DNA of 64,000 bases, from positions 186,001 through 250,000 of IMG/VR virus record IMGVR_UViG_3300005826_000294. One strand, 5' to 3'. Below are positions 1 through 64,000 of the stretch, one piece after another. A program made the position numbers and the translations under genes. The notes beneath the pieces were generated by a model. It saw nothing but the letters and a program-made list of their open reading frames with translations. It did no database searches and had not been told where the DNA came from. Numbering within the stretch: the stretch's first letter is position 1; every line of letters begins with the position of its first letter.

Positions 1-590
1 TTTTTTGGATTAAAAGCCGCTTTAATATGATATACATTATTAAAATCAAAAGCGGATAAAGGAAAAATATGATCTATATTATAATTCTCAATATCCTTAG
101 GAAAAGGTTTTAAATATTCAATAATAGCATAATAATCTATTCCATACTCATCCGATTTTGTTTTTCCATTAGAATATGTTTTAAAAGCATAATATAACCT
201 TTGTCTTAGTTTTAATATAATAGAAAATATAGGATCATCTTTCCTTTTTTTCTTATTATAACAATTCCTACACATCTTTTTAGAACATATATTTCTATAT
301 TTGCCACAAATATAACAATATCCTTTATTATTATAACAATTTTTACATATCTGGGTTTTTCTTATATGTATCTCTTTTTCATTACCACAAATAGAACATA
401 TCTTTTTCTTATATGTATATGTTCTTTTATAACAAACATCACATAATTTACTTGTATGAAGTTCCTTTATTTTTCCACATTCTATACATTCTTTTTTTTT
501 TCTCTTATATTGTTTATTATAACATTTTTTACATAACATAGGGGATTTTTTTACAATCTTTTGGCCCCCGCAAACGGAACATTTTTTCAT
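1..590 (-). CDS. HNH-type endonuclease with N-terminal CxxC repeats (3' end runs off the window; missing from ORF track)
   Basis: ATG at 590 after AAAGGTG; hand translation MKKCSVCGGQ...CKKCY...CIECG...CDVCY... open to base 1, ending NIDHIFPLSAFDFNN..IKAAFNPK, matching IDHIKPISKFDFND..IKLAFAPEN of 20274..20918. Confidence 0.8.
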   Translation of the reverse strand, partial: MKKCSVCGGQKIVKKSPMLCKKCYNKQYKRKKKECIECGKIKELHTSKLCDVCYKRTYTYKKKICSICGNEKEIHIRKTQICKNCYNNKGYCYICGKYRNICSKKMCRNCYNKKKRKDDPIFSIILKLRQRLYYAFKTYSNGKTKSDEYGIDYYAIIEYLKPFPKDIENYNIDHIFPLSAFDFNNVYHIKAAFNPK

Positions 591-658
591 GAAAGCACCT
601 TTCAGGTTAGAGTCGTCGCGACGAAAATTGTCGACAAAAAAATGAATAAAAATTCTAA

Positions 659-1591
659 CTATTCAAAATTATTCAAATTTTTTATTATTGTGTCTCTAAT
701 GTTCGTATCTCTATAAGATATTATAATATAATTGAACTTATTATCATTATAATACTTTATTTTTTCATTATTATCATATGGGTATTTTCTGCTATTTTTC
801 ATTCCATCTACTTCAATCCAAATCCCATCTGTATAAAAATCACAAGTCCAAGACCTATTATTACAAACTCGCTTTTCATATTCGTAATTTTTTATTAATC
901 CTTTATTCTTTAAATCAAATAAAATATCTCCCGTTTTCTTTTCTATGGAAGATAAATATTTATTGCCATCATTACCCTTATGAATATGTCTTCCATAGAA
1001 AATATCTTTGGTTTTATAATTTTTATCAATTTTCTTCATAATATCTTCCCATAAAATATTATCAAATTTCTTTTTTATAGTATTACAACTATAAGGAAAC
1101 TTACCATTTTCTTTTGCCTTCCTTATACTCCAATACTCTAAACATCTAATATTATTATTTTCTCTATACCATTTTTTTAGAGCATTTATAATATCCTGTT
1201 TATCTATATTTTTGGCATTTATGACAGGAATTTCAGCCTCTAACAGTAGTTTAGTCCAAGACCCAAATATTTTTTTAATTGTTAAAGAAGTATATCTAAT
1301 ATTAGAATATGTAAAATATTCTTCCTGAGATGGAGTTTTACCTATTTTATTATATACATTTATTAAATCATCAATAATATTTTTTTTAGATTTATTTCTC
1401 ACCTGATTTGGCTTCATACCAGATGATAAAAGAGCAATCTCTAATGATCCAAATGCTCTTTTATAAGCATTAATACTATACTTACTACCATTCTTTAAAC
1501 TTAAATCTTCTTTCTTTGGTGTCCTTCCTAAACTATATTTTAAACTAATTAAATTATTAATTAAATCATCATCACTTATTTTATTAGACAC
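659..1591 (-). CDS. Free-standing putative homing endonuclease: homing-endonuclease-associated repeats plus C-terminal PD-(D/E)xK-like domain
   Basis: Repeats LGRTP...Y..AFGS..AL and IGKTPS...FGSW.K.L; C-terminal CDFY..GIWIEVDG; GTG start with GGAG RBS. Confidence 0.65.
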   Translation of the reverse strand: MSNKISDDDLINNLISLKYSLGRTPKKEDLSLKNGSKYSINAYKRAFGSLEIALLSSGMKPNQVRNKSKKNIIDDLINVYNKIGKTPSQEEYFTYSNIRYTSLTIKKIFGSWTKLLLEAEIPVINAKNIDKQDIINALKKWYRENNNIRCLEYWSIRKAKENGKFPYSCNTIKKKFDNILWEDIMKKIDKNYKTKDIFYGRHIHKGNDGNKYLSSIEKKTGDILFDLKNKGLIKNYEYEKRVCNNRSWTCDFYTDGIWIEVDGMKNSRKYPYDNNEKIKYYNDNKFNYIIISYRDTNIRDTIIKNLNNFE

Positions 1592-1604
1592 TTTTTCTCC
1601 AAAT

Positions 1605-1633
1605 AAAAAAGACCCGATTTCTCGGGTCTTTTT
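1605..1633 (-). terminator. Rho-independent terminator after the major capsid gene
   Basis: GACCCGA-GAAA-TCGGGTC stem-loop followed by T6 on minus strand. Confidence 0.85.
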
Positions 1634-1655
1634 AAATATTACTTATTTGGTTTTA

Positions 1656-2189
1656 TTAGCCTACGGCTACAGACTTACGACCAACAGCAACACCTCTTGG
1701 GTTAACAACACCAATTCCTATGATTTCCGATACAACCCATCCAAGCTTTAACTGTTTAGGTTCATCGGCTGGTAGTACCTCGATGTCCTGACGGACAGGC
1801 ATTACACCTACGAACTCTGGATCGGCAGCACCAAAAATAGTTCCAGGTGGAACAATCTTGGAAACGATGATATCCGCACCCCAGATATGAGCATATAGCC
1901 CGGTCTGAAGAACTTCTCTCATTGTTACTGGATCTACCTCACCACCAGTAGCGCCCTGACCACCACCAGTAGCCCAATTTAGAATATCATTAAACTCAAT
2001 AATATTCATGAGGAACTTTGTAGTTACAAGGTCCCAACGATCAATCTGAACCTTGATCTCGGAGAGATCGCGTTTCAGAAGACCAGCATCGGCAACATCC
2101 TGAGCAGTGTTTTCACCACCGAAGGTTGCGTCAGCAGAAAAGTCAAGAGCTGCGAAAATATTAGCATCTTCCTGTGCCTGAATCTCTTG
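1656..2189 (-). CDS. Major capsid protein exon 4 (177 aa + stop)
   Basis: Begins CAA GAG ATT directly after intron-terminal G at 2190. Confidence 0.85.
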   Translation of the reverse strand, partial: QEIQAQEDANIFAALDFSADATFGGENTAQDVADAGLLKRDLSEIKVQIDRWDLVTTKFLMNIIEFNDILNWATGGGQGATGGEVDPVTMREVLQTGLYAHIWGADIIVSKIVPPGTIFGAADPEFVGVMPVRQDIEVLPADEPKQLKLGWVVSEIIGIGVVNPRGVAVGRKSVAVG

Positions 2190-5100
2190 CAAATTGTTAA
2201 TAATTCTAAAGAATTATCCTAATTTCTTAGGTCTACATCTCTCAATGTAGTTCAGACTATATCATCATCCTTTTTCAAGGAGCTTGGCGTTTAGTCGTTG
2301 AGGAGCGAAAGTTTATAACCCATTGAAGGTATAATATAAGGTTTAATTAATTTAGAAAGTTTTATACTATTTTCTTTATTAAAAGTTAAGTAATAGTATT
2401 TCTTTTCCCTATTATTATATTTATAAACATTACAAATTATGTCAAATTTATCAAATATTTTAGTTAAAACTTCATTTTCTTCTTTTGTAAAACTTTCTGT
2501 ACAAAGTTTCATATTATATTTTCTTGTATTACCATCATCCATAAACCATATAGCAATTGAATAAGGTGTTATAAGATTAATTAGTTCTTCTTTGATTATT
2601 TTTTTGTCTTTATAAAATAAATTGTGGAAAAACTCAAAATCTTTATGTCCAATGGTAGTAATACTATATAATGTTGAATTTCTTGTTTTTTGTATTGTTT
2701 TATGAATATCTGTTGTGATAAAATTAGATAATAAATCTTTTTTATATTTAAGATAATCTAATTGTTTTTCACCATGACATACAGCAAATCTTTTTAACTT
2801 TCCTTTGCTAATATGCCCATCACCTAATAAAGATCCTATAACAAATTCTTTTTGTTTTTGTGTTAATGGAACTTGTCGCAAATGATAATATTTTCTTTCA
2901 ACACTGCGAATAGGTTTAATTTTATATTCCTTGAACCATCGGTTTATTGTTCTTTCTCCAACATTATATTGTTTTCCTAATAACTTTATACTTTTTATAG
3001 TTGTTATATATAAATCTAACAACTCTTCTTTTGATGGTTTTGACATAATTTCCTTTCCTGCTGATTGTCTGTTTCATTTTAACAATTTTAACTTTATTAT
3101 CTTTCTAAATTAGCTTCTGTGCTTAATTTATTTAATTAACAAAGTATGTTAAACCTTCAGATGTTCCAGCATACAGCCAAGTTTAAAGCCCGCCGTAGAG
3201 ATTAACGGGCTTTTTGCTGAGCTCTGTCGATAACATTAAACCGACGTCTTCTTACCTCAGCAATTCTTACAGTTGGGTTTGAAACAACTTCAAACTCAGG
3301 AACGGTGACTCTGTCACCGAAGACACGCGATTCAGGAGCAGAACCATTGCTGGAAACAACAACGGCCGCTACATCAATATCACGATCATAGACTGGGAGA
3401 GCACCTTGTGGTACAATATGTTACTCGTCAAAGACGGACCAAATATTTCTATTTGGTTCTTTATGTTTCCATAAAGTTCAGACTATATCATCACCTTATA
3501 AAGGGCTTAGCATTTAGTCGTTGAGGAACGGCAATTTATATTTCATTGAATCAATAATATATTCACTTATCAACTCACATAATTTAATGGAATTATTTTT
3601 ATTAAACGATAAGTAATAGTATTTTTTACCGCGTTTATTATATTCACAAACTTTACATCGTATTTTAAAATTTGTAAAAATTATATATTGAAGAATTTCA
3701 TTTTCTTTTTTAGTAAATCCCTCTGTACATATTTTCATACAATATGGTTTTGCACTTCCATCATCCATATACCATACTGCCAAAGCAAAGGGAGTAATAT
3801 AATGTATTAAATCATTTCTTATGATTTTTTTTCCATTATCATAAAACAATTTATAAAAAAAATTAAAATCTTGGTGTCCTATAGAAGAACAATGTATTAT
3901 AGTAGAGTTTCGAGAAGATTGTATTTGCTTATAAATATTATTTGATAAATTTCCAATAATATCTTTTTTCCAGAGCAGATAATCAAGTTGTTTAATACTA
4001 TGACCCATTCTTAATCTTTTAAACTTTCCTGATTTTGTTAATGAGCCATCACCGAGTAAAGTTCCTACAATGAACTCTCTTTGTTTTTTTGTTAAGGGAA
4101 TTTTTCTTAGAATATAATATTTTCTTTCTACGTTTGATATTTTTGAAATATTATATTCTTCTAACCAATTATTAACAACTTTTTTCCCTACTCCATAAAA
4201 ACTTCCTATTTGATTAATTGTTAATAATTCTTCGGTATATAGTTTTAAAAGTTCTTTTTTTTCAGGAATATATTTTTTTATATTTCCATCTTTTAAAATC
4301 TTACTAACTTTTTTTCTACTAATCCCAAGAATATTACCAATTTCTCGCATTGTTTTTCTTTCACTACAATACATAATTTTTATTTTTTCAAATAATTCCA
4401 TTTTTGCCTTTCCTGCTGATTGTCTGTTTCATTTTAACAATTTTAACTTTATTATCTTTCTAAATTAGCTTCTGTGCTTAATTTATTTAATTAACAAAGT
4501 ATGTTAAACCTTCAGAGTTTCCAGCATATAGCTAAGTTTTCATTTCTAAATCACTTTAGAAAGCCGCTACTCTTAACGGATCTACAACAAGAACTCTTCT
4601 TCCTACACCCTGATAATCAAGGTTTCTTCGAATTGGGTTTGCCCATTTATGTTACAGTTTTCTAATGAAAACGGCTAAAACATTTCTGTTTAGCTCCACA
4701 TTTTTCAACATGGATCGGACTATATCATCATCCAAAAAGGATGTTTGGCATATAGTCTCTGAGGATTTTGAGGTTATTCTTTTAAATTCAATTTGTATTT
4801 CATTGAATCAATAACATAATCATCTATTATATTCTTTAAAAGCCAAGAATTTCTTTTATTAAAGTTTATATAATAATATTTTTTATCATTCCTATTATAT
4901 GCTCCTATTTTAACATTTATATTAAAACAAATTTTTAAAGCATCTTTTAAAATGATATGATCTTTATAAGTAAAGTTTAAACTACATATTCTTAATCCAT
5001 AACCTTTTTCTTCACATGATTTACGATTTAAACTTCCATCATCCATAAACCATATAGCCATAGTAATTGGATTTAAAAAAAGAGCGATATTTTTAGGAAT

Positions 5101-6111
5101 AATTTTTACATTATTATCATAAAACATATCTGCATAAAATTTAAACTCTGAATGTGCTATCGATGTAGCTTTTAATTGATTATGGGTTTTTCCTAGAATA
5201 TTTGTTTCAGTTTCATAATATTTTGTAATAAAAGGTTTTAAGTTATTAAATTTCCATAAAAAATATTCTTTTTGTTTTTTTGAATGACTTAGATAGTATT
5301 TATACATATTATTTGTGTTTTTTCTTTGTTTATATATACATCCATCTCCAAGTAGAGTTCCAATTATTATGTTTTTATGATTTTCCGAAAAAGGTATTTT
5401 CCTAACTTTATCGAATTTTTTACTTGAATAGTTGCTTTTACGACCATATCTTTTTAAGATTTTACTTATTGTGTGTCTATCTACTCCAAAAATTTCTGCT
5501 ATTTTATAAACTTTTTCTCCATTATCACATAGTTTAATAATTTCATTAATTTGATGTTCAGAGAATTTTGTAAAAATAGATGTTTTAAATTTACCATAAT
5601 TTGATATACAAAATATTACTTCATCATAAGTTATGTTAAATTTTTCAGCAACTTGATGTGGAGTAAGACCTTTTGTAAAAGCATCCACTACTATTTTTTT
5701 ATCAACTTTCATAATAACCTCAATCTTTCCTGCTGATTGTCCGCGTTTTAAGCATTTTTACTTAAATTGTTTAGATGAACAGACGCTGTGTCTTGCCCGT
5801 ATGATATTTAAGTAGCTTAAACTTTCGGATGTCCCAGCATATAGCCAAATTATTCGATTGGGATTTCTCCCAAAAGCCACCGCTTAGTTAATGGCCTGAC
5901 CCAGGGCAATCTTACCTTCTTGCGTCATCATAGCTCGCTTAATGAGCTCATCTCTCTGCTGATCAGTATAACTGGGGCGCTGAGCTAAACCAGTATTAGC
6001 TGGCTGAAGCTCTTCTAGCACGCTAGCATACTTCACAATCTGTGAAAGAGCATCGCGGACATTACTACCATTAAGCTGTCCTTGCTGCCCATGAGTACTA
6101 AATAAAGACAT
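1656..6111 (-). CDS. Major capsid protein, spliced: join(6111..5891, 4643..4576, 3413..3205, 2189..1656) = 1032 nt, 343 aa
   Basis: Removing three introns at U|...G| boundaries gives one open frame: ...GKIALGQAM-ANPIRRNLDYQGVGRRVLVVDPL-PQGALPVYDRDID...AQQKAR-QEIQAQED...; exons visibly GC-richer; strong AAGGAGG RBS; follows protease/scaffold and decoration genes and is followed by a terminator. Confidence 0.85.
2190..3204 (-). mobile_element. Group I intron 3 of MCP (1015 nt)
   Basis: Exon ends AAAGCCCGU, P1 pairs with GCGGGCUUU (U-G at splice site); ATGCTGGAA, CAATCAGCAGG, TCAACGACTA and GATATAGTC core motifs; P3 CTTGGC/GCCAAG; terminal G. Confidence 0.92.
2291..3046 (-). CDS. Intron-encoded double-motif LAGLIDADG homing endonuclease
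   Basis: FVIGSLLGDG and IAIWFMDDG motifs; N-terminal HTH-like segment. Confidence 0.9.
   Translation of the reverse strand: MSKPSKEELLDLYITTIKSIKLLGKQYNVGERTINRWFKEYKIKPIRSVERKYYHLRQVPLTQKQKEFVIGSLLGDGHISKGKLKRFAVCHGEKQLDYLKYKKDLLSNFITTDIHKTIQKTRNSTLYSITTIGHKDFEFFHNLFYKDKKIIKEELINLITPYSIAIWFMDDGNTRKYNMKLCTESFTKEENEVLTKIFDKFDIICNVYKYNNREKKYYYLTFNKENSIKLSKLIKPYIIPSMGYKLSLLND
3205..3413 (-). CDS. Major capsid protein exon 3 (209 nt)
   Basis: (T)TA CCA CAA GGT ... GCC CGT in frame with exons 2 and 4. Confidence 0.85.
3414..4575 (-). mobile_element. Group I intron 2 of MCP (1162 nt)
   Basis: Exon ends CCGU, P1 pairs with GCGG; ATGCTGGAA, CAATCAGCAGG, TCAACGACTA, GATATAGTC motifs; terminal G at 3414. 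Confidence 0.92.
3514..4401 (-). CDS. Intron-encoded double-motif LAGLIDADG homing endonuclease
   Basis: FIVGTLLGDG and LAVWYMDDG; two N-terminal HTH-like segments. Confidence 0.9.
   Translation of the reverse strand: MELFEKIKIMYCSERKTMREIGNILGISRKKVSKILKDGNIKKYIPEKKELLKLYTEELLTINQIGSFYGVGKKVVNNWLEEYNISKISNVERKYYILRKIPLTKKQREFIVGTLLGDGSLTKSGKFKRLRMGHSIKQLDYLLWKKDIIGNLSNNIYKQIQSSRNSTIIHCSSIGHQDFNFFYKLFYDNGKKIIRNDLIHYITPFALAVWYMDDGSAKPYCMKICTEGFTKKENEILQYIIFTNFKIRCKVCEYNKRGKKYYYLSFNKNNSIKLCELISEYIIDSMKYKLPFLND
4576..4643 (-). CDS. Major capsid protein exon 2 (68 nt)
   Basis: G + 22 codons (ANPIRRNLDYQGVGRRVLVVDP) + T. Confidence 0.85.
4644..5890 (-). mobile_element. Group I intron 1 of MCP (1247 nt)
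   Basis: Exon ends GGCCAU, P1 pairs with GUGGCU; ATGCTGGGA, CAATCAGCAGG, TCAGAGACTA, GATATAGTCC motifs; terminal G at 4644. Confidence 0.92.
4774..5712 (-). CDS. Intron-encoded double-motif LAGLIDADG homing endonuclease
   Basis: IIIGTLLGDG and MAIWFMDDG; HTH-like N-terminus. Confidence 0.9.
   Translation of the reverse strand: MKVDKKIVVDAFTKGLTPHQVAEKFNITYDEVIFCISNYGKFKTSIFTKFSEHQINEIIKLCDNGEKVYKIAEIFGVDRHTISKILKRYGRKSNYSSKKFDKVRKIPFSENHKNIIIGTLLGDGCIYKQRKNTNNMYKYYLSHSKKQKEYFLWKFNNLKPFITKYYETETNILGKTHNQLKATSIAHSEFKFYADMFYDNNVKIIPKNIALFLNPITMAIWFMDDGSLNRKSCEEKGYGLRICSLNFTYKDHIILKDALKICFNINVKIGAYNRNDKKYYYINFNKRNSWLLKNIIDDYVIDSMKYKLNLKE
5891..6111 (-). CDS. Major capsid protein exon 1 (221 nt)
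   Basis: ATG with AAGGAGG RBS; ends GCC AT| so that the codon is completed to ATG by exon 2. Confidence 0.85.
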
Positions 6112-6143
6112 TTTATCTTTGTCCTCCTTGTTAATTTACTTCC

Positions 6144-6174
6144 AAAAAAGTCCCTCCCCAAAATGGAGAGGGAC
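6144..6174 (-). terminator. Terminator-like hairpin between decoration gene and MCP
   Basis: GTCCCTCTCCA-TTT-TGGGGAGGGAC followed by T6. Confidence 0.7.
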
Positions 6175-6191
6175 GAAAAACATAACTTTAA

Positions 6192-6860
6192 TTAACCTTC
6201 TACATTATACGAAAAAACTGCTCTCACTGCCGCCTCAGTTGCACCAACTAGCGAAGGTGGTGTAGTAACCAAGAATGGCGAAGTCTCGAACTCAAGAAAA
6301 CGGCCAACAAGCTCGGTGGTACTGCCACTTGCAGAACGAGCAGATGTTGGAGTTAATAGGCCAGCAGCAGTAGCATATAGAGCTGCACCTGGATCACAAC
6401 TAGCATTAGCCATTACAAGACCTAGAGTTGCATGAGTATCTACAGCGTCCATAGAAACAGCATAAAGACCTGGCTTATCCCAACAAGTCATCTTCCCACT
6501 TGCGGCTGCGGTGTGAGGACCAAGATTGGTCCCAGTTGTTGAAAGGCCAACAGGGGTCCCAATTACCTGACCAAATAGAGTTCCATATCCAGTTGTACCA
6601 TCATCAAGTAACCATAGTGGGCGAAGACCAGTTGAAATAGTAGTAGTTACAACAGTACGCTTCACATCAGTAAGATTGGTATAACCATCAAGAACATCAA
6701 AAGCTGCCTTTTCAGTTGTACTGTTTGTACGTGCCGCAGCAGTAACAGTACCAATTTCTCCACCCTTAACGGATGAAAGTTCAGTATCCAGCATATCAAA
6801 CTGTCCTAGGGGCTGGACTCCTGACTGATAAATATAAAGAGCCATTTTAATTTCCTCCAT
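6192..6860 (-). CDS. Putative capsid decoration/cement protein (likely start 6845, MALYIY)
   Basis: Immediately upstream of MCP, small, G/T/A-rich; GGAGG RBS before ATG 6845; paralog of 13957..14649. Confidence 0.55.
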   Translation of the reverse strand: MEEIKMALYIYQSGVQPLGQFDMLDTELSSVKGGEIGTVTAAARTNSTTEKAAFDVLDGYTNLTDVKRTVVTTTISTGLRPLWLLDDGTTGYGTLFGQVIGTPVGLSTTGTNLGPHTAAASGKMTCWDKPGLYAVSMDAVDTHATLGLVMANASCDPGAALYATAAGLLTPTSARSASGSTTELVGRFLEFETSPFLVTTPPSLVGATEAAVRAVFSYNVEG

Positions 6861-6961
6861 GAAATATTGTCTTTGATCTTATCCTCTTATGAGGGTTTTC
6901 AAATCTATATTTTATTATTAGTAGATTATATCATAAATTTTAATTAGTTAGATAGGTTGTC

Positions 6962-8197
6962 TTAACTAGACATATTTCTTTCAATAATATCAATTACTTC
7001 TCTTAATGTTTCTGGGCTACTTGTAAGTTTTCCATCCTGAATGATGTTTGACTCTATAGGTTTTTTAATTTTTCCCATCCTATGTAATTGTTGAAGAGCC
7101 TTATTTAAATCAATTTCTAATGCTTCTAAATCTGTATAATTCTTTCCTAAAAATGTAAAAGAATTTAGTTTAGATTCTATATCTAGTCTGTTTAAAACAT
7201 TCTGTTCAATTCTTTTTGCGTTAAAAACATACTTTTTTGCTTCTTTAAATGATTCTTCCAAATCTTCAAATTTTTCATCAATTAATTTATAATCTTCAAA
7301 TCCAAAAAAATCTTTTGTTTCTCCCCACATTTTTGAGAAAAAACCAGAACGCTGTTGAATGTCTTCACGAATAGACATAATAAGAAGCTTAATACGATTA
7401 AAAACAGGATCTAATTCTGAAATTGTTTGAGCATATTTGTCTGAACCTTCCTTGGTACTTAAGTCCATTTGATTTAATTTCGGTAAAAACGAAGCAATTA
7501 ATTTTGCTGCAGCATTTGCAGATTTAGAACGATTACTTTTATCTATTAATGCTTCATATAAATCTACCATATCTGTTTTTAAATTTTCTTGTTTGCTTGT
7601 AAGGTTTTTCCCAAACATTTTAACTCCAGCAAAACCTCCAGATAATAATATAAGATTTTTCCCAAACATTTTAGCTCCAGATAATAATAAAGGAAGTAAA
7701 AACCAACCAGATTGTTTGTGTAGATGGCCCTTAGAAAAAGGGTAAGATATTTTCTTAATTGCTTCATCAACTCTACTTGCTTCTTTTATTTTTCCTTCAT
7801 CTTCTAAAGAATTAGCAAGTTTAACAAGTTCTGATATGATATTCGCATGAACACCAATAAGAGTACCATGTGGCATTTTAGTAGCAATTTCAATATCTTT
7901 TTCTTGTTGTTCTTTAATATTTTCTACCAAACTTCCATTGCCCATACTATGTACGGGAGTACTTTCTTTGGCCATCCACGCCTGCTCTGGGTGAGCTTTT
8001 TCTACAATATCTTTTGGTTCAGTTTTTAATCCATATTCTTCTGTGGGTTCATTACGAGTATATCCCTTTACGGGAGTTTCTTTTGTAGGATTGCCCACGC
8101 CTTCTTCATGTTTTAAATCAGAGTTTATAAGGCCCGACTTTTCTGCAACTTTAAGAAACTCTGACATAACTTCACTGCCATTCCATTCTCTACTCAT
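6962..8197 (-). CDS. Putative virion protein with helical-hairpin tag and a hydrophobic segment
   Basis: LVKLANSLEDEGKIKEASRVD; GWFLLPLLLSG; shares HPE..MPH-type motifs with the next large gene. Confidence 0.6.
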   Translation of the reverse strand: MSREWNGSEVMSEFLKVAEKSGLINSDLKHEEGVGNPTKETPVKGYTRNEPTEEYGLKTEPKDIVEKAHPEQAWMAKESTPVHSMGNGSLVENIKEQQEKDIEIATKMPHGTLIGVHANIISELVKLANSLEDEGKIKEASRVDEAIKKISYPFSKGHLHKQSGWFLLPLLLSGAKMFGKNLILLSGGFAGVKMFGKNLTSKQENLKTDMVDLYEALIDKSNRSKSANAAAKLIASFLPKLNQMDLSTKEGSDKYAQTISELDPVFNRIKLLIMSIREDIQQRSGFFSKMWGETKDFFGFEDYKLIDEKFEDLEESFKEAKKYVFNAKRIEQNVLNRLDIESKLNSFTFLGKNYTDLEALEIDLNKALQQLHRMGKIKKPIESNIIQDGKLTSSPETLREVIDIIERNMSS

Positions 8198-9297
8198 ATG
8201 CGTGCCTCTCCTTGTAAAAGTTTTCTTAATCTTTCTTCATCATTTGGTTTAACATTTGATTTAATATTTGGTTTCGGCATCTTTGATAAAGGTTTTTTAG
8301 GTTCAATTTTATCAATTTTAATTCCATCAACCTTTACACTTTTTAATAGAAATTTAGCTACTTGCTGAACATTTGGAGCAACAAATGACTCAAGATTATT
8401 TACAACTTCAATTGGTGCCCAGTTTAATTTTGCTATATATTTTTCTAATAATGACCAACCTGGAGCATTCTCTAAGGAAATAGGAAGTTTATCTGGATTT
8501 GCTAACCGTTGAGATCGCATAAACCCAACAGAAAAATTGGCAATTGTAGCATTTAAAAATGATATTAATGTATCTTTTACATTTTTATTAACATTATTGT
8601 AATGCTTCATATTCGGACCAATTGTAGGTTTAACAGGTTTATCTTCTTTATGCTCTGTACGATGTGTTTTCCATCCCATAAATCCTGCAACTCCAGCTCC
8701 AATCCCTAATGCTCCCATACCTTTAAGAAATATCCATATTAATTTCATAAGTAATCCAGATATTATTGTTCCTTTAGTAGAACTTTTCCAAAAACTCATA
8801 AATTTTGATATATTAGGCTTAGCAATCTTTATAATAGAATTCCCATATAAAGATACATAAAATGCTGAACGAATATCATTATCATTAAGATTTCCCTTTA
8901 TTTTCTTAATATCCGTAATTGTAGAAGAAAATACAGATTTAGTCCAAAATGATAGTTTTGATGGTAAATCCTGAAATGTTTTTAATATTGTATCAGTAAC
9001 AGATTGGGCTGCTCCCTCAGAATTAGATTGAGATAAATTCATTTCATCAATACTTGTAGATCCATTTCTTTTAAAATAATCATCAATAAGTTTACCGATA
9101 TATCCCGGACCAAATCCCATAAGTTCTGAGGCAGTAACCAACATACCTATAATCCAACCAAATTTAAAAGCATAACCAGTTCCTAATGTACTAAAAATAG
9201 TTTCAAATGGTCTATTTTTAAAATCAAATTGATCTTTGACTTGTTCTAATATTGAAGAAACATTAGCTTGTTTTATAATAAGGTCATCATATTTCAT
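8194..9297 (-). CDS. Putative virion/ejection protein with hydrophobic Gly-rich segments
   Basis: FGWIIGMLV and LIWIFLKGMGALGIGAGVAGFMG segments; 4-nt overlaps with neighbours. Confidence 0.5.
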   Translation of the reverse strand: MKYDDLIIKQANVSSILEQVKDQFDFKNRPFETIFSTLGTGYAFKFGWIIGMLVTASELMGFGPGYIGKLIDDYFKRNGSTSIDEMNLSQSNSEGAAQSVTDTILKTFQDLPSKLSFWTKSVFSSTITDIKKIKGNLNDNDIRSAFYVSLYGNSIIKIAKPNISKFMSFWKSSTKGTIISGLLMKLIWIFLKGMGALGIGAGVAGFMGWKTHRTEHKEDKPVKPTIGPNMKHYNNVNKNVKDTLISFLNATIANFSVGFMRSQRLANPDKLPISLENAPGWSLLEKYIAKLNWAPIEVVNNLESFVAPNVQQVAKFLLKSVKVDGIKIDKIEPKKPLSKMPKPNIKSNVKPNDEERLRKLLQGEARI

Positions 9298-12200
9298 TCT
9301 ATAATTCCTAATTGTTGTCCCATAGATAAAAGTGCTCTATTAAACATAGAAAGAAATTCCTCAAGATCTTTTAAGGTTCCAGGATCTTTACGCCTAAGGT
9401 TTCCAGAAACTTTATTAAGACCAGCTAAAATCTCAGCTACTCTTCTCCTAAGACGATTAAAATAAATTTTTCCTGCTTCTTCATATGTATTCGGAAGTTT
9501 TCTTGGACCACCTTTTTGACTTAATTGAGAATAAGCAAATGTCTTAAAATTATCGACAGTACTAAACCAAGTTCCACTCGGTAAATAGTTTATAGCCTGT
9601 TTTATATCATCAAGATTATCTAAAGTTTTTGGATAAAATAACCCTTTAATCCCAATATTTTTTGAGCCTGCTTGAAAATCAGTTCTTTTTTGATATGGCT
9701 CCTCTGTAACATTTGTTTCCCTACCTGAAATATTTTTTTCCATGCCTGGAACATTAGACTTTTGCCAAGGATAAGAAAAATGTTTCTCTTCAGTAAATGG
9801 ATCTAATAGTTCATTTTTCTGTCCAGATGGAGATTTTTTTTCCTGTAATAAATATTTTTGAAATTGATTGGTCAAATAATCAATTTGTTTTCTCCATTTT
9901 TGAACATATTCTGGAGCTTTCTTCACTATATTATATTCCTTATCATATGTATAGTCTAAAAGTTCCTTTAAATATTGTAAAGCACTACTGGGAGGAAAAG
10001 GTCTAGATCCTAATTTACCTTGCATATAATTTACAAATACTCTTGGATTTAATAAAGCTTCTAATGGAACATTAATTCCAGATTCAAGAGGAATAAAAGA
10101 AGTTCCTTCATTTTTTTTTCTTGAAGATATATAATTTATAATTTTAGAAGCATAAGATATTGAATTAGGTCTATCTCCATGTCTTTGACCTTTTGGATTA
10201 ACAATAGGTTTCATATGTTTTACTACAACAACAGGTGCTCCAGACAAAAAATTATTCCAAGCAATAGCAGTTTTTGGCCCCCAATATCCATCTATTGTTC
10301 CAGGATCAAAACCAGCACCTTTAAGGGCTTCTTGTAACTTTATAACATTTTCATCATTTTCTGGTTTTATATATTTTTTCTTCTGTTTTGAAACAGGAGT
10401 TGTTGTATTTTCTTTTGTAGTTTCTAAACTAAAACTAGGAGCACCATTACCAGCATTTTTAATAGAAGATGATTTAGTTATACTCTTTAATTTATTAAAA
10501 TAATCAGTTAATTCCTTAATGCTTTCATCATTAAGTTCAACATGATATGATTTATTAGGAGTACTTGTTACATTATATTTTCGTTCGTCTAACCATTTTG
10601 CTAATTTATCAACTATTTCATTTCCTTTTATTCTATCTCCTTTACCTAATTTTTCTGATATGATTTGATGATTTTTAGTAATAAAATTACCAAAATTATT
10701 TAAAATTTCTACATATTTGTTAATTCTATTTTTTTTAAATTTAATTCTTTCTTGTTTAAGTCTCTCTATAACATTCGTTGGTTTTTTAGATTCAGTTTCT
10801 GGTTTTATTAATTCTAACTTACCATTAAGTAATTTAATATATACTAATAATGATACATGATTGTCCTGATCAGATGAACCTAAAGCCTCATACATATTTA
10901 TTCCAATAGTTTTTGTTATTATATAAACAATGGCTTTTTTTAATAAAGCAACATAATTAGGTTTATTTAATGCAGTTTTAAAAAAACTTAAAGCAGTAGA
11001 ATAAATATGTTTAAGTTTTTGTCCCTCAGTATTATTTTCAAACAAATCTCTATCAATTACCTCTTTAAGTTTATTAATTATATCATTAGTTTTATTATAT
11101 ATATGTTGTGGTATAACATTTGGACTTGCCATTTTAATAGAATCGTATTCTACGGTCTTAGTCGAGACTTTCAAATCTTTGGAGTTAGCCGTCTCGGGAA
11201 CTATACTCCTATTTCCGAAAGGGAGCAACTCCGCGATTGTTTTATCAACAATCTGAGCTGCCTTTACATTTCCCTCATTCTCTAACTTATTGGCTGTAGC
11301 AATTAATTTTCCAATTACTTCAGCGACTTTACCTGTAGGAGCCTTTGTTGCTTTATCAACAACTTTCTTGTGCTCTTCTACAATAGTTTCAACCTTTCCA
11401 CCTTCATCAGAGGCAGGAGCCAATGTTGGACCACCACCAGGATGTGCCTGATTAATTAAATCATCACCAGTTTCTCCAGTAATATCATATAATTTTCCCG
11501 CAGCCTCGGAATATAATTTTGTTTGCCTATCAACAGCAATAGCGGCCTTTTCATTTCCTAACTTATCTAAATCATTAGCAAGAGAAATAAGCTCATTTAC
11601 AACAGAAGCAGTAACATCATCGGCTTTTGCCCAATCGGGAATTTTAAGATCCATAGAAGGCTCTCTGGTTTCTTTTTGTTCTCTAATTTGTTTAAGAGCA
11701 TTCATATATTGACTTCTATCTTTAATAGGACCACGAAGACCTTCACGTCTTAATTGTCTCATAACTGCTAAATGTTCACCTTCAGTTACTCCCTCAGGAA
11801 TACCTTTTACTTTATACTTGGTTTTCCAGTTTGGAGAAACAACAATATCACCAGGTTGTTGGCCAGGAATTTTATTTAAGGTACGATTTATTGTATCTTC
11901 AGTCATTTTATTAACATCAACATTTATAGGTTGATCAAGTTTAGGCATAGATTCAGCCCAATCAGCATAAGGATCCTTTGCATCATTGCTCATCATTTCA
12001 ACATTTCTTTTTCCTTCTGGATGCGTTTTCCATAAATCCATATTAGGACCTTTATCTTTCATCTCTGGTTCCTTTGTTAAAATTTTTTCTAAAGTTTTCA
12101 AACCATCTTCCCAAAGAGAAGCACTTCCCTCTGGAGCATGAATTTTACTTCTAACATCACTAATTTGTGGAATAAATTTTGAATAAGAATTTACAAAGTT

Positions 12201-12458
12201 ATCATCCATTAATACATTTCGTATAGCATCTAATGCGTTTTTTGAATTTGTTCCAAAAATTCCATCAACTTCTATAGGAACAAGAAGATCCAAAACAGGA
12301 TTAAATGATTTTAGATATTCTCCAACACGATTAATTAATTTTTGAATACTTTCAGCAAGAGTTCCTTTAAACATGGCTTCCTTTAGGGTCCACCCCTTTT
12401 CTTTGGCTATTTTATAAAATTCATCCATCCAAGATCCACCAAGATTAATATTTCGCAT
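9294..12458 (-). CDS. Large virion protein with two peptidoglycan-binding-like motifs and two helical-hairpin tags
   Basis: VDGIFGTNSKNAL and VIKLQEALKGAGFDPGTIDGYWGPKT (PG_binding_1-like). Confidence 0.65.
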   Translation of the reverse strand: MRNINLGGSWMDEFYKIAKEKGWTLKEAMFKGTLAESIQKLINRVGEYLKSFNPVLDLLVPIEVDGIFGTNSKNALDAIRNVLMDDNFVNSYSKFIPQISDVRSKIHAPEGSASLWEDGLKTLEKILTKEPEMKDKGPNMDLWKTHPEGKRNVEMMSNDAKDPYADWAESMPKLDQPINVDVNKMTEDTINRTLNKIPGQQPGDIVVSPNWKTKYKVKGIPEGVTEGEHLAVMRQLRREGLRGPIKDRSQYMNALKQIREQKETREPSMDLKIPDWAKADDVTASVVNELISLANDLDKLGNEKAAIAVDRQTKLYSEAAGKLYDITGETGDDLINQAHPGGGPTLAPASDEGGKVETIVEEHKKVVDKATKAPTGKVAEVIGKLIATANKLENEGNVKAAQIVDKTIAELLPFGNRSIVPETANSKDLKVSTKTVEYDSIKMASPNVIPQHIYNKTNDIINKLKEVIDRDLFENNTEGQKLKHIYSTALSFFKTALNKPNYVALLKKAIVYIITKTIGINMYEALGSSDQDNHVSLLVYIKLLNGKLELIKPETESKKPTNVIERLKQERIKFKKNRINKYVEILNNFGNFITKNHQIISEKLGKGDRIKGNEIVDKLAKWLDERKYNVTSTPNKSYHVELNDESIKELTDYFNKLKSITKSSSIKNAGNGAPSFSLETTKENTTTPVSKQKKKYIKPENDENVIKLQEALKGAGFDPGTIDGYWGPKTAIAWNNFLSGAPVVVVKHMKPIVNPKGQRHGDRPNSISYASKIINYISSRKKNEGTSFIPLESGINVPLEALLNPRVFVNYMQGKLGSRPFPPSSALQYLKELLDYTYDKEYNIVKKAPEYVQKWRKQIDYLTNQFQKYLLQEKKSPSGQKNELLDPFTEEKHFSYPWQKSNVPGMEKNISGRETNVTEEPYQKRTDFQAGSKNIGIKGLFYPKTLDNLDDIKQAINYLPSGTWFSTVDNFKTFAYSQLSQKGGPRKLPNTYEEAGKIYFNRLRRRVAEILAGLNKVSGNLRRKDPGTLKDLEEFLSMFNRALLSMGQQLGIIE

Positions 12459-12818
12459 TTATTTTACCTCCAGCAATAAAGCTTTAAGTTCCTGTATTGT
12501 TCTCTCTACCCTATATGCGGCTTTAATATTAGATAAATCTGCTAATTGTTCAGCTATTTTTTCTAAACCATAAATAAGTCTATTATTATTAGCAACTATC
12601 ATTTCTTTTTCAAAAGAATTATCAAGCAATTCATCGGCCGCATCGACAAGTTTCTTTTCATCACTCCAATCCTCCTCTTCCCACTTATTTTCATCTGTGG
12701 TAATAGGTTGATATGCCTCTGCTGAAGGATTTAAAACGTCATCAGCAAATTTTTCAAGTTCTTGCATAACTTCGCTCTTTTCCCATATAGCTCGATCTTC
12801 TCTTGAAAAAGTCATCAT
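12459..12818 (-). CDS. Small acidic protein with helical-hairpin tag
   Basis: LEKIAEQLADLSNIKAAYRVERTI. Confidence 0.6.
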   Translation of the reverse strand: MMTFSREDRAIWEKSEVMQELEKFADDVLNPSAEAYQPITTDENKWEEEDWSDEKKLVDAADELLDNSFEKEMIVANNNRLIYGLEKIAEQLADLSNIKAAYRVERTIQELKALLLEVK

Positions 12819-13966
12819 GCCTCCAGTAAATTCTCAAATTTATCTATATATTTATATTCAATTCCAAATGTTTTCTTATGACATTTTATACATAAACATA
12901 TTCCATTATTTATATCATATTTCTCATCTTTATTACAATCTCTAAAAGGCTTTATATGATGTGCTTGTAGCTTAATTCCTGTATTGTCAATAAATCCGCA
13001 CTCTTTACAACAAAACCTATCTCTTTTTAATATCTTTGTTCTCCAAATACCTTTTTTATCTAATGCTTCAGGTAAAGAAAACTTAATATTAAAACATCTC
13101 TTAAAAGTATTTTCATCTTTTTTTAACTTTAAACATTTAGATTTATTAACTATTTGTTTTCTAGTTTTATTAGGAAATAATATTTCTAATTCATCTATAG
13201 TATTGGAACTATAATTATGTTTTAATAATGATATTTCTTTATTACTCCAAAGCAAACTTTGTTTCTTTAATCCAAGTTTTTTAGCCATTCTTCTTATTTG
13301 CCTTCTACTTCTATCAGGCAAATTTTTCATTAAAAAAATATAATGTTTATTACTATAATTATTCTTTAAAAAAATAATTTCTTTATTAGTCCAATTATTC
13401 CTTTTATTTCCAAATAATTTGTTTCTTTTGGTTTTTATAGCACAAACACTTCTATTTAACTTTTTAGAAATCTCTTTATCGGTGTATCCTTTTTTCAACA
13501 AATTCTGCAATAAGTTAATTTCATTTTCTTTCCAATTTCCCTTAGAAAATTTATAAATTTTTATTCTTTCTTTTATTGTTTTCTTTGTTCTTCCAAGATA
13601 CTTAGATATTTCATCAATAGAAATGTTTTTGTTATAAAGATGTTTTAATAATAATATTTCTCTATTTTCCCATTTTTTTAATTTCTTTAATCCTAATTGC
13701 TTTGCCTTAATTCTAATAGATGTAATACTACGATTTAAAATTGAAGATATTTCATTTCCAGTCATAGATAAATAATTTTTAACAAGAAAATCAATTTCTT
13801 CTTTATTCCATCTAGAGGATTTTGCTCTATTAGATAAATCATTATTTATTATTAGATTTAGTTCTTTAGCAATATTATAAAGTTTATATATTGAAATATT
13901 TAAATTATTTGATAATTCTTTTCTAGACATACTATTCCAATTAGACTTTATATAATCTATAACCAT
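12815..13966 (-). CDS. Free-standing HNH endonuclease with N-terminal Myb/SANT-like Trp repeats
   Basis: Repeats W(N/T/S)xxEIxxL; C-terminal CKECG...LQAHHIKPF...NGICLCIKCH. Confidence 0.8.
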   Translation of the reverse strand: MVIDYIKSNWNSMSRKELSNNLNISIYKLYNIAKELNLIINNDLSNRAKSSRWNKEEIDFLVKNYLSMTGNEISSILNRSITSIRIKAKQLGLKKLKKWENREILLLKHLYNKNISIDEISKYLGRTKKTIKERIKIYKFSKGNWKENEINLLQNLLKKGYTDKEISKKLNRSVCAIKTKRNKLFGNKRNNWTNKEIIFLKNNYSNKHYIFLMKNLPDRSRRQIRRMAKKLGLKKQSLLWSNKEISLLKHNYSSNTIDELEILFPNKTRKQIVNKSKCLKLKKDENTFKRCFNIKFSLPEALDKKGIWRTKILKRDRFCCKECGFIDNTGIKLQAHHIKPFRDCNKDEKYDINNGICLCIKCHKKTFGIEYKYIDKFENLLEA

Positions 13967-14649
13967 AAAAACTCAATAGAACCATCTAAAGCACTAGGAG
14001 GTCCTACTACCATAGCAATTCCTGGATGGTTTTCCGTTAGTTGTCTAGTAGTAAGTTTCCCTTCTTCATTAACAAAAAGTGTAGCATTTAACGGGTACCT
14101 CTGTAAGGGATCAAACTGATCTGTAGAAAAAATACCTCTTTGAAACCATATCGTAACTCTATTGCTACCTATAGTCGTATCATCACCTGGTAAATTAGGA
14201 ACTTGATAAACATAATTAATAATAGTTTTTACACTATCATATTGTCCATCACTATTTTCATCCCAGTTTAATTTGCTTCCAGCAGGAAGAGTAACAATTC
14301 CATTTATTGGATTAAGAATTAAACCTTCATAATCAGCAATAAAACTTGAAGGCATAAGCCCAGCATTATTTAGTTCTTGTTTAGCATCTTCACCAGTATA
14401 AAAATTATAACCATCTGTCTGAATATCTACACCACGAATAATAACTATTTCATTATAAATTGTTTGTGTAAATGAATGGGTACGAATATCATCAATTATT
14501 CCAATTGGAGCTTTCCCGTCTGAAAGTCCAACAACAATATCTTGTCCTATTAATTTCATCTGACCTATCTGACCAGGTTGAAACGTAGATGAAATATCAA
14601 CGGGATAGGAAATTGGAAGGCCATTACCAGACTGGATAATCTTAAGCAT
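13957..14649 (-). CDS. Putative capsid decoration/cement protein paralog
   Basis: Shares QSG, GxIG, G(L/I)(Y/F)..D and L(Y/F)....G.LT with 6192..6845. Confidence 0.5.
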   Translation of the reverse strand: MLKIIQSGNGLPISYPVDISSTFQPGQIGQMKLIGQDIVVGLSDGKAPIGIIDDIRTHSFTQTIYNEIVIIRGVDIQTDGYNFYTGEDAKQELNNAGLMPSSFIADYEGLILNPINGIVTLPAGSKLNWDENSDGQYDSVKTIINYVYQVPNLPGDDTTIGSNRVTIWFQRGIFSTDQFDPLQRYPLNATLFVNEEGKLTTRQLTENHPGIAMVVGPPSALDGSIEFLWL

Positions 14650-14658
14650 TTTTACTCC

Positions 14659-14862
14659 TTATTTATTAGGGCTTTTTGTCTTACCATAACGCTTATAAAT
14701 CTGAACACGTTTTTTATCACTTAATTCATTATCCCAAATATCCCCAACAATCTTATTAACTCTTTTCATAGAATAATCTGGGTTTTTCTTTTTTACTTCT
14801 TCTTTCATCTCATCAAACCATCCCTTTGGAGCTTTATGCTCAGCACCTACAGGACTTTTCTC
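14659..14862 (-). CDS. 67-codon -1-frame continuation of 14847..15557 (frameshift extension or homopolymer error)
   Basis: Open frame EKSPVGAEHKAPKGWFDEMKEEVKKKNPDYSMKRVNKIVGDIWDNELSDKKRVQIYKRYGKTKSPNK*; its TAA overlaps the GGAG RBS of the next gene. Confidence 0.65.
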   Translation of the reverse strand, partial: EKSPVGAEHKAPKGWFDEMKEEVKKKNPDYSMKRVNKIVGDIWDNELSDKKRVQIYKRYGKTKSPNK

Positions 14863-15557
14863 TTTTTTTTTTGAGCTAATTTTGTTAAAGCTTCATCAAT
14901 TAAATTAGCAATATCATTAAAACCTTTTCCATCAAGGATATCAGCTACTTTAACTAAATGATTCATAGCAAAATCGGCAGCAACCATAGACTTTGCATCC
15001 CATGCCATCTCTACGGGCTCTTCATCTTCATCCTTCTTTAATTGACCACAAAGAGCACAAGAATCATCAGCAGGAACTACGGTTCCAGGCATCCCGTGAC
15101 CTTTTAGTTCATTAAACTTAGAATTGGCAGCTTCTTCAGCAGATTCGGCCTGGGCATCAGACATTCCAGGTTTATATGTATTTAATAATTCCATTACTTG
15201 ATTAGCATCTTCAGCTCTCGACAATAAATCCATAAATTGAGAATATGGAGTCTGATCTGAAGCATCATTAGTCATAGGAATAGTAGTCCCTGGACCACCC
15301 TTTGCAGATTCTCTTATTCTTACAGCTTCTTCAATAGTTCCGGGAAAAGAATTTTCCTCAGCTTCTAATTTTGCTTGATATTTATTCCAAAACTCATCAG
15401 CTTTTCTTGGATTTGTTTCAATAACTCTTTTAAACTCAACTAATACAGGACCACCTGCTTTTTTATCAAAAGCCTGTTTTACAAAATCTGCTCCAAGAGC
15501 ATTAGCCATGGCTTCAGCAATTTCGTTTGCGTTTTCAATCTTAAGACTGGTAGACAT
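14847..15557 (-). CDS. Virion-associated protein with helical-hairpin tag; ends just after an A10 run
   Basis: LVKVADILDGKGFNDIANLIDE; CAA AAA AAA AAG near the stop. Confidence 0.65.
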   Translation of the reverse strand: MSTSLKIENANEIAEAMANALGADFVKQAFDKKAGGPVLVEFKRVIETNPRKADEFWNKYQAKLEAEENSFPGTIEEAVRIRESAKGGPGTTIPMTNDASDQTPYSQFMDLLSRAEDANQVMELLNTYKPGMSDAQAESAEEAANSKFNELKGHGMPGTVVPADDSCALCGQLKKDEDEEPVEMAWDAKSMVAADFAMNHLVKVADILDGKGFNDIANLIDEALTKLAQKKKRKVL

Positions 15558-15574
15558 TTATGCCTCCTATTTGT

Positions 15575-15964
15575 TTATTTGCAATCTTTACAATCTGTTA
15601 ATGTAGCAAATTTTTGAAGAGTTTTATCTAAAATATTGGCAACTTCTACAAAACCTTTTTGATCAAGATCATCGGCAATTTTTGCTATACATTGTATGGC
15701 GAATTCAATTCCAGCTGTTTTATCATCAGCTTGAGAACCACATTTTGATTTAACTACATAATCATAAATTTTCTTTTTCTGGAAATCTTCGACAGGAACC
15801 CTAGCAGCAGAAGGATCATGATTTTTTAATGTTTCACAATCTAATGTATCTAAAAAATTTTTATACTCATCTAAAGAAATATATGTAATTTTAGCAGTCT
15901 TTTCAAGACTTTTTTCCATATCATAAAGAAGTCCATCATAATTTTTAGAATATGTATTAACCAT
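15575..15964 (-). CDS. Small protein with helical-hairpin tag
   Basis: IAKIADDLDQKGFVEVANILDK. Confidence 0.6.
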   Translation of the reverse strand: MVNTYSKNYDGLLYDMEKSLEKTAKITYISLDEYKNFLDTLDCETLKNHDPSAARVPVEDFQKKKIYDYVVKSKCGSQADDKTAGIEFAIQCIAKIADDLDQKGFVEVANILDKTLQKFATLTDCKDCK

Positions 15965-16148
15965 CAGTTTTATCCGCCTTTTTTCTACTATTAATTATCA
16001 TAGTTTTTCTTTTGGGTCGCCCAGGAGACCATATTTTATCATAATAGTCAAAATATCCTTCAATCTCTTCTGGTAATAACCCAAAATCTTTCAAAGATAT
16101 TGCATCTAACGCTCTTTCTTTTTTTGTAAATCTCATATCAGTCCTCAT
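15957..16148 (-). CDS. Hypothetical small protein
   Basis: Fills gap in operon, AAGGA upstream, overlaps next gene. Confidence 0.45.
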   Translation of the reverse strand: MRTDMRFTKKERALDAISLKDFGLLPEEIEGYFDYYDKIWSPGRPKRKTMIINSRKKADKTDG

Positions 16149-16164
16149 TTTTTTATAAGGAAAT

Positions 16165-16194
16165 AACCTTGGGAGTTTTTACACTCCCAAGGTT
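16165..16194 (-). terminator. 12-bp hairpin after protease/scaffold gene (weak U-tract)
   Basis: AACCTTGGGAGT-GTAAAA-ACTCCCAAGGTT. Confidence 0.5.
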
Positions 16195-16201
16195 TTAGAT
16201 A

Positions 16202-19200
16202 TTAATCAAATAACTTATTAAGTTGCCCAGTTAAATCAACTGAATCACTTGATACTTCACTAAAATCTTCATTAATTCCAACATTTAATGCTGGAGAGGC
16301 AGTTTTAGTAGAAGTTGGTTTAGATACGCGAGCTAAGGCTCTCTTAAAAGATTCAAAACTCTTATCATCAAAATTCATAATCTCATCAACCTGAGCATGT
16401 AATGCAGAAACATCACTAGCAATAAGTTCTTTTTCCTGCATACTTAGAGCAATATCATAAGCTCTACGCATTCTAATCTTTTCTTCATCTAAACTTGCTT
16501 GAACCTTCTTTTTAGTAAACTCTTTAGTAAGTTCTCCACCAAATTCAGAACTCTTCTTATCTCCCTCTCCAAAATAACCTTTCCAATATTTTGCAGCCTC
16601 AGGATCAACAGCAAGTGCCTTTAGTTTTTCAACATTATCAAGTTCATTCATATTAAGTTTTCCAGACTTTAATAAATTACCGAGATGATTCATTGCTTCT
16701 CTTACTTTTGGAAGATTTTGAACCTGCTTTAAAATTTCTTCATGCATCTCTACAATTCCCTCAACAACAGCTTCATTACTATTTATATCAAGCTGTCCAA
16801 GTTGCTGACTTCTACCAATAGGCATATCAGTATCAACGGTTGTCTGAGAATCTAATGAAAGTTGATATTTTGCACCAACCTCAGATGCTACTTTTTCACG
16901 CCATGAACGACGAGCAGAAGCAGACTTACTACACATCTCTTCTTCTTCTTCATCATCAGCCTGAAAATCATCAGCCTGAAAATCATCAAGCATTTGGGCT
17001 AATTCCGCATCTAAAGCATCCATGTCCATATCTTCTGCTTTTTCTTGAAAGATCTCTTCTTCATCAACTTCAAGATTTCCAAGACCATGTTCTTCTTCTT
17101 CCTTTTCCTTAGCAACAAACTTTTCAATTCCACCAAATGGAGAGAAAATCTCATCTAATATTTTTTTAACTTCATCTTTTTTTACTTCATCAATACCAAG
17201 ATCCTCTTCTCCCATAGCTTCTTTAGCAAGTTTACGACGATTATCAGCACGAGCTTTTAAAAGATCTTCTACTAGTAATTCAGCTTTACTCTTCTTGCTC
17301 TTCTTTTCTTCTTTTACTTCTTCCTCATCTTTTTTACTCTTCTTCTTTGGAGGAAATGTTTTCTCTTCCTTATCACTCTTCTTGCTCTTCTTTTCCTCAT
17401 CCTTCTCACTCTTCTTGCTCTTCTTTTCCTCGTCCTTCTCGTCCTTCTCACTCTTCTTGCTCTTCTTTTCCTCGTCCTTTTCACTCTTCTTCTCTTCTTT
17501 ATCACTCTTCTTGGCTTTCTTTGCTTTTACAATTAAAGAAGCCTGACTACGAAGTTCTACACTTGTATCAATAGCTTCAGAGGTTAAACGAAGTAGTTCG
17601 GAAGTAATAGGATCATTAGCACTCTGGCCACTCTTTACACGACCCTCAAGAGACTCGGCAAGCATAGCAAGTTCATCTGCACTTTCATCAAGACCAGAAT
17701 AAAGATCCTTAACATCTTCTTCATCTTCATCATATTCTTCATCATCTGCTTCAGAAATACCAGAAGTATCAAGATCAGCATCCTCACTCTTCTTACCAGA
17801 AAGTTCTTCACAAGCTTTCTCTAGATCACCAAGAGCTTTCTCAACTTCCTCAAGATGCTCGCTGGCGGCACTTAAAGCTGCCTTTACTGGATCTTCATCC
17901 TTATCACTAGGCATTTCTTTTTCATCTTTTGGCTCTGGTAGAGGCATTGGTGCTTCTGCTCCAGGCATAGGTGCTTCTGCTCCAGGCATAGGTGGCATCT
18001 CAGGAGGTGGTTGTGCTTCTTTTGTTAAAGTAATACCTTTAAGATAATATGCTACTTTACCAATTCCATCCTCACGGATTGCACGAAGAACCTCACGACC
18101 CCACTTTTTACTGGCCAAAACTTCCCAATTCTCATTTAATTCATCCTCATAAATCTCTGCTCCAGTAGCCTCAAGAATCTTTTCTGGACCAGCATAAATC
18201 TCCCAACGAGAATTTGGCTTATCAATTATAGTTTTATCTTCATTTTTATAAGCAACAACAAATTTGGCACGAAGCTGAGCACGAAGTAGCTTTTGTTTAA
18301 GAGCTTCTTCATTTCCATAACTTTCATAGCCAGGATGCATACCATCACTTCCAGATTCCATTCCCTGACCTTCCATTTGCTTATCACCCTTAGTTTTCAA
18401 CTGATCATTAGTAGGATCAACTGAATAGGTTTGAGGCTCATTTACACCGCCTCCACCTTGCCAATATGCTTCTTTCTTTGTGGTTTTTCCAACCATCTTT
18501 ACAAGATCTCTCGCATGTTGAATAACAGCATCATCTACAGCCTGCCAAGTTCCATCATTACTTAATGAGATAACAGTACCATCAGGAAGTTTTGCTACAG
18601 TTTTAGCTCCAACTTGTTTTGACTCAAGTTTTTCAGCTTCTTCAGCATTCTTCATAAGAGAATGTCTTGCATTCTTACGTTCATCCAATTCTGCTCTTGA
18701 AAGCATTTTCTTTAGATTTTCCTCTGACTGACCGAAACTATCATACCCAGGGTGGAGGCCCTCGCTTCCAGGCTCCATTCCCTGACCTTCCATTTGTTTG
18801 TCGCCCTTTGTTTTCAGCTGATCATTAGTAGGATCAACTGGATAGGGAGTAGTGGCAGGATCATTTACTCCACCGCCGCCCAAATGATAGGCGCTCTTAA
18901 ACATAGCACGTCGGGCTGCAGCCCTTTCACGAAGCTCTTTTCCAGACATTGATTGCTCCTCCTTGTTTGTTGTAGCTTTCTGGGCACCTGTCGCCATATC
19001 CCGAAGTGCAGTCTCCATAGCGCCCAGTTTTTTATTAATATTTGTAATAGTATTTTCCAAACTCACATTAGCAAGTCTGTTTCCTTCCATAGACCACTCG
19101 GGTGGTCCCGTATCATTTCCCTGTCCTGTATAACCTTTGCCAGTATCTCCCATTTCTGTTGTGCTTTGAGTAGCACTGGCTGGCTCTACTTCAACAGGTT

Positions 19201-20263
19201 TTTCATCAGTTAATAATTTATCTAAAGCTTTAAGTAAATTGTTTCTCGCATCTTCAGATAAATCTGGATTTTGTAATAAAGTATTAACTCTTATTGCTTC
19301 ATCAAGATTTGTGCTATTAAATGAAGCGACTCTATTTATAGCACTATCAAAAGATCTTTTAAGATCTATAAATTCATTTTCTAACCGCTCAAGTTCACCA
19401 GGAGTGACACATCCGGCAGCTCTAAGCATTTGAATTCTATCATTCTTTTCTTCCGAATATTTATTTAAACTCGCAATAACATTTCTTAATTTCGCTTGAG
19501 GATCTGCTCCTGTCACTACCAAACTTAATTCAATAGGAGAGAGATCAATATTTATTTCTCCATAAGTAGTCCTATTACGAACATGATCACAATAATCAGA
19601 TTCTACTTTTGCTATATTACCACATTCATAACATATTGACTTACCAACTGCAGTACCCATAGAAACATTATTAGCATATCCAGAAGAAACTTTTCGTGCT
19701 AAATCAGGATAATTAATTTTATCTAAAGCACAAAGTCCAATTACTCTTTTATATTTATCATCATAATAAGTATCTACAATAATTCCTCTAATTCCATCAA
19801 CAGAAGAACTTTGATGATCTTTACATAAAGGACGACCAATCCATTTACGATATGCTTTTTTTAATTCTGCTTCTGGGAAAATATCCCCATTGTTATTTTT
19901 ATATGGTCTTAAATTTGGATCCGAACATTTCCATTTCCAAGAACCAGTTTTTTTATCTATGATCCATTCAGCTTGAACAGGATTTCCTGAAGCATCCTTT
20001 TTTATTTTACCATCAGAATCAACAAGAGAAGCTTCTGAACTATGAAGCATAATACAACTAAAATAAATAAAATCTTTAGCTCTTGGAGCTACTTTTTTGA
20101 GATTATTAGCAAATTTCTTAAATCTAATTTTAACTTCATTATCAAGATCCGAGATTTCTGGATTAAAAAGGCGATTTTTTAAATTATTTTTTTTATCCAA
20201 AAAACTACTAGAATAAACCTCTTGAAGTGTAAAATTAGATTCAGCAAATTTAATTATTGACAT
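16202..20263 (-). CDS. Prohead (maturation) protease fused to long scaffold-like region
   Basis: GDIF..EL...W...PL..DH, GIIVD, NVSMG, IELSLV..GADP.A motifs of HK97/herpes assemblin-like serine proteases; then low-complexity acidic, Pro-rich and Lys-rich coiled regions. Confidence 0.8.
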   Translation of the reverse strand: MSIIKFAESNFTLQEVYSSSFLDKKNNLKNRLFNPEISDLDNEVKIRFKKFANNLKKVAPRAKDFIYFSCIMLHSSEASLVDSDGKIKKDASGNPVQAEWIIDKKTGSWKWKCSDPNLRPYKNNNGDIFPEAELKKAYRKWIGRPLCKDHQSSSVDGIRGIIVDTYYDDKYKRVIGLCALDKINYPDLARKVSSGYANNVSMGTAVGKSICYECGNIAKVESDYCDHVRNRTTYGEINIDLSPIELSLVVTGADPQAKLRNVIASLNKYSEEKNDRIQMLRAAGCVTPGELERLENEFIDLKRSFDSAINRVASFNSTNLDEAIRVNTLLQNPDLSEDARNNLLKALDKLLTDEKPVEVEPASATQSTTEMGDTGKGYTGQGNDTGPPEWSMEGNRLANVSLENTITNINKKLGAMETALRDMATGAQKATTNKEEQSMSGKELRERAAARRAMFKSAYHLGGGGVNDPATTPYPVDPTNDQLKTKGDKQMEGQGMEPGSEGLHPGYDSFGQSEENLKKMLSRAELDERKNARHSLMKNAEEAEKLESKQVGAKTVAKLPDGTVISLSNDGTWQAVDDAVIQHARDLVKMVGKTTKKEAYWQGGGGVNEPQTYSVDPTNDQLKTKGDKQMEGQGMESGSDGMHPGYESYGNEEALKQKLLRAQLRAKFVVAYKNEDKTIIDKPNSRWEIYAGPEKILEATGAEIYEDELNENWEVLASKKWGREVLRAIREDGIGKVAYYLKGITLTKEAQPPPEMPPMPGAEAPMPGAEAPMPLPEPKDEKEMPSDKDEDPVKAALSAASEHLEEVEKALGDLEKACEELSGKKSEDADLDTSGISEADDEEYDEDEEDVKDLYSGLDESADELAMLAESLEGRVKSGQSANDPITSELLRLTSEAIDTSVELRSQASLIVKAKKAKKSDKEEKKSEKDEEKKSKKSEKDEKDEEKKSKKSEKDEEKKSKKSDKEEKTFPPKKKSKKDEEEVKEEKKSKKSKAELLVEDLLKARADNRRKLAKEAMGEEDLGIDEVKKDEVKKILDEIFSPFGGIEKFVAKEKEEEEHGLGNLEVDEEEIFQEKAEDMDMDALDAELAQMLDDFQADDFQADDEEEEEMCSKSASARRSWREKVASEVGAKYQLSLDSQTTVDTDMPIGRSQQLGQLDINSNEAVVEGIVEMHEEILKQVQNLPKVREAMNHLGNLLKSGKLNMNELDNVEKLKALAVDPEAAKYWKGYFGEGDKKSSEFGGELTKEFTKKKVQASLDEEKIRMRRAYDIALSMQEKELIASDVSALHAQVDEIMNFDDKSFESFKRALARVSKPTSTKTASPALNVGINEDFSEVSSDSVDLTGQLNKLFD
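17330..17520. repeat. Coding tandem repeats (KKSKKSEKDEE-type) in scaffold
   Basis: Repeated tcactcttcttgctcttcttttcctc units. Confidence 0.8.
18330..18895. repeat. Two ~55-aa internal repeats in scaffold
   Basis: AY..GGGGVN.P...Y.VDPTNDQLKTKGDKQMEGQGME.GS.G.HPGY.S.G twice. Confidence 0.85.
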
Positions 20264-20273
20264 TTAAAATCTC

Positions 20274-20918
20274 CTACTTATTAGACTTCTTCAAATTTTC
20301 TTCTTTTGTGAGCCATTGATGATTTTCAGGTGCAAAAGCAAGTTTAATTTGCTCTGGATCATTAAAATCAAATTTGCTTATCGGTTTAATATGATCAATA
20401 TGATAATCACATAAATTTCCTGGGCAGTTTCCTAAATAAGCAATAATTTCTTTATAATTTATTTCATACTCATCAGTTTTACGAATTTTGCCTGTTTTTA
20501 AATAACTCTTAAAAGCATCTCGAACTCGCCATCTTAATCTTCTAATAATAGAAAATTCTTCATCTTTATTTGATCTCCAAGAACTATAACAATCTTTACA
20601 AACAACTTCTTTTTTTATATGAACGGATTTAAGTTTATTACAAACGGAACATATTTTCTTTTTTGTTTTATAGCATTTTTTACATAATCCATTAGAGTTT
20701 ATTAGAGACATTATATTACAACTTTTACATATTTTCTTTTGTCTATAATAAGAATTATAACATGATCTACAAACTGGATTATCTTTTCTATAAACAATAG
20801 ATTTTAATTCTCCACATTTATAACAAACATCTTTTGGTCTTTTATATCCTTTACATTTTTGACATATAGAACCACTATATGTTATATTTCCACACGAACA
20901 AAATCTTTTATATTTCAA
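20274..20918 (-). CDS. Free-standing HNH-type endonuclease with CxxC repeats
   Basis: Six CxxC pairs then IDHIKPIS...ENHQWL...EN..KSNK. Confidence 0.75.
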   Translation of the reverse strand: MKYKRFCSCGNITYSGSICQKCKGYKRPKDVCYKCGELKSIVYRKDNPVCRSCYNSYYRQKKICKSCNIMSLINSNGLCKKCYKTKKKICSVCNKLKSVHIKKEVVCKDCYSSWRSNKDEEFSIIRRLRWRVRDAFKSYLKTGKIRKTDEYEINYKEIIAYLGNCPGNLCDYHIDHIKPISKFDFNDPEQIKLAFAPENHQWLTKEENLKKSNK

Positions 20919-21750
20919 TAGTTTTTAGAAATCCTTCTATTTCCAACATAGATATTTTATTAACATTTGAAAAATCATTTATCTTTATTTTATTAACAAT
21001 ATGTAATTTCTTATCTTTTGACAAATTTTTTATTCCATCCCATATAGGAAATATTTTATTTGTTTTAGAAGAATTACATGATCTACAAGCCGGAATAAGA
21101 TTATCAAAACAATGCTTTCCACCTTTGCTAATAGGAATTATATGATCTAATGTATAATTATTATTTAATATCAAATCACAATAAAAACATTTAAAATCAT
21201 ATAAAAACATTATTTCAAACCATTCATCTTTCGTAATTCTATCATTTATTTTATTTTGTCTTTTAATTCTGGCGTTTGTTATTATATGAGGATTTTGTTT
21301 ATTATACTTTTTAATATAATCTTTATTTTCTTCTCGCCAGTTTTTTTGATATTCTTTTAAATGGTTTCTATTTTCTTCTGCCCATTGTTTATGATATGCT
21401 TTTAAATATTCTTTATTTTCATTTTTCCATTTATTATAATTTTGTTTTATTTTGTCTTTATTTTCTTCCGCCCAGAGTTTCTTTTTCAATTTAATATGAT
21501 GTTTATTTTCATCACGCCATTTTTTCTTCTGGGTTTTAATTTTATCAATATTATCTATTCTATATTGTTTTCTTTTTTCTATATTTTCCTTAGATGTTTG
21601 TTTTAGACAGTTTTTACAATAACTTGAAAATCTGCCTTTATTTTCATAAAACTCATTAGAGTTTTTTACATCATTACATTTAGGACACTTTTTCTTCTTT
21701 TTCTTTAACATCTTCTTCAATTTTTTCTTCCTTTTCTTCTTTATCATCAA
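20908..21750 (-). CDS. Free-standing HNH endonuclease (likely start 21711)
   Basis: CPKC Zn finger, W.EEN helical repeats, CFYC...TLDHIIPISKGG...NLIPACRSCNSSK. Confidence 0.85.
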   Translation of the reverse strand: MMIKKKRKKKLKKMLKKKKKKCPKCNDVKNSNEFYENKGRFSSYCKNCLKQTSKENIEKRKQYRIDNIDKIKTQKKKWRDENKHHIKLKKKLWAEENKDKIKQNYNKWKNENKEYLKAYHKQWAEENRNHLKEYQKNWREENKDYIKKYNKQNPHIITNARIKRQNKINDRITKDEWFEIMFLYDFKCFYCDLILNNNYTLDHIIPISKGGKHCFDNLIPACRSCNSSKTNKIFPIWDGIKNLSKDKKLHIVNKIKINDFSNVNKISMLEIEGFLKTIEI

Positions 21751-21814
21751 CTTTTTTCCATTTATTATCTATATAAATGGAGTCAATACGACCTTGGGAA
21801 TGTTTAATAATCAT
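21680..21814 (-). CDS. Unannotated 44-aa acidic protein
   Basis: GGAG RBS then ATG; MIIKHSQGRIDSIYIDNKWKKVDDKEEKEEKIEEDVKEKEEKVS*. Confidence 0.65.
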   Translation of the reverse strand: MIIKHSQGRIDSIYIDNKWKKVDDKEEKEEKIEEDVKEKEEKVS

Positions 21815-21816
21815 TT

Positions 21817-22440
21817 TTATGCTCCTAGCATTTCAATAAGGCGAGCACGACGCTTAATACAACTTACCAGTTCGCTCAATTTTTTATGACCCAAAATGTT
21901 TTTTTCAAAATGGACCCTCATTTGATATTCGATAATATTTTCAATACTTTGAATAATTTTCTCTGCTTTTTTAGCTGTAAGTTTAATATCTTTAACTTGA
22001 TCTTTTGAATTAAAATCTTCAAATGTTTCTAGGAACTCTTCCATAAATTCAGCCAATTGTTGCATCGCATCTTGAAGAGCAATTTTAATTTGTCTTGTAG
22101 TAGTATCTTTTTCTAATGGATTAAGAAGACTTATAACTCCAGGGGAAATTGTTTCAAGATTTTCATCTTTTTTTCCTGCAAACATTATAATAAGATGAGT
22201 ATATTTATCTTTTGTCTCTTTTTGAAATTTGCGTAATAAATGCCTTATCTCAAAAAGAGCGGTTGGATCTATATTATCAGCTTTTTCAAGAACGTTCAAA
22301 AGACGTTCATCATGCTGACGAGCAGACCATAACTCTTTTAGAAATTTATCAAACCCTTTAATAGCATTCTTAGCCGCCTCTCGCTCTTCATCAGAAATTT
22401 CGGATGTGCGTTTAGAAAGGTTTGCAGTTTTTTTAACCAT
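21817..22440 (-). CDS. Hypothetical helical protein
   Basis: GGAG RBS; starts MVKKTANLSKRTS. Confidence 0.65.
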   Translation of the reverse strand: MVKKTANLSKRTSEISDEEREAAKNAIKGFDKFLKELWSARQHDERLLNVLEKADNIDPTALFEIRHLLRKFQKETKDKYTHLIIMFAGKKDENLETISPGVISLLNPLEKDTTTRQIKIALQDAMQQLAEFMEEFLETFEDFNSKDQVKDIKLTAKKAEKIIQSIENIIEYQMRVHFEKNILGHKKLSELVSCIKRRARLIEMLGA

Positions 22441-22486
22441 TTTTCTCCTATTAAAAAAAGATTTTGCGTCGTAAAGTATGGGATTT

Positions 22487-22495
22487 TATTAATAG
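22487..22495 (-). promoter_or_regulatory. Candidate late-promoter motif CTA(T/C)(T/C)AATA
   Basis: Also at 6917..6925, 29454..29462 and 57986..57994, each in an intergenic gap upstream of a structural-region gene. Confidence 0.3.
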
Positions 22496-22520
22496 ATTTA
22501 GGATATTTTGTATGATTTTG

Positions 22521-22751
22521 CTAGAAAGGATCGCCTGTATCAAAAAAGAATGGACTAACAGTCATACCGCCTATTGGTTCCTCTGGCTTTGTATCTCCAC
22601 GTAATCCAACAATATTTACAACGGAACTTACATCGCATTCCTCATTTTCTTCATCTTCGAGTTCAGATAGAATTTGATACACATCCATTGCTGAATGTAT
22701 AAATCCATGACTAATTAACTCATTAAAAAGATTGGAAATTATCTTTTTCAT
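22521..22751 (-). CDS. Hypothetical small protein
   Basis: ATGA overlap with upstream gene; degenerate hairpin tag. Confidence 0.55.
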   Translation of the reverse strand: MKKIISNLFNELISHGFIHSAMDVYQILSELEDEENEECDVSSVVNIVGLRGDTKPEEPIGGMTVSPFFFDTGDPF

Positions 22752-25700
22752 CCAACACCTCCAAATGGTGGAGTCATACTCATAATTGGATTAACATTTC
22801 TAGCAGTATCTAACCATGTTTCATATCTAGGAAAAATATCTTGGAATCCTCTTAATGGTTGATCAGTAGGAGTTGGAACAAAAGCATCTTGTTCTATAAT
22901 TTCAGGGTTTTTATATGGACAATTTTCTATTTCTTCAATTATTTTACGAATTTGTTTTGTATCTACTGGTGTTGGATCTTTTCCCATTTCACTAAACCAT
23001 TCAATTAAATTAACAAAAAAATCCTTAAAACCATATGCCTTTGCTTCTAAATAAGCATCTTTATTGCTCCATCCACCTTCTGTTCTAAAACGGGCTATAA
23101 CCCCTCCTGTTCTATCTGCTCCAAACCAACAATGAATATAAGTAGGTTTTTCTAATAATAATTCAGATATTCTATCTCCAAGTATCTTTCTTCCATAATC
23201 CTCTGATGATCCAGTTTCTATTGGAGCAGGAATATGATCCATGCCTATTTCTCCACACATTCTTCCAATTTCAGGATTATTATGTAAAGAAATAACACGC
23301 TCTACCCCCATATCTTTAAGGGTCTGTAATTGTTCTAAATTATCAATCATTCCACCACGGTATAATTTTTTAGGAACCACAATTCCAAAATTTCTTGGAA
23401 GTTTGTCAAATTTTCCTAATTTTGATAATGTTTTTCTATCTAATTTTCCGGTAGGTTTTAATCCATTAATAACCTGTAAGCAAGCAAGATTGAGAACTTC
23501 ATCCTCAGATATACATTTTGAATTTAACATTCCAATTAATTTAATAGCTTTTGTATCATTTATAGCTTTTTTATTAAACTTTATCGCATCTTTAATTTCT
23601 AAAATAACGGGATGAATTACAGGATCCATAAAAAGATCTATTCCTTTTTTTACTATATCATATTTTTTATTTAAAGCACAATATGTTGTAAATTCTAAAT
23701 CTGGTTCCGTCATTGATTCAGCAGGAAAATATTTATTTCTAATTTCATCTAATTTAAGACTAGCATCAATAGCCATATTTGGGAAAAGACCAGTCATATG
23801 TCTTTTAGTTTCTGCTTCTGTTTCAGATTCTCCTTTAAATCTATGACTAGGATTAATAATTTGTTCTGGATTTTTTTCTGGACCAATATGAACTCCCTCA
23901 TGAATTAAAGTTTCTACTAATGCTTTTTCTGTAGCTTGTTCTAATTGTTGAGCATTTGGTTGAGTAGATCCAAACATTCTCTTTACTTGTTCATTAATAC
24001 GATTTTTAAATATATGAACTTCTCTAGGATCTTTTCCAGGACCCATTTCTACATGCCCGAGTTGTCCAGGGCCTCCTTCAGGATGAACAATTATCTTTAT
24101 AATATTATTTTTTATATGAGGTGGAAGTTTAGCCAAAGCTTTTGCTACAGCAGTATCATATGGTTCTATAAGTATTTGAGCCCCTGGTGTTTTTACTTCT
24201 AAATCTTGAGCATCTTTGATAAAATACTTATTTATCCATTCAGCTCTTTCTTCAGGATCCATTTCTTCCATAATATCAATCTCATACAAAGTCATTTCAG
24301 ATCTTTTACGCTTTGGTTTGTTCTTTTTTTCTTTTTCTATTTGTTTTGCTAAATTGTCCCAATATTCTTCAAAGCCTTTCATCTCTTCATCATTGAAACC
24401 CTCAAATACTTCATCATGATCTTCATTAGCTCGTTTTGATAATTTAAAATTTGCTTGTTTTTTACCAAGATCAATCTCAGCAATTTTATCACCGCCAGCA
24501 AAAAATACTACATTTTTTGCCTTCCATTTTGGTAATTTTTCTAATGAAGGTAGTTCGACATTATAATCATCAATATAACCAATAGTTATATGAGGAACCC
24601 ATCCATGTTCCGATGGTAAATCAATAATATTACTAATAGCATCTTGAAGATCATTCTGTAAAGCATTTAATCCAACAGAATTAGGAATAAAAAATATTGG
24701 AACTCCATCATCTCCCTTAGAAAACATTCCTGTTCCCGCTATATACATAGATAATGGTTTATGATGAGAACATACTTTTTCAACAGATTTTATTATTGCT
24801 TTTCTTGTTATATTATCAATATCTTTTGCTTTTCCAAGATAAATAAGAGTTATATGTAATCCATCAGAACTTACACCTTCACCAATAAATTTATTTAACT
24901 TTTTAGGAACCATAATAGCAATCATAGCACCAGTATGTTTTTCTTTTGCTATTTTCAATAACTCTTCTTCATTATATCTATTTTTCCAAAATGAAAGTTT
25001 ATGCTCATCTTCTTCGTTTCCCCATAACAGAAGTTCTTCTTTAAGAGATGCTACTTTTCCAGATGATAAATATGTTTCTATTGTATTAGGAAGAATGTAT
25101 TGATTTTTTAGAGTACTTGGTTGGTGCCCTAGGTCTTTTGAAACATTTTCCAAAGCATTATTAAGTTCTTCCTTTAATTTTTTCTCCTTTTCTTTTTCTT
25201 CTTTTGGAAGAGTTCCTTTTCTTTGCTTTTTTAATTCTTTTTTTAACAAACTATTTGCCTCAGCACCACGAATATCTTTTGCAGTAATCTTAAATTTTTT
25301 CAAATACTTATTAACCATTTTTGGTGTAATTGTAAAAACTTTATCACCCTTTTTTTTATCTTTTATTAACTCTTTTAAAGCACTAACAGTTTCTTTATTA
25401 TTAACAATTTTTTCCTGATCTACACCAGATTTGCCGACATACTTAATTTTCGCTTTTCCACCAGAAAAAGTTATATGCTTAACTAACCAAGTTGTCACAC
25501 CATAATGTTTTCTTTCATCAGCAGAAAATTCATTACCAATTCTTTCTTTTGTATCATAAATTAAAGAAACAGCAATAGCAATCTGCTTGATTTCATCATC
25601 ATCAGATTTTAAATCTTCTTTAATCTTTTTAAGCAAATCAGAAACATTTTCTTCTAACTGTTTTATTTTCTTTTCTTTTTTCTTCCAACGCCTTTTTACC

Positions 25701-25801
25701 CACTTTTCATCATAAATATATGTAATGTTTCCACTTTCTTCTTCTCTTTTTTCAACATAATTTTTTGCTCGTTTTGAAAGATAAAACATATTAATCTCCA
25801 A
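22748..25801 (-). CDS. Multi-domain enzyme: topoisomerase IB core + 2H phosphoesterase + HExxH + PG-binding + Cys-dependent (Tyr/dual-specificity) phosphatase (likely start 25789)
   Basis: RIGN, YVGK, AKDIR, LGH, QY (TopIB catalytic set); HITL and HITI; LIHEGVH; GLKPTGKLDRKT; HCWFGADRTG. Confidence 0.85.
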   Translation of the reverse strand: MEINMFYLSKRAKNYVEKREEESGNITYIYDEKWVKRRWKKKEKKIKQLEENVSDLLKKIKEDLKSDDDEIKQIAIAVSLIYDTKERIGNEFSADERKHYGVTTWLVKHITFSGGKAKIKYVGKSGVDQEKIVNNKETVSALKELIKDKKKGDKVFTITPKMVNKYLKKFKITAKDIRGAEANSLLKKELKKQRKGTLPKEEKEKEKKLKEELNNALENVSKDLGHQPSTLKNQYILPNTIETYLSSGKVASLKEELLLWGNEEDEHKLSFWKNRYNEEELLKIAKEKHTGAMIAIMVPKKLNKFIGEGVSSDGLHITLIYLGKAKDIDNITRKAIIKSVEKVCSHHKPLSMYIAGTGMFSKGDDGVPIFFIPNSVGLNALQNDLQDAISNIIDLPSEHGWVPHITIGYIDDYNVELPSLEKLPKWKAKNVVFFAGGDKIAEIDLGKKQANFKLSKRANEDHDEVFEGFNDEEMKGFEEYWDNLAKQIEKEKKNKPKRKRSEMTLYEIDIMEEMDPEERAEWINKYFIKDAQDLEVKTPGAQILIEPYDTAVAKALAKLPPHIKNNIIKIIVHPEGGPGQLGHVEMGPGKDPREVHIFKNRINEQVKRMFGSTQPNAQQLEQATEKALVETLIHEGVHIGPEKNPEQIINPSHRFKGESETEAETKRHMTGLFPNMAIDASLKLDEIRNKYFPAESMTEPDLEFTTYCALNKKYDIVKKGIDLFMDPVIHPVILEIKDAIKFNKKAINDTKAIKLIGMLNSKCISEDEVLNLACLQVINGLKPTGKLDRKTLSKLGKFDKLPRNFGIVVPKKLYRGGMIDNLEQLQTLKDMGVERVISLHNNPEIGRMCGEIGMDHIPAPIETGSSEDYGRKILGDRISELLLEKPTYIHCWFGADRTGGVIARFRTEGGWSNKDAYLEAKAYGFKDFFVNLIEWFSEMGKDPTPVDTKQIRKIIEEIENCPYKNPEIIEQDAFVPTPTDQPLRGFQDIFPRYETWLDTARNVNPIMSMTPPFGGVG

Positions 25802-27233
25802 TAGAAACTAACAACTCAAAAATATTTTCTTTCTTATTATTTATAAAAATATCATAAGCACATTTTAAAATAATATCTTTATTAAGATTAATGAATTTAT
25901 ATTCATATTCTTTATTTAAACCTTCCCATTTATATATAATATTATAACCATTAATAGAACAATTATTTAATTTCTTAATAGTCTTATATAATAATTTAAA
26001 AAAACTACTTTTAGTTTTTTTATTAATTTTATTTGGATTAAAAAATACTGGATTGCCGTGATAAAAATCACCTAAAAATTCATAAATAGTATTTGTTGAT
26101 TTAACAAATCCATCAGCATAATAATTTATATTACTAATTTTTATATGCTTTTCTCTATTTTCTATGTTTAATTTATCTAACCAAACTTTACAACCTTTTG
26201 AAATTCTTTTAGCACATTTAGGACATCCATTTTTATTATTTCTATGATGAACATCAGAAATCCATTCATGACCTTTTTCACAAATCCACCACACTTTTTT
26301 CGTACTATTTAAAAACACATCATAAGGAGTTAAATCTCCATTTTTTTCATAATTCCATTCTTTTGATAATTCTGGATTTAGAGTTGCTAAACAATTATCT
26401 TTACAGAGTTTTCTATTACTACAATAGGGACATGAACCTTTATTTTTATAAATAATAGAACATTCCCATTCATGACCTTTTTCACAAATCCACCAGACTT
26501 TTTTTCCAGAACATATTCCAAACATTTTTGGTGTTAAGCTTTTATTTTTTTCGTAATTCCATTCTTTTGCTAATTCTGGATTTAAAGTTGCTAAACAATT
26601 GTCTTTACATACTTTTTTATTAGAACAAAAAGGACAATTCACTCCCAAATTTCTACTACTTATAAGAGCATTCCATTCATGTCCTTTTTTACATTTCCAC
26701 CAAACTTTTTTTCCAGAACATATCCCAACCATTTTTGGTGTTAAGTTTTTATTTTTTTCATAATTCCATTCTTTTGCTAATTCTGGATTTAAGGTTTCTA
26801 AACAATTATCTTTACAAATTTTCATATTAGAACAATATGGACAATCATTATAATTTCTATTATTTGGACTTTGTTTCCACTCATGACCTTTTTTACATAT
26901 CCACCAAACTTTTTTTGGAGAGTGTAAAAATACATCATAAGGAGTTAAATTTCTATTTTTTTCATAATTCCATTCTTTTACTAATCTTGGATTTTTAGTT
27001 GCTAAACAATTATCTTTATAAACCTTTCTATTACTACAATAAGGACATCCACAATTATTTGTTCTTGATTTTATTATTGCTTTCCATTTATGTCCTTTTT
27101 TACAAATCCAATATGCTTTTTTATGAGAGTGTGGAGTATAATTTTCAGGATTAAATTTATTCTTTTCATAATCCCATTCTTTACACAATTTTGGATTTAT
27201 TACTAATAGATTATATTCTTTACTTAATTTCAT
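25791..27233 (-). CDS. Free-standing putative endonuclease: five treble-clef zinc (DUF4379-like) repeats + Vsr/EDxHD-like nuclease
   Basis: KEWNYEKN...KKVWW.C.KGHEW...CP.C repeats; ADGF....NTIYEFLGDFYHG. Confidence 0.75.
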   Translation of the reverse strand: MKLSKEYNLLVINPKLCKEWDYEKNKFNPENYTPHSHKKAYWICKKGHKWKAIIKSRTNNCGCPYCSNRKVYKDNCLATKNPRLVKEWNYEKNRNLTPYDVFLHSPKKVWWICKKGHEWKQSPNNRNYNDCPYCSNMKICKDNCLETLNPELAKEWNYEKNKNLTPKMVGICSGKKVWWKCKKGHEWNALISSRNLGVNCPFCSNKKVCKDNCLATLNPELAKEWNYEKNKSLTPKMFGICSGKKVWWICEKGHEWECSIIYKNKGSCPYCSNRKLCKDNCLATLNPELSKEWNYEKNGDLTPYDVFLNSTKKVWWICEKGHEWISDVHHRNNKNGCPKCAKRISKGCKVWLDKLNIENREKHIKISNINYYADGFVKSTNTIYEFLGDFYHGNPVFFNPNKINKKTKSSFFKLLYKTIKKLNNCSINGYNIIYKWEGLNKEYEYKFINLNKDIILKCAYDIFINNKKENIFELLVSIGD

Positions 27234-27256
27234 TACTTCCCTTTATTTTACTATTT

Positions 27257-27649
27257 TTATTTAGGTTTTTTCATTTCTTCTGGAATAGATACTATTTGTT
27301 GTTGAGTTGTAGTAAGAAGTTTTGATAATTCTACAATAACCTGACTAGTAAATGCTGGATTAAGTCCTGATAATAGATTTTTTGTAATTGAAATTGCTTG
27401 TCCTATTGAAGCTGAAGGGGGAATTTTTTTAAGTCCCAATACTCCTGGATGTATTCGAATGATTTTTCCACGTAATTTTCCCATAAATCTACTTCTTTGT
27501 TTTTCAGGAACACGATAAAATATAAACTTAATAATTTTAAACAAAGAGTCAGCGGTAAGTTTTGTAGGATCTTGAGCTTGTTTTATATGTCTTTTAGATA
27601 ATTTAATCATTTTTTTTCTCAAAATGGTCCCACCAATTATTAGCATCAA
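27257..27649 (-). CDS. Hypothetical protein (likely start 27610, MIKLSKRHIKQA)
   Basis: ORF track; K-x-A/LSKR motif at start. Confidence 0.6.
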   Translation of the reverse strand: MMLIIGGTILRKKMIKLSKRHIKQAQDPTKLTADSLFKIIKFIFYRVPEKQRSRFMGKLRGKIIRIHPGVLGLKKIPPSASIGQAISITKNLLSGLNPAFTSQVIVELSKLLTTTQQQIVSIPEEMKKPK

Positions 27650-28277
27650 TGGGCAAACGATTATATTTTTTTGGAGTTGGTAATATAAATCCTGTTTTTA
27701 AAAGAGTTTCAAGTTCTTTCATTTTAGAATATTCAAAATCTGAACTATGAAGCATTCCAGAATTATATTTATTTCTTAACAGTTTAGCAATATTATAAGC
27801 TCTTAGTGCCGAAATTCCTGTTTTTAATTCCGATTCATTTACTTCAATTAACTTATCAATATCAATGTTCCTAAAAGAAAGAATATCTGGTAATAAAGCA
27901 TCCAAACGCTCTGATAAATTACTTTCTCCTTTTTTTTGAAGCAATGTTATAATTTTTCCCAATCTAATAGCATTTTCATCTTGGGAACAATTTCTAACTA
28001 CAGAAGAAATACAATTTGTGACTGCATCTGCTATATGAATTATTCCTTTACTACGAAGATCACTAGATACCTTATGCATCTCTGCAACAATATTTTCAAC
28101 GGCATGTTTAAAATATTGTATTCTTTTTTCTTCCTCATGGATTCTTTCCTTTGATGGTTTTTTTCCTCCAAACCATCTAAGAACTCTATGAGGCTTTGAT
28201 TTACTAATAAGAGCCCATTCAGTTTTTTTCGTATTTTTATTATATCTTTGAACCAACATAGAAAATTTTTCAAGCAT
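27603..28277 (-). CDS. Hypothetical protein with degenerate helical-hairpin tag
   Basis: MHKVSSDLRSKGIIHIADAV after FKHA. Confidence 0.6.
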   Translation of the reverse strand: MLEKFSMLVQRYNKNTKKTEWALISKSKPHRVLRWFGGKKPSKERIHEEEKRIQYFKHAVENIVAEMHKVSSDLRSKGIIHIADAVTNCISSVVRNCSQDENAIRLGKIITLLQKKGESNLSERLDALLPDILSFRNIDIDKLIEVNESELKTGISALRAYNIAKLLRNKYNSGMLHSSDFEYSKMKELETLLKTGFILPTPKKYNRLPIDANNWWDHFEKKND

Positions 28278-29133
28278 TTAAAGCTCCAAGATTAAAATCA
28301 ATTATAATATTTATCCAATTATTCCAGATATTTATTTCCATATTATTTTTACCAATATTACAAGTTTTACAACAAGAAACACAATTATTTATAATATAAC
28401 CAATATTATTATCTACTCTATCTAAACCTATGATACCTTCTGTAATAGTTCCACAATAATTACATGGTATTTCAAAAAATAATTTAAATTCATCAAAGGA
28501 TAAAGAAAACCTCTTTTTCCTTCTTTTAGCACTCCGACAATAATTTTTATACTGCGATAAAATAGAAAATTTATGTTTCACTTCCCTATTAATTATACGA
28601 GTATTGTTATATTTATTATATATAATTATTTGATATAAATATTTATACCATTCATTTAATGACATGGTTTGTTTTGTTTTATTACATATTTTACAACAAG
28701 AAACACAATTATCTATAAAGTATCCGTAATTATTATCTATTCTATCAATTCCTTTAGATTTAGATCCACAATAATTACAAGGTTTTTGATATAAATCATT
28801 AAATTCATTATGAGATAAAGAAAACTCTAAAGATTTTCTTTTAGCACTTGATTTATATATACTATATCTTCGGTTTTTATTGTCTTTTTGTTTTAGATAA
28901 TATTCTTTACTATATTTTTTTCTATTAGAATTTATATATTGTTTATTCTTATTGTAATATAACATATTTGATTTTAAAATATTATCTTTATGTTTTATAT
29001 AAGTTTCATGTCTTTTTTCACTTAATCTAGTTTTACATAAATTACATTGGGAACATAAACCATCAGGATTATATTTATCTTCCCAAAAATTATTATATTC
29101 CTTATATTCTAAACAATTACTACATTTCTTCAT
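28270..29133 (-). CDS. Free-standing endonuclease with two tandem HNH/His-Cys-like domains
   Basis: C.YCG...G(I/L)DR.DNN.GY...NCVSCC..CN..K twice; N-terminal CxxC finger. Confidence 0.75.
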   Translation of the reverse strand: MKKCSNCLEYKEYNNFWEDKYNPDGLCSQCNLCKTRLSEKRHETYIKHKDNILKSNMLYYNKNKQYINSNRKKYSKEYYLKQKDNKNRRYSIYKSSAKRKSLEFSLSHNEFNDLYQKPCNYCGSKSKGIDRIDNNYGYFIDNCVSCCKICNKTKQTMSLNEWYKYLYQIIIYNKYNNTRIINREVKHKFSILSQYKNYCRSAKRRKKRFSLSFDEFKLFFEIPCNYCGTITEGIIGLDRVDNNIGYIINNCVSCCKTCNIGKNNMEINIWNNWINIIIDFNLGALNA

Positions 29134-29420
29134 TTTCTATAACCAGTAGCTCTTCTTGTTAGTGATGTTCTAACAGATTTTTGATAATCTAATCCAGGCT
29201 CCCAGAAACATACAATATTATCACAATTTATATAAATTATTCCATTTTCTGGTACTTCTAAACTAATTACATTATTATTAACATCTAATACAACACCATA
29301 TAAAAATTCTTTATTAGCACTCCAAGCTTGATTGTATGTTATTGTCTCTGATATTTCTCCACAAGAAATATATAATTCTTTATCAATAAATCTGTTTTTT
29401 ATGAATTCAGCAACACCCAT
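29130..29420 (-). CDS. Hypothetical small beta-rich (Sm/LSm-like?) protein
   Basis: GGAG RBS; YGVVLDV...GIIYINCDNI pattern. Confidence 0.5.
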   Translation of the reverse strand: MGVAEFIKNRFIDKELYISCGEISETITYNQAWSANKEFLYGVVLDVNNNVISLEVPENGIIYINCDNIVCFWEPGLDYQKSVRTSLTRRATGYRK

Positions 29421-29463
29421 AATTTATCTCCATTATTTATTTTGATAATACTTTATTAATAGT

Positions 29464-32400
29464 CTATTCCAGATCTTTTCTGCGTTCTTTATCTATTCTA
29501 GAAGCATCCATTTGTTTTTTATTTAAAATAATTGCTTTAATATTTTTTTTATTTTGAAAAACAGCCTTAGATAATCTATGATAACCATCAATTAATTTAC
29601 CTTTATATAATAATATTGGATAATTAAGAGAGACTTCTTTAATTCTTTTGAACTCTTCTTTATATTTCTTTGGATTATCTAATACAATTTTAGGAGTTAT
29701 ATTTTTACCCCAAGCATTATGATCCATATTCCATTCTAATGAATTAACAGACACATCTTCAGGTTTAATATTTTCAGTCAGTTCAATTAACATATCAACA
29801 GACCATTCTCCACTATCACTAGTATATGTTTGACCTGCTCTTTTAGATAATTTAAAATCAGCATTAGATTCTTTATATTCCATAATCATCCATTTATTTC
29901 CATCTGTTTTAAATAAATTATAAGTTCCTTTTTCTTTTTTACCATTTAATTTAAATACTATTTTGTTTTTAGTTGAACTTATCTCTTCATATGTGCCAGA
30001 ATCATGAATTTTTACATCACCTGATCCATAATTTCCTTTTTCTATTTTCCCTTCAAATTTATTATATGAAATAGGATGATTTTCAGTTTTCACAGCGAGC
30101 AATCTTTCTTTTCCATTTGGCAATTTATGTTTAGGAACAGCCCAAGAAGACATAGATCCTTCATCATTTTCCAAACGCAAATCATAATGATTTCCAGCCT
30201 TTAAAGCCTTATGATTTTGAATTACAAAACGATGTTTGTTTTTTTCTTCAAGTTTTCCTTCAGGTTCAGGTGTTTCATCAAAATTTCTTTTTTTCTTATA
30301 TTTTGATAGTGAATCAGCTCTTTTACTTAATTTAAAAGAAGACTTTTTCTTTAATTCTTCAAATCCTCTAACTAAATCTTCCATATATATTAACATTTCT
30401 TCTGGATCATCACCATAATTTTGAATATCCTCAAAGAACTCTCTAAGAAGTGCCTCGGACTCTGGATCTATATCTTTCTGATTCATAAGAGCACCGACCT
30501 TAGAAAAAATTTGATGATGCGTATCACTCTTATTTCTAATATTTCTAATATTAACAACAGGTTCTGGATTATATTTCCCAGGCATAATAAGAGCTTGAAC
30601 TAAAGCATATTCTCCAATTCCAAAAGAAGTATCATCATTATTAAGAGCAACATGATAAAAATCACTATACATAATCTCACCAGAAAGATTTTCATTAGGA
30701 TTTCTTTTAGCATATTCAACAAGTTTATTATTTAATGGAACAGGAGCAGTCCCATTTACCCAATTTGGATTGGTAATAAACTTCATATATCCAGGTGGTA
30801 TTTTCCAAAGACCAATAAATTTAAGAACTTTTGGTCTTATAGACGTATGAGATCTTAATGGTTGTTTTTTAGGATTACTTCTAGGAAGAGAAAAATCACT
30901 TCCACTTGGTGGTTTATAACTTCTATATGGATTATAAGAAGTAGATTCATGATGAGCTGGAACTAAATTACATTTAAAACCAAATGAAAGATCATCCTCA
31001 GAAATTTGATCTCCAATCTTAGTAATAAAGAAAGTTCCTGGACCATTTCCATAAATCCCATCTATTTTTTGATCAGATAAAATATCTTCCATATGATAAT
31101 ATTCAAACCAATCATCACGAGATTCCATCATCTTAGAAACCCAAGAATGAAGAGCTGGAATATAAACATTATCTACTTTATCTTTTGTTGTAATTTTTTC
31201 TGTAATATTCTTTTGTTCTATATTTCCATCTTTATCTGCTATAAAACCACTATTTATATTTATATCACCTAACCATGATATAAACATACCTGGATCTAAA
31301 TGAGATGTTTCTCCTAATGTCTCATACATAGAAAGAACACGTTGTTTTGATCCATTAATTTTTGATTTTTCTATTTTTTTAACAATTTCAGTAATTGGTT
31401 TCCCAAAATTTCTTTGAATATCAATTTGTTTAGAAAACCAATCATTATAGGAATTAATAGCAATTTTATGCTGATCATTAAATATTTTTGCCCCTAAGAC
31501 AGATAAATACATCATTGTTTTTTGTGTTAAGTTCTGTCTCATATTCGCTTCTTGATCAGCTTCAATTCCTCCTAATCCTTCTTCTTCTTCTACACCAAAT
31601 TCTTCTTTTCCTACTTGGTCCCACTTCATATGTTGCCAAGGTTCCCAAAAATATCCACCTTTTCTATTTAATCCTTTTCCTCTAGCACTTCTTAATGTAA
31701 ATTTTACATAATCATGCGGACAAATAAAAGGAACATCTAATAATTCATCAGGAGGAATTCGTTGAGGTAAAATGTTAGGTAAAGATTCATCTTCAGCACT
31801 CTGAGATGAACCTACAACAATACCAAATCTTTTTTGTAAAACTACTATTGCTTTCGCACCAGCTTCTGTTTTCCAAAATTCATGATTACGATCTAAAGCG
31901 GTCATTGGAACTCTATTTCCTGGGCATCCTGAATTCGGACACCAAGTGTGCCAATATGGAACTGGTTCAGACTGAACTTGTAAACTATATTGTTTTTTTT
32001 CTAAATTATTAAGATCAAGTTTTGAATGCCTAATATCAGTACTAAGAGATATAATAGATTGTTCATATTTTCTCTTTTTATCTTCAAGTTCTGGAGTTTG
32101 ATTTTCTCCTAATTGTTCTATAACTTCATTTAATTTTTCTTGTAATTTAAAAACATCATTCTGTTTTCTAGACACATAATTTTCAAGTTTGGTAATTTTA
32201 TCTTTATTTTCTTCATATACTCTTTTACAATCTTCACAATACCAACGTTTTACAGGACCTTTTTCTTTAGAAGGGACCATAGCATTATAAAAAACATCCT
32301 TACTTTGTCTTTTTTGTTTTCTTGATTTACAATAAGCACAAACAGGAATTCTTACTTCTTTATATCCCTTATCTTGTGCTATAATTTTAGATATTCTTCG

Positions 32401-35400
32401 TGATAATGATTTATATATATATCCACCAAGTGGAACACTCCCGCGAGGAGGATCAACTCTATATCCAAATGAAAAATAAGTATTTGCGAGGTCTGTGATT
32501 GCTTCATTAATTAAAGAGATATATGCTTTTGAACTTGGAAGATCTGTTATAGGAATACCTTTTATCAATAAATCAATATCTCCTTGATCAAACATGCCGA
32601 AAGGCATACTACCGACATCTCCTTTTCTACCAAGTTTTAATTGAGAACTATTATTATCAAACCATTTCTTTCCAACACCCATAATAATTGCTGGAAGAAC
32701 CCATTTTTGTGCTATTTCAGGATTTTTTTTTAATTCTTCCCAAGCATACGGATCTTGGAAAAGTTTTGTTAAAGAAGGTCCATCTTTCATATTATCTGGA
32801 GAAAATAAATCTTTGGCATTAGCAGACATAACTGGACGCTTAATTTCCTCAGAATTAAACCATCTACTTAATACTACTCCATCTTTATCTCTAGGAGGTT
32901 CTAACTTTTCTCCAAAAATGGGAATTTTTTCTTTTGTATCTTCTTCTTCGTCTTCTTCCTCTTCTTTATATTCAGAAAGAGCTTCTCCCCATAAATCTTC
33001 CTTTTCTTCATCTCCAAGGAGATCAGAAAAATCAACATCTTTTTTTTCTTCAACTTCTTCAATTTCTTCTGGTTTTACAACTTGTTTAAATCCAAAATAT
33101 TCAGGTCTCTTTTTTTTTAAAACTTCTTCCTGTTTTTTTTCAACTTCTTCCTGTTTTTTTTCAACTTCTTCCTGTTTTTTTTCAGGAACACTTTCTATAA
33201 ATTTATCAAGTTTTTCCTGCTCAGTTTCAATCTCTTCTGGTTCTTCCTCTTGAAACTCAGGATTTTGTTCTAAAAATTTCTTAACTTCTTCATCATCCTG
33301 ACTCTCAGCTATTTTCCATAATTGTTCAAGATTAATTGGACTTTTTTTTACAGATGTTTTTAATAAATTGTTTGAAATTATATGTATTAAATTTTCTGTT
33401 TGATCTTTAATAGATGTAAATATATTTCCAGATTTTTCTACTGGCAATCCTGTCCAAATTCCATTTGCCCTTTTAACTTTACCCACAACGTCTGGATTTC
33501 CTGTAATTTTTAATCCAGAAATTATATTTGATTCTGCACCTAATAAAACAGCATTATTAATCATACCTATTGGTTTGTTTTGTTTAACAAAACTTTTTAA
33601 TAAATCTTTGACTTCTTTGTTTTTAGAAAAATTACAAACATCTTCCCCGCCACATACAATAAGGGCATCATATTGTTTAGTATTAATATCTTTTATTTTT
33701 TTCGAATTTATTAATGTTCCTTCAACACCCTCAACAACATTAAAAGTAGATATAATATGTGATTTAAACCCATATTTATTTATAAATATATTTTGTGTAA
33801 TTAAGTATTCTTTTTCAGAACACCCTGTTGGAGGAACCAAAATTGCTATTTGAGCAAATTTAGCATTAAGCATTTCGATAAATTCTGGATCAGGTTCATC
33901 AAAACCCATCCATCTTCTTTTCTCCATATGCTTTTCTAATTGACGTTCTTTTTCATTTGACTTCCAGGCATCGGCTTTCCATTCGGAAGATGGCCAATCA
34001 ATTTGTTCAAACTGAAAATTTTTTATTTCATTTTCTTGAAGTATATTATTAAATCCTTTTTTTACAACATTAGGCAAATCTTGTAGATTTTTTTCACCAT
34101 AAAATTGTATATCTGCTGGTTCATCACCTTTATATATAAATATTCTTCCCCGCCATCCTTCATTAGTTATTTGTTTTATATTATTATGTTGTGCTAATTC
34201 AATATGACCAAAATATTGTTTCTCACGCTTTCCATTGTTTATATTAAGATGATATGTAAATTTATTATTAATTTCATCCCATAACCATATATATTCTTTA
34301 TTTATTTTAGACGCTTTTAAATAAGCTTTCTTTGAAATAAAATCATCTGCCGCATTATATGCTCCTTGCTGACTATATGGTTCTTGACCTTGAGATGGAG
34401 CAACTTGTATAATATTTCCCTCTGGAAATGGAATATCTCCATAATCATATTTATTTTCATGTAAAGGTGCATTATTATAATTGTTTTCTGCTGTGTCTTG
34501 TTCTCCACCTAAAATTTTTTTAATGTTCCCATTGTTTTCTCCAAATGACTCAGGAACACGAATACTACCTTTATTATGTAGAGTGCTCACATCAGATCTC
34601 ATTCCACTTCCTTTAACAACACCAGTAGTCACATCTTCCCATTTTTCATTTAAATTTGTTAAAAGATCTTTTAATTCTTCACGCAATTTATCTATGGATA
34701 TTTCACTCTTCAATTTAAACTCTACATGAATACCAGATCCTCCACTTTGAAAAATTGTAGGAGTAGTCCCATATTTCTCTTTTAATTTTGAAGATAATTC
34801 TCTAGCATATTTTTTAGCTTTTTCTAATGGATAATTACCATGAATATCTAAATCCACGAAACCAAGATCTGTTTTGTTTCCAAATACCTGGTGAAAAGAC
34901 AAAAGACGCCGTTTAACCCAATAAAAATAATTATTAGGGTTTTCATCATTATTAGGATTATCATTAGTTATTACTATTTCTTTATCATTATGATTTCTTT
35001 TTAATATGGTTTTATTTTTCCCAACTCCAAGATAAATTAATACAGGCTTCCCTTTAATACGAGACATTATTTTCTTTCTTACTTCTGGTTTTTCATAATG
35101 TTTCCTAATTTCTCCACGAGTTAGTTTTTTGTCTTTATCAATTAAAACTTCCGACATTTTTTCTTTATCATCATCGGCAGAACTTATATTAATTGGTTCA
35201 AATTCAATAATGACAAATCTTTTATCTGGACCAAAACGATCTTCTAAAGATTTAGCCATTCTTTCACCATATGCTTTATTTATTCTTGTGATACTCATAA
35301 CTCTTTTAGTAATTATCTTAATATCAGCAATATTAGCTCCAGAATAACTTTTACATTTAACTTTATCATCAGGATTTACATTAACATCTCCTGGCCTAAT

Positions 35401-38019
35401 CGTATATGTTCTTTTTCCACTTTTAATATCTTCAGCATATTGATCAGGAAAATATATTGTTCCATTTTCAGTATATTGAGCACATTTTACAAGAATATTC
35501 CTTAATTTAGCTTCGGAAGCAAGATTTTTATATTTATTTATAATTGTATTTGTAATTGCTTTAACAACCTCTTCTTCTGTAAAATCTTTTTCATATCTAG
35601 TTTTAAAATCTTCAATAATTTCATTCAAATGTTCTTTATACCATTCGAATTCTTTTAACATTTGAGGTAAATATTTAGCATTAAATCCTTTTAATGGATC
35701 TGCTTGGGTTGGTTCTTCTTCTGGAAAACTTTCAGCATTAATTAAAAACGCATATCGCTTATCCTGAAATCCTGCTAATCCACCTTCAATGATATTTGTA
35801 GGCAATCCAGTCATTTTTTGAATAACTCCATTTGCCCTTTGTAAATAATGAACATGTGCTGGACCAAAAGGTTTTCTACTACTCAAAAATCTTCTAACTC
35901 TATATGGACCACTACCATTAGCAATAGCCATAAGTTGATACATATTATAGGCACCAGGAACATTTGGATTGTATTCATATTTAATAACATCACTAACAAG
36001 CATTCTCATTTTGTTCATAAAATCTGATTTTGAAACCCAATCAGACAAGTTCTTTAAAGAACTATTATTTCTAACACTTTTACTAGAAAAAGATCTATAA
36101 AATTTAGCTGATGTATCTGGATGTTCCATAGAAGTTATTAGTTGAGCTAAAGCACTTTTAGCTACACTTGGTGTAATATAGGTATCAGCAACATTTTGAA
36201 GTCTTAATAAATTATTAGGAGTCGGTTTAAACCCATATTTATTCTCAAGTAAATCAATATCAAATTCTTTTCCAATATATCTATTACCAATTTTTTTTAC
36301 AATCCCAGGGACATTACCTCTTGGGTTCATTTTAATTGAAGTGCCCTCTCTTCTTTTTACAACTTTATTGGGATTTTGTTTTATAAACTCTTCCACAGAA
36401 TTTTTATCGACAGGGACATTTTTCCATATATTTTCTTTGCGTATATTACGCATATTTTTCTTCCACTCATTTGAAAGTTCCTCTAACTTTTTAGGATCTA
36501 TGCCAGTTGCCTGTTCAAGTTTTGGATTTTTAGAAAGCCATTTCATAAAATATGGACCATGAACTTGAGTCAAACCAAATGAATTTCCTGAATCTCCACG
36601 AATCCAACTTTTATTATTACTTTCAAGTTTAGACATAATTTTAAATCCAAGTTCTGGATCAAAATTTAAACTTGCAGGCACCTTTGGTTCTCTAACATGA
36701 ATTGGATTAACTTTTACTTGTGATTTTAATTCTATAAGCAATTTATCAGGAGTTAAAGCTTCCGCTCTTTTTGAAAGTTTAAAAGAATTCATAGCTTTAA
36801 CCACCTTAAAATTATCAATATTTTTAGAATGAAATTCATTCATCGTAGCATCTTGGGGTTTTTTATCATCACGAAATCTTACAAACTTTTGATGCCTTAA
36901 TCCTCCAGGAACTCTTTCCTGAAATCCAATTTCAATTACAAATTTTCCTTTTTTTAATTTATCTTTTATAATTTTCTCATTTTCTTCAGAAAAATTTCCT
37001 ATATCACTAATATGATATAATTTTCCTTCATAATATTGTCCAAATAATGCTTTTAAATTACCTTTATCTGTAGTTTCACAATCATAAACTACATAATCAT
37101 CACTATCAGATTTACCAACTCCACCCTTATATTTAAACATAATTCCAGATGGTTTTGGTTCATTTTCACCCTTTTCTTTATATTCATATGGTTGATCTTT
37201 TAATTTTAATACAATTCCTTCTCCACCAGATTTAACAGCATTATTCATTACATTTTCCCATTTAGAAAATGGATATTGTTTTGTTATTAATATAGTATCA
37301 GTAGGTTTTATAATATTTTGTAATATTTTTCTTCTTTCTGAAAAAGGTTTTTTAGTTATATTATTACCTTTATACCATAAAATATCATAAAGATGTAATT
37401 TAATTTTTCCAGGTAATTCTTTCATTTTTTCTATTGCTTTATCAGAATTACTACCAGCAATTGATGTAACTTTTCCAATATCTTGTTTATTATTATTCCA
37501 ATAAACTAATTCACCTTCTACTAATGTTCCATCTGGAAGAGATTTAAGACCCCCTATTAATTCTGGAAAATTATCTGTTTTTTCATCACCACGGCGACTA
37601 TATAATTTAACTTCTCCATTTGATTTTATAGCTTGAGCTTTCCATCCATCAAGTTTATCTTCTATAATTATATTGTCTTTATTATAATCTTTTAATAATT
37701 CATCTGGATCATTAATTTGCGATAAACGCATAAGTGCCTTTGGAGATACTGAATCTGATGCTTCATTTATAGAGATATTTTCTAATTCTTTAAGACGATT
37801 TTCCATTTTTTCTATTTTTTCAGTTATAAGTGATGAAAGAACTTCATTGCCTTCAGCTTTTTCCAATCTCTCTTTTGTTTTAGGCAATTCATTTTTTAAT
37901 AAATCTTTCTCACATTTTTCGCACATTCCATGCGTTTTAGTATCTTCACTGAAATCGTCTCTTTCTTCTGAAAATTGAAATTCCTTGCACCATGAACAAT
38001 AATGATCTATTTTTACCAT
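29464..38019 (-). CDS. 2851-aa polyprotein-like multi-enzyme: Zn finger, ATP-dependent DNA ligase, lytic transglycosylase-like, ASCH, LigD-type primase-polymerase, DJ-1/PfpI, sigma70-region-2-like + Zn ribbons, LigD 3'-phosphoesterase, ParB/Srx-like
   Basis: EDKLDG, EGELV, EGIVLK, RHQKFVRFRDDK; LES...GDSGNSFGLTQ; IKSGKRTYTIR; VDLD and SGGSGIH; YDALIVCGG; Y.KKRNF..TPEP, FVIQ.H.A...HYDLRLE, SWAVPK, G.YGSG; IDGYHRL. Confidence 0.85.
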   Translation of the reverse strand: MVKIDHYCSWCKEFQFSEERDDFSEDTKTHGMCEKCEKDLLKNELPKTKERLEKAEGNEVLSSLITEKIEKMENRLKELENISINEASDSVSPKALMRLSQINDPDELLKDYNKDNIIIEDKLDGWKAQAIKSNGEVKLYSRRGDEKTDNFPELIGGLKSLPDGTLVEGELVYWNNNKQDIGKVTSIAGSNSDKAIEKMKELPGKIKLHLYDILWYKGNNITKKPFSERRKILQNIIKPTDTILITKQYPFSKWENVMNNAVKSGGEGIVLKLKDQPYEYKEKGENEPKPSGIMFKYKGGVGKSDSDDYVVYDCETTDKGNLKALFGQYYEGKLYHISDIGNFSEENEKIIKDKLKKGKFVIEIGFQERVPGGLRHQKFVRFRDDKKPQDATMNEFHSKNIDNFKVVKAMNSFKLSKRAEALTPDKLLIELKSQVKVNPIHVREPKVPASLNFDPELGFKIMSKLESNNKSWIRGDSGNSFGLTQVHGPYFMKWLSKNPKLEQATGIDPKKLEELSNEWKKNMRNIRKENIWKNVPVDKNSVEEFIKQNPNKVVKRREGTSIKMNPRGNVPGIVKKIGNRYIGKEFDIDLLENKYGFKPTPNNLLRLQNVADTYITPSVAKSALAQLITSMEHPDTSAKFYRSFSSKSVRNNSSLKNLSDWVSKSDFMNKMRMLVSDVIKYEYNPNVPGAYNMYQLMAIANGSGPYRVRRFLSSRKPFGPAHVHYLQRANGVIQKMTGLPTNIIEGGLAGFQDKRYAFLINAESFPEEEPTQADPLKGFNAKYLPQMLKEFEWYKEHLNEIIEDFKTRYEKDFTEEEVVKAITNTIINKYKNLASEAKLRNILVKCAQYTENGTIYFPDQYAEDIKSGKRTYTIRPGDVNVNPDDKVKCKSYSGANIADIKIITKRVMSITRINKAYGERMAKSLEDRFGPDKRFVIIEFEPINISSADDDKEKMSEVLIDKDKKLTRGEIRKHYEKPEVRKKIMSRIKGKPVLIYLGVGKNKTILKRNHNDKEIVITNDNPNNDENPNNYFYWVKRRLLSFHQVFGNKTDLGFVDLDIHGNYPLEKAKKYARELSSKLKEKYGTTPTIFQSGGSGIHVEFKLKSEISIDKLREELKDLLTNLNEKWEDVTTGVVKGSGMRSDVSTLHNKGSIRVPESFGENNGNIKKILGGEQDTAENNYNNAPLHENKYDYGDIPFPEGNIIQVAPSQGQEPYSQQGAYNAADDFISKKAYLKASKINKEYIWLWDEINNKFTYHLNINNGKREKQYFGHIELAQHNNIKQITNEGWRGRIFIYKGDEPADIQFYGEKNLQDLPNVVKKGFNNILQENEIKNFQFEQIDWPSSEWKADAWKSNEKERQLEKHMEKRRWMGFDEPDPEFIEMLNAKFAQIAILVPPTGCSEKEYLITQNIFINKYGFKSHIISTFNVVEGVEGTLINSKKIKDINTKQYDALIVCGGEDVCNFSKNKEVKDLLKSFVKQNKPIGMINNAVLLGAESNIISGLKITGNPDVVGKVKRANGIWTGLPVEKSGNIFTSIKDQTENLIHIISNNLLKTSVKKSPINLEQLWKIAESQDDEEVKKFLEQNPEFQEEEPEEIETEQEKLDKFIESVPEKKQEEVEKKQEEVEKKQEEVLKKKRPEYFGFKQVVKPEEIEEVEEKKDVDFSDLLGDEEKEDLWGEALSEYKEEEEDEEEDTKEKIPIFGEKLEPPRDKDGVVLSRWFNSEEIKRPVMSANAKDLFSPDNMKDGPSLTKLFQDPYAWEELKKNPEIAQKWVLPAIIMGVGKKWFDNNSSQLKLGRKGDVGSMPFGMFDQGDIDLLIKGIPITDLPSSKAYISLINEAITDLANTYFSFGYRVDPPRGSVPLGGYIYKSLSRRISKIIAQDKGYKEVRIPVCAYCKSRKQKRQSKDVFYNAMVPSKEKGPVKRWYCEDCKRVYEENKDKITKLENYVSRKQNDVFKLQEKLNEVIEQLGENQTPELEDKKRKYEQSIISLSTDIRHSKLDLNNLEKKQYSLQVQSEPVPYWHTWCPNSGCPGNRVPMTALDRNHEFWKTEAGAKAIVVLQKRFGIVVGSSQSAEDESLPNILPQRIPPDELLDVPFICPHDYVKFTLRSARGKGLNRKGGYFWEPWQHMKWDQVGKEEFGVEEEEGLGGIEADQEANMRQNLTQKTMMYLSVLGAKIFNDQHKIAINSYNDWFSKQIDIQRNFGKPITEIVKKIEKSKINGSKQRVLSMYETLGETSHLDPGMFISWLGDININSGFIADKDGNIEQKNITEKITTKDKVDNVYIPALHSWVSKMMESRDDWFEYYHMEDILSDQKIDGIYGNGPGTFFITKIGDQISEDDLSFGFKCNLVPAHHESTSYNPYRSYKPPSGSDFSLPRSNPKKQPLRSHTSIRPKVLKFIGLWKIPPGYMKFITNPNWVNGTAPVPLNNKLVEYAKRNPNENLSGEIMYSDFYHVALNNDDTSFGIGEYALVQALIMPGKYNPEPVVNIRNIRNKSDTHHQIFSKVGALMNQKDIDPESEALLREFFEDIQNYGDDPEEMLIYMEDLVRGFEELKKKSSFKLSKRADSLSKYKKKRNFDETPEPEGKLEEKNKHRFVIQNHKALKAGNHYDLRLENDEGSMSSWAVPKHKLPNGKERLLAVKTENHPISYNKFEGKIEKGNYGSGDVKIHDSGTYEEISSTKNKIVFKLNGKKEKGTYNLFKTDGNKWMIMEYKESNADFKLSKRAGQTYTSDSGEWSVDMLIELTENIKPEDVSVNSLEWNMDHNAWGKNITPKIVLDNPKKYKEEFKRIKEVSLNYPILLYKGKLIDGYHRLSKAVFQNKKNIKAIILNKKQMDASRIDKERRKDLE

Positions 38020-38054
38020 CTCTCCCTCGCAGAAAGTTATATAATTATTTTAAT

Positions 38055-39581
38055 TTATTCACCTGTCTTCTCTGCTTCATTCCATGTTTTTTTCCAATGT
38101 TCAATAGTTTTATTTCTCAGGTCAGAGTTTAATGGAAGCCAAATTTTGGAAGAGCCAGCATTGTGTCCTGGAAAAGGATTGTTTGTATTTCTTGGAAATC
38201 CATGAGGAATTGCTTGATTAAGAAACTTAATAAGTTCTGGATCTTTAATAATATTAGCTCTTTTCTTTGCTATATTCTTTTTAGCAGATGTTTCATACAT
38301 TAATACAAAACGAGACCACATATTTCCATCTTTATCTTCTCTACTAAGTGCTGGTCCTAACTCGACCCAAACACGATTTCTTGTAGATTTAGGTTGAATA
38401 AACTCTGGAGTTTTTTCTTGTCCTTCTTCAGTTTCCTCAGGAGTTTTTTCTTGTCCTTCTTCAGTTTCCTCAGGAGTTTTTTCTTGTCCTTTTTCAGTTT
38501 CCTCAGGAGTTTCAGTTTCCTCAGGAGTTTCAGTTTCCTCAGGAGTTTCAGTTTCCTCAGGAGTTTTAGTTTCCTCAGGAGTTTTAGTTTTAGTTTCCTC
38601 AGGAGTTTTAGTTTCTTTAGGGACTTTAGTTTCAAGTCCTTCTTCTTTTGGTAATTCTGGAGATTGAAATTCTTCTTTACTTTTATCTTTTTCTACTGGA
38701 GTTTGTACTGGAGGAGAGCCAACATCAGATCCTCTAGTTTTTGGAGATAAATATACATAATTTTTATCACCACTCATTTCCCAAATATCATCTCCCATTA
38801 TTTCTTTAAGTTTTCCTTTCATTGGTGGGTTTTGATTATCATAGGCACTCCAATATTTTACACCATTAGCGCCATCCGTAGATAAATGTTTTCCTAAAAG
38901 ATAATCAAAATATTTTTTATTAAATCTTAATGAACCTTTTGACGGACTAAATGCTACACTTCTTGCTAATTCATTCCATCCTTCAGAAGCTCCAGGGGTT
39001 TGCCTATCCCAAAATCCAGCCTCAGGTGCTTTTGGAACTTCAGGTGTATTTTCAATATCGGGGAGTTTTTCGAGTTGAGATTTTTCAGATTTCGGAGAAA
39101 CCTCTTCTTTATTTTTTTCACTCTCTCCTGTTAAACCAAGATACTGAACAAGTTTTCCATATGCTATATCAAAATCTCCCATAATTTCTTTTGAATCAGA
39201 TAAATTCATAGCATAAATTCCACCTCTCCATCCTTCAAGATCATGATATTTTAAATCTTTTTTAAGATTTATATATTGTTTATTTATTTCATCTATTCTT
39301 TCATCAAGACGCTCTTGAGCTTCCTGAGCTTTAGAATAAAGTTCTCTATATACTTTAAAAAATACTCTTTTTCCAAATCCAACAAGTTTTTTAAGCAAAT
39401 TACGAAAAAGGCCAGCCTGTTTAATTAAATCTCCATCGGCTTCTGACATTTTACGAATATATTCATCCATCATATTAGCATTATGATATTCACCAAGTCT
39501 ATCAAAAATATTAGCAAACATCGCCGCTTCTTTTATATTAAGAATTCCTATCTCATTCCTAGTCATTTTCGCTATGGTCAT
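38055..39581 (-). CDS. Virion-associated protein with helical-hairpin tag and TPEET repeats
   Basis: AMFANIFDRLGEYHNANMMD; LIKQA; repeats. Confidence 0.65.
   Translation of the reverse strand: MTIAKMTRNEIGILNIKEAAMFANIFDRLGEYHNANMMDEYIRKMSEADGDLIKQAGLFRNLLKKLVGFGKRVFFKVYRELYSKAQEAQERLDERIDEINKQYINLKKDLKYHDLEGWRGGIYAMNLSDSKEIMGDFDIAYGKLVQYLGLTGESEKNKEEVSPKSEKSQLEKLPDIENTPEVPKAPEAGFWDRQTPGASEGWNELARSVAFSPSKGSLRFNKKYFDYLLGKHLSTDGANGVKYWSAYDNQNPPMKGKLKEIMGDDIWEMSGDKNYVYLSPKTRGSDVGSPPVQTPVEKDKSKEEFQSPELPKEEGLETKVPKETKTPEETKTKTPEETKTPEETETPEETETPEETETPEETEKGQEKTPEETEEGQEKTPEETEEGQEKTPEFIQPKSTRNRVWVELGPALSREDKDGNMWSRFVLMYETSAKKNIAKKRANIIKDPELIKFLNQAIPHGFPRNTNNPFPGHNAGSSKIWLPLNSDLRNKTIEHWKKTWNEAEKTGE
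38407..38620. repeat. Coding tandem repeats: 33-nt x3 and 18-nt x5 (TPEETE / TPEETEEGQEK)
   Basis: ggagttttttcttgtccttcttcagtttcctca and ggagtttcagtttcctca units. Confidence 0.9.
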
Positions 39582-39831
39582 TATCTTTGTGCCTCCGATC
39601 TAATTTATAACTGGCTCGTTTTTCGTTTATAATTATATCGTTATAAATACCTCTTAATAATTGAACCATTGATCTATCTGATTTTAATTTATCTTCCCAA
39701 ATATATAATGATTTTTTAACTTCATTAATTAATTCTTTGGCTTTTTGAATTTCTCCATTTTTAAGTAATCTTTTTATATTAGTATGATATAATTGGCAGT
39801 TTTTGCGAAACTCAATATATGAACGATCCAT
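39559..39831 (-). CDS. Hypothetical protein
   Basis: In operon between portal and 508-aa gene. Confidence 0.5.
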   Translation of the reverse strand: MDRSYIEFRKNCQLYHTNIKRLLKNGEIQKAKELINEVKKSLYIWEDKLKSDRSMVQLLRGIYNDIIINEKRASYKLDRRHKDNDHSEND

Positions 39832-39833
39832 TA

Positions 39834-42800
39834 TTATACTCCTGCTCCAGGTCCAAGAGGTGGTGGAGTCATTCCGCCACCTTCAGCACCACCACCGCCT
39901 ACCATTTCACCAGGTGGTGGTGCTAGTTCAGGAAGACCACCAGGAGCCACTCCACCCATTCCTCCCGTTCCTCCCATTCCTAAATCTCCACCAGCTTCAG
40001 GAGGTGTCATTTGACTCCTTTCTTTACTATCAATTGGTTCCATAATAGGCTTCTCAGGATCAAGAGATCTTAATTCTGTTAAACTCATTCCAGATAAAGA
40101 GTTTTCTTCTCTCATTTTTATTGCCTTATCAATTGCTTCTCTTCTCATTTTTATTTTTTCATCTTCATAAGATATTCCCAAACTCTTATAAAGAGATTGA
40201 ACAGAAGCCTGCCCAGCACTAACCATTCCTGTTATATTACTAATATAATCCTGTAAATCATATAAATTCATTTGGTTCCATTCAATTTCTGGAACAATTA
40301 AATGTTTTTCTTTATTCCTGTATTCATAGAAACCTTGAATTTCACTAATGGGAGCAAATATCTTATTTATAAGCCATCTAGCAATCATATTACGAAAATT
40401 AAAATATCTTTGTCTTAAAACTTCTAATCCAATTGATGCTGAAGAGTATACAGCACTTTCAGTATCTATAACTGCAGGGGGAACCATTAATCCTGTATAA
40501 ATATTTTTAGTAATAAATTCAAGATCACTAGCAATATCTAATACTTGACCAGAAAATCCTACCCTCTCTACAGTTACACCAGCATGAGTTATAATTTTAG
40601 CATCTTTATCATATTGCGCTTCTTCAAACATTTGTCTATAAAACTCTAAATCTTCTTGAGTTGCCCTATATTCTCCTTCAGTATTTCCACCAACTTTAAT
40701 TAGTGTAACAGGATTAATCATACCATCTGCTTGAGCAAATTTGCTATTTCCCTGGATAGTCATTAATCCATTATTTCTAGTGATAAAAAGACCATTTGAA
40801 ACTTCAAAACAAAATACCCTTCCATTATAAGGAATTTTTTCAATTGAAGCTCCATTGTAATTATTATTTCCATAAATTACTGGTTCTTTTCCATAATTTG
40901 AATCAGACCAAGTAATTAAATAAAATTCTTTACCATATCCATTTTTATCTACTATTAAATGAGGAGCATATCCACACTTAAATACTATCTCTTGAATATC
41001 ATCAGCAAGCCTCTTTGAAATAGTATTATAACGATATGCTGTTGATCCATTTTTATATTTACTTTCAATCTCAGAACCATCCCCTTTAACCAAAGCATTT
41101 AATAATATTTTTAACAATCTTGGAGACAATTGCTTCGTCCAAAAAGGAACATGTTTATTTCCAGAACCATATCCTATTTCATTCATAAAATGTTCAGCAA
41201 TTATTTTTCTAGAAATAGACCAAGTTGTAATATCATTGTTAGATGAATATCCTTGTTTATTTGCCGAAACATATTCTCCACAATGTAAATTAAGCATATC
41301 TGCTATTTTTATTATAGATTTTTTAATATACTTATAATCCTTAGAGTTGTTATTTTGGCATATACTAATTTTATAATTTTGAGTTTTATTATTATAATGA
41401 ATACAACCTTCAGAAATCATATATCCAAGAAATTCTAAATAGTCTTCTATAGGAATTTTTTGATCAAATAAATTAATATTAGATATTTCTTTTCCCACAT
41501 ATTTATCAATAGAGGCTTTTGATTTATAAAAACATCCTTTTTTAACATCCTCAGCTCTTACAAACTGAAAATCATTATATCCATTATAATGTGTCTTTTT
41601 CTTCGCTAACCACATTCTATGATTTGGAGTAACCATAATATCTATTTTTTTTCCATAGAAATGATATAATTCTCCATTAAATTCATAATCCGTACGATTA
41701 ATATATTTTTGAAACTCTAATTCTCCAGTTTCTTGATTCATTGTTGCTATTTCATCGTTTTTAGAAATATCATCATAAAACTTAAAACCATCTTTTGTCA
41801 ATACCTCAGTAGATACCGGGAAACATTCTCTTAACTTATCATAAAGCATTAGGTCTTTAAAAACGCTAACAATAATACTTGTTCCTCTTACATCATATGG
41901 ACTTGATAATATTTTTAAATGGGAAATGTTAAAATTATCTAATGGAATATCTTGTCCTGCTCTAATATGATATAAAATTTTCTCTGGGATTTGTTTTCTA
42001 AGTTGAGAATCAGCAGGATTATTGCTAAACACTAATCGTTGAAGAACAGCATCAGGTTTTAATGTAATAATAGGATCACCAGAGAGAACCGTCTTTTTAA
42101 CATGAACATAATCAGGATTTTGTATTACAATTTTTGACCATTTTCCTGTATTTTCATTAAGTTCGGCAAATGGAAAACAATTATGTACTGCCACTCCATT
42201 TGCCACATATGAATGATCATCTTCAACTTCAATATCATACATAAAGTTTTCATTAAATTTATTAGTTATATCTTCAACTTTCTTTATACTTAACATTTGC
42301 CAATTTTTATAAAGACTAGAATTAGGAGAACACCATTTTGTCTCTCTTAATAAATCATTCTTATTAGTTTTTAAATATGTTTTAAATTTATATGATTCAT
42401 TCGCAACTATCTTAATTCTATATTTATCAGATATATTATCTTTAGCATTAATTTTTGAACAAGTTGGATGAATACCTAATCTTCTTAACATAAGTGTAAA
42501 CTGATTAGCAAGATTTTTGGAAGAAGTAGAAATAATAATATGACCATTGCTTTGATCAATACAACCATCACCATCTATAAAACCAGCTAATAAATGTTTT
42601 TGTAATTCAATAGGCAAAGACATTATTGTCTCGCTTAATTGTTTTTCTTTACTATATTCTCCACAATGCTCCATAAAAAACTCTGCTATTTTATGACCAT
42701 TGCGTTTTTTACTTCTTAATAAATGATCACATTTATTAGAGTTTCTACTCACATATGTTGTTCCAGAAAATCCAAAACATTTTTTTAATAAAGGAGAAAG

Positions 42801-44042
42801 ATTATCATCTATAAATTTTTTATCATAACTTGTAAATTTTATTCCATCATAATCTTTTTTAGATTTACAATAACACCCCTCAGCAAGCCAAAATCCCATA
42901 ATATAACATAATTCTGAATTAAAATTATCTTCTTCATCAGAATTAAATGGAGAATATACTATATCATTAATTTTAATATTATTTGTTTCAATAAATTCTG
43001 GACTAATATCTCTATTATGTATTTTTCTACAATTACTACATTGTTTTCTTCTTGGAAGAATTCTAATTTTTTTATTATTACATGAAGGAGTATCACATTT
43101 AATATTATCTAAACTAGTATGTAAAATTGGATGTTTTCCACTTATAATTAATGATTCAGGAAGACCAACAACAGAAATTTTATAAACTTTTAAATGTTCT
43201 TCTTTAACAACATTTGTAGGTTTGATAAATTTATTAATTACTTTCTTTTTATTTCCTAAATGGGTTAGAACAATATCACCTATTTCTATTTCAGCTATAG
43301 GCTTTACAGATCCATCCGCCATAGTAATTAAAGAAGATCCTTTTATTTTTTCACCTAACTTCCAATATTCTAAAGAAATATCCGAAAGAGCACTGACTAA
43401 GTCCATTTCTTCAATCATAGTTTCAAAAAAATCTAAAACTCTCTTATCTTGACATTTTAAATTCAATTTACTAATTGGATATGTTGAATGAAGAGTAATG
43501 GCATTTCTAACTATAGGATGAAGTTGAAAAAAGTTTCTGCACCAAGCATTAATTGTTAATTTATCTCTAGGCAAATTAAGATTTGCCATAGTAAATAAAG
43601 GACTATATACTTCTGGAGCCAAACGTTCATATGAAGACCCTGCTGAGGTCCCAACACCAACAGAACCAACTCCCGAAGATCCTAATGTGGATTGTTTAAT
43701 TAAAGTACTTGCTTTTAAAACTTCTTTTTCTATATGAGAGGCACTATGAACAATAGCACCAACAGCATTAGAGGTTTCTCGTGAAGAATAACTCCTACCA
43801 TCGGATCCTGGAAGCCAAGCACTCCTTTTTAATCCTTCATCATCCAAAGAAGCATTATGAATATTTTGAGGCATCTTGTTTAATCTACTACTTTCATAAC
43901 TTAACCCTTCCTTAATTAAACCTCTCTCAATATCACTTTCAATACTTGCTTTACGATATTCGGTCAGTCCAGATGCTCTCTTTGGATTTATTCTTAATTG
44001 CTCTTCTGAAGTTTTTGGTCTAGAACCTCTTTTAACTATCAT
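39834..44042 (-). CDS. Portal protein with two inteins (652 aa after splicing)
   Basis: Directly downstream of terminase; exteins HPIVRNAITLH, EYWKLGE|CFPFAEL, IQNPDYV, RGTSII..VFKDL, LRE|SKFAQADG..NP. Confidence 0.8.
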   Translation of the reverse strand: MIVKRGSRPKTSEEQLRINPKRASGLTEYRKASIESDIERGLIKEGLSYESSRLNKMPQNIHNASLDDEGLKRSAWLPGSDGRSYSSRETSNAVGAIVHSASHIEKEVLKASTLIKQSTLGSSGVGSVGVGTSAGSSYERLAPEVYSPLFTMANLNLPRDKLTINAWCRNFFQLHPIVRNAITLHSTYPISKLNLKCQDKRVLDFFETMIEEMDLVSALSDISLEYWKLGEKIKGSSLITMADGSVKPIAEIEIGDIVLTHLGNKKKVINKFIKPTNVVKEEHLKVYKISVVGLPESLIISGKHPILHTSLDNIKCDTPSCNNKKIRILPRRKQCSNCRKIHNRDISPEFIETNNIKINDIVYSPFNSDEEDNFNSELCYIMGFWLAEGCYCKSKKDYDGIKFTSYDKKFIDDNLSPLLKKCFGFSGTTYVSRNSNKCDHLLRSKKRNGHKIAEFFMEHCGEYSKEKQLSETIMSLPIELQKHLLAGFIDGDGCIDQSNGHIIISTSSKNLANQFTLMLRRLGIHPTCSKINAKDNISDKYRIKIVANESYKFKTYLKTNKNDLLRETKWCSPNSSLYKNWQMLSIKKVEDITNKFNENFMYDIEVEDDHSYVANGVAVHNCFPFAELNENTGKWSKIVIQNPDYVHVKKTVLSGDPIITLKPDAVLQRLVFSNNPADSQLRKQIPEKILYHIRAGQDIPLDNFNISHLKILSSPYDVRGTSIIVSVFKDLMLYDKLRECFPVSTEVLTKDGFKFYDDISKNDEIATMNQETGELEFQKYINRTDYEFNGELYHFYGKKIDIMVTPNHRMWLAKKKTHYNGYNDFQFVRAEDVKKGCFYKSKASIDKYVGKEISNINLFDQKIPIEDYLEFLGYMISEGCIHYNNKTQNYKISICQNNNSKDYKYIKKSIIKIADMLNLHCGEYVSANKQGYSSNNDITTWSISRKIIAEHFMNEIGYGSGNKHVPFWTKQLSPRLLKILLNALVKGDGSEIESKYKNGSTAYRYNTISKRLADDIQEIVFKCGYAPHLIVDKNGYGKEFYLITWSDSNYGKEPVIYGNNNYNGASIEKIPYNGRVFCFEVSNGLFITRNNGLMTIQGNSKFAQADGMINPVTLIKVGGNTEGEYRATQEDLEFYRQMFEEAQYDKDAKIITHAGVTVERVGFSGQVLDIASDLEFITKNIYTGLMVPPAVIDTESAVYSSASIGLEVLRQRYFNFRNMIARWLINKIFAPISEIQGFYEYRNKEKHLIVPEIEWNQMNLYDLQDYISNITGMVSAGQASVQSLYKSLGISYEDEKIKMRREAIDKAIKMREENSLSGMSLTELRSLDPEKPIMEPIDSKERSQMTPPEAGGDLGMGGTGGMGGVAPGGLPELAPPPGEMVGGGGAEGGGMTPPPLGPGAGV
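40746..41825 (-). mobile_element. Intein 2 of portal (360 aa) with LAGLIDADG
   Basis: CFPVSTEVLTKDG ... TPNH ... LGYMISEG ... LVKGDG ... VFCFEV ... QGN|S. Confidence 0.9.
42180..43349 (-). mobile_element. Intein 1 of portal (390 aa) with LAGLIDADG; first residue Lys
   Basis: KIKGSSLITMADG ... SGKH ... GFWLAEG ... AGFIDGDG ... MYDIEV.DDHSYVANGVAVHN|C. Confidence 0.85.
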
Positions 44043-44053
44043 ACTATACTCCT

Positions 44054-45892
44054 TTAAAAATTCTTAGGTATATAAGCCAATACTGGTTTTGGAAATACTG
44101 AATTACTAGGTGTTTCTACATTAACTTTAAATCCTCTTGTTTTATCAAACTTATATGCTAAATATGCATACATTAAAGCCATAAGTCCATCATTCTGTAT
44201 TTTTCCTTTAATATATGTTTGATGAGGTTGCCCATGTCTCATAACAACTTTGCTCTCCATAGAACAACAATGAGCAACTAACCAAGAAATAGATTCATAA
44301 CTCGCCCAAGGAAAACGAAATCTACCTTTCCTTAATAATTCAAACATTTCTCCAATTATTTTATCTTTATCAATAACAACTTCTAATAAATCTCTATCAT
44401 ATTTTTGTCCGCCAGAAACCATACCAGAACTTCTAACAGATTTATATCTATCACCATAAATCCTTTTTAGCTCAATTGTAATATCATCGGCAAAACCAAT
44501 ATCGCCCATAGCACTTCTTACACCATATAAACGAAACATATTATCTACAAAAGACATTTTGCCTTGAATATCAAGTACTTTTAATTTTTTAGCAAATTCA
44601 ATTACAAATCTTTCATCATGTTCAACAGATAATATAACTCCACATGAAAATGATTGACCACGTTTAATTCCATCTATATCTGGTTTTCCTCCCCAGTCAC
44701 ATCCTAAATATACAACTTTTGACTCTCTATCTATATATTTAGACATAAATCTAGTAACATCTCTACTTGTTTGATATATTTCTTCTCTGGAAATCGGCAT
44801 TCCAGCTCCAGAATGAAACTCTCCTAAAACTTCATTATTATAAATCATTTCAGAATTTCTTGGATTATTTTCAGGTTTTTCTTTTAATATTATTTCTTTA
44901 GTAAAATTTGGAATAAGTAGTTGATTAAAATGAAATCCAACATAATCACAATCTTCTCTTCCAGGAGTTACTATCCATTTTCCTCGTTCAACAGCATGAA
45001 CTTTCTCTTGTTCACAGTTACAACTTGGACATTTCACAATATTCTCATATAACCATATATCTTTTTCCCACTTATCTGATCCAGGTGTATATAAAAGAAA
45101 ATATTTTCCGCAATCTTGACAACCTAAATAATAACGCCTCTGATCAGATGATTCCCAAAGTCTATGAAAAAATGTGCCTTTTTGTCTTGGAGTCCCAAAA
45201 TATACCTGAGTTCCACCAGGTTGAGGACCATATTGAGCATGAGTTAAACACTTAATAGTCTTGGCAATCGCAACTTCAGACATGTCTTGAACCTCATCAA
45301 AAAAACATACATCAAAAGTACGACCCAGAACTCTTGTCCCTTCATTTCCAATAGATTCACACCATAAAACATTTCCATGTTTAAATTGCTTATAATATAA
45401 ACTATCTGTTGAATCACGAAGACTATTCTTTTGAGCCTGTATATATGGTTTAAGTTTTCCAGGATGACGTGTATCATTGAAATCTTGTATTGGAGAAGAC
45501 TCCATAATCATTTTTTCTAATTTATCTTTAGAAAAGCCATGCATCATGTCTAAATGTGGAAAAGCATGTGTAACCCTTACAGGAGGAGTTCCACTAACAC
45601 CAAACATTCCACTCGCTACCATATATAATTCTAAAGCTGAAGCCATTACTGTTGCACCAACCTGCCTACCTTTTACAATAACAATAGGTTTTCCTTTTGA
45701 AGACATTGCTACTGTAACAATATGACGATATATATCAGCAATAAATTTCCAACCATTATTTGTTAATCTAAATGGTTTTCCATCTAAAGTTAAAAATGAC
45801 TCCGCAAAAGAAACGGGATCTACTTTTAAAAATTCCCGTTTTAAAGATATGAAACTATTTTCTGGAGTCCAATCTGAAAGATCACTCGCCAT
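44054..45892 (-). CDS. terL: Terminase large subunit (gpA-like); start at 45892 (TAATG overlap)
   Basis: KGRQVGAT Walker A, CFFDEVQD Walker B, FGTP, CQDC/CPSC Zn finger, YLGCDWGG and QNDGLMA nuclease motifs. Confidence 0.9.
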   Translation of the reverse strand: MASDLSDWTPENSFISLKREFLKVDPVSFAESFLTLDGKPFRLTNNGWKFIADIYRHIVTVAMSSKGKPIVIVKGRQVGATVMASALELYMVASGMFGVSGTPPVRVTHAFPHLDMMHGFSKDKLEKMIMESSPIQDFNDTRHPGKLKPYIQAQKNSLRDSTDSLYYKQFKHGNVLWCESIGNEGTRVLGRTFDVCFFDEVQDMSEVAIAKTIKCLTHAQYGPQPGGTQVYFGTPRQKGTFFHRLWESSDQRRYYLGCQDCGKYFLLYTPGSDKWEKDIWLYENIVKCPSCNCEQEKVHAVERGKWIVTPGREDCDYVGFHFNQLLIPNFTKEIILKEKPENNPRNSEMIYNNEVLGEFHSGAGMPISREEIYQTSRDVTRFMSKYIDRESKVVYLGCDWGGKPDIDGIKRGQSFSCGVILSVEHDERFVIEFAKKLKVLDIQGKMSFVDNMFRLYGVRSAMGDIGFADDITIELKRIYGDRYKSVRSSGMVSGGQKYDRDLLEVVIDKDKIIGEMFELLRKGRFRFPWASYESISWLVAHCCSMESKVVMRHGQPHQTYIKGKIQNDGLMALMYAYLAYKFDKTRGFKVNVETPSNSVFPKPVLAYIPKNF

Positions 45893-46767
45893 TATTTTCC
45901 CCATTTATATACAACTTTAAATCCAGCGTCTTCAAAAATTTTAAGCTTTTTTATAGTATTGTCATATAATTCTCCAAAAGTTTTTCCAATTATAGGATGT
46001 TTATCATTTCTATTGTATTTATCTGGATGTCCATGCCAAAAGTATCCAAAATATTCATAAATAATATTGTTTGTTTTATCAAACCCATCAACAAAAAATT
46101 TTTTATTGTTAATATTAATATAAACTTCTGTTTGAATAATTCCAATACTTTCAATCCATTTTTTACCTGATTTTGATATTCTTTTAGAACATAAAGAACA
46201 TCCTCTTCCACGAACTCTATCTTTTATTTTCGCTATCCATTTATGATTATTTTTACATTTCCAATGGACTACTTTATGACTTCCAGGTCTTACAGAATCA
46301 GGTTTAAAATTTTTTTCATCCCATTCTTTTGATAAAGTAGGATATAAATCTTTTAAAGAATTCCCATATCCTACTTTTCTACCATTACAATAAGGACAAT
46401 TACTATTTTTTCTATGTTTTACAGATTTTTCCCAAGAATGCCCAAATTTACATTTCCACCATACTTTTTTATAACTTCCTGAACTAATACATTCAGGATC
46501 AATAATATTTTTATCATAATCCCACTCTTTTAATAAATTACTATAAATTATTGAATCTTCTTTGGAAATTTTTACTCTAGTACAGTATGGACAACCATGG
46601 CCTTTGATTCTACTATAAACAATTGCTTCCCATTTATGATTGTTTTTACAAATCCATTTAATTCTTGATCTACTAACTAAAGATGTTATATCATAATTAT
46701 TACTTAAATCATATTCTTTTAATAGTTCAGGATATTCATTTAAGTTTATCATTAATTCTTTGAACAT
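45892..46767 (-). CDS. Free-standing putative endonuclease: three DUF4379-like repeats + Vsr/EDxHD-like nuclease
   Basis: KEWD...W.C...H.W...CP.C; VDGFD....IYEYFGYFWHG. Confidence 0.75.
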   Translation of the reverse strand: MFKELMINLNEYPELLKEYDLSNNYDITSLVSRSRIKWICKNNHKWEAIVYSRIKGHGCPYCTRVKISKEDSIIYSNLLKEWDYDKNIIDPECISSGSYKKVWWKCKFGHSWEKSVKHRKNSNCPYCNGRKVGYGNSLKDLYPTLSKEWDEKNFKPDSVRPGSHKVVHWKCKNNHKWIAKIKDRVRGRGCSLCSKRISKSGKKWIESIGIIQTEVYININNKKFFVDGFDKTNNIIYEYFGYFWHGHPDKYNRNDKHPIIGKTFGELYDNTIKKLKIFEDAGFKVVYKWGK

Positions 46768-48020
46768 TCATCAAATACTTTACTATTTCCATCATCATCT
46801 TCAGTAACAATAATAGTTATATATTCTCCTGCATGATTATCATATTCTTCACCAAGATCTTCTTTATTTGATTTTAAACAATATTTAATATAAGATTCTA
46901 AATCTTTATTTTTTACATCTAATTCATCATTAAATTCTTTACGAAGCCTATCCTGAATTGCTGGAAGAGAAGCAAATCCTCCACTAGTTCTACAAGCATT
47001 TTGAATAAATTCATCCAATCCTTCATATTTTTTAAATTTTTCTGGAAGTTTTTTTACTTCTTTATCTTTCGCCATTTGTAAAGATTTAATTTGCTCATTA
47101 ATAATATCAGCCTCTTTTAACATTCCTTCATTTATCAATGATTTAGAAAAAGCAACAAGTCTAACAATTTTTTGAGCGTTTTTCTCTGCTTTTTCAGCAT
47201 CTTCTTTTGTTTTATGAATTGTCCCTGGTGGATGATTTGGAGGACTATAAATGGTATAAAGTTTTAAGGGTTCTGTGTCTGAAGCATTAATAACATTGTG
47301 TTCTGTTCCAGATGGAATAATCAATGCTCCTCCAGCTTTAATACGTTTCTTTTTACCATTTAAAACAAATATAGCTTCTCCAGCCTCAATACGAAAGAAC
47401 TGATCAACAAATTTATGAACCTCAATTCCAAGATCTTCATTTGCTTTCACACTCATTAAAACTAATTGAGAATGTTCCCCAGTAAATAAAACTTTACGAA
47501 AATATTTATTTTTTAAAGTTTGCTCTTCTAATGGCCCAGAATATCCATTAATTTTTTTAGCAATCCTTCTAATATTAGCAGACGCTTTTTTTGTTTCTTT
47601 TTCTATTTCTTTTTCACTATCTTCTAACTTATCATAATATTTTCCACCATTTCCATTTTTGAAATCTTTTGATTCCTCTAAATGATCTTTTGCTATTTCT
47701 TTTGAAAGATCTTTATCAGTGGTATGTTCCATTTCTACTTTAATACCTTTTCCTAATTGATCTTTATCATATCTACTATCAGGTTGGTTATCAGCATTTC
47801 CACCAGGTATTTGATCTTTTGCCGTTTTTTCAATATTATCAAGACCAACTCGTTTTCTTAATTCTTCAACACGAGCTTCAACAGCCTCTCCATCATTTCT
47901 TAATTTAAACATTTCACGAATATCATCAAAAGGATTTCCCTCTTTTTGTAATTCATTGTCAGCAAAAGACTTTAACCAATTAGGTAAAGCACTTGGTTTA
48001 GCATATTCTCTATCAGACAT
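46752..48020 (-). CDS. Virion protein with DUF5661-like domain, cupin domain and helical-hairpin tag
   Basis: GIKVEMEHT..KEIAKDHL..YY; FRKVLFTG..SQLVLM...EVH..DQFF...G.EHNVIN...LKLYTIYSPP.H. Confidence 0.8.
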   Translation of the reverse strand: MSDREYAKPSALPNWLKSFADNELQKEGNPFDDIREMFKLRNDGEAVEARVEELRKRVGLDNIEKTAKDQIPGGNADNQPDSRYDKDQLGKGIKVEMEHTTDKDLSKEIAKDHLEESKDFKNGNGGKYYDKLEDSEKEIEKETKKASANIRRIAKKINGYSGPLEEQTLKNKYFRKVLFTGEHSQLVLMSVKANEDLGIEVHKFVDQFFRIEAGEAIFVLNGKKKRIKAGGALIIPSGTEHNVINASDTEPLKLYTIYSPPNHPPGTIHKTKEDAEKAEKNAQKIVRLVAFSKSLINEGMLKEADIINEQIKSLQMAKDKEVKKLPEKFKKYEGLDEFIQNACRTSGGFASLPAIQDRLRKEFNDELDVKNKDLESYIKYCLKSNKEDLGEEYDNHAGEYITIIVTEDDDGNSKVFDECSKN

Positions 48021-48032
48021 AATTATCTCCTA

Positions 48033-48824
48033 TTAGGCATAATAATTAGAAGCCCACTCTCCAAATTCGTCTTTACGAGATGGATCTTCATTATCACCAA
48101 GTCTTAATCTATCTTTAAACTCTGGATACCCCATATCAGCTAAAATCTGTAGAATTTCAAGCTCTTCTCGATCATCCATCTTATATTTATCTTTTGCTTC
48201 AACCCAAAGTTCATCAATATTCCTTCCACCTGATACTTTACCATTAATAAGAGCACCAGCAATAGCTCTTTGAAATGGAGTAATAACCATTTGAAAACCA
48301 TTGAAATGTGGAGCTGTTGCTTCTTTCATCATTGTCTCATCAAAATCTTCATCTGCTCGGCGTCTTTGACGCCTTTGATTACGCCTTGTTTGCTTCATAG
48401 CATGTAATCCATCAATAGCATCTTGAAGAGCATCCATATTATATTCAACTTGCTGACGCTTTTTATCAATTTCATCACTATCTAAAGACCCCATAAAATC
48501 GCTTCTTAATGCCTCGGAACAATAATTATTTAACTTCTTCCATCTTGCCGCGGCATTTTCCATTTTTGATAAATTTCCACTAGCATGTTGAACAGTTGGG
48601 ATTTGAGCCATTTGCTCATCTAAAAATTGAACAAAATGTTCAACCTTTTTAGATTGTAACCAATTTTTTGGTTCTTCTTTTTCTTTTGGAGCCTCTTGTA
48701 AATCTTGCTCTCCAGAAATACTTGAATAATCCATTGTATATTCTGGATCTTCAGCAACACTAATAAGTTCTTTCTCTAATTTTTCATCTTCAGCTACAGT
48801 AAAAAGCCCTTCTTCTTTAGCCAT
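48033..48824 (-). CDS. Conserved-looking hypothetical head-cluster protein
   Basis: GGAG RBS; MMKEA motif before C-terminal domain. Confidence 0.6.
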   Translation of the reverse strand: MAKEEGLFTVAEDEKLEKELISVAEDPEYTMDYSSISGEQDLQEAPKEKEEPKNWLQSKKVEHFVQFLDEQMAQIPTVQHASGNLSKMENAAARWKKLNNYCSEALRSDFMGSLDSDEIDKKRQQVEYNMDALQDAIDGLHAMKQTRRNQRRQRRRADEDFDETMMKEATAPHFNGFQMVITPFQRAIAGALINGKVSGGRNIDELWVEAKDKYKMDDREELEILQILADMGYPEFKDRLRLGDNEDPSRKDEFGEWASNYYA

Positions 48825-49045
48825 TATTCTAAACCTCCATTGAAAGGTCTTGTCTTTAGATCTTTAATAATTTCATCTAATAAACTTAATGTGGAACTTT
48901 GTAATTCTACTAATTTTTTTATTTCATTACTAAGAGAATTGTTTAAAAAATAAATATTAAAATCATTTTTAATATTATGATATGATGCTGTCTTTATTAT
49001 TATATCTTCAATATTTTCTAATTTCTTTGCTGTATTAGACATCAC
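48824..49045 (-). CDS. Hypothetical small protein
   Basis: IIKTA motif; fits operon. Confidence 0.5.
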   Translation of the reverse strand: MMSNTAKKLENIEDIIIKTASYHNIKNDFNIYFLNNSLSNEIKKLVELQSSTLSLLDEIIKDLKTRPFNGGLE

Positions 49046-49054
49046 ACTCTCCCA

Positions 49055-49558
49055 CTAATTATTTCCCTTCATCACCTTTGACCATAGAGTAATAAGATCT
49101 CCTAACCTCTCTGTAACCAACTTCTGGGAATTAATTAACTCAGATATTTTTTCAACTGAAATAGACTGACCTGCATTAAGTTTCCCTAATTCATCTTTTA
49201 GATCATCTGTCATTAAATCAATATTATGATGTATTGATCTTACAGTAAGCATCATTTCTCCTGGAACATACCATTTTGGAACGTGATTATTATCATATAC
49301 AGAATGTAACTCATCTAAACGTTTAACCAACTTTTCAATAACCGATAATGAATTTATTTGAGATTGTGTTAAAACACCAAAACGACCACAAGACATACAT
49401 TGCTTATGTATATCATCTAACTTTTTTGCCTGTCCGTTAACTAACTCAGCTTTATCCGTCGTTTTTCCATACTTTTTAATAAAGAACTCCACTGTTTTAA
49501 TTAATGCCCAGGCCATTGCTATAAACAGTCCTGTTAAAGCTGCTCCACCTAGTTCCAT
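49055..49558 (-). CDS. Single-TM membrane protein (possible holin-like)
   Basis: N-terminal hydrophobic helix AALTGLFIAMAWALI. Confidence 0.4.
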   Translation of the reverse strand: MELGGAALTGLFIAMAWALIKTVEFFIKKYGKTTDKAELVNGQAKKLDDIHKQCMSCGRFGVLTQSQINSLSVIEKLVKRLDELHSVYDNNHVPKWYVPGEMMLTVRSIHHNIDLMTDDLKDELGKLNAGQSISVEKISELINSQKLVTERLGDLITLWSKVMKGNN

Positions 49559-49581
49559 AGTTTTCCCCCTATTGTGGGATT

Positions 49582-50073
49582 TTAATACTTAACTATTTTT
49601 TCTAAAACTTTTATAGAAGTTTCTTTTATTAATTCATATACTTTATATCCAACTAAAGAAAATAAACCTAGAAAAAGATTTCTACTAGCATCATTATCAC
49701 TATAAAATCCTAAAGGAAAAGCATATAATCCAGAAAGCCCTAATCCAGAAAAACTTTGAGGATAAAGAGGACTTCCAGAAAAAGTTGGGGATTTCATTCC
49801 AGCACCAGTATCACCAAAATCACAATTCACTACTTTTTGATCATCCATAATGTCTGAAGCATATAAGCATCTATTATCTGTTTTATAATAAATATATACT
49901 CTTTTATTAGCTTTTTCAACAGCTCCTCTTTTATCCTTAGATATAGATTCTAATGGACACATATGAGTAATAGAATCTCCAGCATGATGACAGGCCTCAA
50001 TAATAGGCAAACCAAAAGGACATTTCCCATCACCCTTATCTATATCTGATCTGATCCAAGAAAATTTTTTCAT
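49582..50073 (-). CDS. Cys-rich hypothetical protein (start 50073 by ATGA overlap)
   Basis: CPFGLPI..AC..AG...C. Confidence 0.55.
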   Translation of the reverse strand: MKKFSWIRSDIDKGDGKCPFGLPIIEACHHAGDSITHMCPLESISKDKRGAVEKANKRVYIYYKTDNRCLYASDIMDDQKVVNCDFGDTGAGMKSPTFSGSPLYPQSFSGLGLSGLYAFPLGFYSDNDASRNLFLGLFSLVGYKVYELIKETSIKVLEKIVKY

Positions 50074-50780
50074 TTCTTTTCCTTTAACGATTTCCAATAT
50101 TTTATAAAATCTATTACTGCTTTACTAGAAGCATCTGAATCATTAGCATTCTGAGATTTTATAAATTGTAAAATAGATTTAAAAGAATCATCACAAGACC
50201 ATATATGTTTTTCTAAATTAGCAGTTTTAGGAAATTTTACAGGTTTAGATGGAAATTCCTTATAATCTATTCTATTTTTTATATCTATATCACTTGGAGA
50301 ATTTTGAATAGATCTTCTCCATTTAATCCAATCTGGTATTCCGCCTGGAAATCTTTCCATAAACTCTCTCATATTCCCTAAAAATGGAGAATATTTATGA
50401 ATATCATAATTTATATTAGGTTCCCATATCGGAGGCCCAGGCCCCCAATGAGCCTGCTTTTTTATACATTTATGAAAATCACTCCATTTAGTATTATGAT
50501 CTTTTTTAATTTTTCTTCTCCATTCAATCCAATCTTTAATACCACCAGGAAACTTCTTCATAAATTCTGATACACTGCCAAAATAAGGAGAATTTTCCCA
50601 TTCAGCATAATCCATATTCTTTCGCCATGGATTAGGAGTTTTTCCATCATTATCTGGAACATAATGAGAATGCTTTATAATAAAAGAATTATAATATACA
50701 CAAAGACGATTTAATCCTTCTATATCATTAACTTTATCTAATTGCTCAGCAAGTTTAAGAAATCTTAATAATCTTCTCAT
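50070..50780 (-). CDS. Hypothetical protein with two ~45-aa repeats
   Basis: SP..G...EFM..FPGGI.DWI.WRR twice. Confidence 0.65.
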   Translation of the reverse strand: MRRLLRFLKLAEQLDKVNDIEGLNRLCVYYNSFIIKHSHYVPDNDGKTPNPWRKNMDYAEWENSPYFGSVSEFMKKFPGGIKDWIEWRRKIKKDHNTKWSDFHKCIKKQAHWGPGPPIWEPNINYDIHKYSPFLGNMREFMERFPGGIPDWIKWRRSIQNSPSDIDIKNRIDYKEFPSKPVKFPKTANLEKHIWSCDDSFKSILQFIKSQNANDSDASSKAVIDFIKYWKSLKEKK

Positions 50781-50789
50781 TGTAATCTC

Positions 50790-51557
50790 CTATCCATCAA
50801 GTAGATTTTGAACCATGCGGTTTTTTGCTAATTCAAGAGTCATCATCCTACTTAAAGGAATAATTGGAAGTAATTTGTATTTTATTAATAAATTCAAAGC
50901 TTTTTTAGAATCCATATCAAGCATTTGATTTATTTGTTTTTTTACATGATTTGTTGATAAATTTGAAATGCTTCCTCTAAACTTTATTAGAGCATCTTCT
51001 AAATCTGGTTTTGGAGTTAAATCAAATTTTAAAATCATCTTTAAAGCTCTTAATATTCTTCTTGGGTCATAACCAATCGTGAACTCAGGATCTACTGGAG
51101 TTCTTAAAACTTTATTTTTTATATCTTTAAAAGCTTTCCCTGTAATATCATATGGTTCTTGTTTAAGATCCATAGGTTGTAATAATGTATTTATAGTAAA
51201 ATCTCTACTATATATTTCTTTTTCTAAATCAGATGGGTCTTTAATATTCATTTTTTTTAAAACATCTTCTATATTCGGCAAATTAAAATTATTTGAAAAA
51301 TCTAATCTAATATTTTTAAAATCTATAGAAGAATGTCCATCATCATATGATCTAAAAGAAGCATCATTCCAAACTCTACTTGCCGACATTGCTAAAGCAA
51401 ATGAACCTTTATCACCTGTTGTAATATCAATATCTTTAATACTATTAATAACATTAAAAGCTTTATCTCTGGGCAAACCTCCAACAATATATGGTTTAGA
51501 AATATCATAATCTTTTGATATTTTATCTAATGTTTGAAGCAACTCAGATAATTTCAT
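50790..51557 (-). CDS. CCA-adding enzyme / poly(A) polymerase-family nucleotidyltransferase
   Basis: YIVGGLPRD, DIDI, RDFTINTL, DPRRILRA. Confidence 0.85.
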   Translation of the reverse strand: MKLSELLQTLDKISKDYDISKPYIVGGLPRDKAFNVINSIKDIDITTGDKGSFALAMSASRVWNDASFRSYDDGHSSIDFKNIRLDFSNNFNLPNIEDVLKKMNIKDPSDLEKEIYSRDFTINTLLQPMDLKQEPYDITGKAFKDIKNKVLRTPVDPEFTIGYDPRRILRALKMILKFDLTPKPDLEDALIKFRGSISNLSTNHVKKQINQMLDMDSKKALNLLIKYKLLPIIPLSRMMTLELAKNRMVQNLLDG

Positions 51558-53158
51558 TATCCCTCCGGAGTTTTTGGAACTTCTGGTGTTGGGGTTTCAG
51601 GTGTAGGAGTTTCTGGAGTTTTAGAAATTCGAGGAAATATTGGTGCTTCTTCTTCAGTTACTTCAAAAGCAGTTTCCTCTGGCCCTTTACCTTCAAGTTC
51701 TCCCATTTCTATATTTGGAGGATTAGTTTTACTTTCTTCTTCATCCTCCTTTAATCCACCTTTTAATTTGTTAATAACCTTCTCAATTCTCGAACCAACA
51801 TAAATATTTAATTCCAAAGCTTTAGCCTGTGCTTCTCCCAATTCTGGAAAATGAGATGCTATATTCAATGCATCAAGCATCATATCTGCTTTTGATAATC
51901 CACGAATAAATTCTCTTTCACGAAATTTTTGTGATAATGGATTTAAAATATCTAATACATCTTGTACTGTTGCTGAAGAAAATGGATTTTCTTGTGAAAC
52001 TTTTTCTGGTTCAGGATTTGGTAATGGTTCTTCTGGAGGTAAAGGTTCTTCAACACCAGCTGGAGGAGCACCTAGTTCTTCTGAAGATGGGCCAATTTCA
52101 GGCATCTCAGCCATTTCAGTATTAGGCATTTCATTTGTATCTGTAGATGGAGGCATCATTTCTGATGATACATCCCCTTTCGGAACATCCTCAGATACAG
52201 GTTTATCATAATCTTCAAACTCTCTACCAGTAAGCGCTTTTTCAATTTCCGAGGTTATATCTCCTGGAGGTGCAGCGATTTTTCTTAACTCATTAGCACC
52301 TTCAATAAATCCATTATATTCCCATATAGATGCTGTTCGTATAATAACATCCTGCATCGAAGCAGTTGTTCTCATCATTGTTATTTCTCGTTTTAAATCC
52401 GATAATCCTTGATGAAGTCTATTATATACTTGATCAGGCCAAACATGAACAAAATTATAAAGCAATCTCTCTGCCGAATTTAATCTACTTAATAAAGTTT
52501 TTTTATAATCATCCAAAGTTTTCTCTTTTTTAATAATTGGAGGATCTGGTTGTTCAATTTCTTCCTGATTATCATTTAGAAGTTGTTGAAGATCTAAATA
52601 AGAAGCATTCTTAATATTATATTTTTCATAATCACCTTTTTCATAATATCGTGCCCATGCTTCAAAATCATTTTTTTCCATAGGACTCCATTCCTCCGTT
52701 ATTCGTTCAACAGCATTTTTACGATTTTCTCCACTTTTAGTTGCTATATATATCTGGGCAAGTGCTTGAACCCACTTTGAAATATCTCTTTTTGGTTTTA
52801 AGTTACTTTCCCCAACCCCTGATATATTTGGATAAGCGACCTTTTTCCTGTTCAATTCTCTCAAAGATTTAAGAACGGCCGCACGAATTTTAGTTAAATC
52901 AATATCATCTAAACCTTTTAAATAATTAAAAGATTTTACTATAACTGGTTTTTTATCTTTAATGTTATACCCAAATTCCTTACATATATCATCACAAAAA
53001 TGATCAAGATAAAATGCAAGATTTCGTTCTTGATCATTACTAACATTAAGATCAGATAAAAATTGAGTATCATTATCAAGTAAATCTTTTAATTCTTGAG
53101 TAAAACCATTATCGGATAAGTCCTGTATTAAATCATCTACATAATTAATCTCACTCAT
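51557..53158 (-). CDS. Acidic head-cluster protein (likely start 53158, MSEINY)
   Basis: Upstream part of track ORF overlaps previous gene; Pro/Glu-rich linker; degenerate hairpin tag. Confidence 0.6.
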   Translation of the reverse strand: MSEINYVDDLIQDLSDNGFTQELKDLLDNDTQFLSDLNVSNDQERNLAFYLDHFCDDICKEFGYNIKDKKPVIVKSFNYLKGLDDIDLTKIRAAVLKSLRELNRKKVAYPNISGVGESNLKPKRDISKWVQALAQIYIATKSGENRKNAVERITEEWSPMEKNDFEAWARYYEKGDYEKYNIKNASYLDLQQLLNDNQEEIEQPDPPIIKKEKTLDDYKKTLLSRLNSAERLLYNFVHVWPDQVYNRLHQGLSDLKREITMMRTTASMQDVIIRTASIWEYNGFIEGANELRKIAAPPGDITSEIEKALTGREFEDYDKPVSEDVPKGDVSSEMMPPSTDTNEMPNTEMAEMPEIGPSSEELGAPPAGVEEPLPPEEPLPNPEPEKVSQENPFSSATVQDVLDILNPLSQKFREREFIRGLSKADMMLDALNIASHFPELGEAQAKALELNIYVGSRIEKVINKLKGGLKEDEEESKTNPPNIEMGELEGKGPEETAFEVTEEEAPIFPRISKTPETPTPETPTPEVPKTPEG

Positions 53159-53912
53159 CTTCTGCCTCAACATCTTGTATTTTTTCTGCCAATGCCTGAG
53201 TATTGTTATGCATCTCAGATATACTCTCATGATTTTTCTTTCTATATGATAATTCAGCAATTTTATTACTTAATCTATGCATGAATCTAGTTGCTGTTTC
53301 ATGGTCCATTTCTTCTTCTATAGTTTCCCTTACAGCACTACGTATTGCGGCCATTTGATCTTCAATTATGGTAATATTAACATTTGTTTCTATTGTTTTA
53401 TCAGCAATCTTATCAACATATTTTGCCCATTGTTGTATTGTTGTTGTCCATCCAGCAAAATATTTATGTAAATTTGCTTCTTCATTTACAGAAAGTGTTC
53501 CCTCTGCTGCTCTGTCAAATAGATCTTCAACTCTCATTTTCACTGTTACTAAAAGTTCTTGTAATTCTTGGCGAATATCTACATGAAGATTTGCCGCCTT
53601 TTCAACAGCTTGACGAAAAGCAGGAATTCTACGTAATTTGCTTTCTTCTTTCTTTTTATCTTTAATTTCTTTTTTCTCTCTTGTTGCTTGCTTTACAGAA
53701 TCTAAAACATCTCCTTCTAAATTTAAATGCTGTTTTCTAAATTTTTGTAAAGTTGTTGGAGTAACATGTAATTTTTTATCTTTGGGATGTAGATTTTTAA
53801 GTTCTTTAGCTACAGCTCTAACCCCATGCCCATTTGTAAGCATGCGAACAATAAGATTTTTATTTGGATGACCTAAAATTTTAGAAAAAGATGACATAAT
53901 TCTCCATTTCAT
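53151..53912 (-). CDS. HTH protein, possible terminase small subunit (likely start 53897)
   Basis: N-terminal HTH-like GHGVRAVAKEL, helical body, TNVNITI tail; position upstream of terL cluster. Confidence 0.35.
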   Translation of the reverse strand: MKWRIMSSFSKILGHPNKNLIVRMLTNGHGVRAVAKELKNLHPKDKKLHVTPTTLQKFRKQHLNLEGDVLDSVKQATREKKEIKDKKKEESKLRRIPAFRQAVEKAANLHVDIRQELQELLVTVKMRVEDLFDRAAEGTLSVNEEANLHKYFAGWTTTIQQWAKYVDKIADKTIETNVNITIIEDQMAAIRSAVRETIEEEMDHETATRFMHRLSNKIAELSYRKKNHESISEMHNNTQALAEKIQDVEAEDE

Positions 53913-53964
53913 AAAAAACGCCCAATAGTGGCTCGTCTAGAATAAATACGAGTTCTATCGGGCG
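53913..53964 (-). terminator. Two-stem hairpin followed by T6
   Basis: CGCCCGATAG..CTCGT-11nt-ACGAG..CTATTGGGCG TTTTTT. Confidence 0.55.
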
Positions 53965-53972
53965 AGAATGAC

Positions 53973-54848
53973 TTAATTAATTCTATTTAATATACTTTGA
54001 CGACTATCATAAACTCTCATAGGAATACCACCATAATTACTAGTTGTTGGTGTTTGTGCCGATATACTCCCGCCAGGAACTCTCTGTCCTTGATAATTTT
54101 TATAACCTATTTCATAATTATAAACTTTTCCATCTATTGGACATTGATATATTCTTTCAGAAACTCTTGTAGCTTGTGTTCCATTATGATCTGGACAATA
54201 TCTTGTAGATAAATGCCCTTCATTAGGAGGTTGAATCGGATTACTATTTAATTCTTCTTCTGCTATAATATCTAATTCATTAGCTAAAAGATGAGCCCCT
54301 AATGTATCTGAAAATTCAGCTAATTTTATAATATCCATAATACGTTCTGACTTTTTTTGCTGAATTTGCTCCATTCTATTTGTTCTTTCAATAAGTCCAA
54401 ATACTAATTTTCTTAAATCCATTAATTCTGCGTTTAATCCCTCAAGAGTTAATTCAGAAGCATTCTTTAGAAAATTATCAATCTTATTTGCAAGACCTTT
54501 ATAACCTTGTTTATCTAAAGCATCAGCTAATTTAATAAGATCATTAGTTAAAATTTGAGCTTTTGCCCGTGTTGGATAAGATTGTAATTGAGCAATAAAT
54601 TTTGGTCCTATTTGCTTATTAAACTTATTTACAAAATTTCCAAAATAAGTATTATAATTAATAAGATCTTCAAATAAGTTATATATTTGTGATTTTATCG
54701 CAAAATACTCATCTTTAGTTATTCTTCCATTTACCATACTAGAATATAAACCAGATAATTTACGTGTATATTGTTGATAAGAATAAGCAGCCTGAGATAA
54801 TGTATTAAATACATTTTCCATTTCATTAACTAATTGAGTATTAACCAT
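53973..54848 (-). CDS. Protein with two helical-hairpin tags and C-terminal Zn ribbon
   Basis: LIKLADALDKQGYKGLANKID; IIKLAEFSDTLGAHLLANELD; CPDH...CPID. Confidence 0.65.
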   Translation of the reverse strand: MVNTQLVNEMENVFNTLSQAAYSYQQYTRKLSGLYSSMVNGRITKDEYFAIKSQIYNLFEDLINYNTYFGNFVNKFNKQIGPKFIAQLQSYPTRAKAQILTNDLIKLADALDKQGYKGLANKIDNFLKNASELTLEGLNAELMDLRKLVFGLIERTNRMEQIQQKKSERIMDIIKLAEFSDTLGAHLLANELDIIAEEELNSNPIQPPNEGHLSTRYCPDHNGTQATRVSERIYQCPIDGKVYNYEIGYKNYQGQRVPGGSISAQTPTTSNYGGIPMRVYDSRQSILNRIN

Positions 54849-54850
54849 AA

Positions 54851-56524
54851 TTAATCACCTACTAATACTTTTGCTGTACTAAAAAATGCTTCGATATGTT
54901 TCTTAGCATCTTGAGCAGCATACGTTGATCGCTTATGCCAAATACCATTATCATCTCTAATTAATTCATGAGCAGGCAAACCAAGTTTTTTATGAATTGG
55001 ATACATTGAATTTGGAGTTTTAACAAACTGATCACTATCTTCATATGCCTGAACCATTATATCTTTAGCAGATCCCAATTTAGATAAAAATCCATGATAA
55101 TCTGCTACAACAGAACGATATGTATTTTCATCATATTGTTGAGAAATAATCTCTAAAACTTCATCACAAGTATCAAAATCCCCTTTGGCAGCTGATTTAC
55201 TCATAATATCTCTAAGATTACCTAAATTCATAGAATATAATTGATTGTCTAATCTTATTGCTCCATCTGTTTTTCCGGCCTCTTTCATCGCGAGTGCCTG
55301 AAGATTTGGTGCAGTAAAATCAGCAATATAATCATTTTTAGCAAATACAGAAGGAAGTAATGGGGAATTTCCATTCATTTCAATTGGAACTTCAATTTTT
55401 AATTTTCCTTGTGGAGTATTAAGAATTGCTTCACAAATAAAACCATCATTAGTAGAAGAAGAAATTCTAACCTGAGAATTCTTAAAACCCATTGAACCAA
55501 GTTCAGAAATAATCATACGCTTTGCCATTCTAACAGATGCTTGTGGATAACCAACAGATGCTTCTAATACACTTTCTTCAATATCTGTTGCTAAAGTTTT
55601 TAATTCTGATGGGACTGGAGTTTTTGGAATTTCGACATCTTTAAGAATATTATAATCTTTTAATTCAGCAAAAGATCCTGGAGCAGATAATCCTTCACTA
55701 CCATTTGATTGTGGAAGACTATTAAATAGTTGAGCAAATTCTTCTTTTGCTGTTAACTTTGGAGCAGCCCCAAGTGCGTGATCTAATGTGTTAAGAATAT
55801 TAGAAACTTCTGGAAGATGTCCCCTATTATTAGAAGCGGAATTTAAATATTCAGATAATTTAGCAGTAGTTAATTGTTCAAAAGTATTTGACCCAACAAA
55901 AACACTTGGAAGTTTGTCTCCATTTGATTCCGCAGGAATATAAACTGGAATAGAACCACGATTAGTATCTAAATTGGTAGCAAAAACTAAAAATCTTGAA
56001 TTTCCTCCTGCTAAACGAACACGAGGATTTGTGAAACCCATTGACCTTAATTCTAATTCTACTTTTTCTTTTGCTTTAGAAGCATTCTGTGGATCATATC
56101 TATTAGATGCTTGACTAAAAAGATTATCAAACCCATCTTTGACTTTATTATCAACATCATACTCTAGAAAACCTTCTACTGGATCTCTCATTGATTCAAT
56201 ATAATTATTATTTTCAGAGTTTTTAATGTTTTTATCAGAAATTAACAGATCTCCTAAAACTTCTCTAAATCGTGTATTTGTATTTAATCCTACAAGTTGT
56301 TGATATATTTCTTCTAATTGCCCTTGAGTTATTAACCCTTGTGGATCTTTAGAACATAATTTTTCGACAACACTTGCTACAGATTTAATTACAATGTCGC
56401 CAGGATTTTCATCCGCCGCTTGACGTAGTCTTTGACTTAAATCACCAATATGAAATCCCTTTCCATGCTCAAGTTTGGCCAGCAAGTATTCTGCTTGATT
56501 TTTCAGAGCATTAAAATTAGCCAT
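54851..56524 (-). CDS. Putative structural protein with internal domain duplication (start 56524)
   Basis: EL.SMGF.N..VR.....G...(V/I).IP.E.NG...LPSVF twice; GGAGG RBS. Confidence 0.65.
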   Translation of the reverse strand: MANFNALKNQAEYLLAKLEHGKGFHIGDLSQRLRQAADENPGDIVIKSVASVVEKLCSKDPQGLITQGQLEEIYQQLVGLNTNTRFREVLGDLLISDKNIKNSENNNYIESMRDPVEGFLEYDVDNKVKDGFDNLFSQASNRYDPQNASKAKEKVELELRSMGFTNPRVRLAGGNSRFLVFATNLDTNRGSIPVYIPAESNGDKLPSVFVGSNTFEQLTTAKLSEYLNSASNNRGHLPEVSNILNTLDHALGAAPKLTAKEEFAQLFNSLPQSNGSEGLSAPGSFAELKDYNILKDVEIPKTPVPSELKTLATDIEESVLEASVGYPQASVRMAKRMIISELGSMGFKNSQVRISSSTNDGFICEAILNTPQGKLKIEVPIEMNGNSPLLPSVFAKNDYIADFTAPNLQALAMKEAGKTDGAIRLDNQLYSMNLGNLRDIMSKSAAKGDFDTCDEVLEIISQQYDENTYRSVVADYHGFLSKLGSAKDIMVQAYEDSDQFVKTPNSMYPIHKKLGLPAHELIRDDNGIWHKRSTYAAQDAKKHIEAFFSTAKVLVGD

Positions 56525-57938
56525 TTGTTTTTGCCTCCAAATAATTTTCAAGCGCCTGCTGATCTACTGGCGCCAATGTTTTTATATCTTTAAGAATTCT
56601 TTTCAATTCTTCAGGACTTACCAATTTAGTACCTAATTCTTCTATGTCTGAATCTGTTAATTCTATTTCTTCTGGAGCCCATTGACCTTCATCAGAATTA
56701 ACATCAGTAAAATCAAATTTATCTTCATTATCTTGCTCTGCGTATTTATTTTCAATATCAAAAATAAGTTTTTCAAGTTCATCACCACTATCCATCTCTG
56801 GATATTTTTCATTCTGTAAATCAGAAATCAATGTTTCAACTTTTTCAATTTCATCTAAATCTAATGGATATTCACTTATTAAATTTTCTGCTTTATCTAT
56901 TAAATATTCTCTATCTGCTTCAACACCTTCCGATGATTGAGAACCAGGACCATAGGTTTCCATTCCGGAATCCCAAAAAGCCTTATCTTCTTCATCTAAT
57001 TCAGCACGAACCATAAGTTTCATTTCTAAAGCTGCTAAAGCATCATTTTCATAAGGCCATGCTTCTTCTAACTCTTTAAATAGTTTAGAAATTTCTTTTT
57101 TTGGAAGATCCCCAATTGTTTCAACATTATTTTTCTCAAGATATTTTGAACGAATTTCATCAAAAACTTTATTATATTTTACACCATTATTATTTGAATC
57201 ATATTCATCTCCAAACATATCTTTTACATCATTTATACCACATTTTCCACAATGAGCTTCTTTATTCAGGTGAAGATTAAAAAATGCCAAACTCCATTCT
57301 TTATCATTATTAGCAAGATTACCAAATGGAACGGCTGGTTCTTTTTTTAAATCAACTGCTTCCTGCTCATCTTCAGTCTCTTCAATTTCAGAATCATTTT
57401 TATCAACAATTTCTTTGATCTCTTCAATAATTGGATCAGTAATATCTTTAGCTGTAATCCAATTTTTTATATCTTCTAATAAACCAGATTGCTTTATAGC
57501 AACAAATTTTTCACTAGGAAGTTCAGATAATAGTTTTAAAGCAAATTTTCCATCTGAAGATAATTTTTTATACACAACTCCTTGAAGAGATTTTCCATCA
57601 TATGGAGTTTCAGCTCCAAAATCTTTACTAGCAAGACGTATTAGCGGAACATTATTAAAAGAAATTGTAAGATTAGCATACTTTTTATCAGCCATTACTG
57701 ACCAATTAGATGCCTCTACTTTATCTTCATCTAAAGAATATGTGCGAACTAAAAATTCATTCCCATCATCATCCGCTTGTAATTGCCATAAATCATCTGA
57801 TTCATCTCCATCTATACGAAACATATCAAATGCGACTTTAACAAGTCTATGCTCATTTCCCTTTAAAGGAATTCGATTCGAATCAAGCATTTTTGCTATT
57901 TTTGTAAAGTCCACGTGGTACTTTTCCATTAATTTCAC
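56517..57938 (-). CDS. Acidic hypothetical protein, first gene of the structural region (likely start 57929)
   Basis: GGAGG RBS before ATG 57929. Confidence 0.65.
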   Translation of the reverse strand: MKLMEKYHVDFTKIAKMLDSNRIPLKGNEHRLVKVAFDMFRIDGDESDDLWQLQADDDGNEFLVRTYSLDEDKVEASNWSVMADKKYANLTISFNNVPLIRLASKDFGAETPYDGKSLQGVVYKKLSSDGKFALKLLSELPSEKFVAIKQSGLLEDIKNWITAKDITDPIIEEIKEIVDKNDSEIEETEDEQEAVDLKKEPAVPFGNLANNDKEWSLAFFNLHLNKEAHCGKCGINDVKDMFGDEYDSNNNGVKYNKVFDEIRSKYLEKNNVETIGDLPKKEISKLFKELEEAWPYENDALAALEMKLMVRAELDEEDKAFWDSGMETYGPGSQSSEGVEADREYLIDKAENLISEYPLDLDEIEKVETLISDLQNEKYPEMDSGDELEKLIFDIENKYAEQDNEDKFDFTDVNSDEGQWAPEEIELTDSDIEELGTKLVSPEELKRILKDIKTLAPVDQQALENYLEAKTNG

Positions 57939-58276
57939 CCTCCAACTATGTGTATAAAAAATAGTTTCTCTCTGTAATATCTGTGTATTGATAGAAACTT
58001 ACAAGTGAAATGTGGACAAGTTATAACGAAATATAATCTAAGTTTAACAAAATAGCATTATATTTTAATCAATATATAACATTTTTAATATATAATTATT
58101 ATAAGTTCTTAAAATTATTGTAAAAAAATAAATATATACTATTAATAAATAAATCTAAAAACCTCCAACAACCTAATTATATTGATGAAAAATATTTTTC
58201 CTAATTATAGAAATTTGACGCATTGAGTCGTCCTAAAATCTAGACGCACTACTCCTTCGATTTTTATAATACAAAT

Positions 58277-58305
58277 AAAAAAAGGGCCGGAGAAATCTCC
58301 GGCCC
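58277..58305 (-). terminator. Rho-independent terminator closing the right-arm operon
   Basis: GGGCCGGAG-ATTT-CTCCGGCCC followed by T7. Confidence 0.9.
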
Positions 58306-58313
58306 AAAAAAAA

Positions 58314-58622
58314 CTAAAACTTAATTCCTTCTTCTTTTATATAAAAATCTATTGCTTCTGTCAACTCTTCCATAGGATTATGAGAAATAAAATAATAATA
58401 AAATTCCATTGAATCAATAGACTCTTTTGTTAAAGAAATTGTAATGCTAAGAAAATCAGGATCCCTAGACTTAATACTTATCCACATTTCTTTATTACCT
58501 TTCCAACAAGCAAAATAATGATTTTTCTTATTTATGATTTCCAATGGAAGTTTTGTAGTAAAATTTTTAACAACATTATTAGTTAATGATTTTAGCAAAT
58601 GTCTATGATTTAATAGTTTCAT
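58314..58622 (-). CDS. Hypothetical protein
   Basis: Operon position. Confidence 0.5.
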   Translation of the reverse strand: MKLLNHRHLLKSLTNNVVKNFTTKLPLEIINKKNHYFACWKGNKEMWISIKSRDPDFLSITISLTKESIDSMEFYYYFISHNPMEELTEAIDFYIKEEGIKF

Positions 58623-59130
58623 TTTTTATTATAAACTCCTCTAGTATATTAGAAGCCTCTTCTATAGTTAAATTCTCAGTATTAATAATCAAATCTGGAG
58701 CTGAAGGTTCCTCAAAAGGATCTGAAATTCCTGTAAAATTAGAAATATGATTAATATGATCTTCAGGAAGTAATGCTCTATAATAAAGACCCTTCGGGTC
58801 TCTGTTTTTCAATACGGATAAAGGACATTGAATATAAACTAACTTTGTACAATCATATGAATTTAATTCGTTTCTTATATCATCATAAGGATTAATAGCA
58901 GACATTATACTAATTATACCATTTCTAGCTAATATTCTTCCAACAAAACCTAAACGACGAACATTTGTATTTCTATCTTTTTTTGAAAATCCTAAATCAT
59001 TACATAAGTTTAAACGATATTCATCTCCATCGATAATCTCAACTTTAAATTTTGTTCTTAATTTTTGAGAAACAAAATTAGCAATAGTACTTTTTCCAGC
59101 CCCACTCATACCAGTTAATTGATAAAACAT
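58603..59130 (-). CDS. cysC: Adenylyl-sulfate (APS) kinase
   Basis: TGMSGAGKST, DGD..R..L...LGFS..DR..N.RR, DPKGLY, FTGISDPFEEP. Confidence 0.92.
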   Translation of the reverse strand: MFYQLTGMSGAGKSTIANFVSQKLRTKFKVEIIDGDEYRLNLCNDLGFSKKDRNTNVRRLGFVGRILARNGIISIMSAINPYDDIRNELNSYDCTKLVYIQCPLSVLKNRDPKGLYYRALLPEDHINHISNFTGISDPFEEPSAPDLIINTENLTIEEASNILEEFIIKNETIKS

Positions 59131-59396
59131 TATATTTTTCTAGTATCAACATATACACCTTCTATAGATGAATATGCCCATCTTTCTCCATTATTTAATT
59201 TAACAACTGATATTAGTTTTTCATCATAACCATATATATCAGGATTCCATAAATGTAAGATTGTAGCATTTTCCTTTATTTCTAAAGTATAATCGTTTGA
59301 TTTTCCTGGGTGTAAAAGAGTTCCATGGAAAAATATTAAATGAGGACAATCAATCATATCCGAAGGAACAATACAACTATAATAAGATTTCTTCAT
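59130..59396 (-). CDS. Hypothetical protein
   Basis: Stop/start overlaps with both neighbours. Confidence 0.5.
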   Translation of the reverse strand: MKKSYYSCIVPSDMIDCPHLIFFHGTLLHPGKSNDYTLEIKENATILHLWNPDIYGYDEKLISVVKLNNGERWAYSSIEGVYVDTRKI

Positions 59397-60679
59397 TACC
59401 CATCTCCATATGTATATATAATAAAATATCCACTATTAATTATTGCTTCTCTTCTCTTTAAAGTTCTTTCATATAATTTTTTATACTTTATCCCACTTAT
59501 AGGATGCTTTTTATTTAAATCCATATCATCTTTACCATGCCAAAAAAAATGGTCATATTCATAAACAATTTTTTTCTTCTTATCTAGAGCATCAACTCTG
59601 ACCATTTTTCCATTTTTTAATCTTATTGATTTTTCCCTATATTCTTTTGGAACTCCAAGCATATCTAACCATTCTTGACTTGCTTTAGAAACCGTATGAT
59701 TACATTTAACACATCCTCTTCCAATTAAATGATCATGAGGGGCTTGAGAAAATTCCCCATGTTTCTCACATATTATAATAACTTCAATTCTATTATTCTT
59801 ATATTCTACTTTTGAATAATCATATTTATTACCATGAATTTTCCTAGATTTTTTAATAAATTCTTTTGTGTTAGATTTCTTGGTTCCCTTACATTCAAAA
59901 CATTCATGTCCATTAAAATGATTCTTTGCGTTTTGTTCAAATTCTCCATGAATAGGACATATTATAATAACCTTTAATTCACCATTAATATATTTTACTT
60001 TCGAATAATCATATTTATCACCATGTGCTTCTCGTGATCTTCTAATAAATTCATCTTTTCCTATTCTTTTTTTACGATTTCTGGATGTTTTTCCACATTT
60101 AGGACAACCACTACCATTTAAATGACTTTTAAAATTTTGAGAAAACTCTCCATGATTCCTACATATAATAGTTATTTTAGATTTATTACAATCTGTTTTA
60201 GAATAATCATATCTATTTTTATGAACCTTTCTTGCTTCTTTTATAAACATATCATTATCTATTTTTATCTTACCATGTTTTCTAGAATATATATTAAGTT
60301 TTCTCATACACATAGGGCAACCATGATTCCCAAGATGATTTTCCGCTTTTTGAGAAAATTCTCCATGTTCTCTACATATAATAGTTATTTTTGTTTTATT
60401 ATTCTTATATTCTATTTTTGAATAATCATATTTATTACCATGGATTTTTATAGCATCTTGTATAAACTCTTTATTTGTTTTTCTTTTATTACCAAAACAC
60501 TTAAAACATCCATGACCATATAAATGACTTTTAGGATTCTGAAAAAACTCTCCATGTTCACTACATATGATGATTATTTTTGTTTTATTATTTTTATATT
60601 TTGTTTTTGAATAATCATATCTATTACCATGAACTTGTTTTGCTTGAAATATAAATTCATCTATAGTTTTTCTAACCAT
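59396..60679 (-). CDS. Free-standing putative endonuclease: five HG.KYDYS/C..HG.F Zn repeats (DUF723-like) + Vsr/EDxHD-like nuclease
   Basis: HGNKYDYSK..Y....IIIC..HGEF.Q....H..G.GC..C x5; VDALD...IVYEYD..FWHG. Confidence 0.75.
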   Translation of the reverse strand: MVRKTIDEFIFQAKQVHGNRYDYSKTKYKNNKTKIIIICSEHGEFFQNPKSHLYGHGCFKCFGNKRKTNKEFIQDAIKIHGNKYDYSKIEYKNNKTKITIICREHGEFSQKAENHLGNHGCPMCMRKLNIYSRKHGKIKIDNDMFIKEARKVHKNRYDYSKTDCNKSKITIICRNHGEFSQNFKSHLNGSGCPKCGKTSRNRKKRIGKDEFIRRSREAHGDKYDYSKVKYINGELKVIIICPIHGEFEQNAKNHFNGHECFECKGTKKSNTKEFIKKSRKIHGNKYDYSKVEYKNNRIEVIIICEKHGEFSQAPHDHLIGRGCVKCNHTVSKASQEWLDMLGVPKEYREKSIRLKNGKMVRVDALDKKKKIVYEYDHFFWHGKDDMDLNKKHPISGIKYKKLYERTLKRREAIINSGYFIIYTYGDG

Positions 60680-61127
60680 CTTCTTCGCCAGATAATTTAT
60701 TTCTCAAAAGATCCATTTTTTGTAATATCTCTAAAACATTTTCATCCTTAAAACATATTTTCTTCATTTTTTTTAATAACCCACCATATCTCTTTTTTTT
60801 ATTGTTATAGTCAATATTTCCGCGAAAAAGTTTATGAACCGTAGTTTGATGAATACCCAATTCTTTTCCTATCTCAATCTGAGTTTTTCCTTCTAAATAT
60901 AAAGTAGCAACTTCACATTGTCTTTTAGTTAATTGAGTATTTATTATTCTAACAACCTCAACCATAAGTTGTCTTTGTAATTCATAGAATTCCTCAGAAT
61001 ACTTAGATAAATTTAGTTGAGATCCAAGTCCATTGGCAGCAGAAACATCATTTAAAACATTTGGATCTACTGCTATTTCAACTATTTTATATTGATATGA
61101 GTCTGATTTATTTTTTTTACGAGCCAT
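60672..61127 (-). CDS. Sigma70 region 4 / LuxR-like HTH protein
   Basis: LTKRQCEVATLYLEGKTQIEIGKELGIHQTTVHK. Confidence 0.75.
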   Translation of the reverse strand: MARKKNKSDSYQYKIVEIAVDPNVLNDVSAANGLGSQLNLSKYSEEFYELQRQLMVEVVRIINTQLTKRQCEVATLYLEGKTQIEIGKELGIHQTTVHKLFRGNIDYNNKKKRYGGLLKKMKKICFKDENVLEILQKMDLLRNKLSGEEDG

Positions 61128-61128
61128 A

Positions 61129-61881
61129 TTACCTCGAATTTAAGGTTTTAGATATGTGGGTTTTTAAAATAGATACAAAATCTTTTATTGTATATTTAGA
61201 TAAAAATTCATCTACATCTTTCGAATCTGTATTTTTTAAAGGATTTGCAGCAATAATTTTAACATTTTCATATTGTTTTTTCAATGCGATTTGATTTGCT
61301 CTAAATTGAGCATCTTCTTCATTATCAAATAATAATACTATTCTATTTGTATATCTTGCTAATAATGCTATATGTCTTATAGATAAATATTTTCCACAGA
61401 CTGCTACTACATTATCTAAACCTTTTTGGTGTGGAGTAATAACATCAAAATATCCTTCAACCACAAACACTATATTTTTTTTCAAAATACTTCGTTTTGC
61501 GTAATTCAATCCAAAAAGGTGTTTGCTTTTTGAATATTTTGAATTCATATATTTTAATATTCTATTTTTATTTCTTTCTTTCTCTGATAACCGAGTTCTT
61601 CCAGCAATAGCAATATAATTATTATATACATCTTTAATTGGAAAAATTAAATCTTGGTTTTTAAATTTACTATAAGAAGCATTTTGTATAATATCTGCTT
61701 CTCTTAGATCTTTAGGATTTAAAGTAAATAAATCTCTTAAATCTTGAGGGAAAATTCCTATTTCAAACTTTGTAATAGATTCATCTGTCAAACCTCTATT
61801 TTTAAGATATGTAATAACTTCTTGGTCTTTCAGTAGCCTTTTATGACAGAACTTAGCTACTTTACTATATACATTACTCAC
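61129..61881 (-). CDS. dnaG: DNA primase catalytic core (Toprim_N + TOPRIM), no zinc-binding domain
   Basis: YL..RGL, IFPI.D.....IAGR, KY.NS, LFGL, VVEGYFDV, FDNE, KDVDE. Confidence 0.85.
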   Translation of the reverse strand: MSNVYSKVAKFCHKRLLKDQEVITYLKNRGLTDESITKFEIGIFPQDLRDLFTLNPKDLREADIIQNASYSKFKNQDLIFPIKDVYNNYIAIAGRTRLSEKERNKNRILKYMNSKYSKSKHLFGLNYAKRSILKKNIVFVVEGYFDVITPHQKGLDNVVAVCGKYLSIRHIALLARYTNRIVLLFDNEEDAQFRANQIALKKQYENVKIIAANPLKNTDSKDVDEFLSKYTIKDFVSILKTHISKTLNSR

Positions 61882-62212
61882 TCTTTTCCTTTTCCTGTCT
61901 TTCTAGATGTAATGCCAATCCATGAAGAAATGCTGGTGCTACTGGAACATGAGAACCACACTTTTCACAATAAGCCTTATTATCTTTTATAAATAATGAT
62001 CTATGAGTATTACATGTATTACAATGGGCCTGAAAAGGTTTTTTCTCAACATTTCTAAGGACTTGTCCTATACTATTAAGTGCTTTTTTTGTAAATTGTG
62101 TAATATTTAGGATAGGATTCCCACAATTATCACAAATAACTTCTCCTGATATTCTATTTAATTTTGCTTCAGTTTGCTGTAAACAACCTTTTGTGGTACA
62201 AGAAATAAGCAT
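61874..62212 (-). CDS. Double zinc-ribbon protein
   Basis: CTTKGC, CDNC, CNTC, CEKC. Confidence 0.6.
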   Translation of the reverse strand: MLISCTTKGCLQQTEAKLNRISGEVICDNCGNPILNITQFTKKALNSIGQVLRNVEKKPFQAHCNTCNTHRSLFIKDNKAYCEKCGSHVPVAPAFLHGLALHLERQEKEKSE

Positions 62213-62224
62213 TTTAAAAACCTC

Positions 62225-63325
62225 CTAGTTTTCATCAATATCTGCTTCATCAATAATAACTTCTTCTACTCCTCGACTTTTAGCTTCTTTTATTTTTTCT
62301 AACAATTCTTTTTGTGGAATTTTATTATTTAATACTGCTTCATAATAATTTTCTTTTCCAGAAATTTTTTCTTCATTATAAATATATGATCTATTATTTG
62401 GTCTCTCAACAACTCCATATTTAGTTGCTAAATTCGCTATTTCAACATGTTGATTCGCTATTCCTTCTACATATTTAATATCAAATTCACATATTCTTTT
62501 AGGAGGACCAATTCTATTTTTATCTATTCTTGCTCTTAAAGAATGACCTATTTGCTCTCCATTATCATTAAATATCTTACTATCTTTACTTTCAGACATA
62601 AGGAAATGAACCATAATCGAACAAAAATGCTTCCAAGCTGATCCACCAGGTGTAGAAGTAGGGTCTCCATACATTTTACCAGGATCAGTTCTAACTTGAT
62701 TAATAGCAATAAACATTACACATGTTTGGCTAAGTAATGGTGTTAATTTTCTAAGTTCTGGTGGTAAAAATCTTGCTATTAAAGCCATATTACTTTTACC
62801 CGATTCGCTAGATATTTCTAATGGAGGTGCTATTGCTGCAACACTATCAAGAACAATAACTCCTAATCCTGAGGTATCAGAACCTCCTGCTTCTTTAACA
62901 AGATCTAATAAACCCTTCTTTGATTTTGCTTTTTTTGGATCTTTATTAGGAACACCACATAGTTTTTCAAATATTTCTGCTCCATTATTAGATCTCAATA
63001 TCTTAATTCTACTTAAATCTAAACCAAGTGTTTTTGCCCAATCAAGATTAAAACCACATTCAGCATCAATAAAATATGCCCAATTATGAGAAGCTAAATT
63101 TTGCCAATGTTTAATTGCCATTAGACTCATAAATGTTTTTCCGCTACTTTCTCTTCCAGCATATTGAATAATTCTTCCTCTTGGATTCCCCCAAGGACCA
63201 ATAGCATCATCTAAAGCATAACTTCCAGTTGATAATGTCTCAACTTCTTTTACACCATCAAGACCATCATCTCCATATAATTTCTCCATTTGGTCCCATA
63301 TTTGTACCATACTTGGTTTAGTCAT
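62225..63325 (-). CDS. recA: RecA/UvsX recombinase
   Basis: LSTGS..LD..IG, GRESSGKT, VIVLDSVAA, FIAINQVR, TPGG.A. Confidence 0.92.
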   Translation of the reverse strand: MTKPSMVQIWDQMEKLYGDDGLDGVKEVETLSTGSYALDDAIGPWGNPRGRIIQYAGRESSGKTFMSLMAIKHWQNLASHNWAYFIDAECGFNLDWAKTLGLDLSRIKILRSNNGAEIFEKLCGVPNKDPKKAKSKKGLLDLVKEAGGSDTSGLGVIVLDSVAAIAPPLEISSESGKSNMALIARFLPPELRKLTPLLSQTCVMFIAINQVRTDPGKMYGDPTSTPGGSAWKHFCSIMVHFLMSESKDSKIFNDNGEQIGHSLRARIDKNRIGPPKRICEFDIKYVEGIANQHVEIANLATKYGVVERPNNRSYIYNEEKISGKENYYEAVLNNKIPQKELLEKIKEAKSRGVEEVIIDEADIDEN

Positions 63326-64000
63326 TCTTTTCCTCCAGATTCTGTATCTTTTGTAATAAACCCTTTTGCTCTTCTGTAAGACTTGTTGGTAGTTTTACTT
63401 TTACCTGTAATAAATGATCTCCATATCTTTCACTTAATCTCATTCCAGCTTCTTTAATTCTTAATATAGTTTCTGGCTGACAACTTGCTGGAATTTTTAC
63501 TTTTTTAACTCCTCCTAATGTATTAACAGAAATACTTCCACCCAATAATGCTGTAAATAAATCTATTTCTTTTTGACTAATAATATTTAAAGAATTTTGG
63601 ATTGTTTTATATTCTTTATGAGGAGCATATAATATTTGAATTTGTAAATTATTAGATGGCTTCAGTTTCGCACCATTCAGTATTCCTGGTGGAATGTTAA
63701 TGGTAATCTCTTCATTTGACTCTTTTTTTCCTTTACCATTACATTCTTTACATCTATTACCTATTTGTTTTCCTAAACCCTTACAACTATTACAGGAAGA
63801 AATCATAGATATAGCTCCCTGAGAAACTCGTCGTTGCCCAGTTCCACCACAAGTAGAACAATTTTTATCACTAAGATTGTATCCTAATCCTTTACAAGAA
63901 TTACAATTTTCGGTCTCTCCAACATTAATTTTTTTCGTACATCCATTATATGCTTCTTCAAGAGTAATAGACATTCTTCCTTTTTTTACTCTGTTTGCAT
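63318..64000 (-). CDS. dnaJ: DnaJ (Zn-finger + C-terminal domains); frame open to the window edge, J-domain probably outside
   Basis: ITLEEAY.G, four CxxCxGxG repeats, IPPG, ALLGG.I.V.TL, GDH. Confidence 0.85.
   Translation of the reverse strand, partial: ANRVKKGRMSITLEEAYNGCTKKINVGETENCNSCKGLGYNLSDKNCSTCGGTGQRRVSQGAISMISSCNSCKGLGKQIGNRCKECNGKGKKESNEEITINIPPGILNGAKLKPSNNLQIQILYAPHKEYKTIQNSLNIISQKEIDLFTALLGGSISVNTLGGVKKVKIPASCQPETILRIKEAGMRLSERYGDHLLQVKVKLPTSLTEEQKGLLQKIQNLEEKND

What the first reader, a model, noticed from the sequence alone, without database searches (positions are those of the whole stretch)
42180..43349. Portal intein that starts with lysine
Seen: block A aligns as K1-I-K-G-S-S-L-I-T-M-A-D12-G13, in exact register with C1-F-P-V-S-T-E-V-L-T-K-D12-G13 of the second intein; exteins read EYWKLGE|CFPFAEL; C-terminus is HN|C and block F has Asp (MYD), not the class 3 Cys. 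Established: canonical inteins need Cys/Ser at position 1; class 2 (KlbA, Ala1) and class 3 (F-block Cys, WCT motif) bypass it. Inference: as portal is essential, this may be a splicing-competent class 2-like intein with an unreported Lys1, or a read/assembly error.
Basis: partly seen in the sequence, partly recalled or inferred. Interest (0 to 1): 0.72.

Follow-up and report, generated by a model that had tools for sequence, protein, structure and literature searches.

The report
Phage portal intein starting with lysine
The only portal gene of this roughly 300-kb phage is interrupted by a self-splicing protein element that begins with lysine instead of the usual cysteine or serine; the lysine is real and conserved in a whole clade of metagenomic relatives, which probably splice by a rare shortcut so far known only from one archaeal intein family.

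Summary
The portal ORF (39834-44042, minus strand, 1402 aa) carries two inteins. Intein 1 is exactly aa 232-621 (window 42180-43349). Removing both inteins in silico gives a 652-aa protein that aligns without gaps across both junctions with the Bacillus phage G portal.

Forty-five full-length inteins from independent metagenomes sit at the same LGE| site. Position 1 is K in 20, R in 6, S in 4, A in 2 and C in 13; one further member has M. Lys is encoded by AAA or AAG and Arg by CGG or CGA, at dS of about 1 or more and dN/dS 0.16-0.27.

The main non-Cys1 group (31 sequences) forms one clade nested among Cys1 inteins of the same site. One Ala1 lineage lies apart.

All non-Cys1 members keep Ser/Thr B:7, His B:10, Asp F:4, the block F His, His-Asn and Cys+1. 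All Cys1 relatives have Asn at F:4. No WCT triplet and no conserved internal Cys is present, and mini-intein derivatives keep the splicing blocks.

Best reading: a splicing-competent, class-2-like intein in which Cys+1 attacks the N-junction directly. It arose independently of the archaeal KlbA inteins. I found no report of it in the literature searched. The mechanism is inferred, not shown.

The parts
39834..44042 (-). Portal gene, 1402 aa including two inteins; the only portal gene in the 301,683-bp virus record
   Evidence: ORF and translation. PHROG portal family phrog_16240 hits all three extein pieces. 35-44% identity to Bacillus phage G portal. Only one portal locus in G000.
43350..44042 (-). 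N-extein, aa 1-231, ending ...LEYWKLGE
   Evidence: Aligns with phage G portal up to LEYWKLGD. Glu-1 is invariant in 45 homologues.
42180..43349 (-). Intein 1, aa 232-621 (390 aa): Hint splicing domain, Cys4 zinc-ribbon-like insert and LAGLIDADG homing endonuclease
   Evidence: Pfam. AF2 model with pLDDT 90. Foldseek and VIA matches to TliVMA, PI-PfuI and PI-SceI inteins. Exact boundaries.
43347..43349 (-). Codon AAA = Lys1 of intein 1 (K232), at the position of the usual Cys1/Ser1 nucleophile
   Evidence: Sequence. In the model it superposes on residue 1 of solved inteins. K in 20 of 45 family members, R in 6. Codons AAA x7 and AAG x1 in 8 loci.
43311..43349 (-). Block A (N1): KIKGSSLITMADG
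   Evidence: Asp12-Gly13 are nearly invariant in the clade.
43119..43151 (-). Block B (N3): LIISGKHPILH, with Ser B:7 (S301), His B:10 (H304) and Ile at B:12 (no Trp)
   Evidence: His304-Pro305 are invariant in all 45.
43029..43097 (-). CX4C...CX2C zinc-ribbon-like insert after block B
   Evidence: Cys316 and Cys335 are invariant in the 32 non-Cys1 members and present in 6 of 13 Cys1 members. The insert is lost in P0043 and P0044, so it is not the splicing nucleophile.
42558..42908 (-). LAGLIDADG endonuclease core between motif 1 (GFWLAEG, aa 379-391) and motif 2 (LAGFIDGDG, aa 484-495)
   Evidence: Pfam LAGLIDADG_3 at E 3.7e-24. The acidic residues Glu388 and Asp492 are conserved in 31 of 32. 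dN/dS is 0.24-0.40.
42195..42245 (-). Block F (C2): FMYDIEVEDDHSYVANG, with Asp F:4 (D603, 42234-42236) and the block F His (H610)
   Evidence: Asp in 32 of 32 non-Cys1 members, Asn in 13 of 13 Cys1 members.
42177..42194 (-). Block G (C1): VAVHN|C, with Val G:5, His G:6, Asn G:7 (N621) and Cys+1 (C622, TGT at 42177-42179)
   Evidence: H, N and C are invariant in all 45.
41826..42179 (-). Middle extein, aa 622-739 (CFPFAELNE...YDKLRE)
40746..41825 (-). Intein 2, aa 740-1099 (360 aa): Cys1 ... Gly-Asn|Ser, a standard class 1 layout but without the penultimate His
   Evidence: Pfam Hint. Boundaries from the ungapped alignment with phage G portal.
39837..40745 (-). C-extein, aa 1100-1402
44054..45904 (-). 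Terminase large subunit (gpA-type ATPase) directly upstream; it places the portal in a packaging module
   Evidence: Pfam GpA_ATPase at E 7.7e-16. The same neighbour is seen in homologous loci.

Best explanation
Intein 1 is a functional, mobile LAGLIDADG intein of a jumbo-phage portal gene. It has lost the N-terminal nucleophile and most likely splices by the class 2 route.

Proposed route (inferred, not shown):
1. The thiol of Cys+1 (C622) attacks the Glu231-Lys232 peptide bond directly. The bond is activated by Ser301 (B:7) and His304 (B:10), and Asp603 (F:4) activates the thiol. This gives the branched thioester in one step.
2. Asn621 cyclises, helped by His620 and His610, and releases the intein.
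3. An S-to-N acyl shift joins ...LEYWKLGE to CFPFAELNE....

Lys1 is not a nucleophile. A basic residue is preferred at position 1 (K or R in 26 of the 32 full-length non-Cys1 inteins) but is replaceable by S, A or M. It may pair with Asp F:4 or Glu-1, or help stabilise the tetrahedral intermediate; that part is speculation.

The clade arose from Cys1 inteins resident at the same portal site, together with an Asn-to-Asp change at F:4. It is therefore independent of the archaeal KlbA inteins.

Shown here: sequence, boundaries, fold, conservation, covariation, selection and phylogeny. Inferred: that it splices, and by which chemistry.
For: 1. Exact boundaries. Phage G portal reads LEYWKLGD-VFPFGQLNE, and the in-silico spliced product aligns ungapped across both junctions. 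The PHROG portal profile runs on from position 162 to 165 across the insertion.

2. Fold. The AF2 model has pLDDT 90. K232 superposes on residue 1 and N621 on the last residue of PI-SceI, PI-PfuI, 2cw7 and Mtu RecA inteins, with Z 18-30.

3. Not an error.
- 45 full-length inteins sit at the same site in separate assemblies, with position 1 K20, R6, S4, A2 and C13.
- K, A and M also occur in mini or degraded derivatives.
- Position-1 codons are AAA x7, AAG, CGG, CGA, TCG, AGT and GCC.

4. Selection. dN/dS is 0.16-0.27 in the splicing domain at dS of about 1 or saturated. His B:10, Asp F:4, the block F His, His-Asn and Cys+1 are invariant in all 32 non-Cys1 members.

5. Mini-inteins. They keep all splicing blocks although the endonuclease is lost: P0139 (K1, 183 aa) and P0044 (A1, 140 aa).

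6. Covariation.
- Every non-Cys1 member has Asp at F:4, and every Cys1 member at this site has Asn.
- In related inteins at other sites Cys1 goes with Asn 90 times and with Asp 15 times.
- Asp F:4, His B:10 and Thr B:7 are the residues reported as required in class 2 inteins (PMC4031507).

7. Phylogeny. The main non-Cys1 group is monophyletic (31 tips, SH-aLRT 97) and nested within Cys1 inteins of the same site. The Ala1 lineage (P0031) is separate.

8. No class 3 signature. B:12 is Ile, F:4 is Asp and G:5 is Val. No internal Cys is conserved across all non-Cys1 members.

9. Need for splicing. This is the only portal gene in the 301-kb record, so phage viability needs splicing.

10. Contrast within the genome. 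The other inteins of the same genome start with Cys or Ser.
Against: - No experiment shows splicing.
- Standard inteins cannot splice once residue 1 is replaced by a non-nucleophile, and it is not understood why KlbA can (PMC2807308 and PMC4031507). Sequence alone therefore cannot prove direct attack.
- This intein has His, not the KlbA-type Ser, at G:6, and a bulky charged residue, not Ala, at position 1.
- The covariation rests on only two independent lineages.
- Ser1 members nested in the clade could work as class 1.
- I could not obtain model coordinates, so the distances between Cys+1, Lys1, Asp F:4 and the scissile bond are unknown.
- The virus record is about 75% complete, so a second portal gene cannot be strictly excluded.
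- No reads cover the codon in this very sample.
Confidence: 0.62

Rival explanations
1. The intein splices, but through a nucleophile other than Cys+1. This would be a class-3-like or new route using an internal Ser, Thr or Cys, for example Ser/Thr at B:7 or the invariant Thr260-His261 pair. Alternatively, catalysis in which Lys/Arg1 plays an essential chemical part.
For: Thr260-His261 (intein positions 29-30) and Ser/Thr B:7 are invariant. A basic residue is kept at position 1 in 26 of the 32 full-length non-Cys1 inteins. Position 1 changes about three times more slowly than an average site: at least 4 changes on a tree of about 12 substitutions per site.
Against: Thr-His and B:7 are equally conserved in the Cys1 relatives, so they are not a compensating novelty. 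No internal Cys is shared by all non-Cys1 members: P0044 has a single, non-conserved Cys, and P0043 lost the ribbon. The WCT triplet is absent. S, A and M at position 1 in otherwise intact members argue against an essential chemical role for Lys. The one substitution that tracks loss of Cys1 is Asn to Asp at F:4, the class 2 requirement.
Confidence: 0.15
2. The intein does not splice. It is either a decaying element, or it only cleaves (for example Asn cyclisation at the C-junction), so that the portal works unspliced or as non-covalent pieces.
For: Non-conservative replacement of residue 1 abolishes splicing in standard inteins (PMC2807308). [quoted passage not shown]
Against: There is one portal gene in the record. 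The insertion lies inside the most conserved portal motif. The N-junction residues His B:10 and Asp F:4 are invariant across a clade with saturated synonymous change, and dN/dS is about 0.2. Mini-inteins keep all four blocks. The clade is large and found in many samples. Decay would not fix Asp at F:4 in 32 of 32 members.
Confidence: 0.12
3. Codon 232 is a sequencing or assembly error, or the true intein start lies elsewhere, for example at Ser236 or Ser237.
For: No reads of the source sample could be laid over 43340-43355. The codon lies in an A-rich stretch (GAA AAA ATA AAA).
Against: The same Lys occurs in at least 22 other assemblies, with AAA or AAG, in contexts without the A-run. Turning AAA into a Cys or Ser codon needs 2-3 substitutions. 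The frame is intact on both sides. Intein-free homologues put the junction exactly at E|C. Positions 5 and 6 are not conserved as Ser/Thr: P0017 reads KLSGLAYL. The structural alignment puts K232 on residue 1 of solved inteins.
Confidence: 0.01

Closest known systems
Class 2 inteins (Methanocaldococcus jannaschii KlbA intein and its archaeal orthologues)
   Same: No Ser, Cys or Thr at position 1. No WCT triplet. Cys+1 present. Thr/Ser B:7, His B:10 and Asp F:4 present, the three residues reported as required for class 2 splicing (PMC4031507). C-terminal Asn.
   Different: Lys (or Arg/Ser/Ala/Met) instead of Ala at position 1. His instead of Ser at G:6. Carries a LAGLIDADG endonuclease and a zinc-ribbon insert. 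The host is a phage portal protein, not KlbA. Its nearest relatives are Cys1 inteins of the same portal site, so it is not a KlbA orthologue but an independent loss of the nucleophile. Its best structural matches are class 1 inteins.
Class 1 LAGLIDADG inteins at the same portal LGE|C site and related sites (for example P0032, P0042, P0130; solved relatives TliVMA, PI-PfuI, PI-SceI)
   Same: Same insertion site, same domain layout, and 30-42% identity. Same blocks A, B, F and G, His-Asn|Cys end, and LAGLIDADG motifs.
   Different: They start with Cys and have Asn at F:4. The window's clade starts with K/R/S/A and has Asp at F:4, Met at F:2, and Lys274 and Asn615 nearly fixed.
Class 3 inteins (mycobacteriophage Bethlehem DnaB intein type)
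   Same: Phage-borne. Non-nucleophilic residue at position 1 (Pro, Ala and others).
   Different: Class 3 is defined by Trp B:12, Cys F:4 and Thr G:5, with Cys F:4 as the first nucleophile (PMC2807308). Here these positions are Ile, Asp and Val. Class 3 inteins mostly have Ser or Thr at +1 and sit in helicase or terminase P-loops.
Arthrobacter sp. FB24 Arth_1007 intein (Gly1, WDT)
   Same: Lacks both the N-terminal nucleophile and the block F Cys. It was once proposed as a class 2 candidate (PMC2807308).
   Different: It was later described as a pseudogene with only 66 extein residues (PMC3196547, abstract). Here the host gene is intact, single-copy, and the clade is under purifying selection.

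Membership tests
Intein (Hint-fold protein-splicing element) | Hint fold with blocks A, B, F and G | tested here: met
   Pfam Intein_splicing, Hint-type and LAGLIDADG_3 hits. AF2 pLDDT 90. Z 18-30 to solved inteins over the model range 11-400.
Intein (Hint-fold protein-splicing element) | In-frame insertion whose precise removal restores a conserved host-protein motif | tested here: met
   LEYWKLGE|...|CFPFAELNE against phage G LEYWKLGDVFPFGQLNE. The alignment of the in-silico spliced product is ungapped. Intein-free alleles read GE[ATVC]FP[YF].
Intein (Hint-fold protein-splicing element) | C-terminal Asn (or Gln/Asp) followed by Cys, Ser or Thr at +1 | tested here: met
   His620-Asn621|Cys622, invariant in 45 of 45.
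Intein (Hint-fold protein-splicing element) | Excision with ligation of the exteins, shown experimentally | not testable with these tools
   Only indirect evidence: purifying selection, a single portal gene and mini-inteins.
Class 1 inteins | Cys or Ser at position 1 to make the linear (thio)ester | tested here: not met
   Lys232 (AAA). It occupies the structural place of residue 1.
Class 2 inteins (KlbA type) | No Ser, Thr or Cys at position 1 | tested here: met
   Lys1. In the clade K, R, A and M occur, and also S in 4 members.
Class 2 inteins (KlbA type) | No WCT triplet (Trp B:12, Cys F:4, Thr G:5) | tested here: met
   Ile306, Asp603 and Val619.
Class 2 inteins (KlbA type) | Cys at +1 | tested here: met
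   Cys622 (TGT). Cys in 32 of 32 non-Cys1 members.
Class 2 inteins (KlbA type) | Thr B:7, His B:10 and Asp F:4 present (required for KlbA splicing; PMC4031507) | tested here: met
   Ser301 (Thr in the Arg1 subclade), His304 and Asp603. His and Asp are invariant in the 32 non-Cys1 members.
Class 2 inteins (KlbA type) | [quoted passage not shown] | tested here: not met
   Host is a phage portal. Lys1 and His G:6. The nearest relatives are Cys1 portal inteins. KlbA is not among the 50 best structural matches.
Class 2 inteins (KlbA type) | Branched intermediate formed by direct attack of Cys+1 on the N-junction amide | not testable with these tools
   Needs biochemistry: Cys+1 mutants, trapping of the intermediate, thiol sensitivity.
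Class 3 inteins | WCT triplet with Cys F:4 as obligate nucleophile | tested here: not met
   F:4 is Asp in 32 of 32. No internal Cys is conserved across all non-Cys1 members.
LAGLIDADG homing endonuclease (double-motif, intein-borne) | Two LAGLIDADG motifs with a conserved acidic residue each | tested here: met
   GFWLAEG (Glu388) and LAGFIDGDG (Asp492). Pfam E 3.7e-24. Conserved in 31 of 32. Fold matches I-DmoI and PI-SceI.

The most novel reading that the evidence does not exclude
The Lys/Arg1 plus Asp F:4 portal inteins represent a second, independent invention of nucleophile-free initiation of protein splicing. In the most novel reading they form a fourth mechanistic variety: the basic residue at position 1, paired with Asp F:4, takes an active part in activating the scissile bond or Cys+1, and so differs from the sterically explained KlbA route.
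Probability: 0.15. Interest if true: 0.85.

Novelty: new variant of a known kind. Interest (0 to 1): 0.72.

Why it matters
According to the literature read here (PMC2807308, PMC4031507), class 2 splicing is known only from KlbA orthologues (five were known in 2009). Class 2 and class 3 are each thought to have arisen once, and why class 2 inteins can attack an amide directly while class 1 inteins cannot is still open.

This clade would be a natural second origin of that ability.
- It has close Cys1 sister inteins at the same site.
- One substitution, Asn to Asp at F:4, tracks the switch without exception.
- A 183-aa mini-intein version exists.

Together these form a ready comparative system for asking what makes direct attack possible.

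It also shows that intein-detection rules requiring Cys, Ser or Ala at position 1 will miss or misannotate real inteins in phage metagenomes. If the inteins are active, they add Lys1/Arg1 scaffolds to the protein-engineering toolbox.

Tried and rejected
- **Reads over the codon.** One public run (an estuary metatranscriptome, Logan contigs) holds only 42343-42536 and 39800-40084, so it says nothing about 43347-43349.
- **Near-identical DNA in GenBank phages.** None found. A tblastn of the junction region against cultured phages gave only one unrelated weak hit, so no isolate is available.
- **IMG/VR scan.** It gave only four close loci, L003-L006; the rest were inteins at other sites.
- **Representative-library search.** It added few members at this site, but it supplied about 110 related inteins at other sites as a background set.
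- **Alternative intein start at Ser236 or Ser237.** Rejected: those positions are not conserved, and the structure puts K232 at residue 1.
- **Zinc-ribbon cysteines as a class-3-like nucleophile.** Rejected: the ribbon also occurs in Cys1 relatives and is lost in P0043 and P0044.
- **Frameshifting on the A-run GAAAAAAT.** Rejected: the run is absent in homologues.
- **Model geometry.** Distances around Lys1 could not be measured, because no coordinates are returned.
- **Copy number in a second Lys1 genome.** L004's record is not held. L005's record is only 34% complete; it shows one portal.
- **Literature.** Five full-text searches found no intein reported with Lys at position 1 and no class 2 intein outside KlbA. 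The library lacks most subscription journals.

Full report
**What is there**

The window is bases 186001-250000 of a 301,683-bp IMG/VR virus record. On the minus strand, directly downstream of a gpA-type terminase large subunit (44054-45904), lies a 1402-aa ORF at 39834-44042. Three of its pieces match portal families (phrog_16240). They are 35-44% identical to the portal of Bacillus phage G.

Two insertions interrupt these pieces.
- Intein 1 is aa 232-621, window 42180-43349. These are exactly the coordinates of the finding.
- Intein 2 is aa 740-1099, window 40746-41825.

Pfam finds LAGLIDADG_3 (E 3.7e-24), Intein_splicing (E 3.5e-9) and Hint in the ORF.

**Check of the observation**

- The N-extein ends LEYWKLGE.
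- The intein starts KIKGSSLITMADG, with AAA at 43347-43349.
- Block B is LIISGKHPILH.
- Block F is FMYDIEVEDDHSYVANG.
- The intein ends VAVHN, followed by CFPFAELNE.

The insertion point is fixed to the residue. Phage G portal reads LEYWKLGD-VFPFGQLNE. When both inteins are removed in silico, the 652-aa product aligns with the 648-aa phage G protein without any gap at either junction. The PHROG portal profile runs on from position 162 to 165 across the insertion. Many intein-free metagenomic portals read ...LGE[A/T/V/C]FP[Y/F]....

An AlphaFold2 model of aa 222-631, built on 45 homologues, has mean pLDDT 90. Its best matches are intein homing endonucleases: TliVMA, 2cw7, PI-PfuI and PI-SceI, with Z 21-30. 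Mini-inteins match at about Z 18. In these alignments model residue 11 (K232) is paired with residue 1 of the solved inteins, and model residue 400 (N621) with their last residue. Lys therefore sits where Cys1 or Ser1 normally sits.

**Not an error**

A search of 5.8 billion proteins returned portals from many separate assemblies (JGI, ENA, NCBI, Logan) with an intein at the same site.

Among 45 full-length inteins at LGE|, position 1 is K in 20, R in 6, S in 4, A in 2 and C in 13. Further members have K (P0139), A (P0044) and M (P0043).

In 15 loci read at the DNA level, position 1 is encoded as follows:

| Residue | Codons |
|---|---|
| Lys | AAA x7, AAG x1 |
| Arg | CGG, CGA |
| Ser | TCG, AGT |
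| Ala | GCC |
| Cys | TGC x2 |

Neighbouring codons differ freely at synonymous positions. Pairwise dS is about 0.9-1.8 or saturated. dN/dS is 0.16-0.27 in the splicing domain and 0.24-0.40 in the endonuclease domain.

The single public run found covers only 42343-42536 and 39800-40084. This no longer matters.

The A-run around the codon is absent in homologues, so no slippage signal is involved.

**The family**

A maximum-likelihood tree, built without the position 1 and F:4 columns, puts 31 non-Cys1 inteins in one clade (SH-aLRT 97). The clade is nested among Cys1 inteins of the same site.
- One subclade of 5 has Arg1.
- One subclade of 26 is Lys-dominated. Within it, Arg1 (once), Ser1 (twice, with different codon families) and Ala1 (from Ser1) are derived.
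- One Ala1 lineage (P0031, and the similar P0044) lies apart on a long branch.

In the Lys subclade, position 1 changed at least 4 times on a tree of about 12 substitutions per site. Lys is therefore favoured but not essential.

All 32 non-Cys1 members keep the following:
- Ser/Thr at B:7 and His-Pro at B:10-11;
- Asp at F:4 and the block F His;
- His-Asn at the C-terminus and Cys+1;
- both LAGLIDADG acidic residues, in 31 of 32.

Three derivatives have lost or degraded the endonuclease but keep all four splicing blocks: P0139 (K1, 183 aa), P0044 (A1, 140 aa) and P0043 (M1, 317 aa). This is the usual sign that splicing stays under selection after homing has ceased.

**The covariation**

F:4 is Asp in all 32 non-Cys1 members and Asn in all 13 Cys1 members at this site. 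The extra loci and mini-inteins follow the same rule.

In about 110 related inteins at other sites, nearly all starting with Cys, F:4 is Asn 90 times and Asp 15 times. Asn is therefore the family norm, and Asp came in with the loss of Cys1.

Only two independent lineages support this, so it is suggestive rather than statistically strong.

Met at F:2, Lys274 and Asn615 are also nearly fixed in the non-Cys1 group.

**Mechanism**

The literature read here states four relevant points (PMC2807308; PMC4031507).
- Class 1 inteins need Cys1 or Ser1.
- Class 3 inteins have the Trp B:12 / Cys F:4 / Thr G:5 triplet.
- Class 2 inteins lack both. They let Cys+1 attack the N-junction amide directly, and they require Thr B:7, His B:10 and Asp F:4.
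- All known class 2 inteins are KlbA orthologues with Ala1 and Ser G:6, and class 2 and class 3 are each thought to have arisen once.

The window's intein has Ile, Asp and Val at the WCT positions. No internal Cys is conserved across all non-Cys1 members. The CX4C...CX2C ribbon after block B also occurs in Cys1 relatives and is lost in P0043 and P0044. A class-3-type route is therefore excluded on conservation grounds.

What remains is the class 2 route.
1. Cys622 attacks the Glu231-Lys232 bond, activated by Ser301, His304 and Asp603.
2. Asn621 cyclises.
3. An S-to-N shift joins the exteins.

This is inference from sequence. No step has been shown.

The preference for Lys or Arg may reflect a salt bridge to Asp F:4 or Glu-1, or help with the tetrahedral intermediate. 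I could not measure this, because model coordinates are not returned.

**Rivals**

- Splicing through another nucleophile, or with an essential role for Lys (0.15). The invariant Thr260-His261 and Ser/Thr B:7 could be candidates, but they are just as conserved in the Cys1 relatives. S, A and M at position 1 argue against an essential Lys.
- A non-splicing or cleavage-only element (0.12). This is hard to square with a single portal gene in the record, insertion in the most conserved portal motif, invariant N-junction residues at saturated dS, and the mini-inteins. It cannot be excluded without an assay. The record is about 75% complete.
- Read error or misplaced boundary (0.01). Refuted as described above.

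**Comparison and novelty**

The intein works like a class 2 intein on every feature testable in silico. It fails the membership feature 'KlbA orthologue, Ala1, Ser G:6'. Its relatives are class 1 portal inteins.

I therefore file it as a new variant of a known kind: a class-2-like, non-KlbA clade with Lys or Arg at position 1, arisen independently in jumbo-phage portal genes.

Five full-text searches found no report of an intein beginning with Lys or of class 2 inteins outside KlbA. The library lacks most subscription journals, so absence of a report is not proof. No cultured phage in the GenBank phage set carries the element.

**Verdict**

The mechanism is inferred with moderate confidence (0.62). 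Interest is 0.72.

Noticed in passing
window 40746-41825 (-): Intein 2 of the portal (aa 740-1099) starts with Cys but ends Gly-Asn|Ser. It lacks the usual penultimate His (G:6). The boundaries fit phage G portal without a gap.
   Followed up: partly
window 43029-43097 (-): A CX4C...CX2C zinc-ribbon-like insert lies between block B and the endonuclease domain of intein 1. It is invariant in the 32 full-length non-Cys1 inteins, present in 6 of 13 Cys1 relatives, and kept in the Lys1 mini-intein P0139. It may be a DNA-recognition module.
   Followed up: partly
G000:C1 73313-74377, about 41800-42140 and about 256290-256547 (outside the window; loci L094, L095, L097): The same phage record carries at least three more inteins. 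They sit in a GDP-mannose-dehydratase-like gene (Ser1...HN|T), a ribonucleotide reductase (Cys1...LN|C) and a DnaE-type polymerase (Cys1...HN|S). Several free-standing LAGLIDADG ORFs are also present. All three of these inteins start with a standard nucleophile.
   Followed up: partly
window 29464-38019 (-): A single 2851-aa ORF combines an ATP-dependent DNA ligase domain, a weak LigD primase-polymerase match, a DJ-1/PfpI domain and a LigD 3'-phosphoesterase domain. This is an unusually large fused DNA-repair protein for a phage.
   Followed up: no
window 22748-25801 (-): A 1017-aa ORF fuses a type IB topoisomerase catalytic core with a 2'-5' RNA ligase/LigT-like domain and a weak tyrosine-phosphatase match.
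   Followed up: no
window 45892-46767 (-) and 25791-27233 (-): Two ORFs are made of 3 and 5 repeats of the DUF4379 treble-clef zinc-finger domain (E 7e-46 and 3e-87).
   Followed up: no
L089:1-199 and L092:1-197 (relatives' loci): In some relatives the terminase gene just upstream of the portal carries its own intein (Intein_splicing plus LAGLIDADG_2). The window's terminase (616 aa) has none.
   Followed up: no
P0209:173, P0150:181, P0189:153 (proteins from the representative search): Related inteins at another site (...SMG|) also lack Cys1. Two begin ASRGHDLVT... (Ala1, ending HN|C). One begins FLSMYADIT... (apparently Phe1, with Tyr-Asp in block F and HN|C). Further nucleophile-free inteins may exist outside the portal site.
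   Followed up: partly
window 42343-42536 and 39800-40084: Contigs of an estuary metatranscriptome run are identical to these two stretches, which lie in the endonuclease part of intein 1 and at the 3' end of the portal gene. The phage or a near-identical one is therefore present in that sample. Transcription is not shown.
   Followed up: partly
P0006 (= L004, 243,788-bp contig): NCBI lists this Lys1-intein portal as 'LAGLIDADG family homing endonuclease' of a Patescibacteria MAG. It is probably a mis-binned jumbo-phage contig and a mis-named portal.
   Followed up: no
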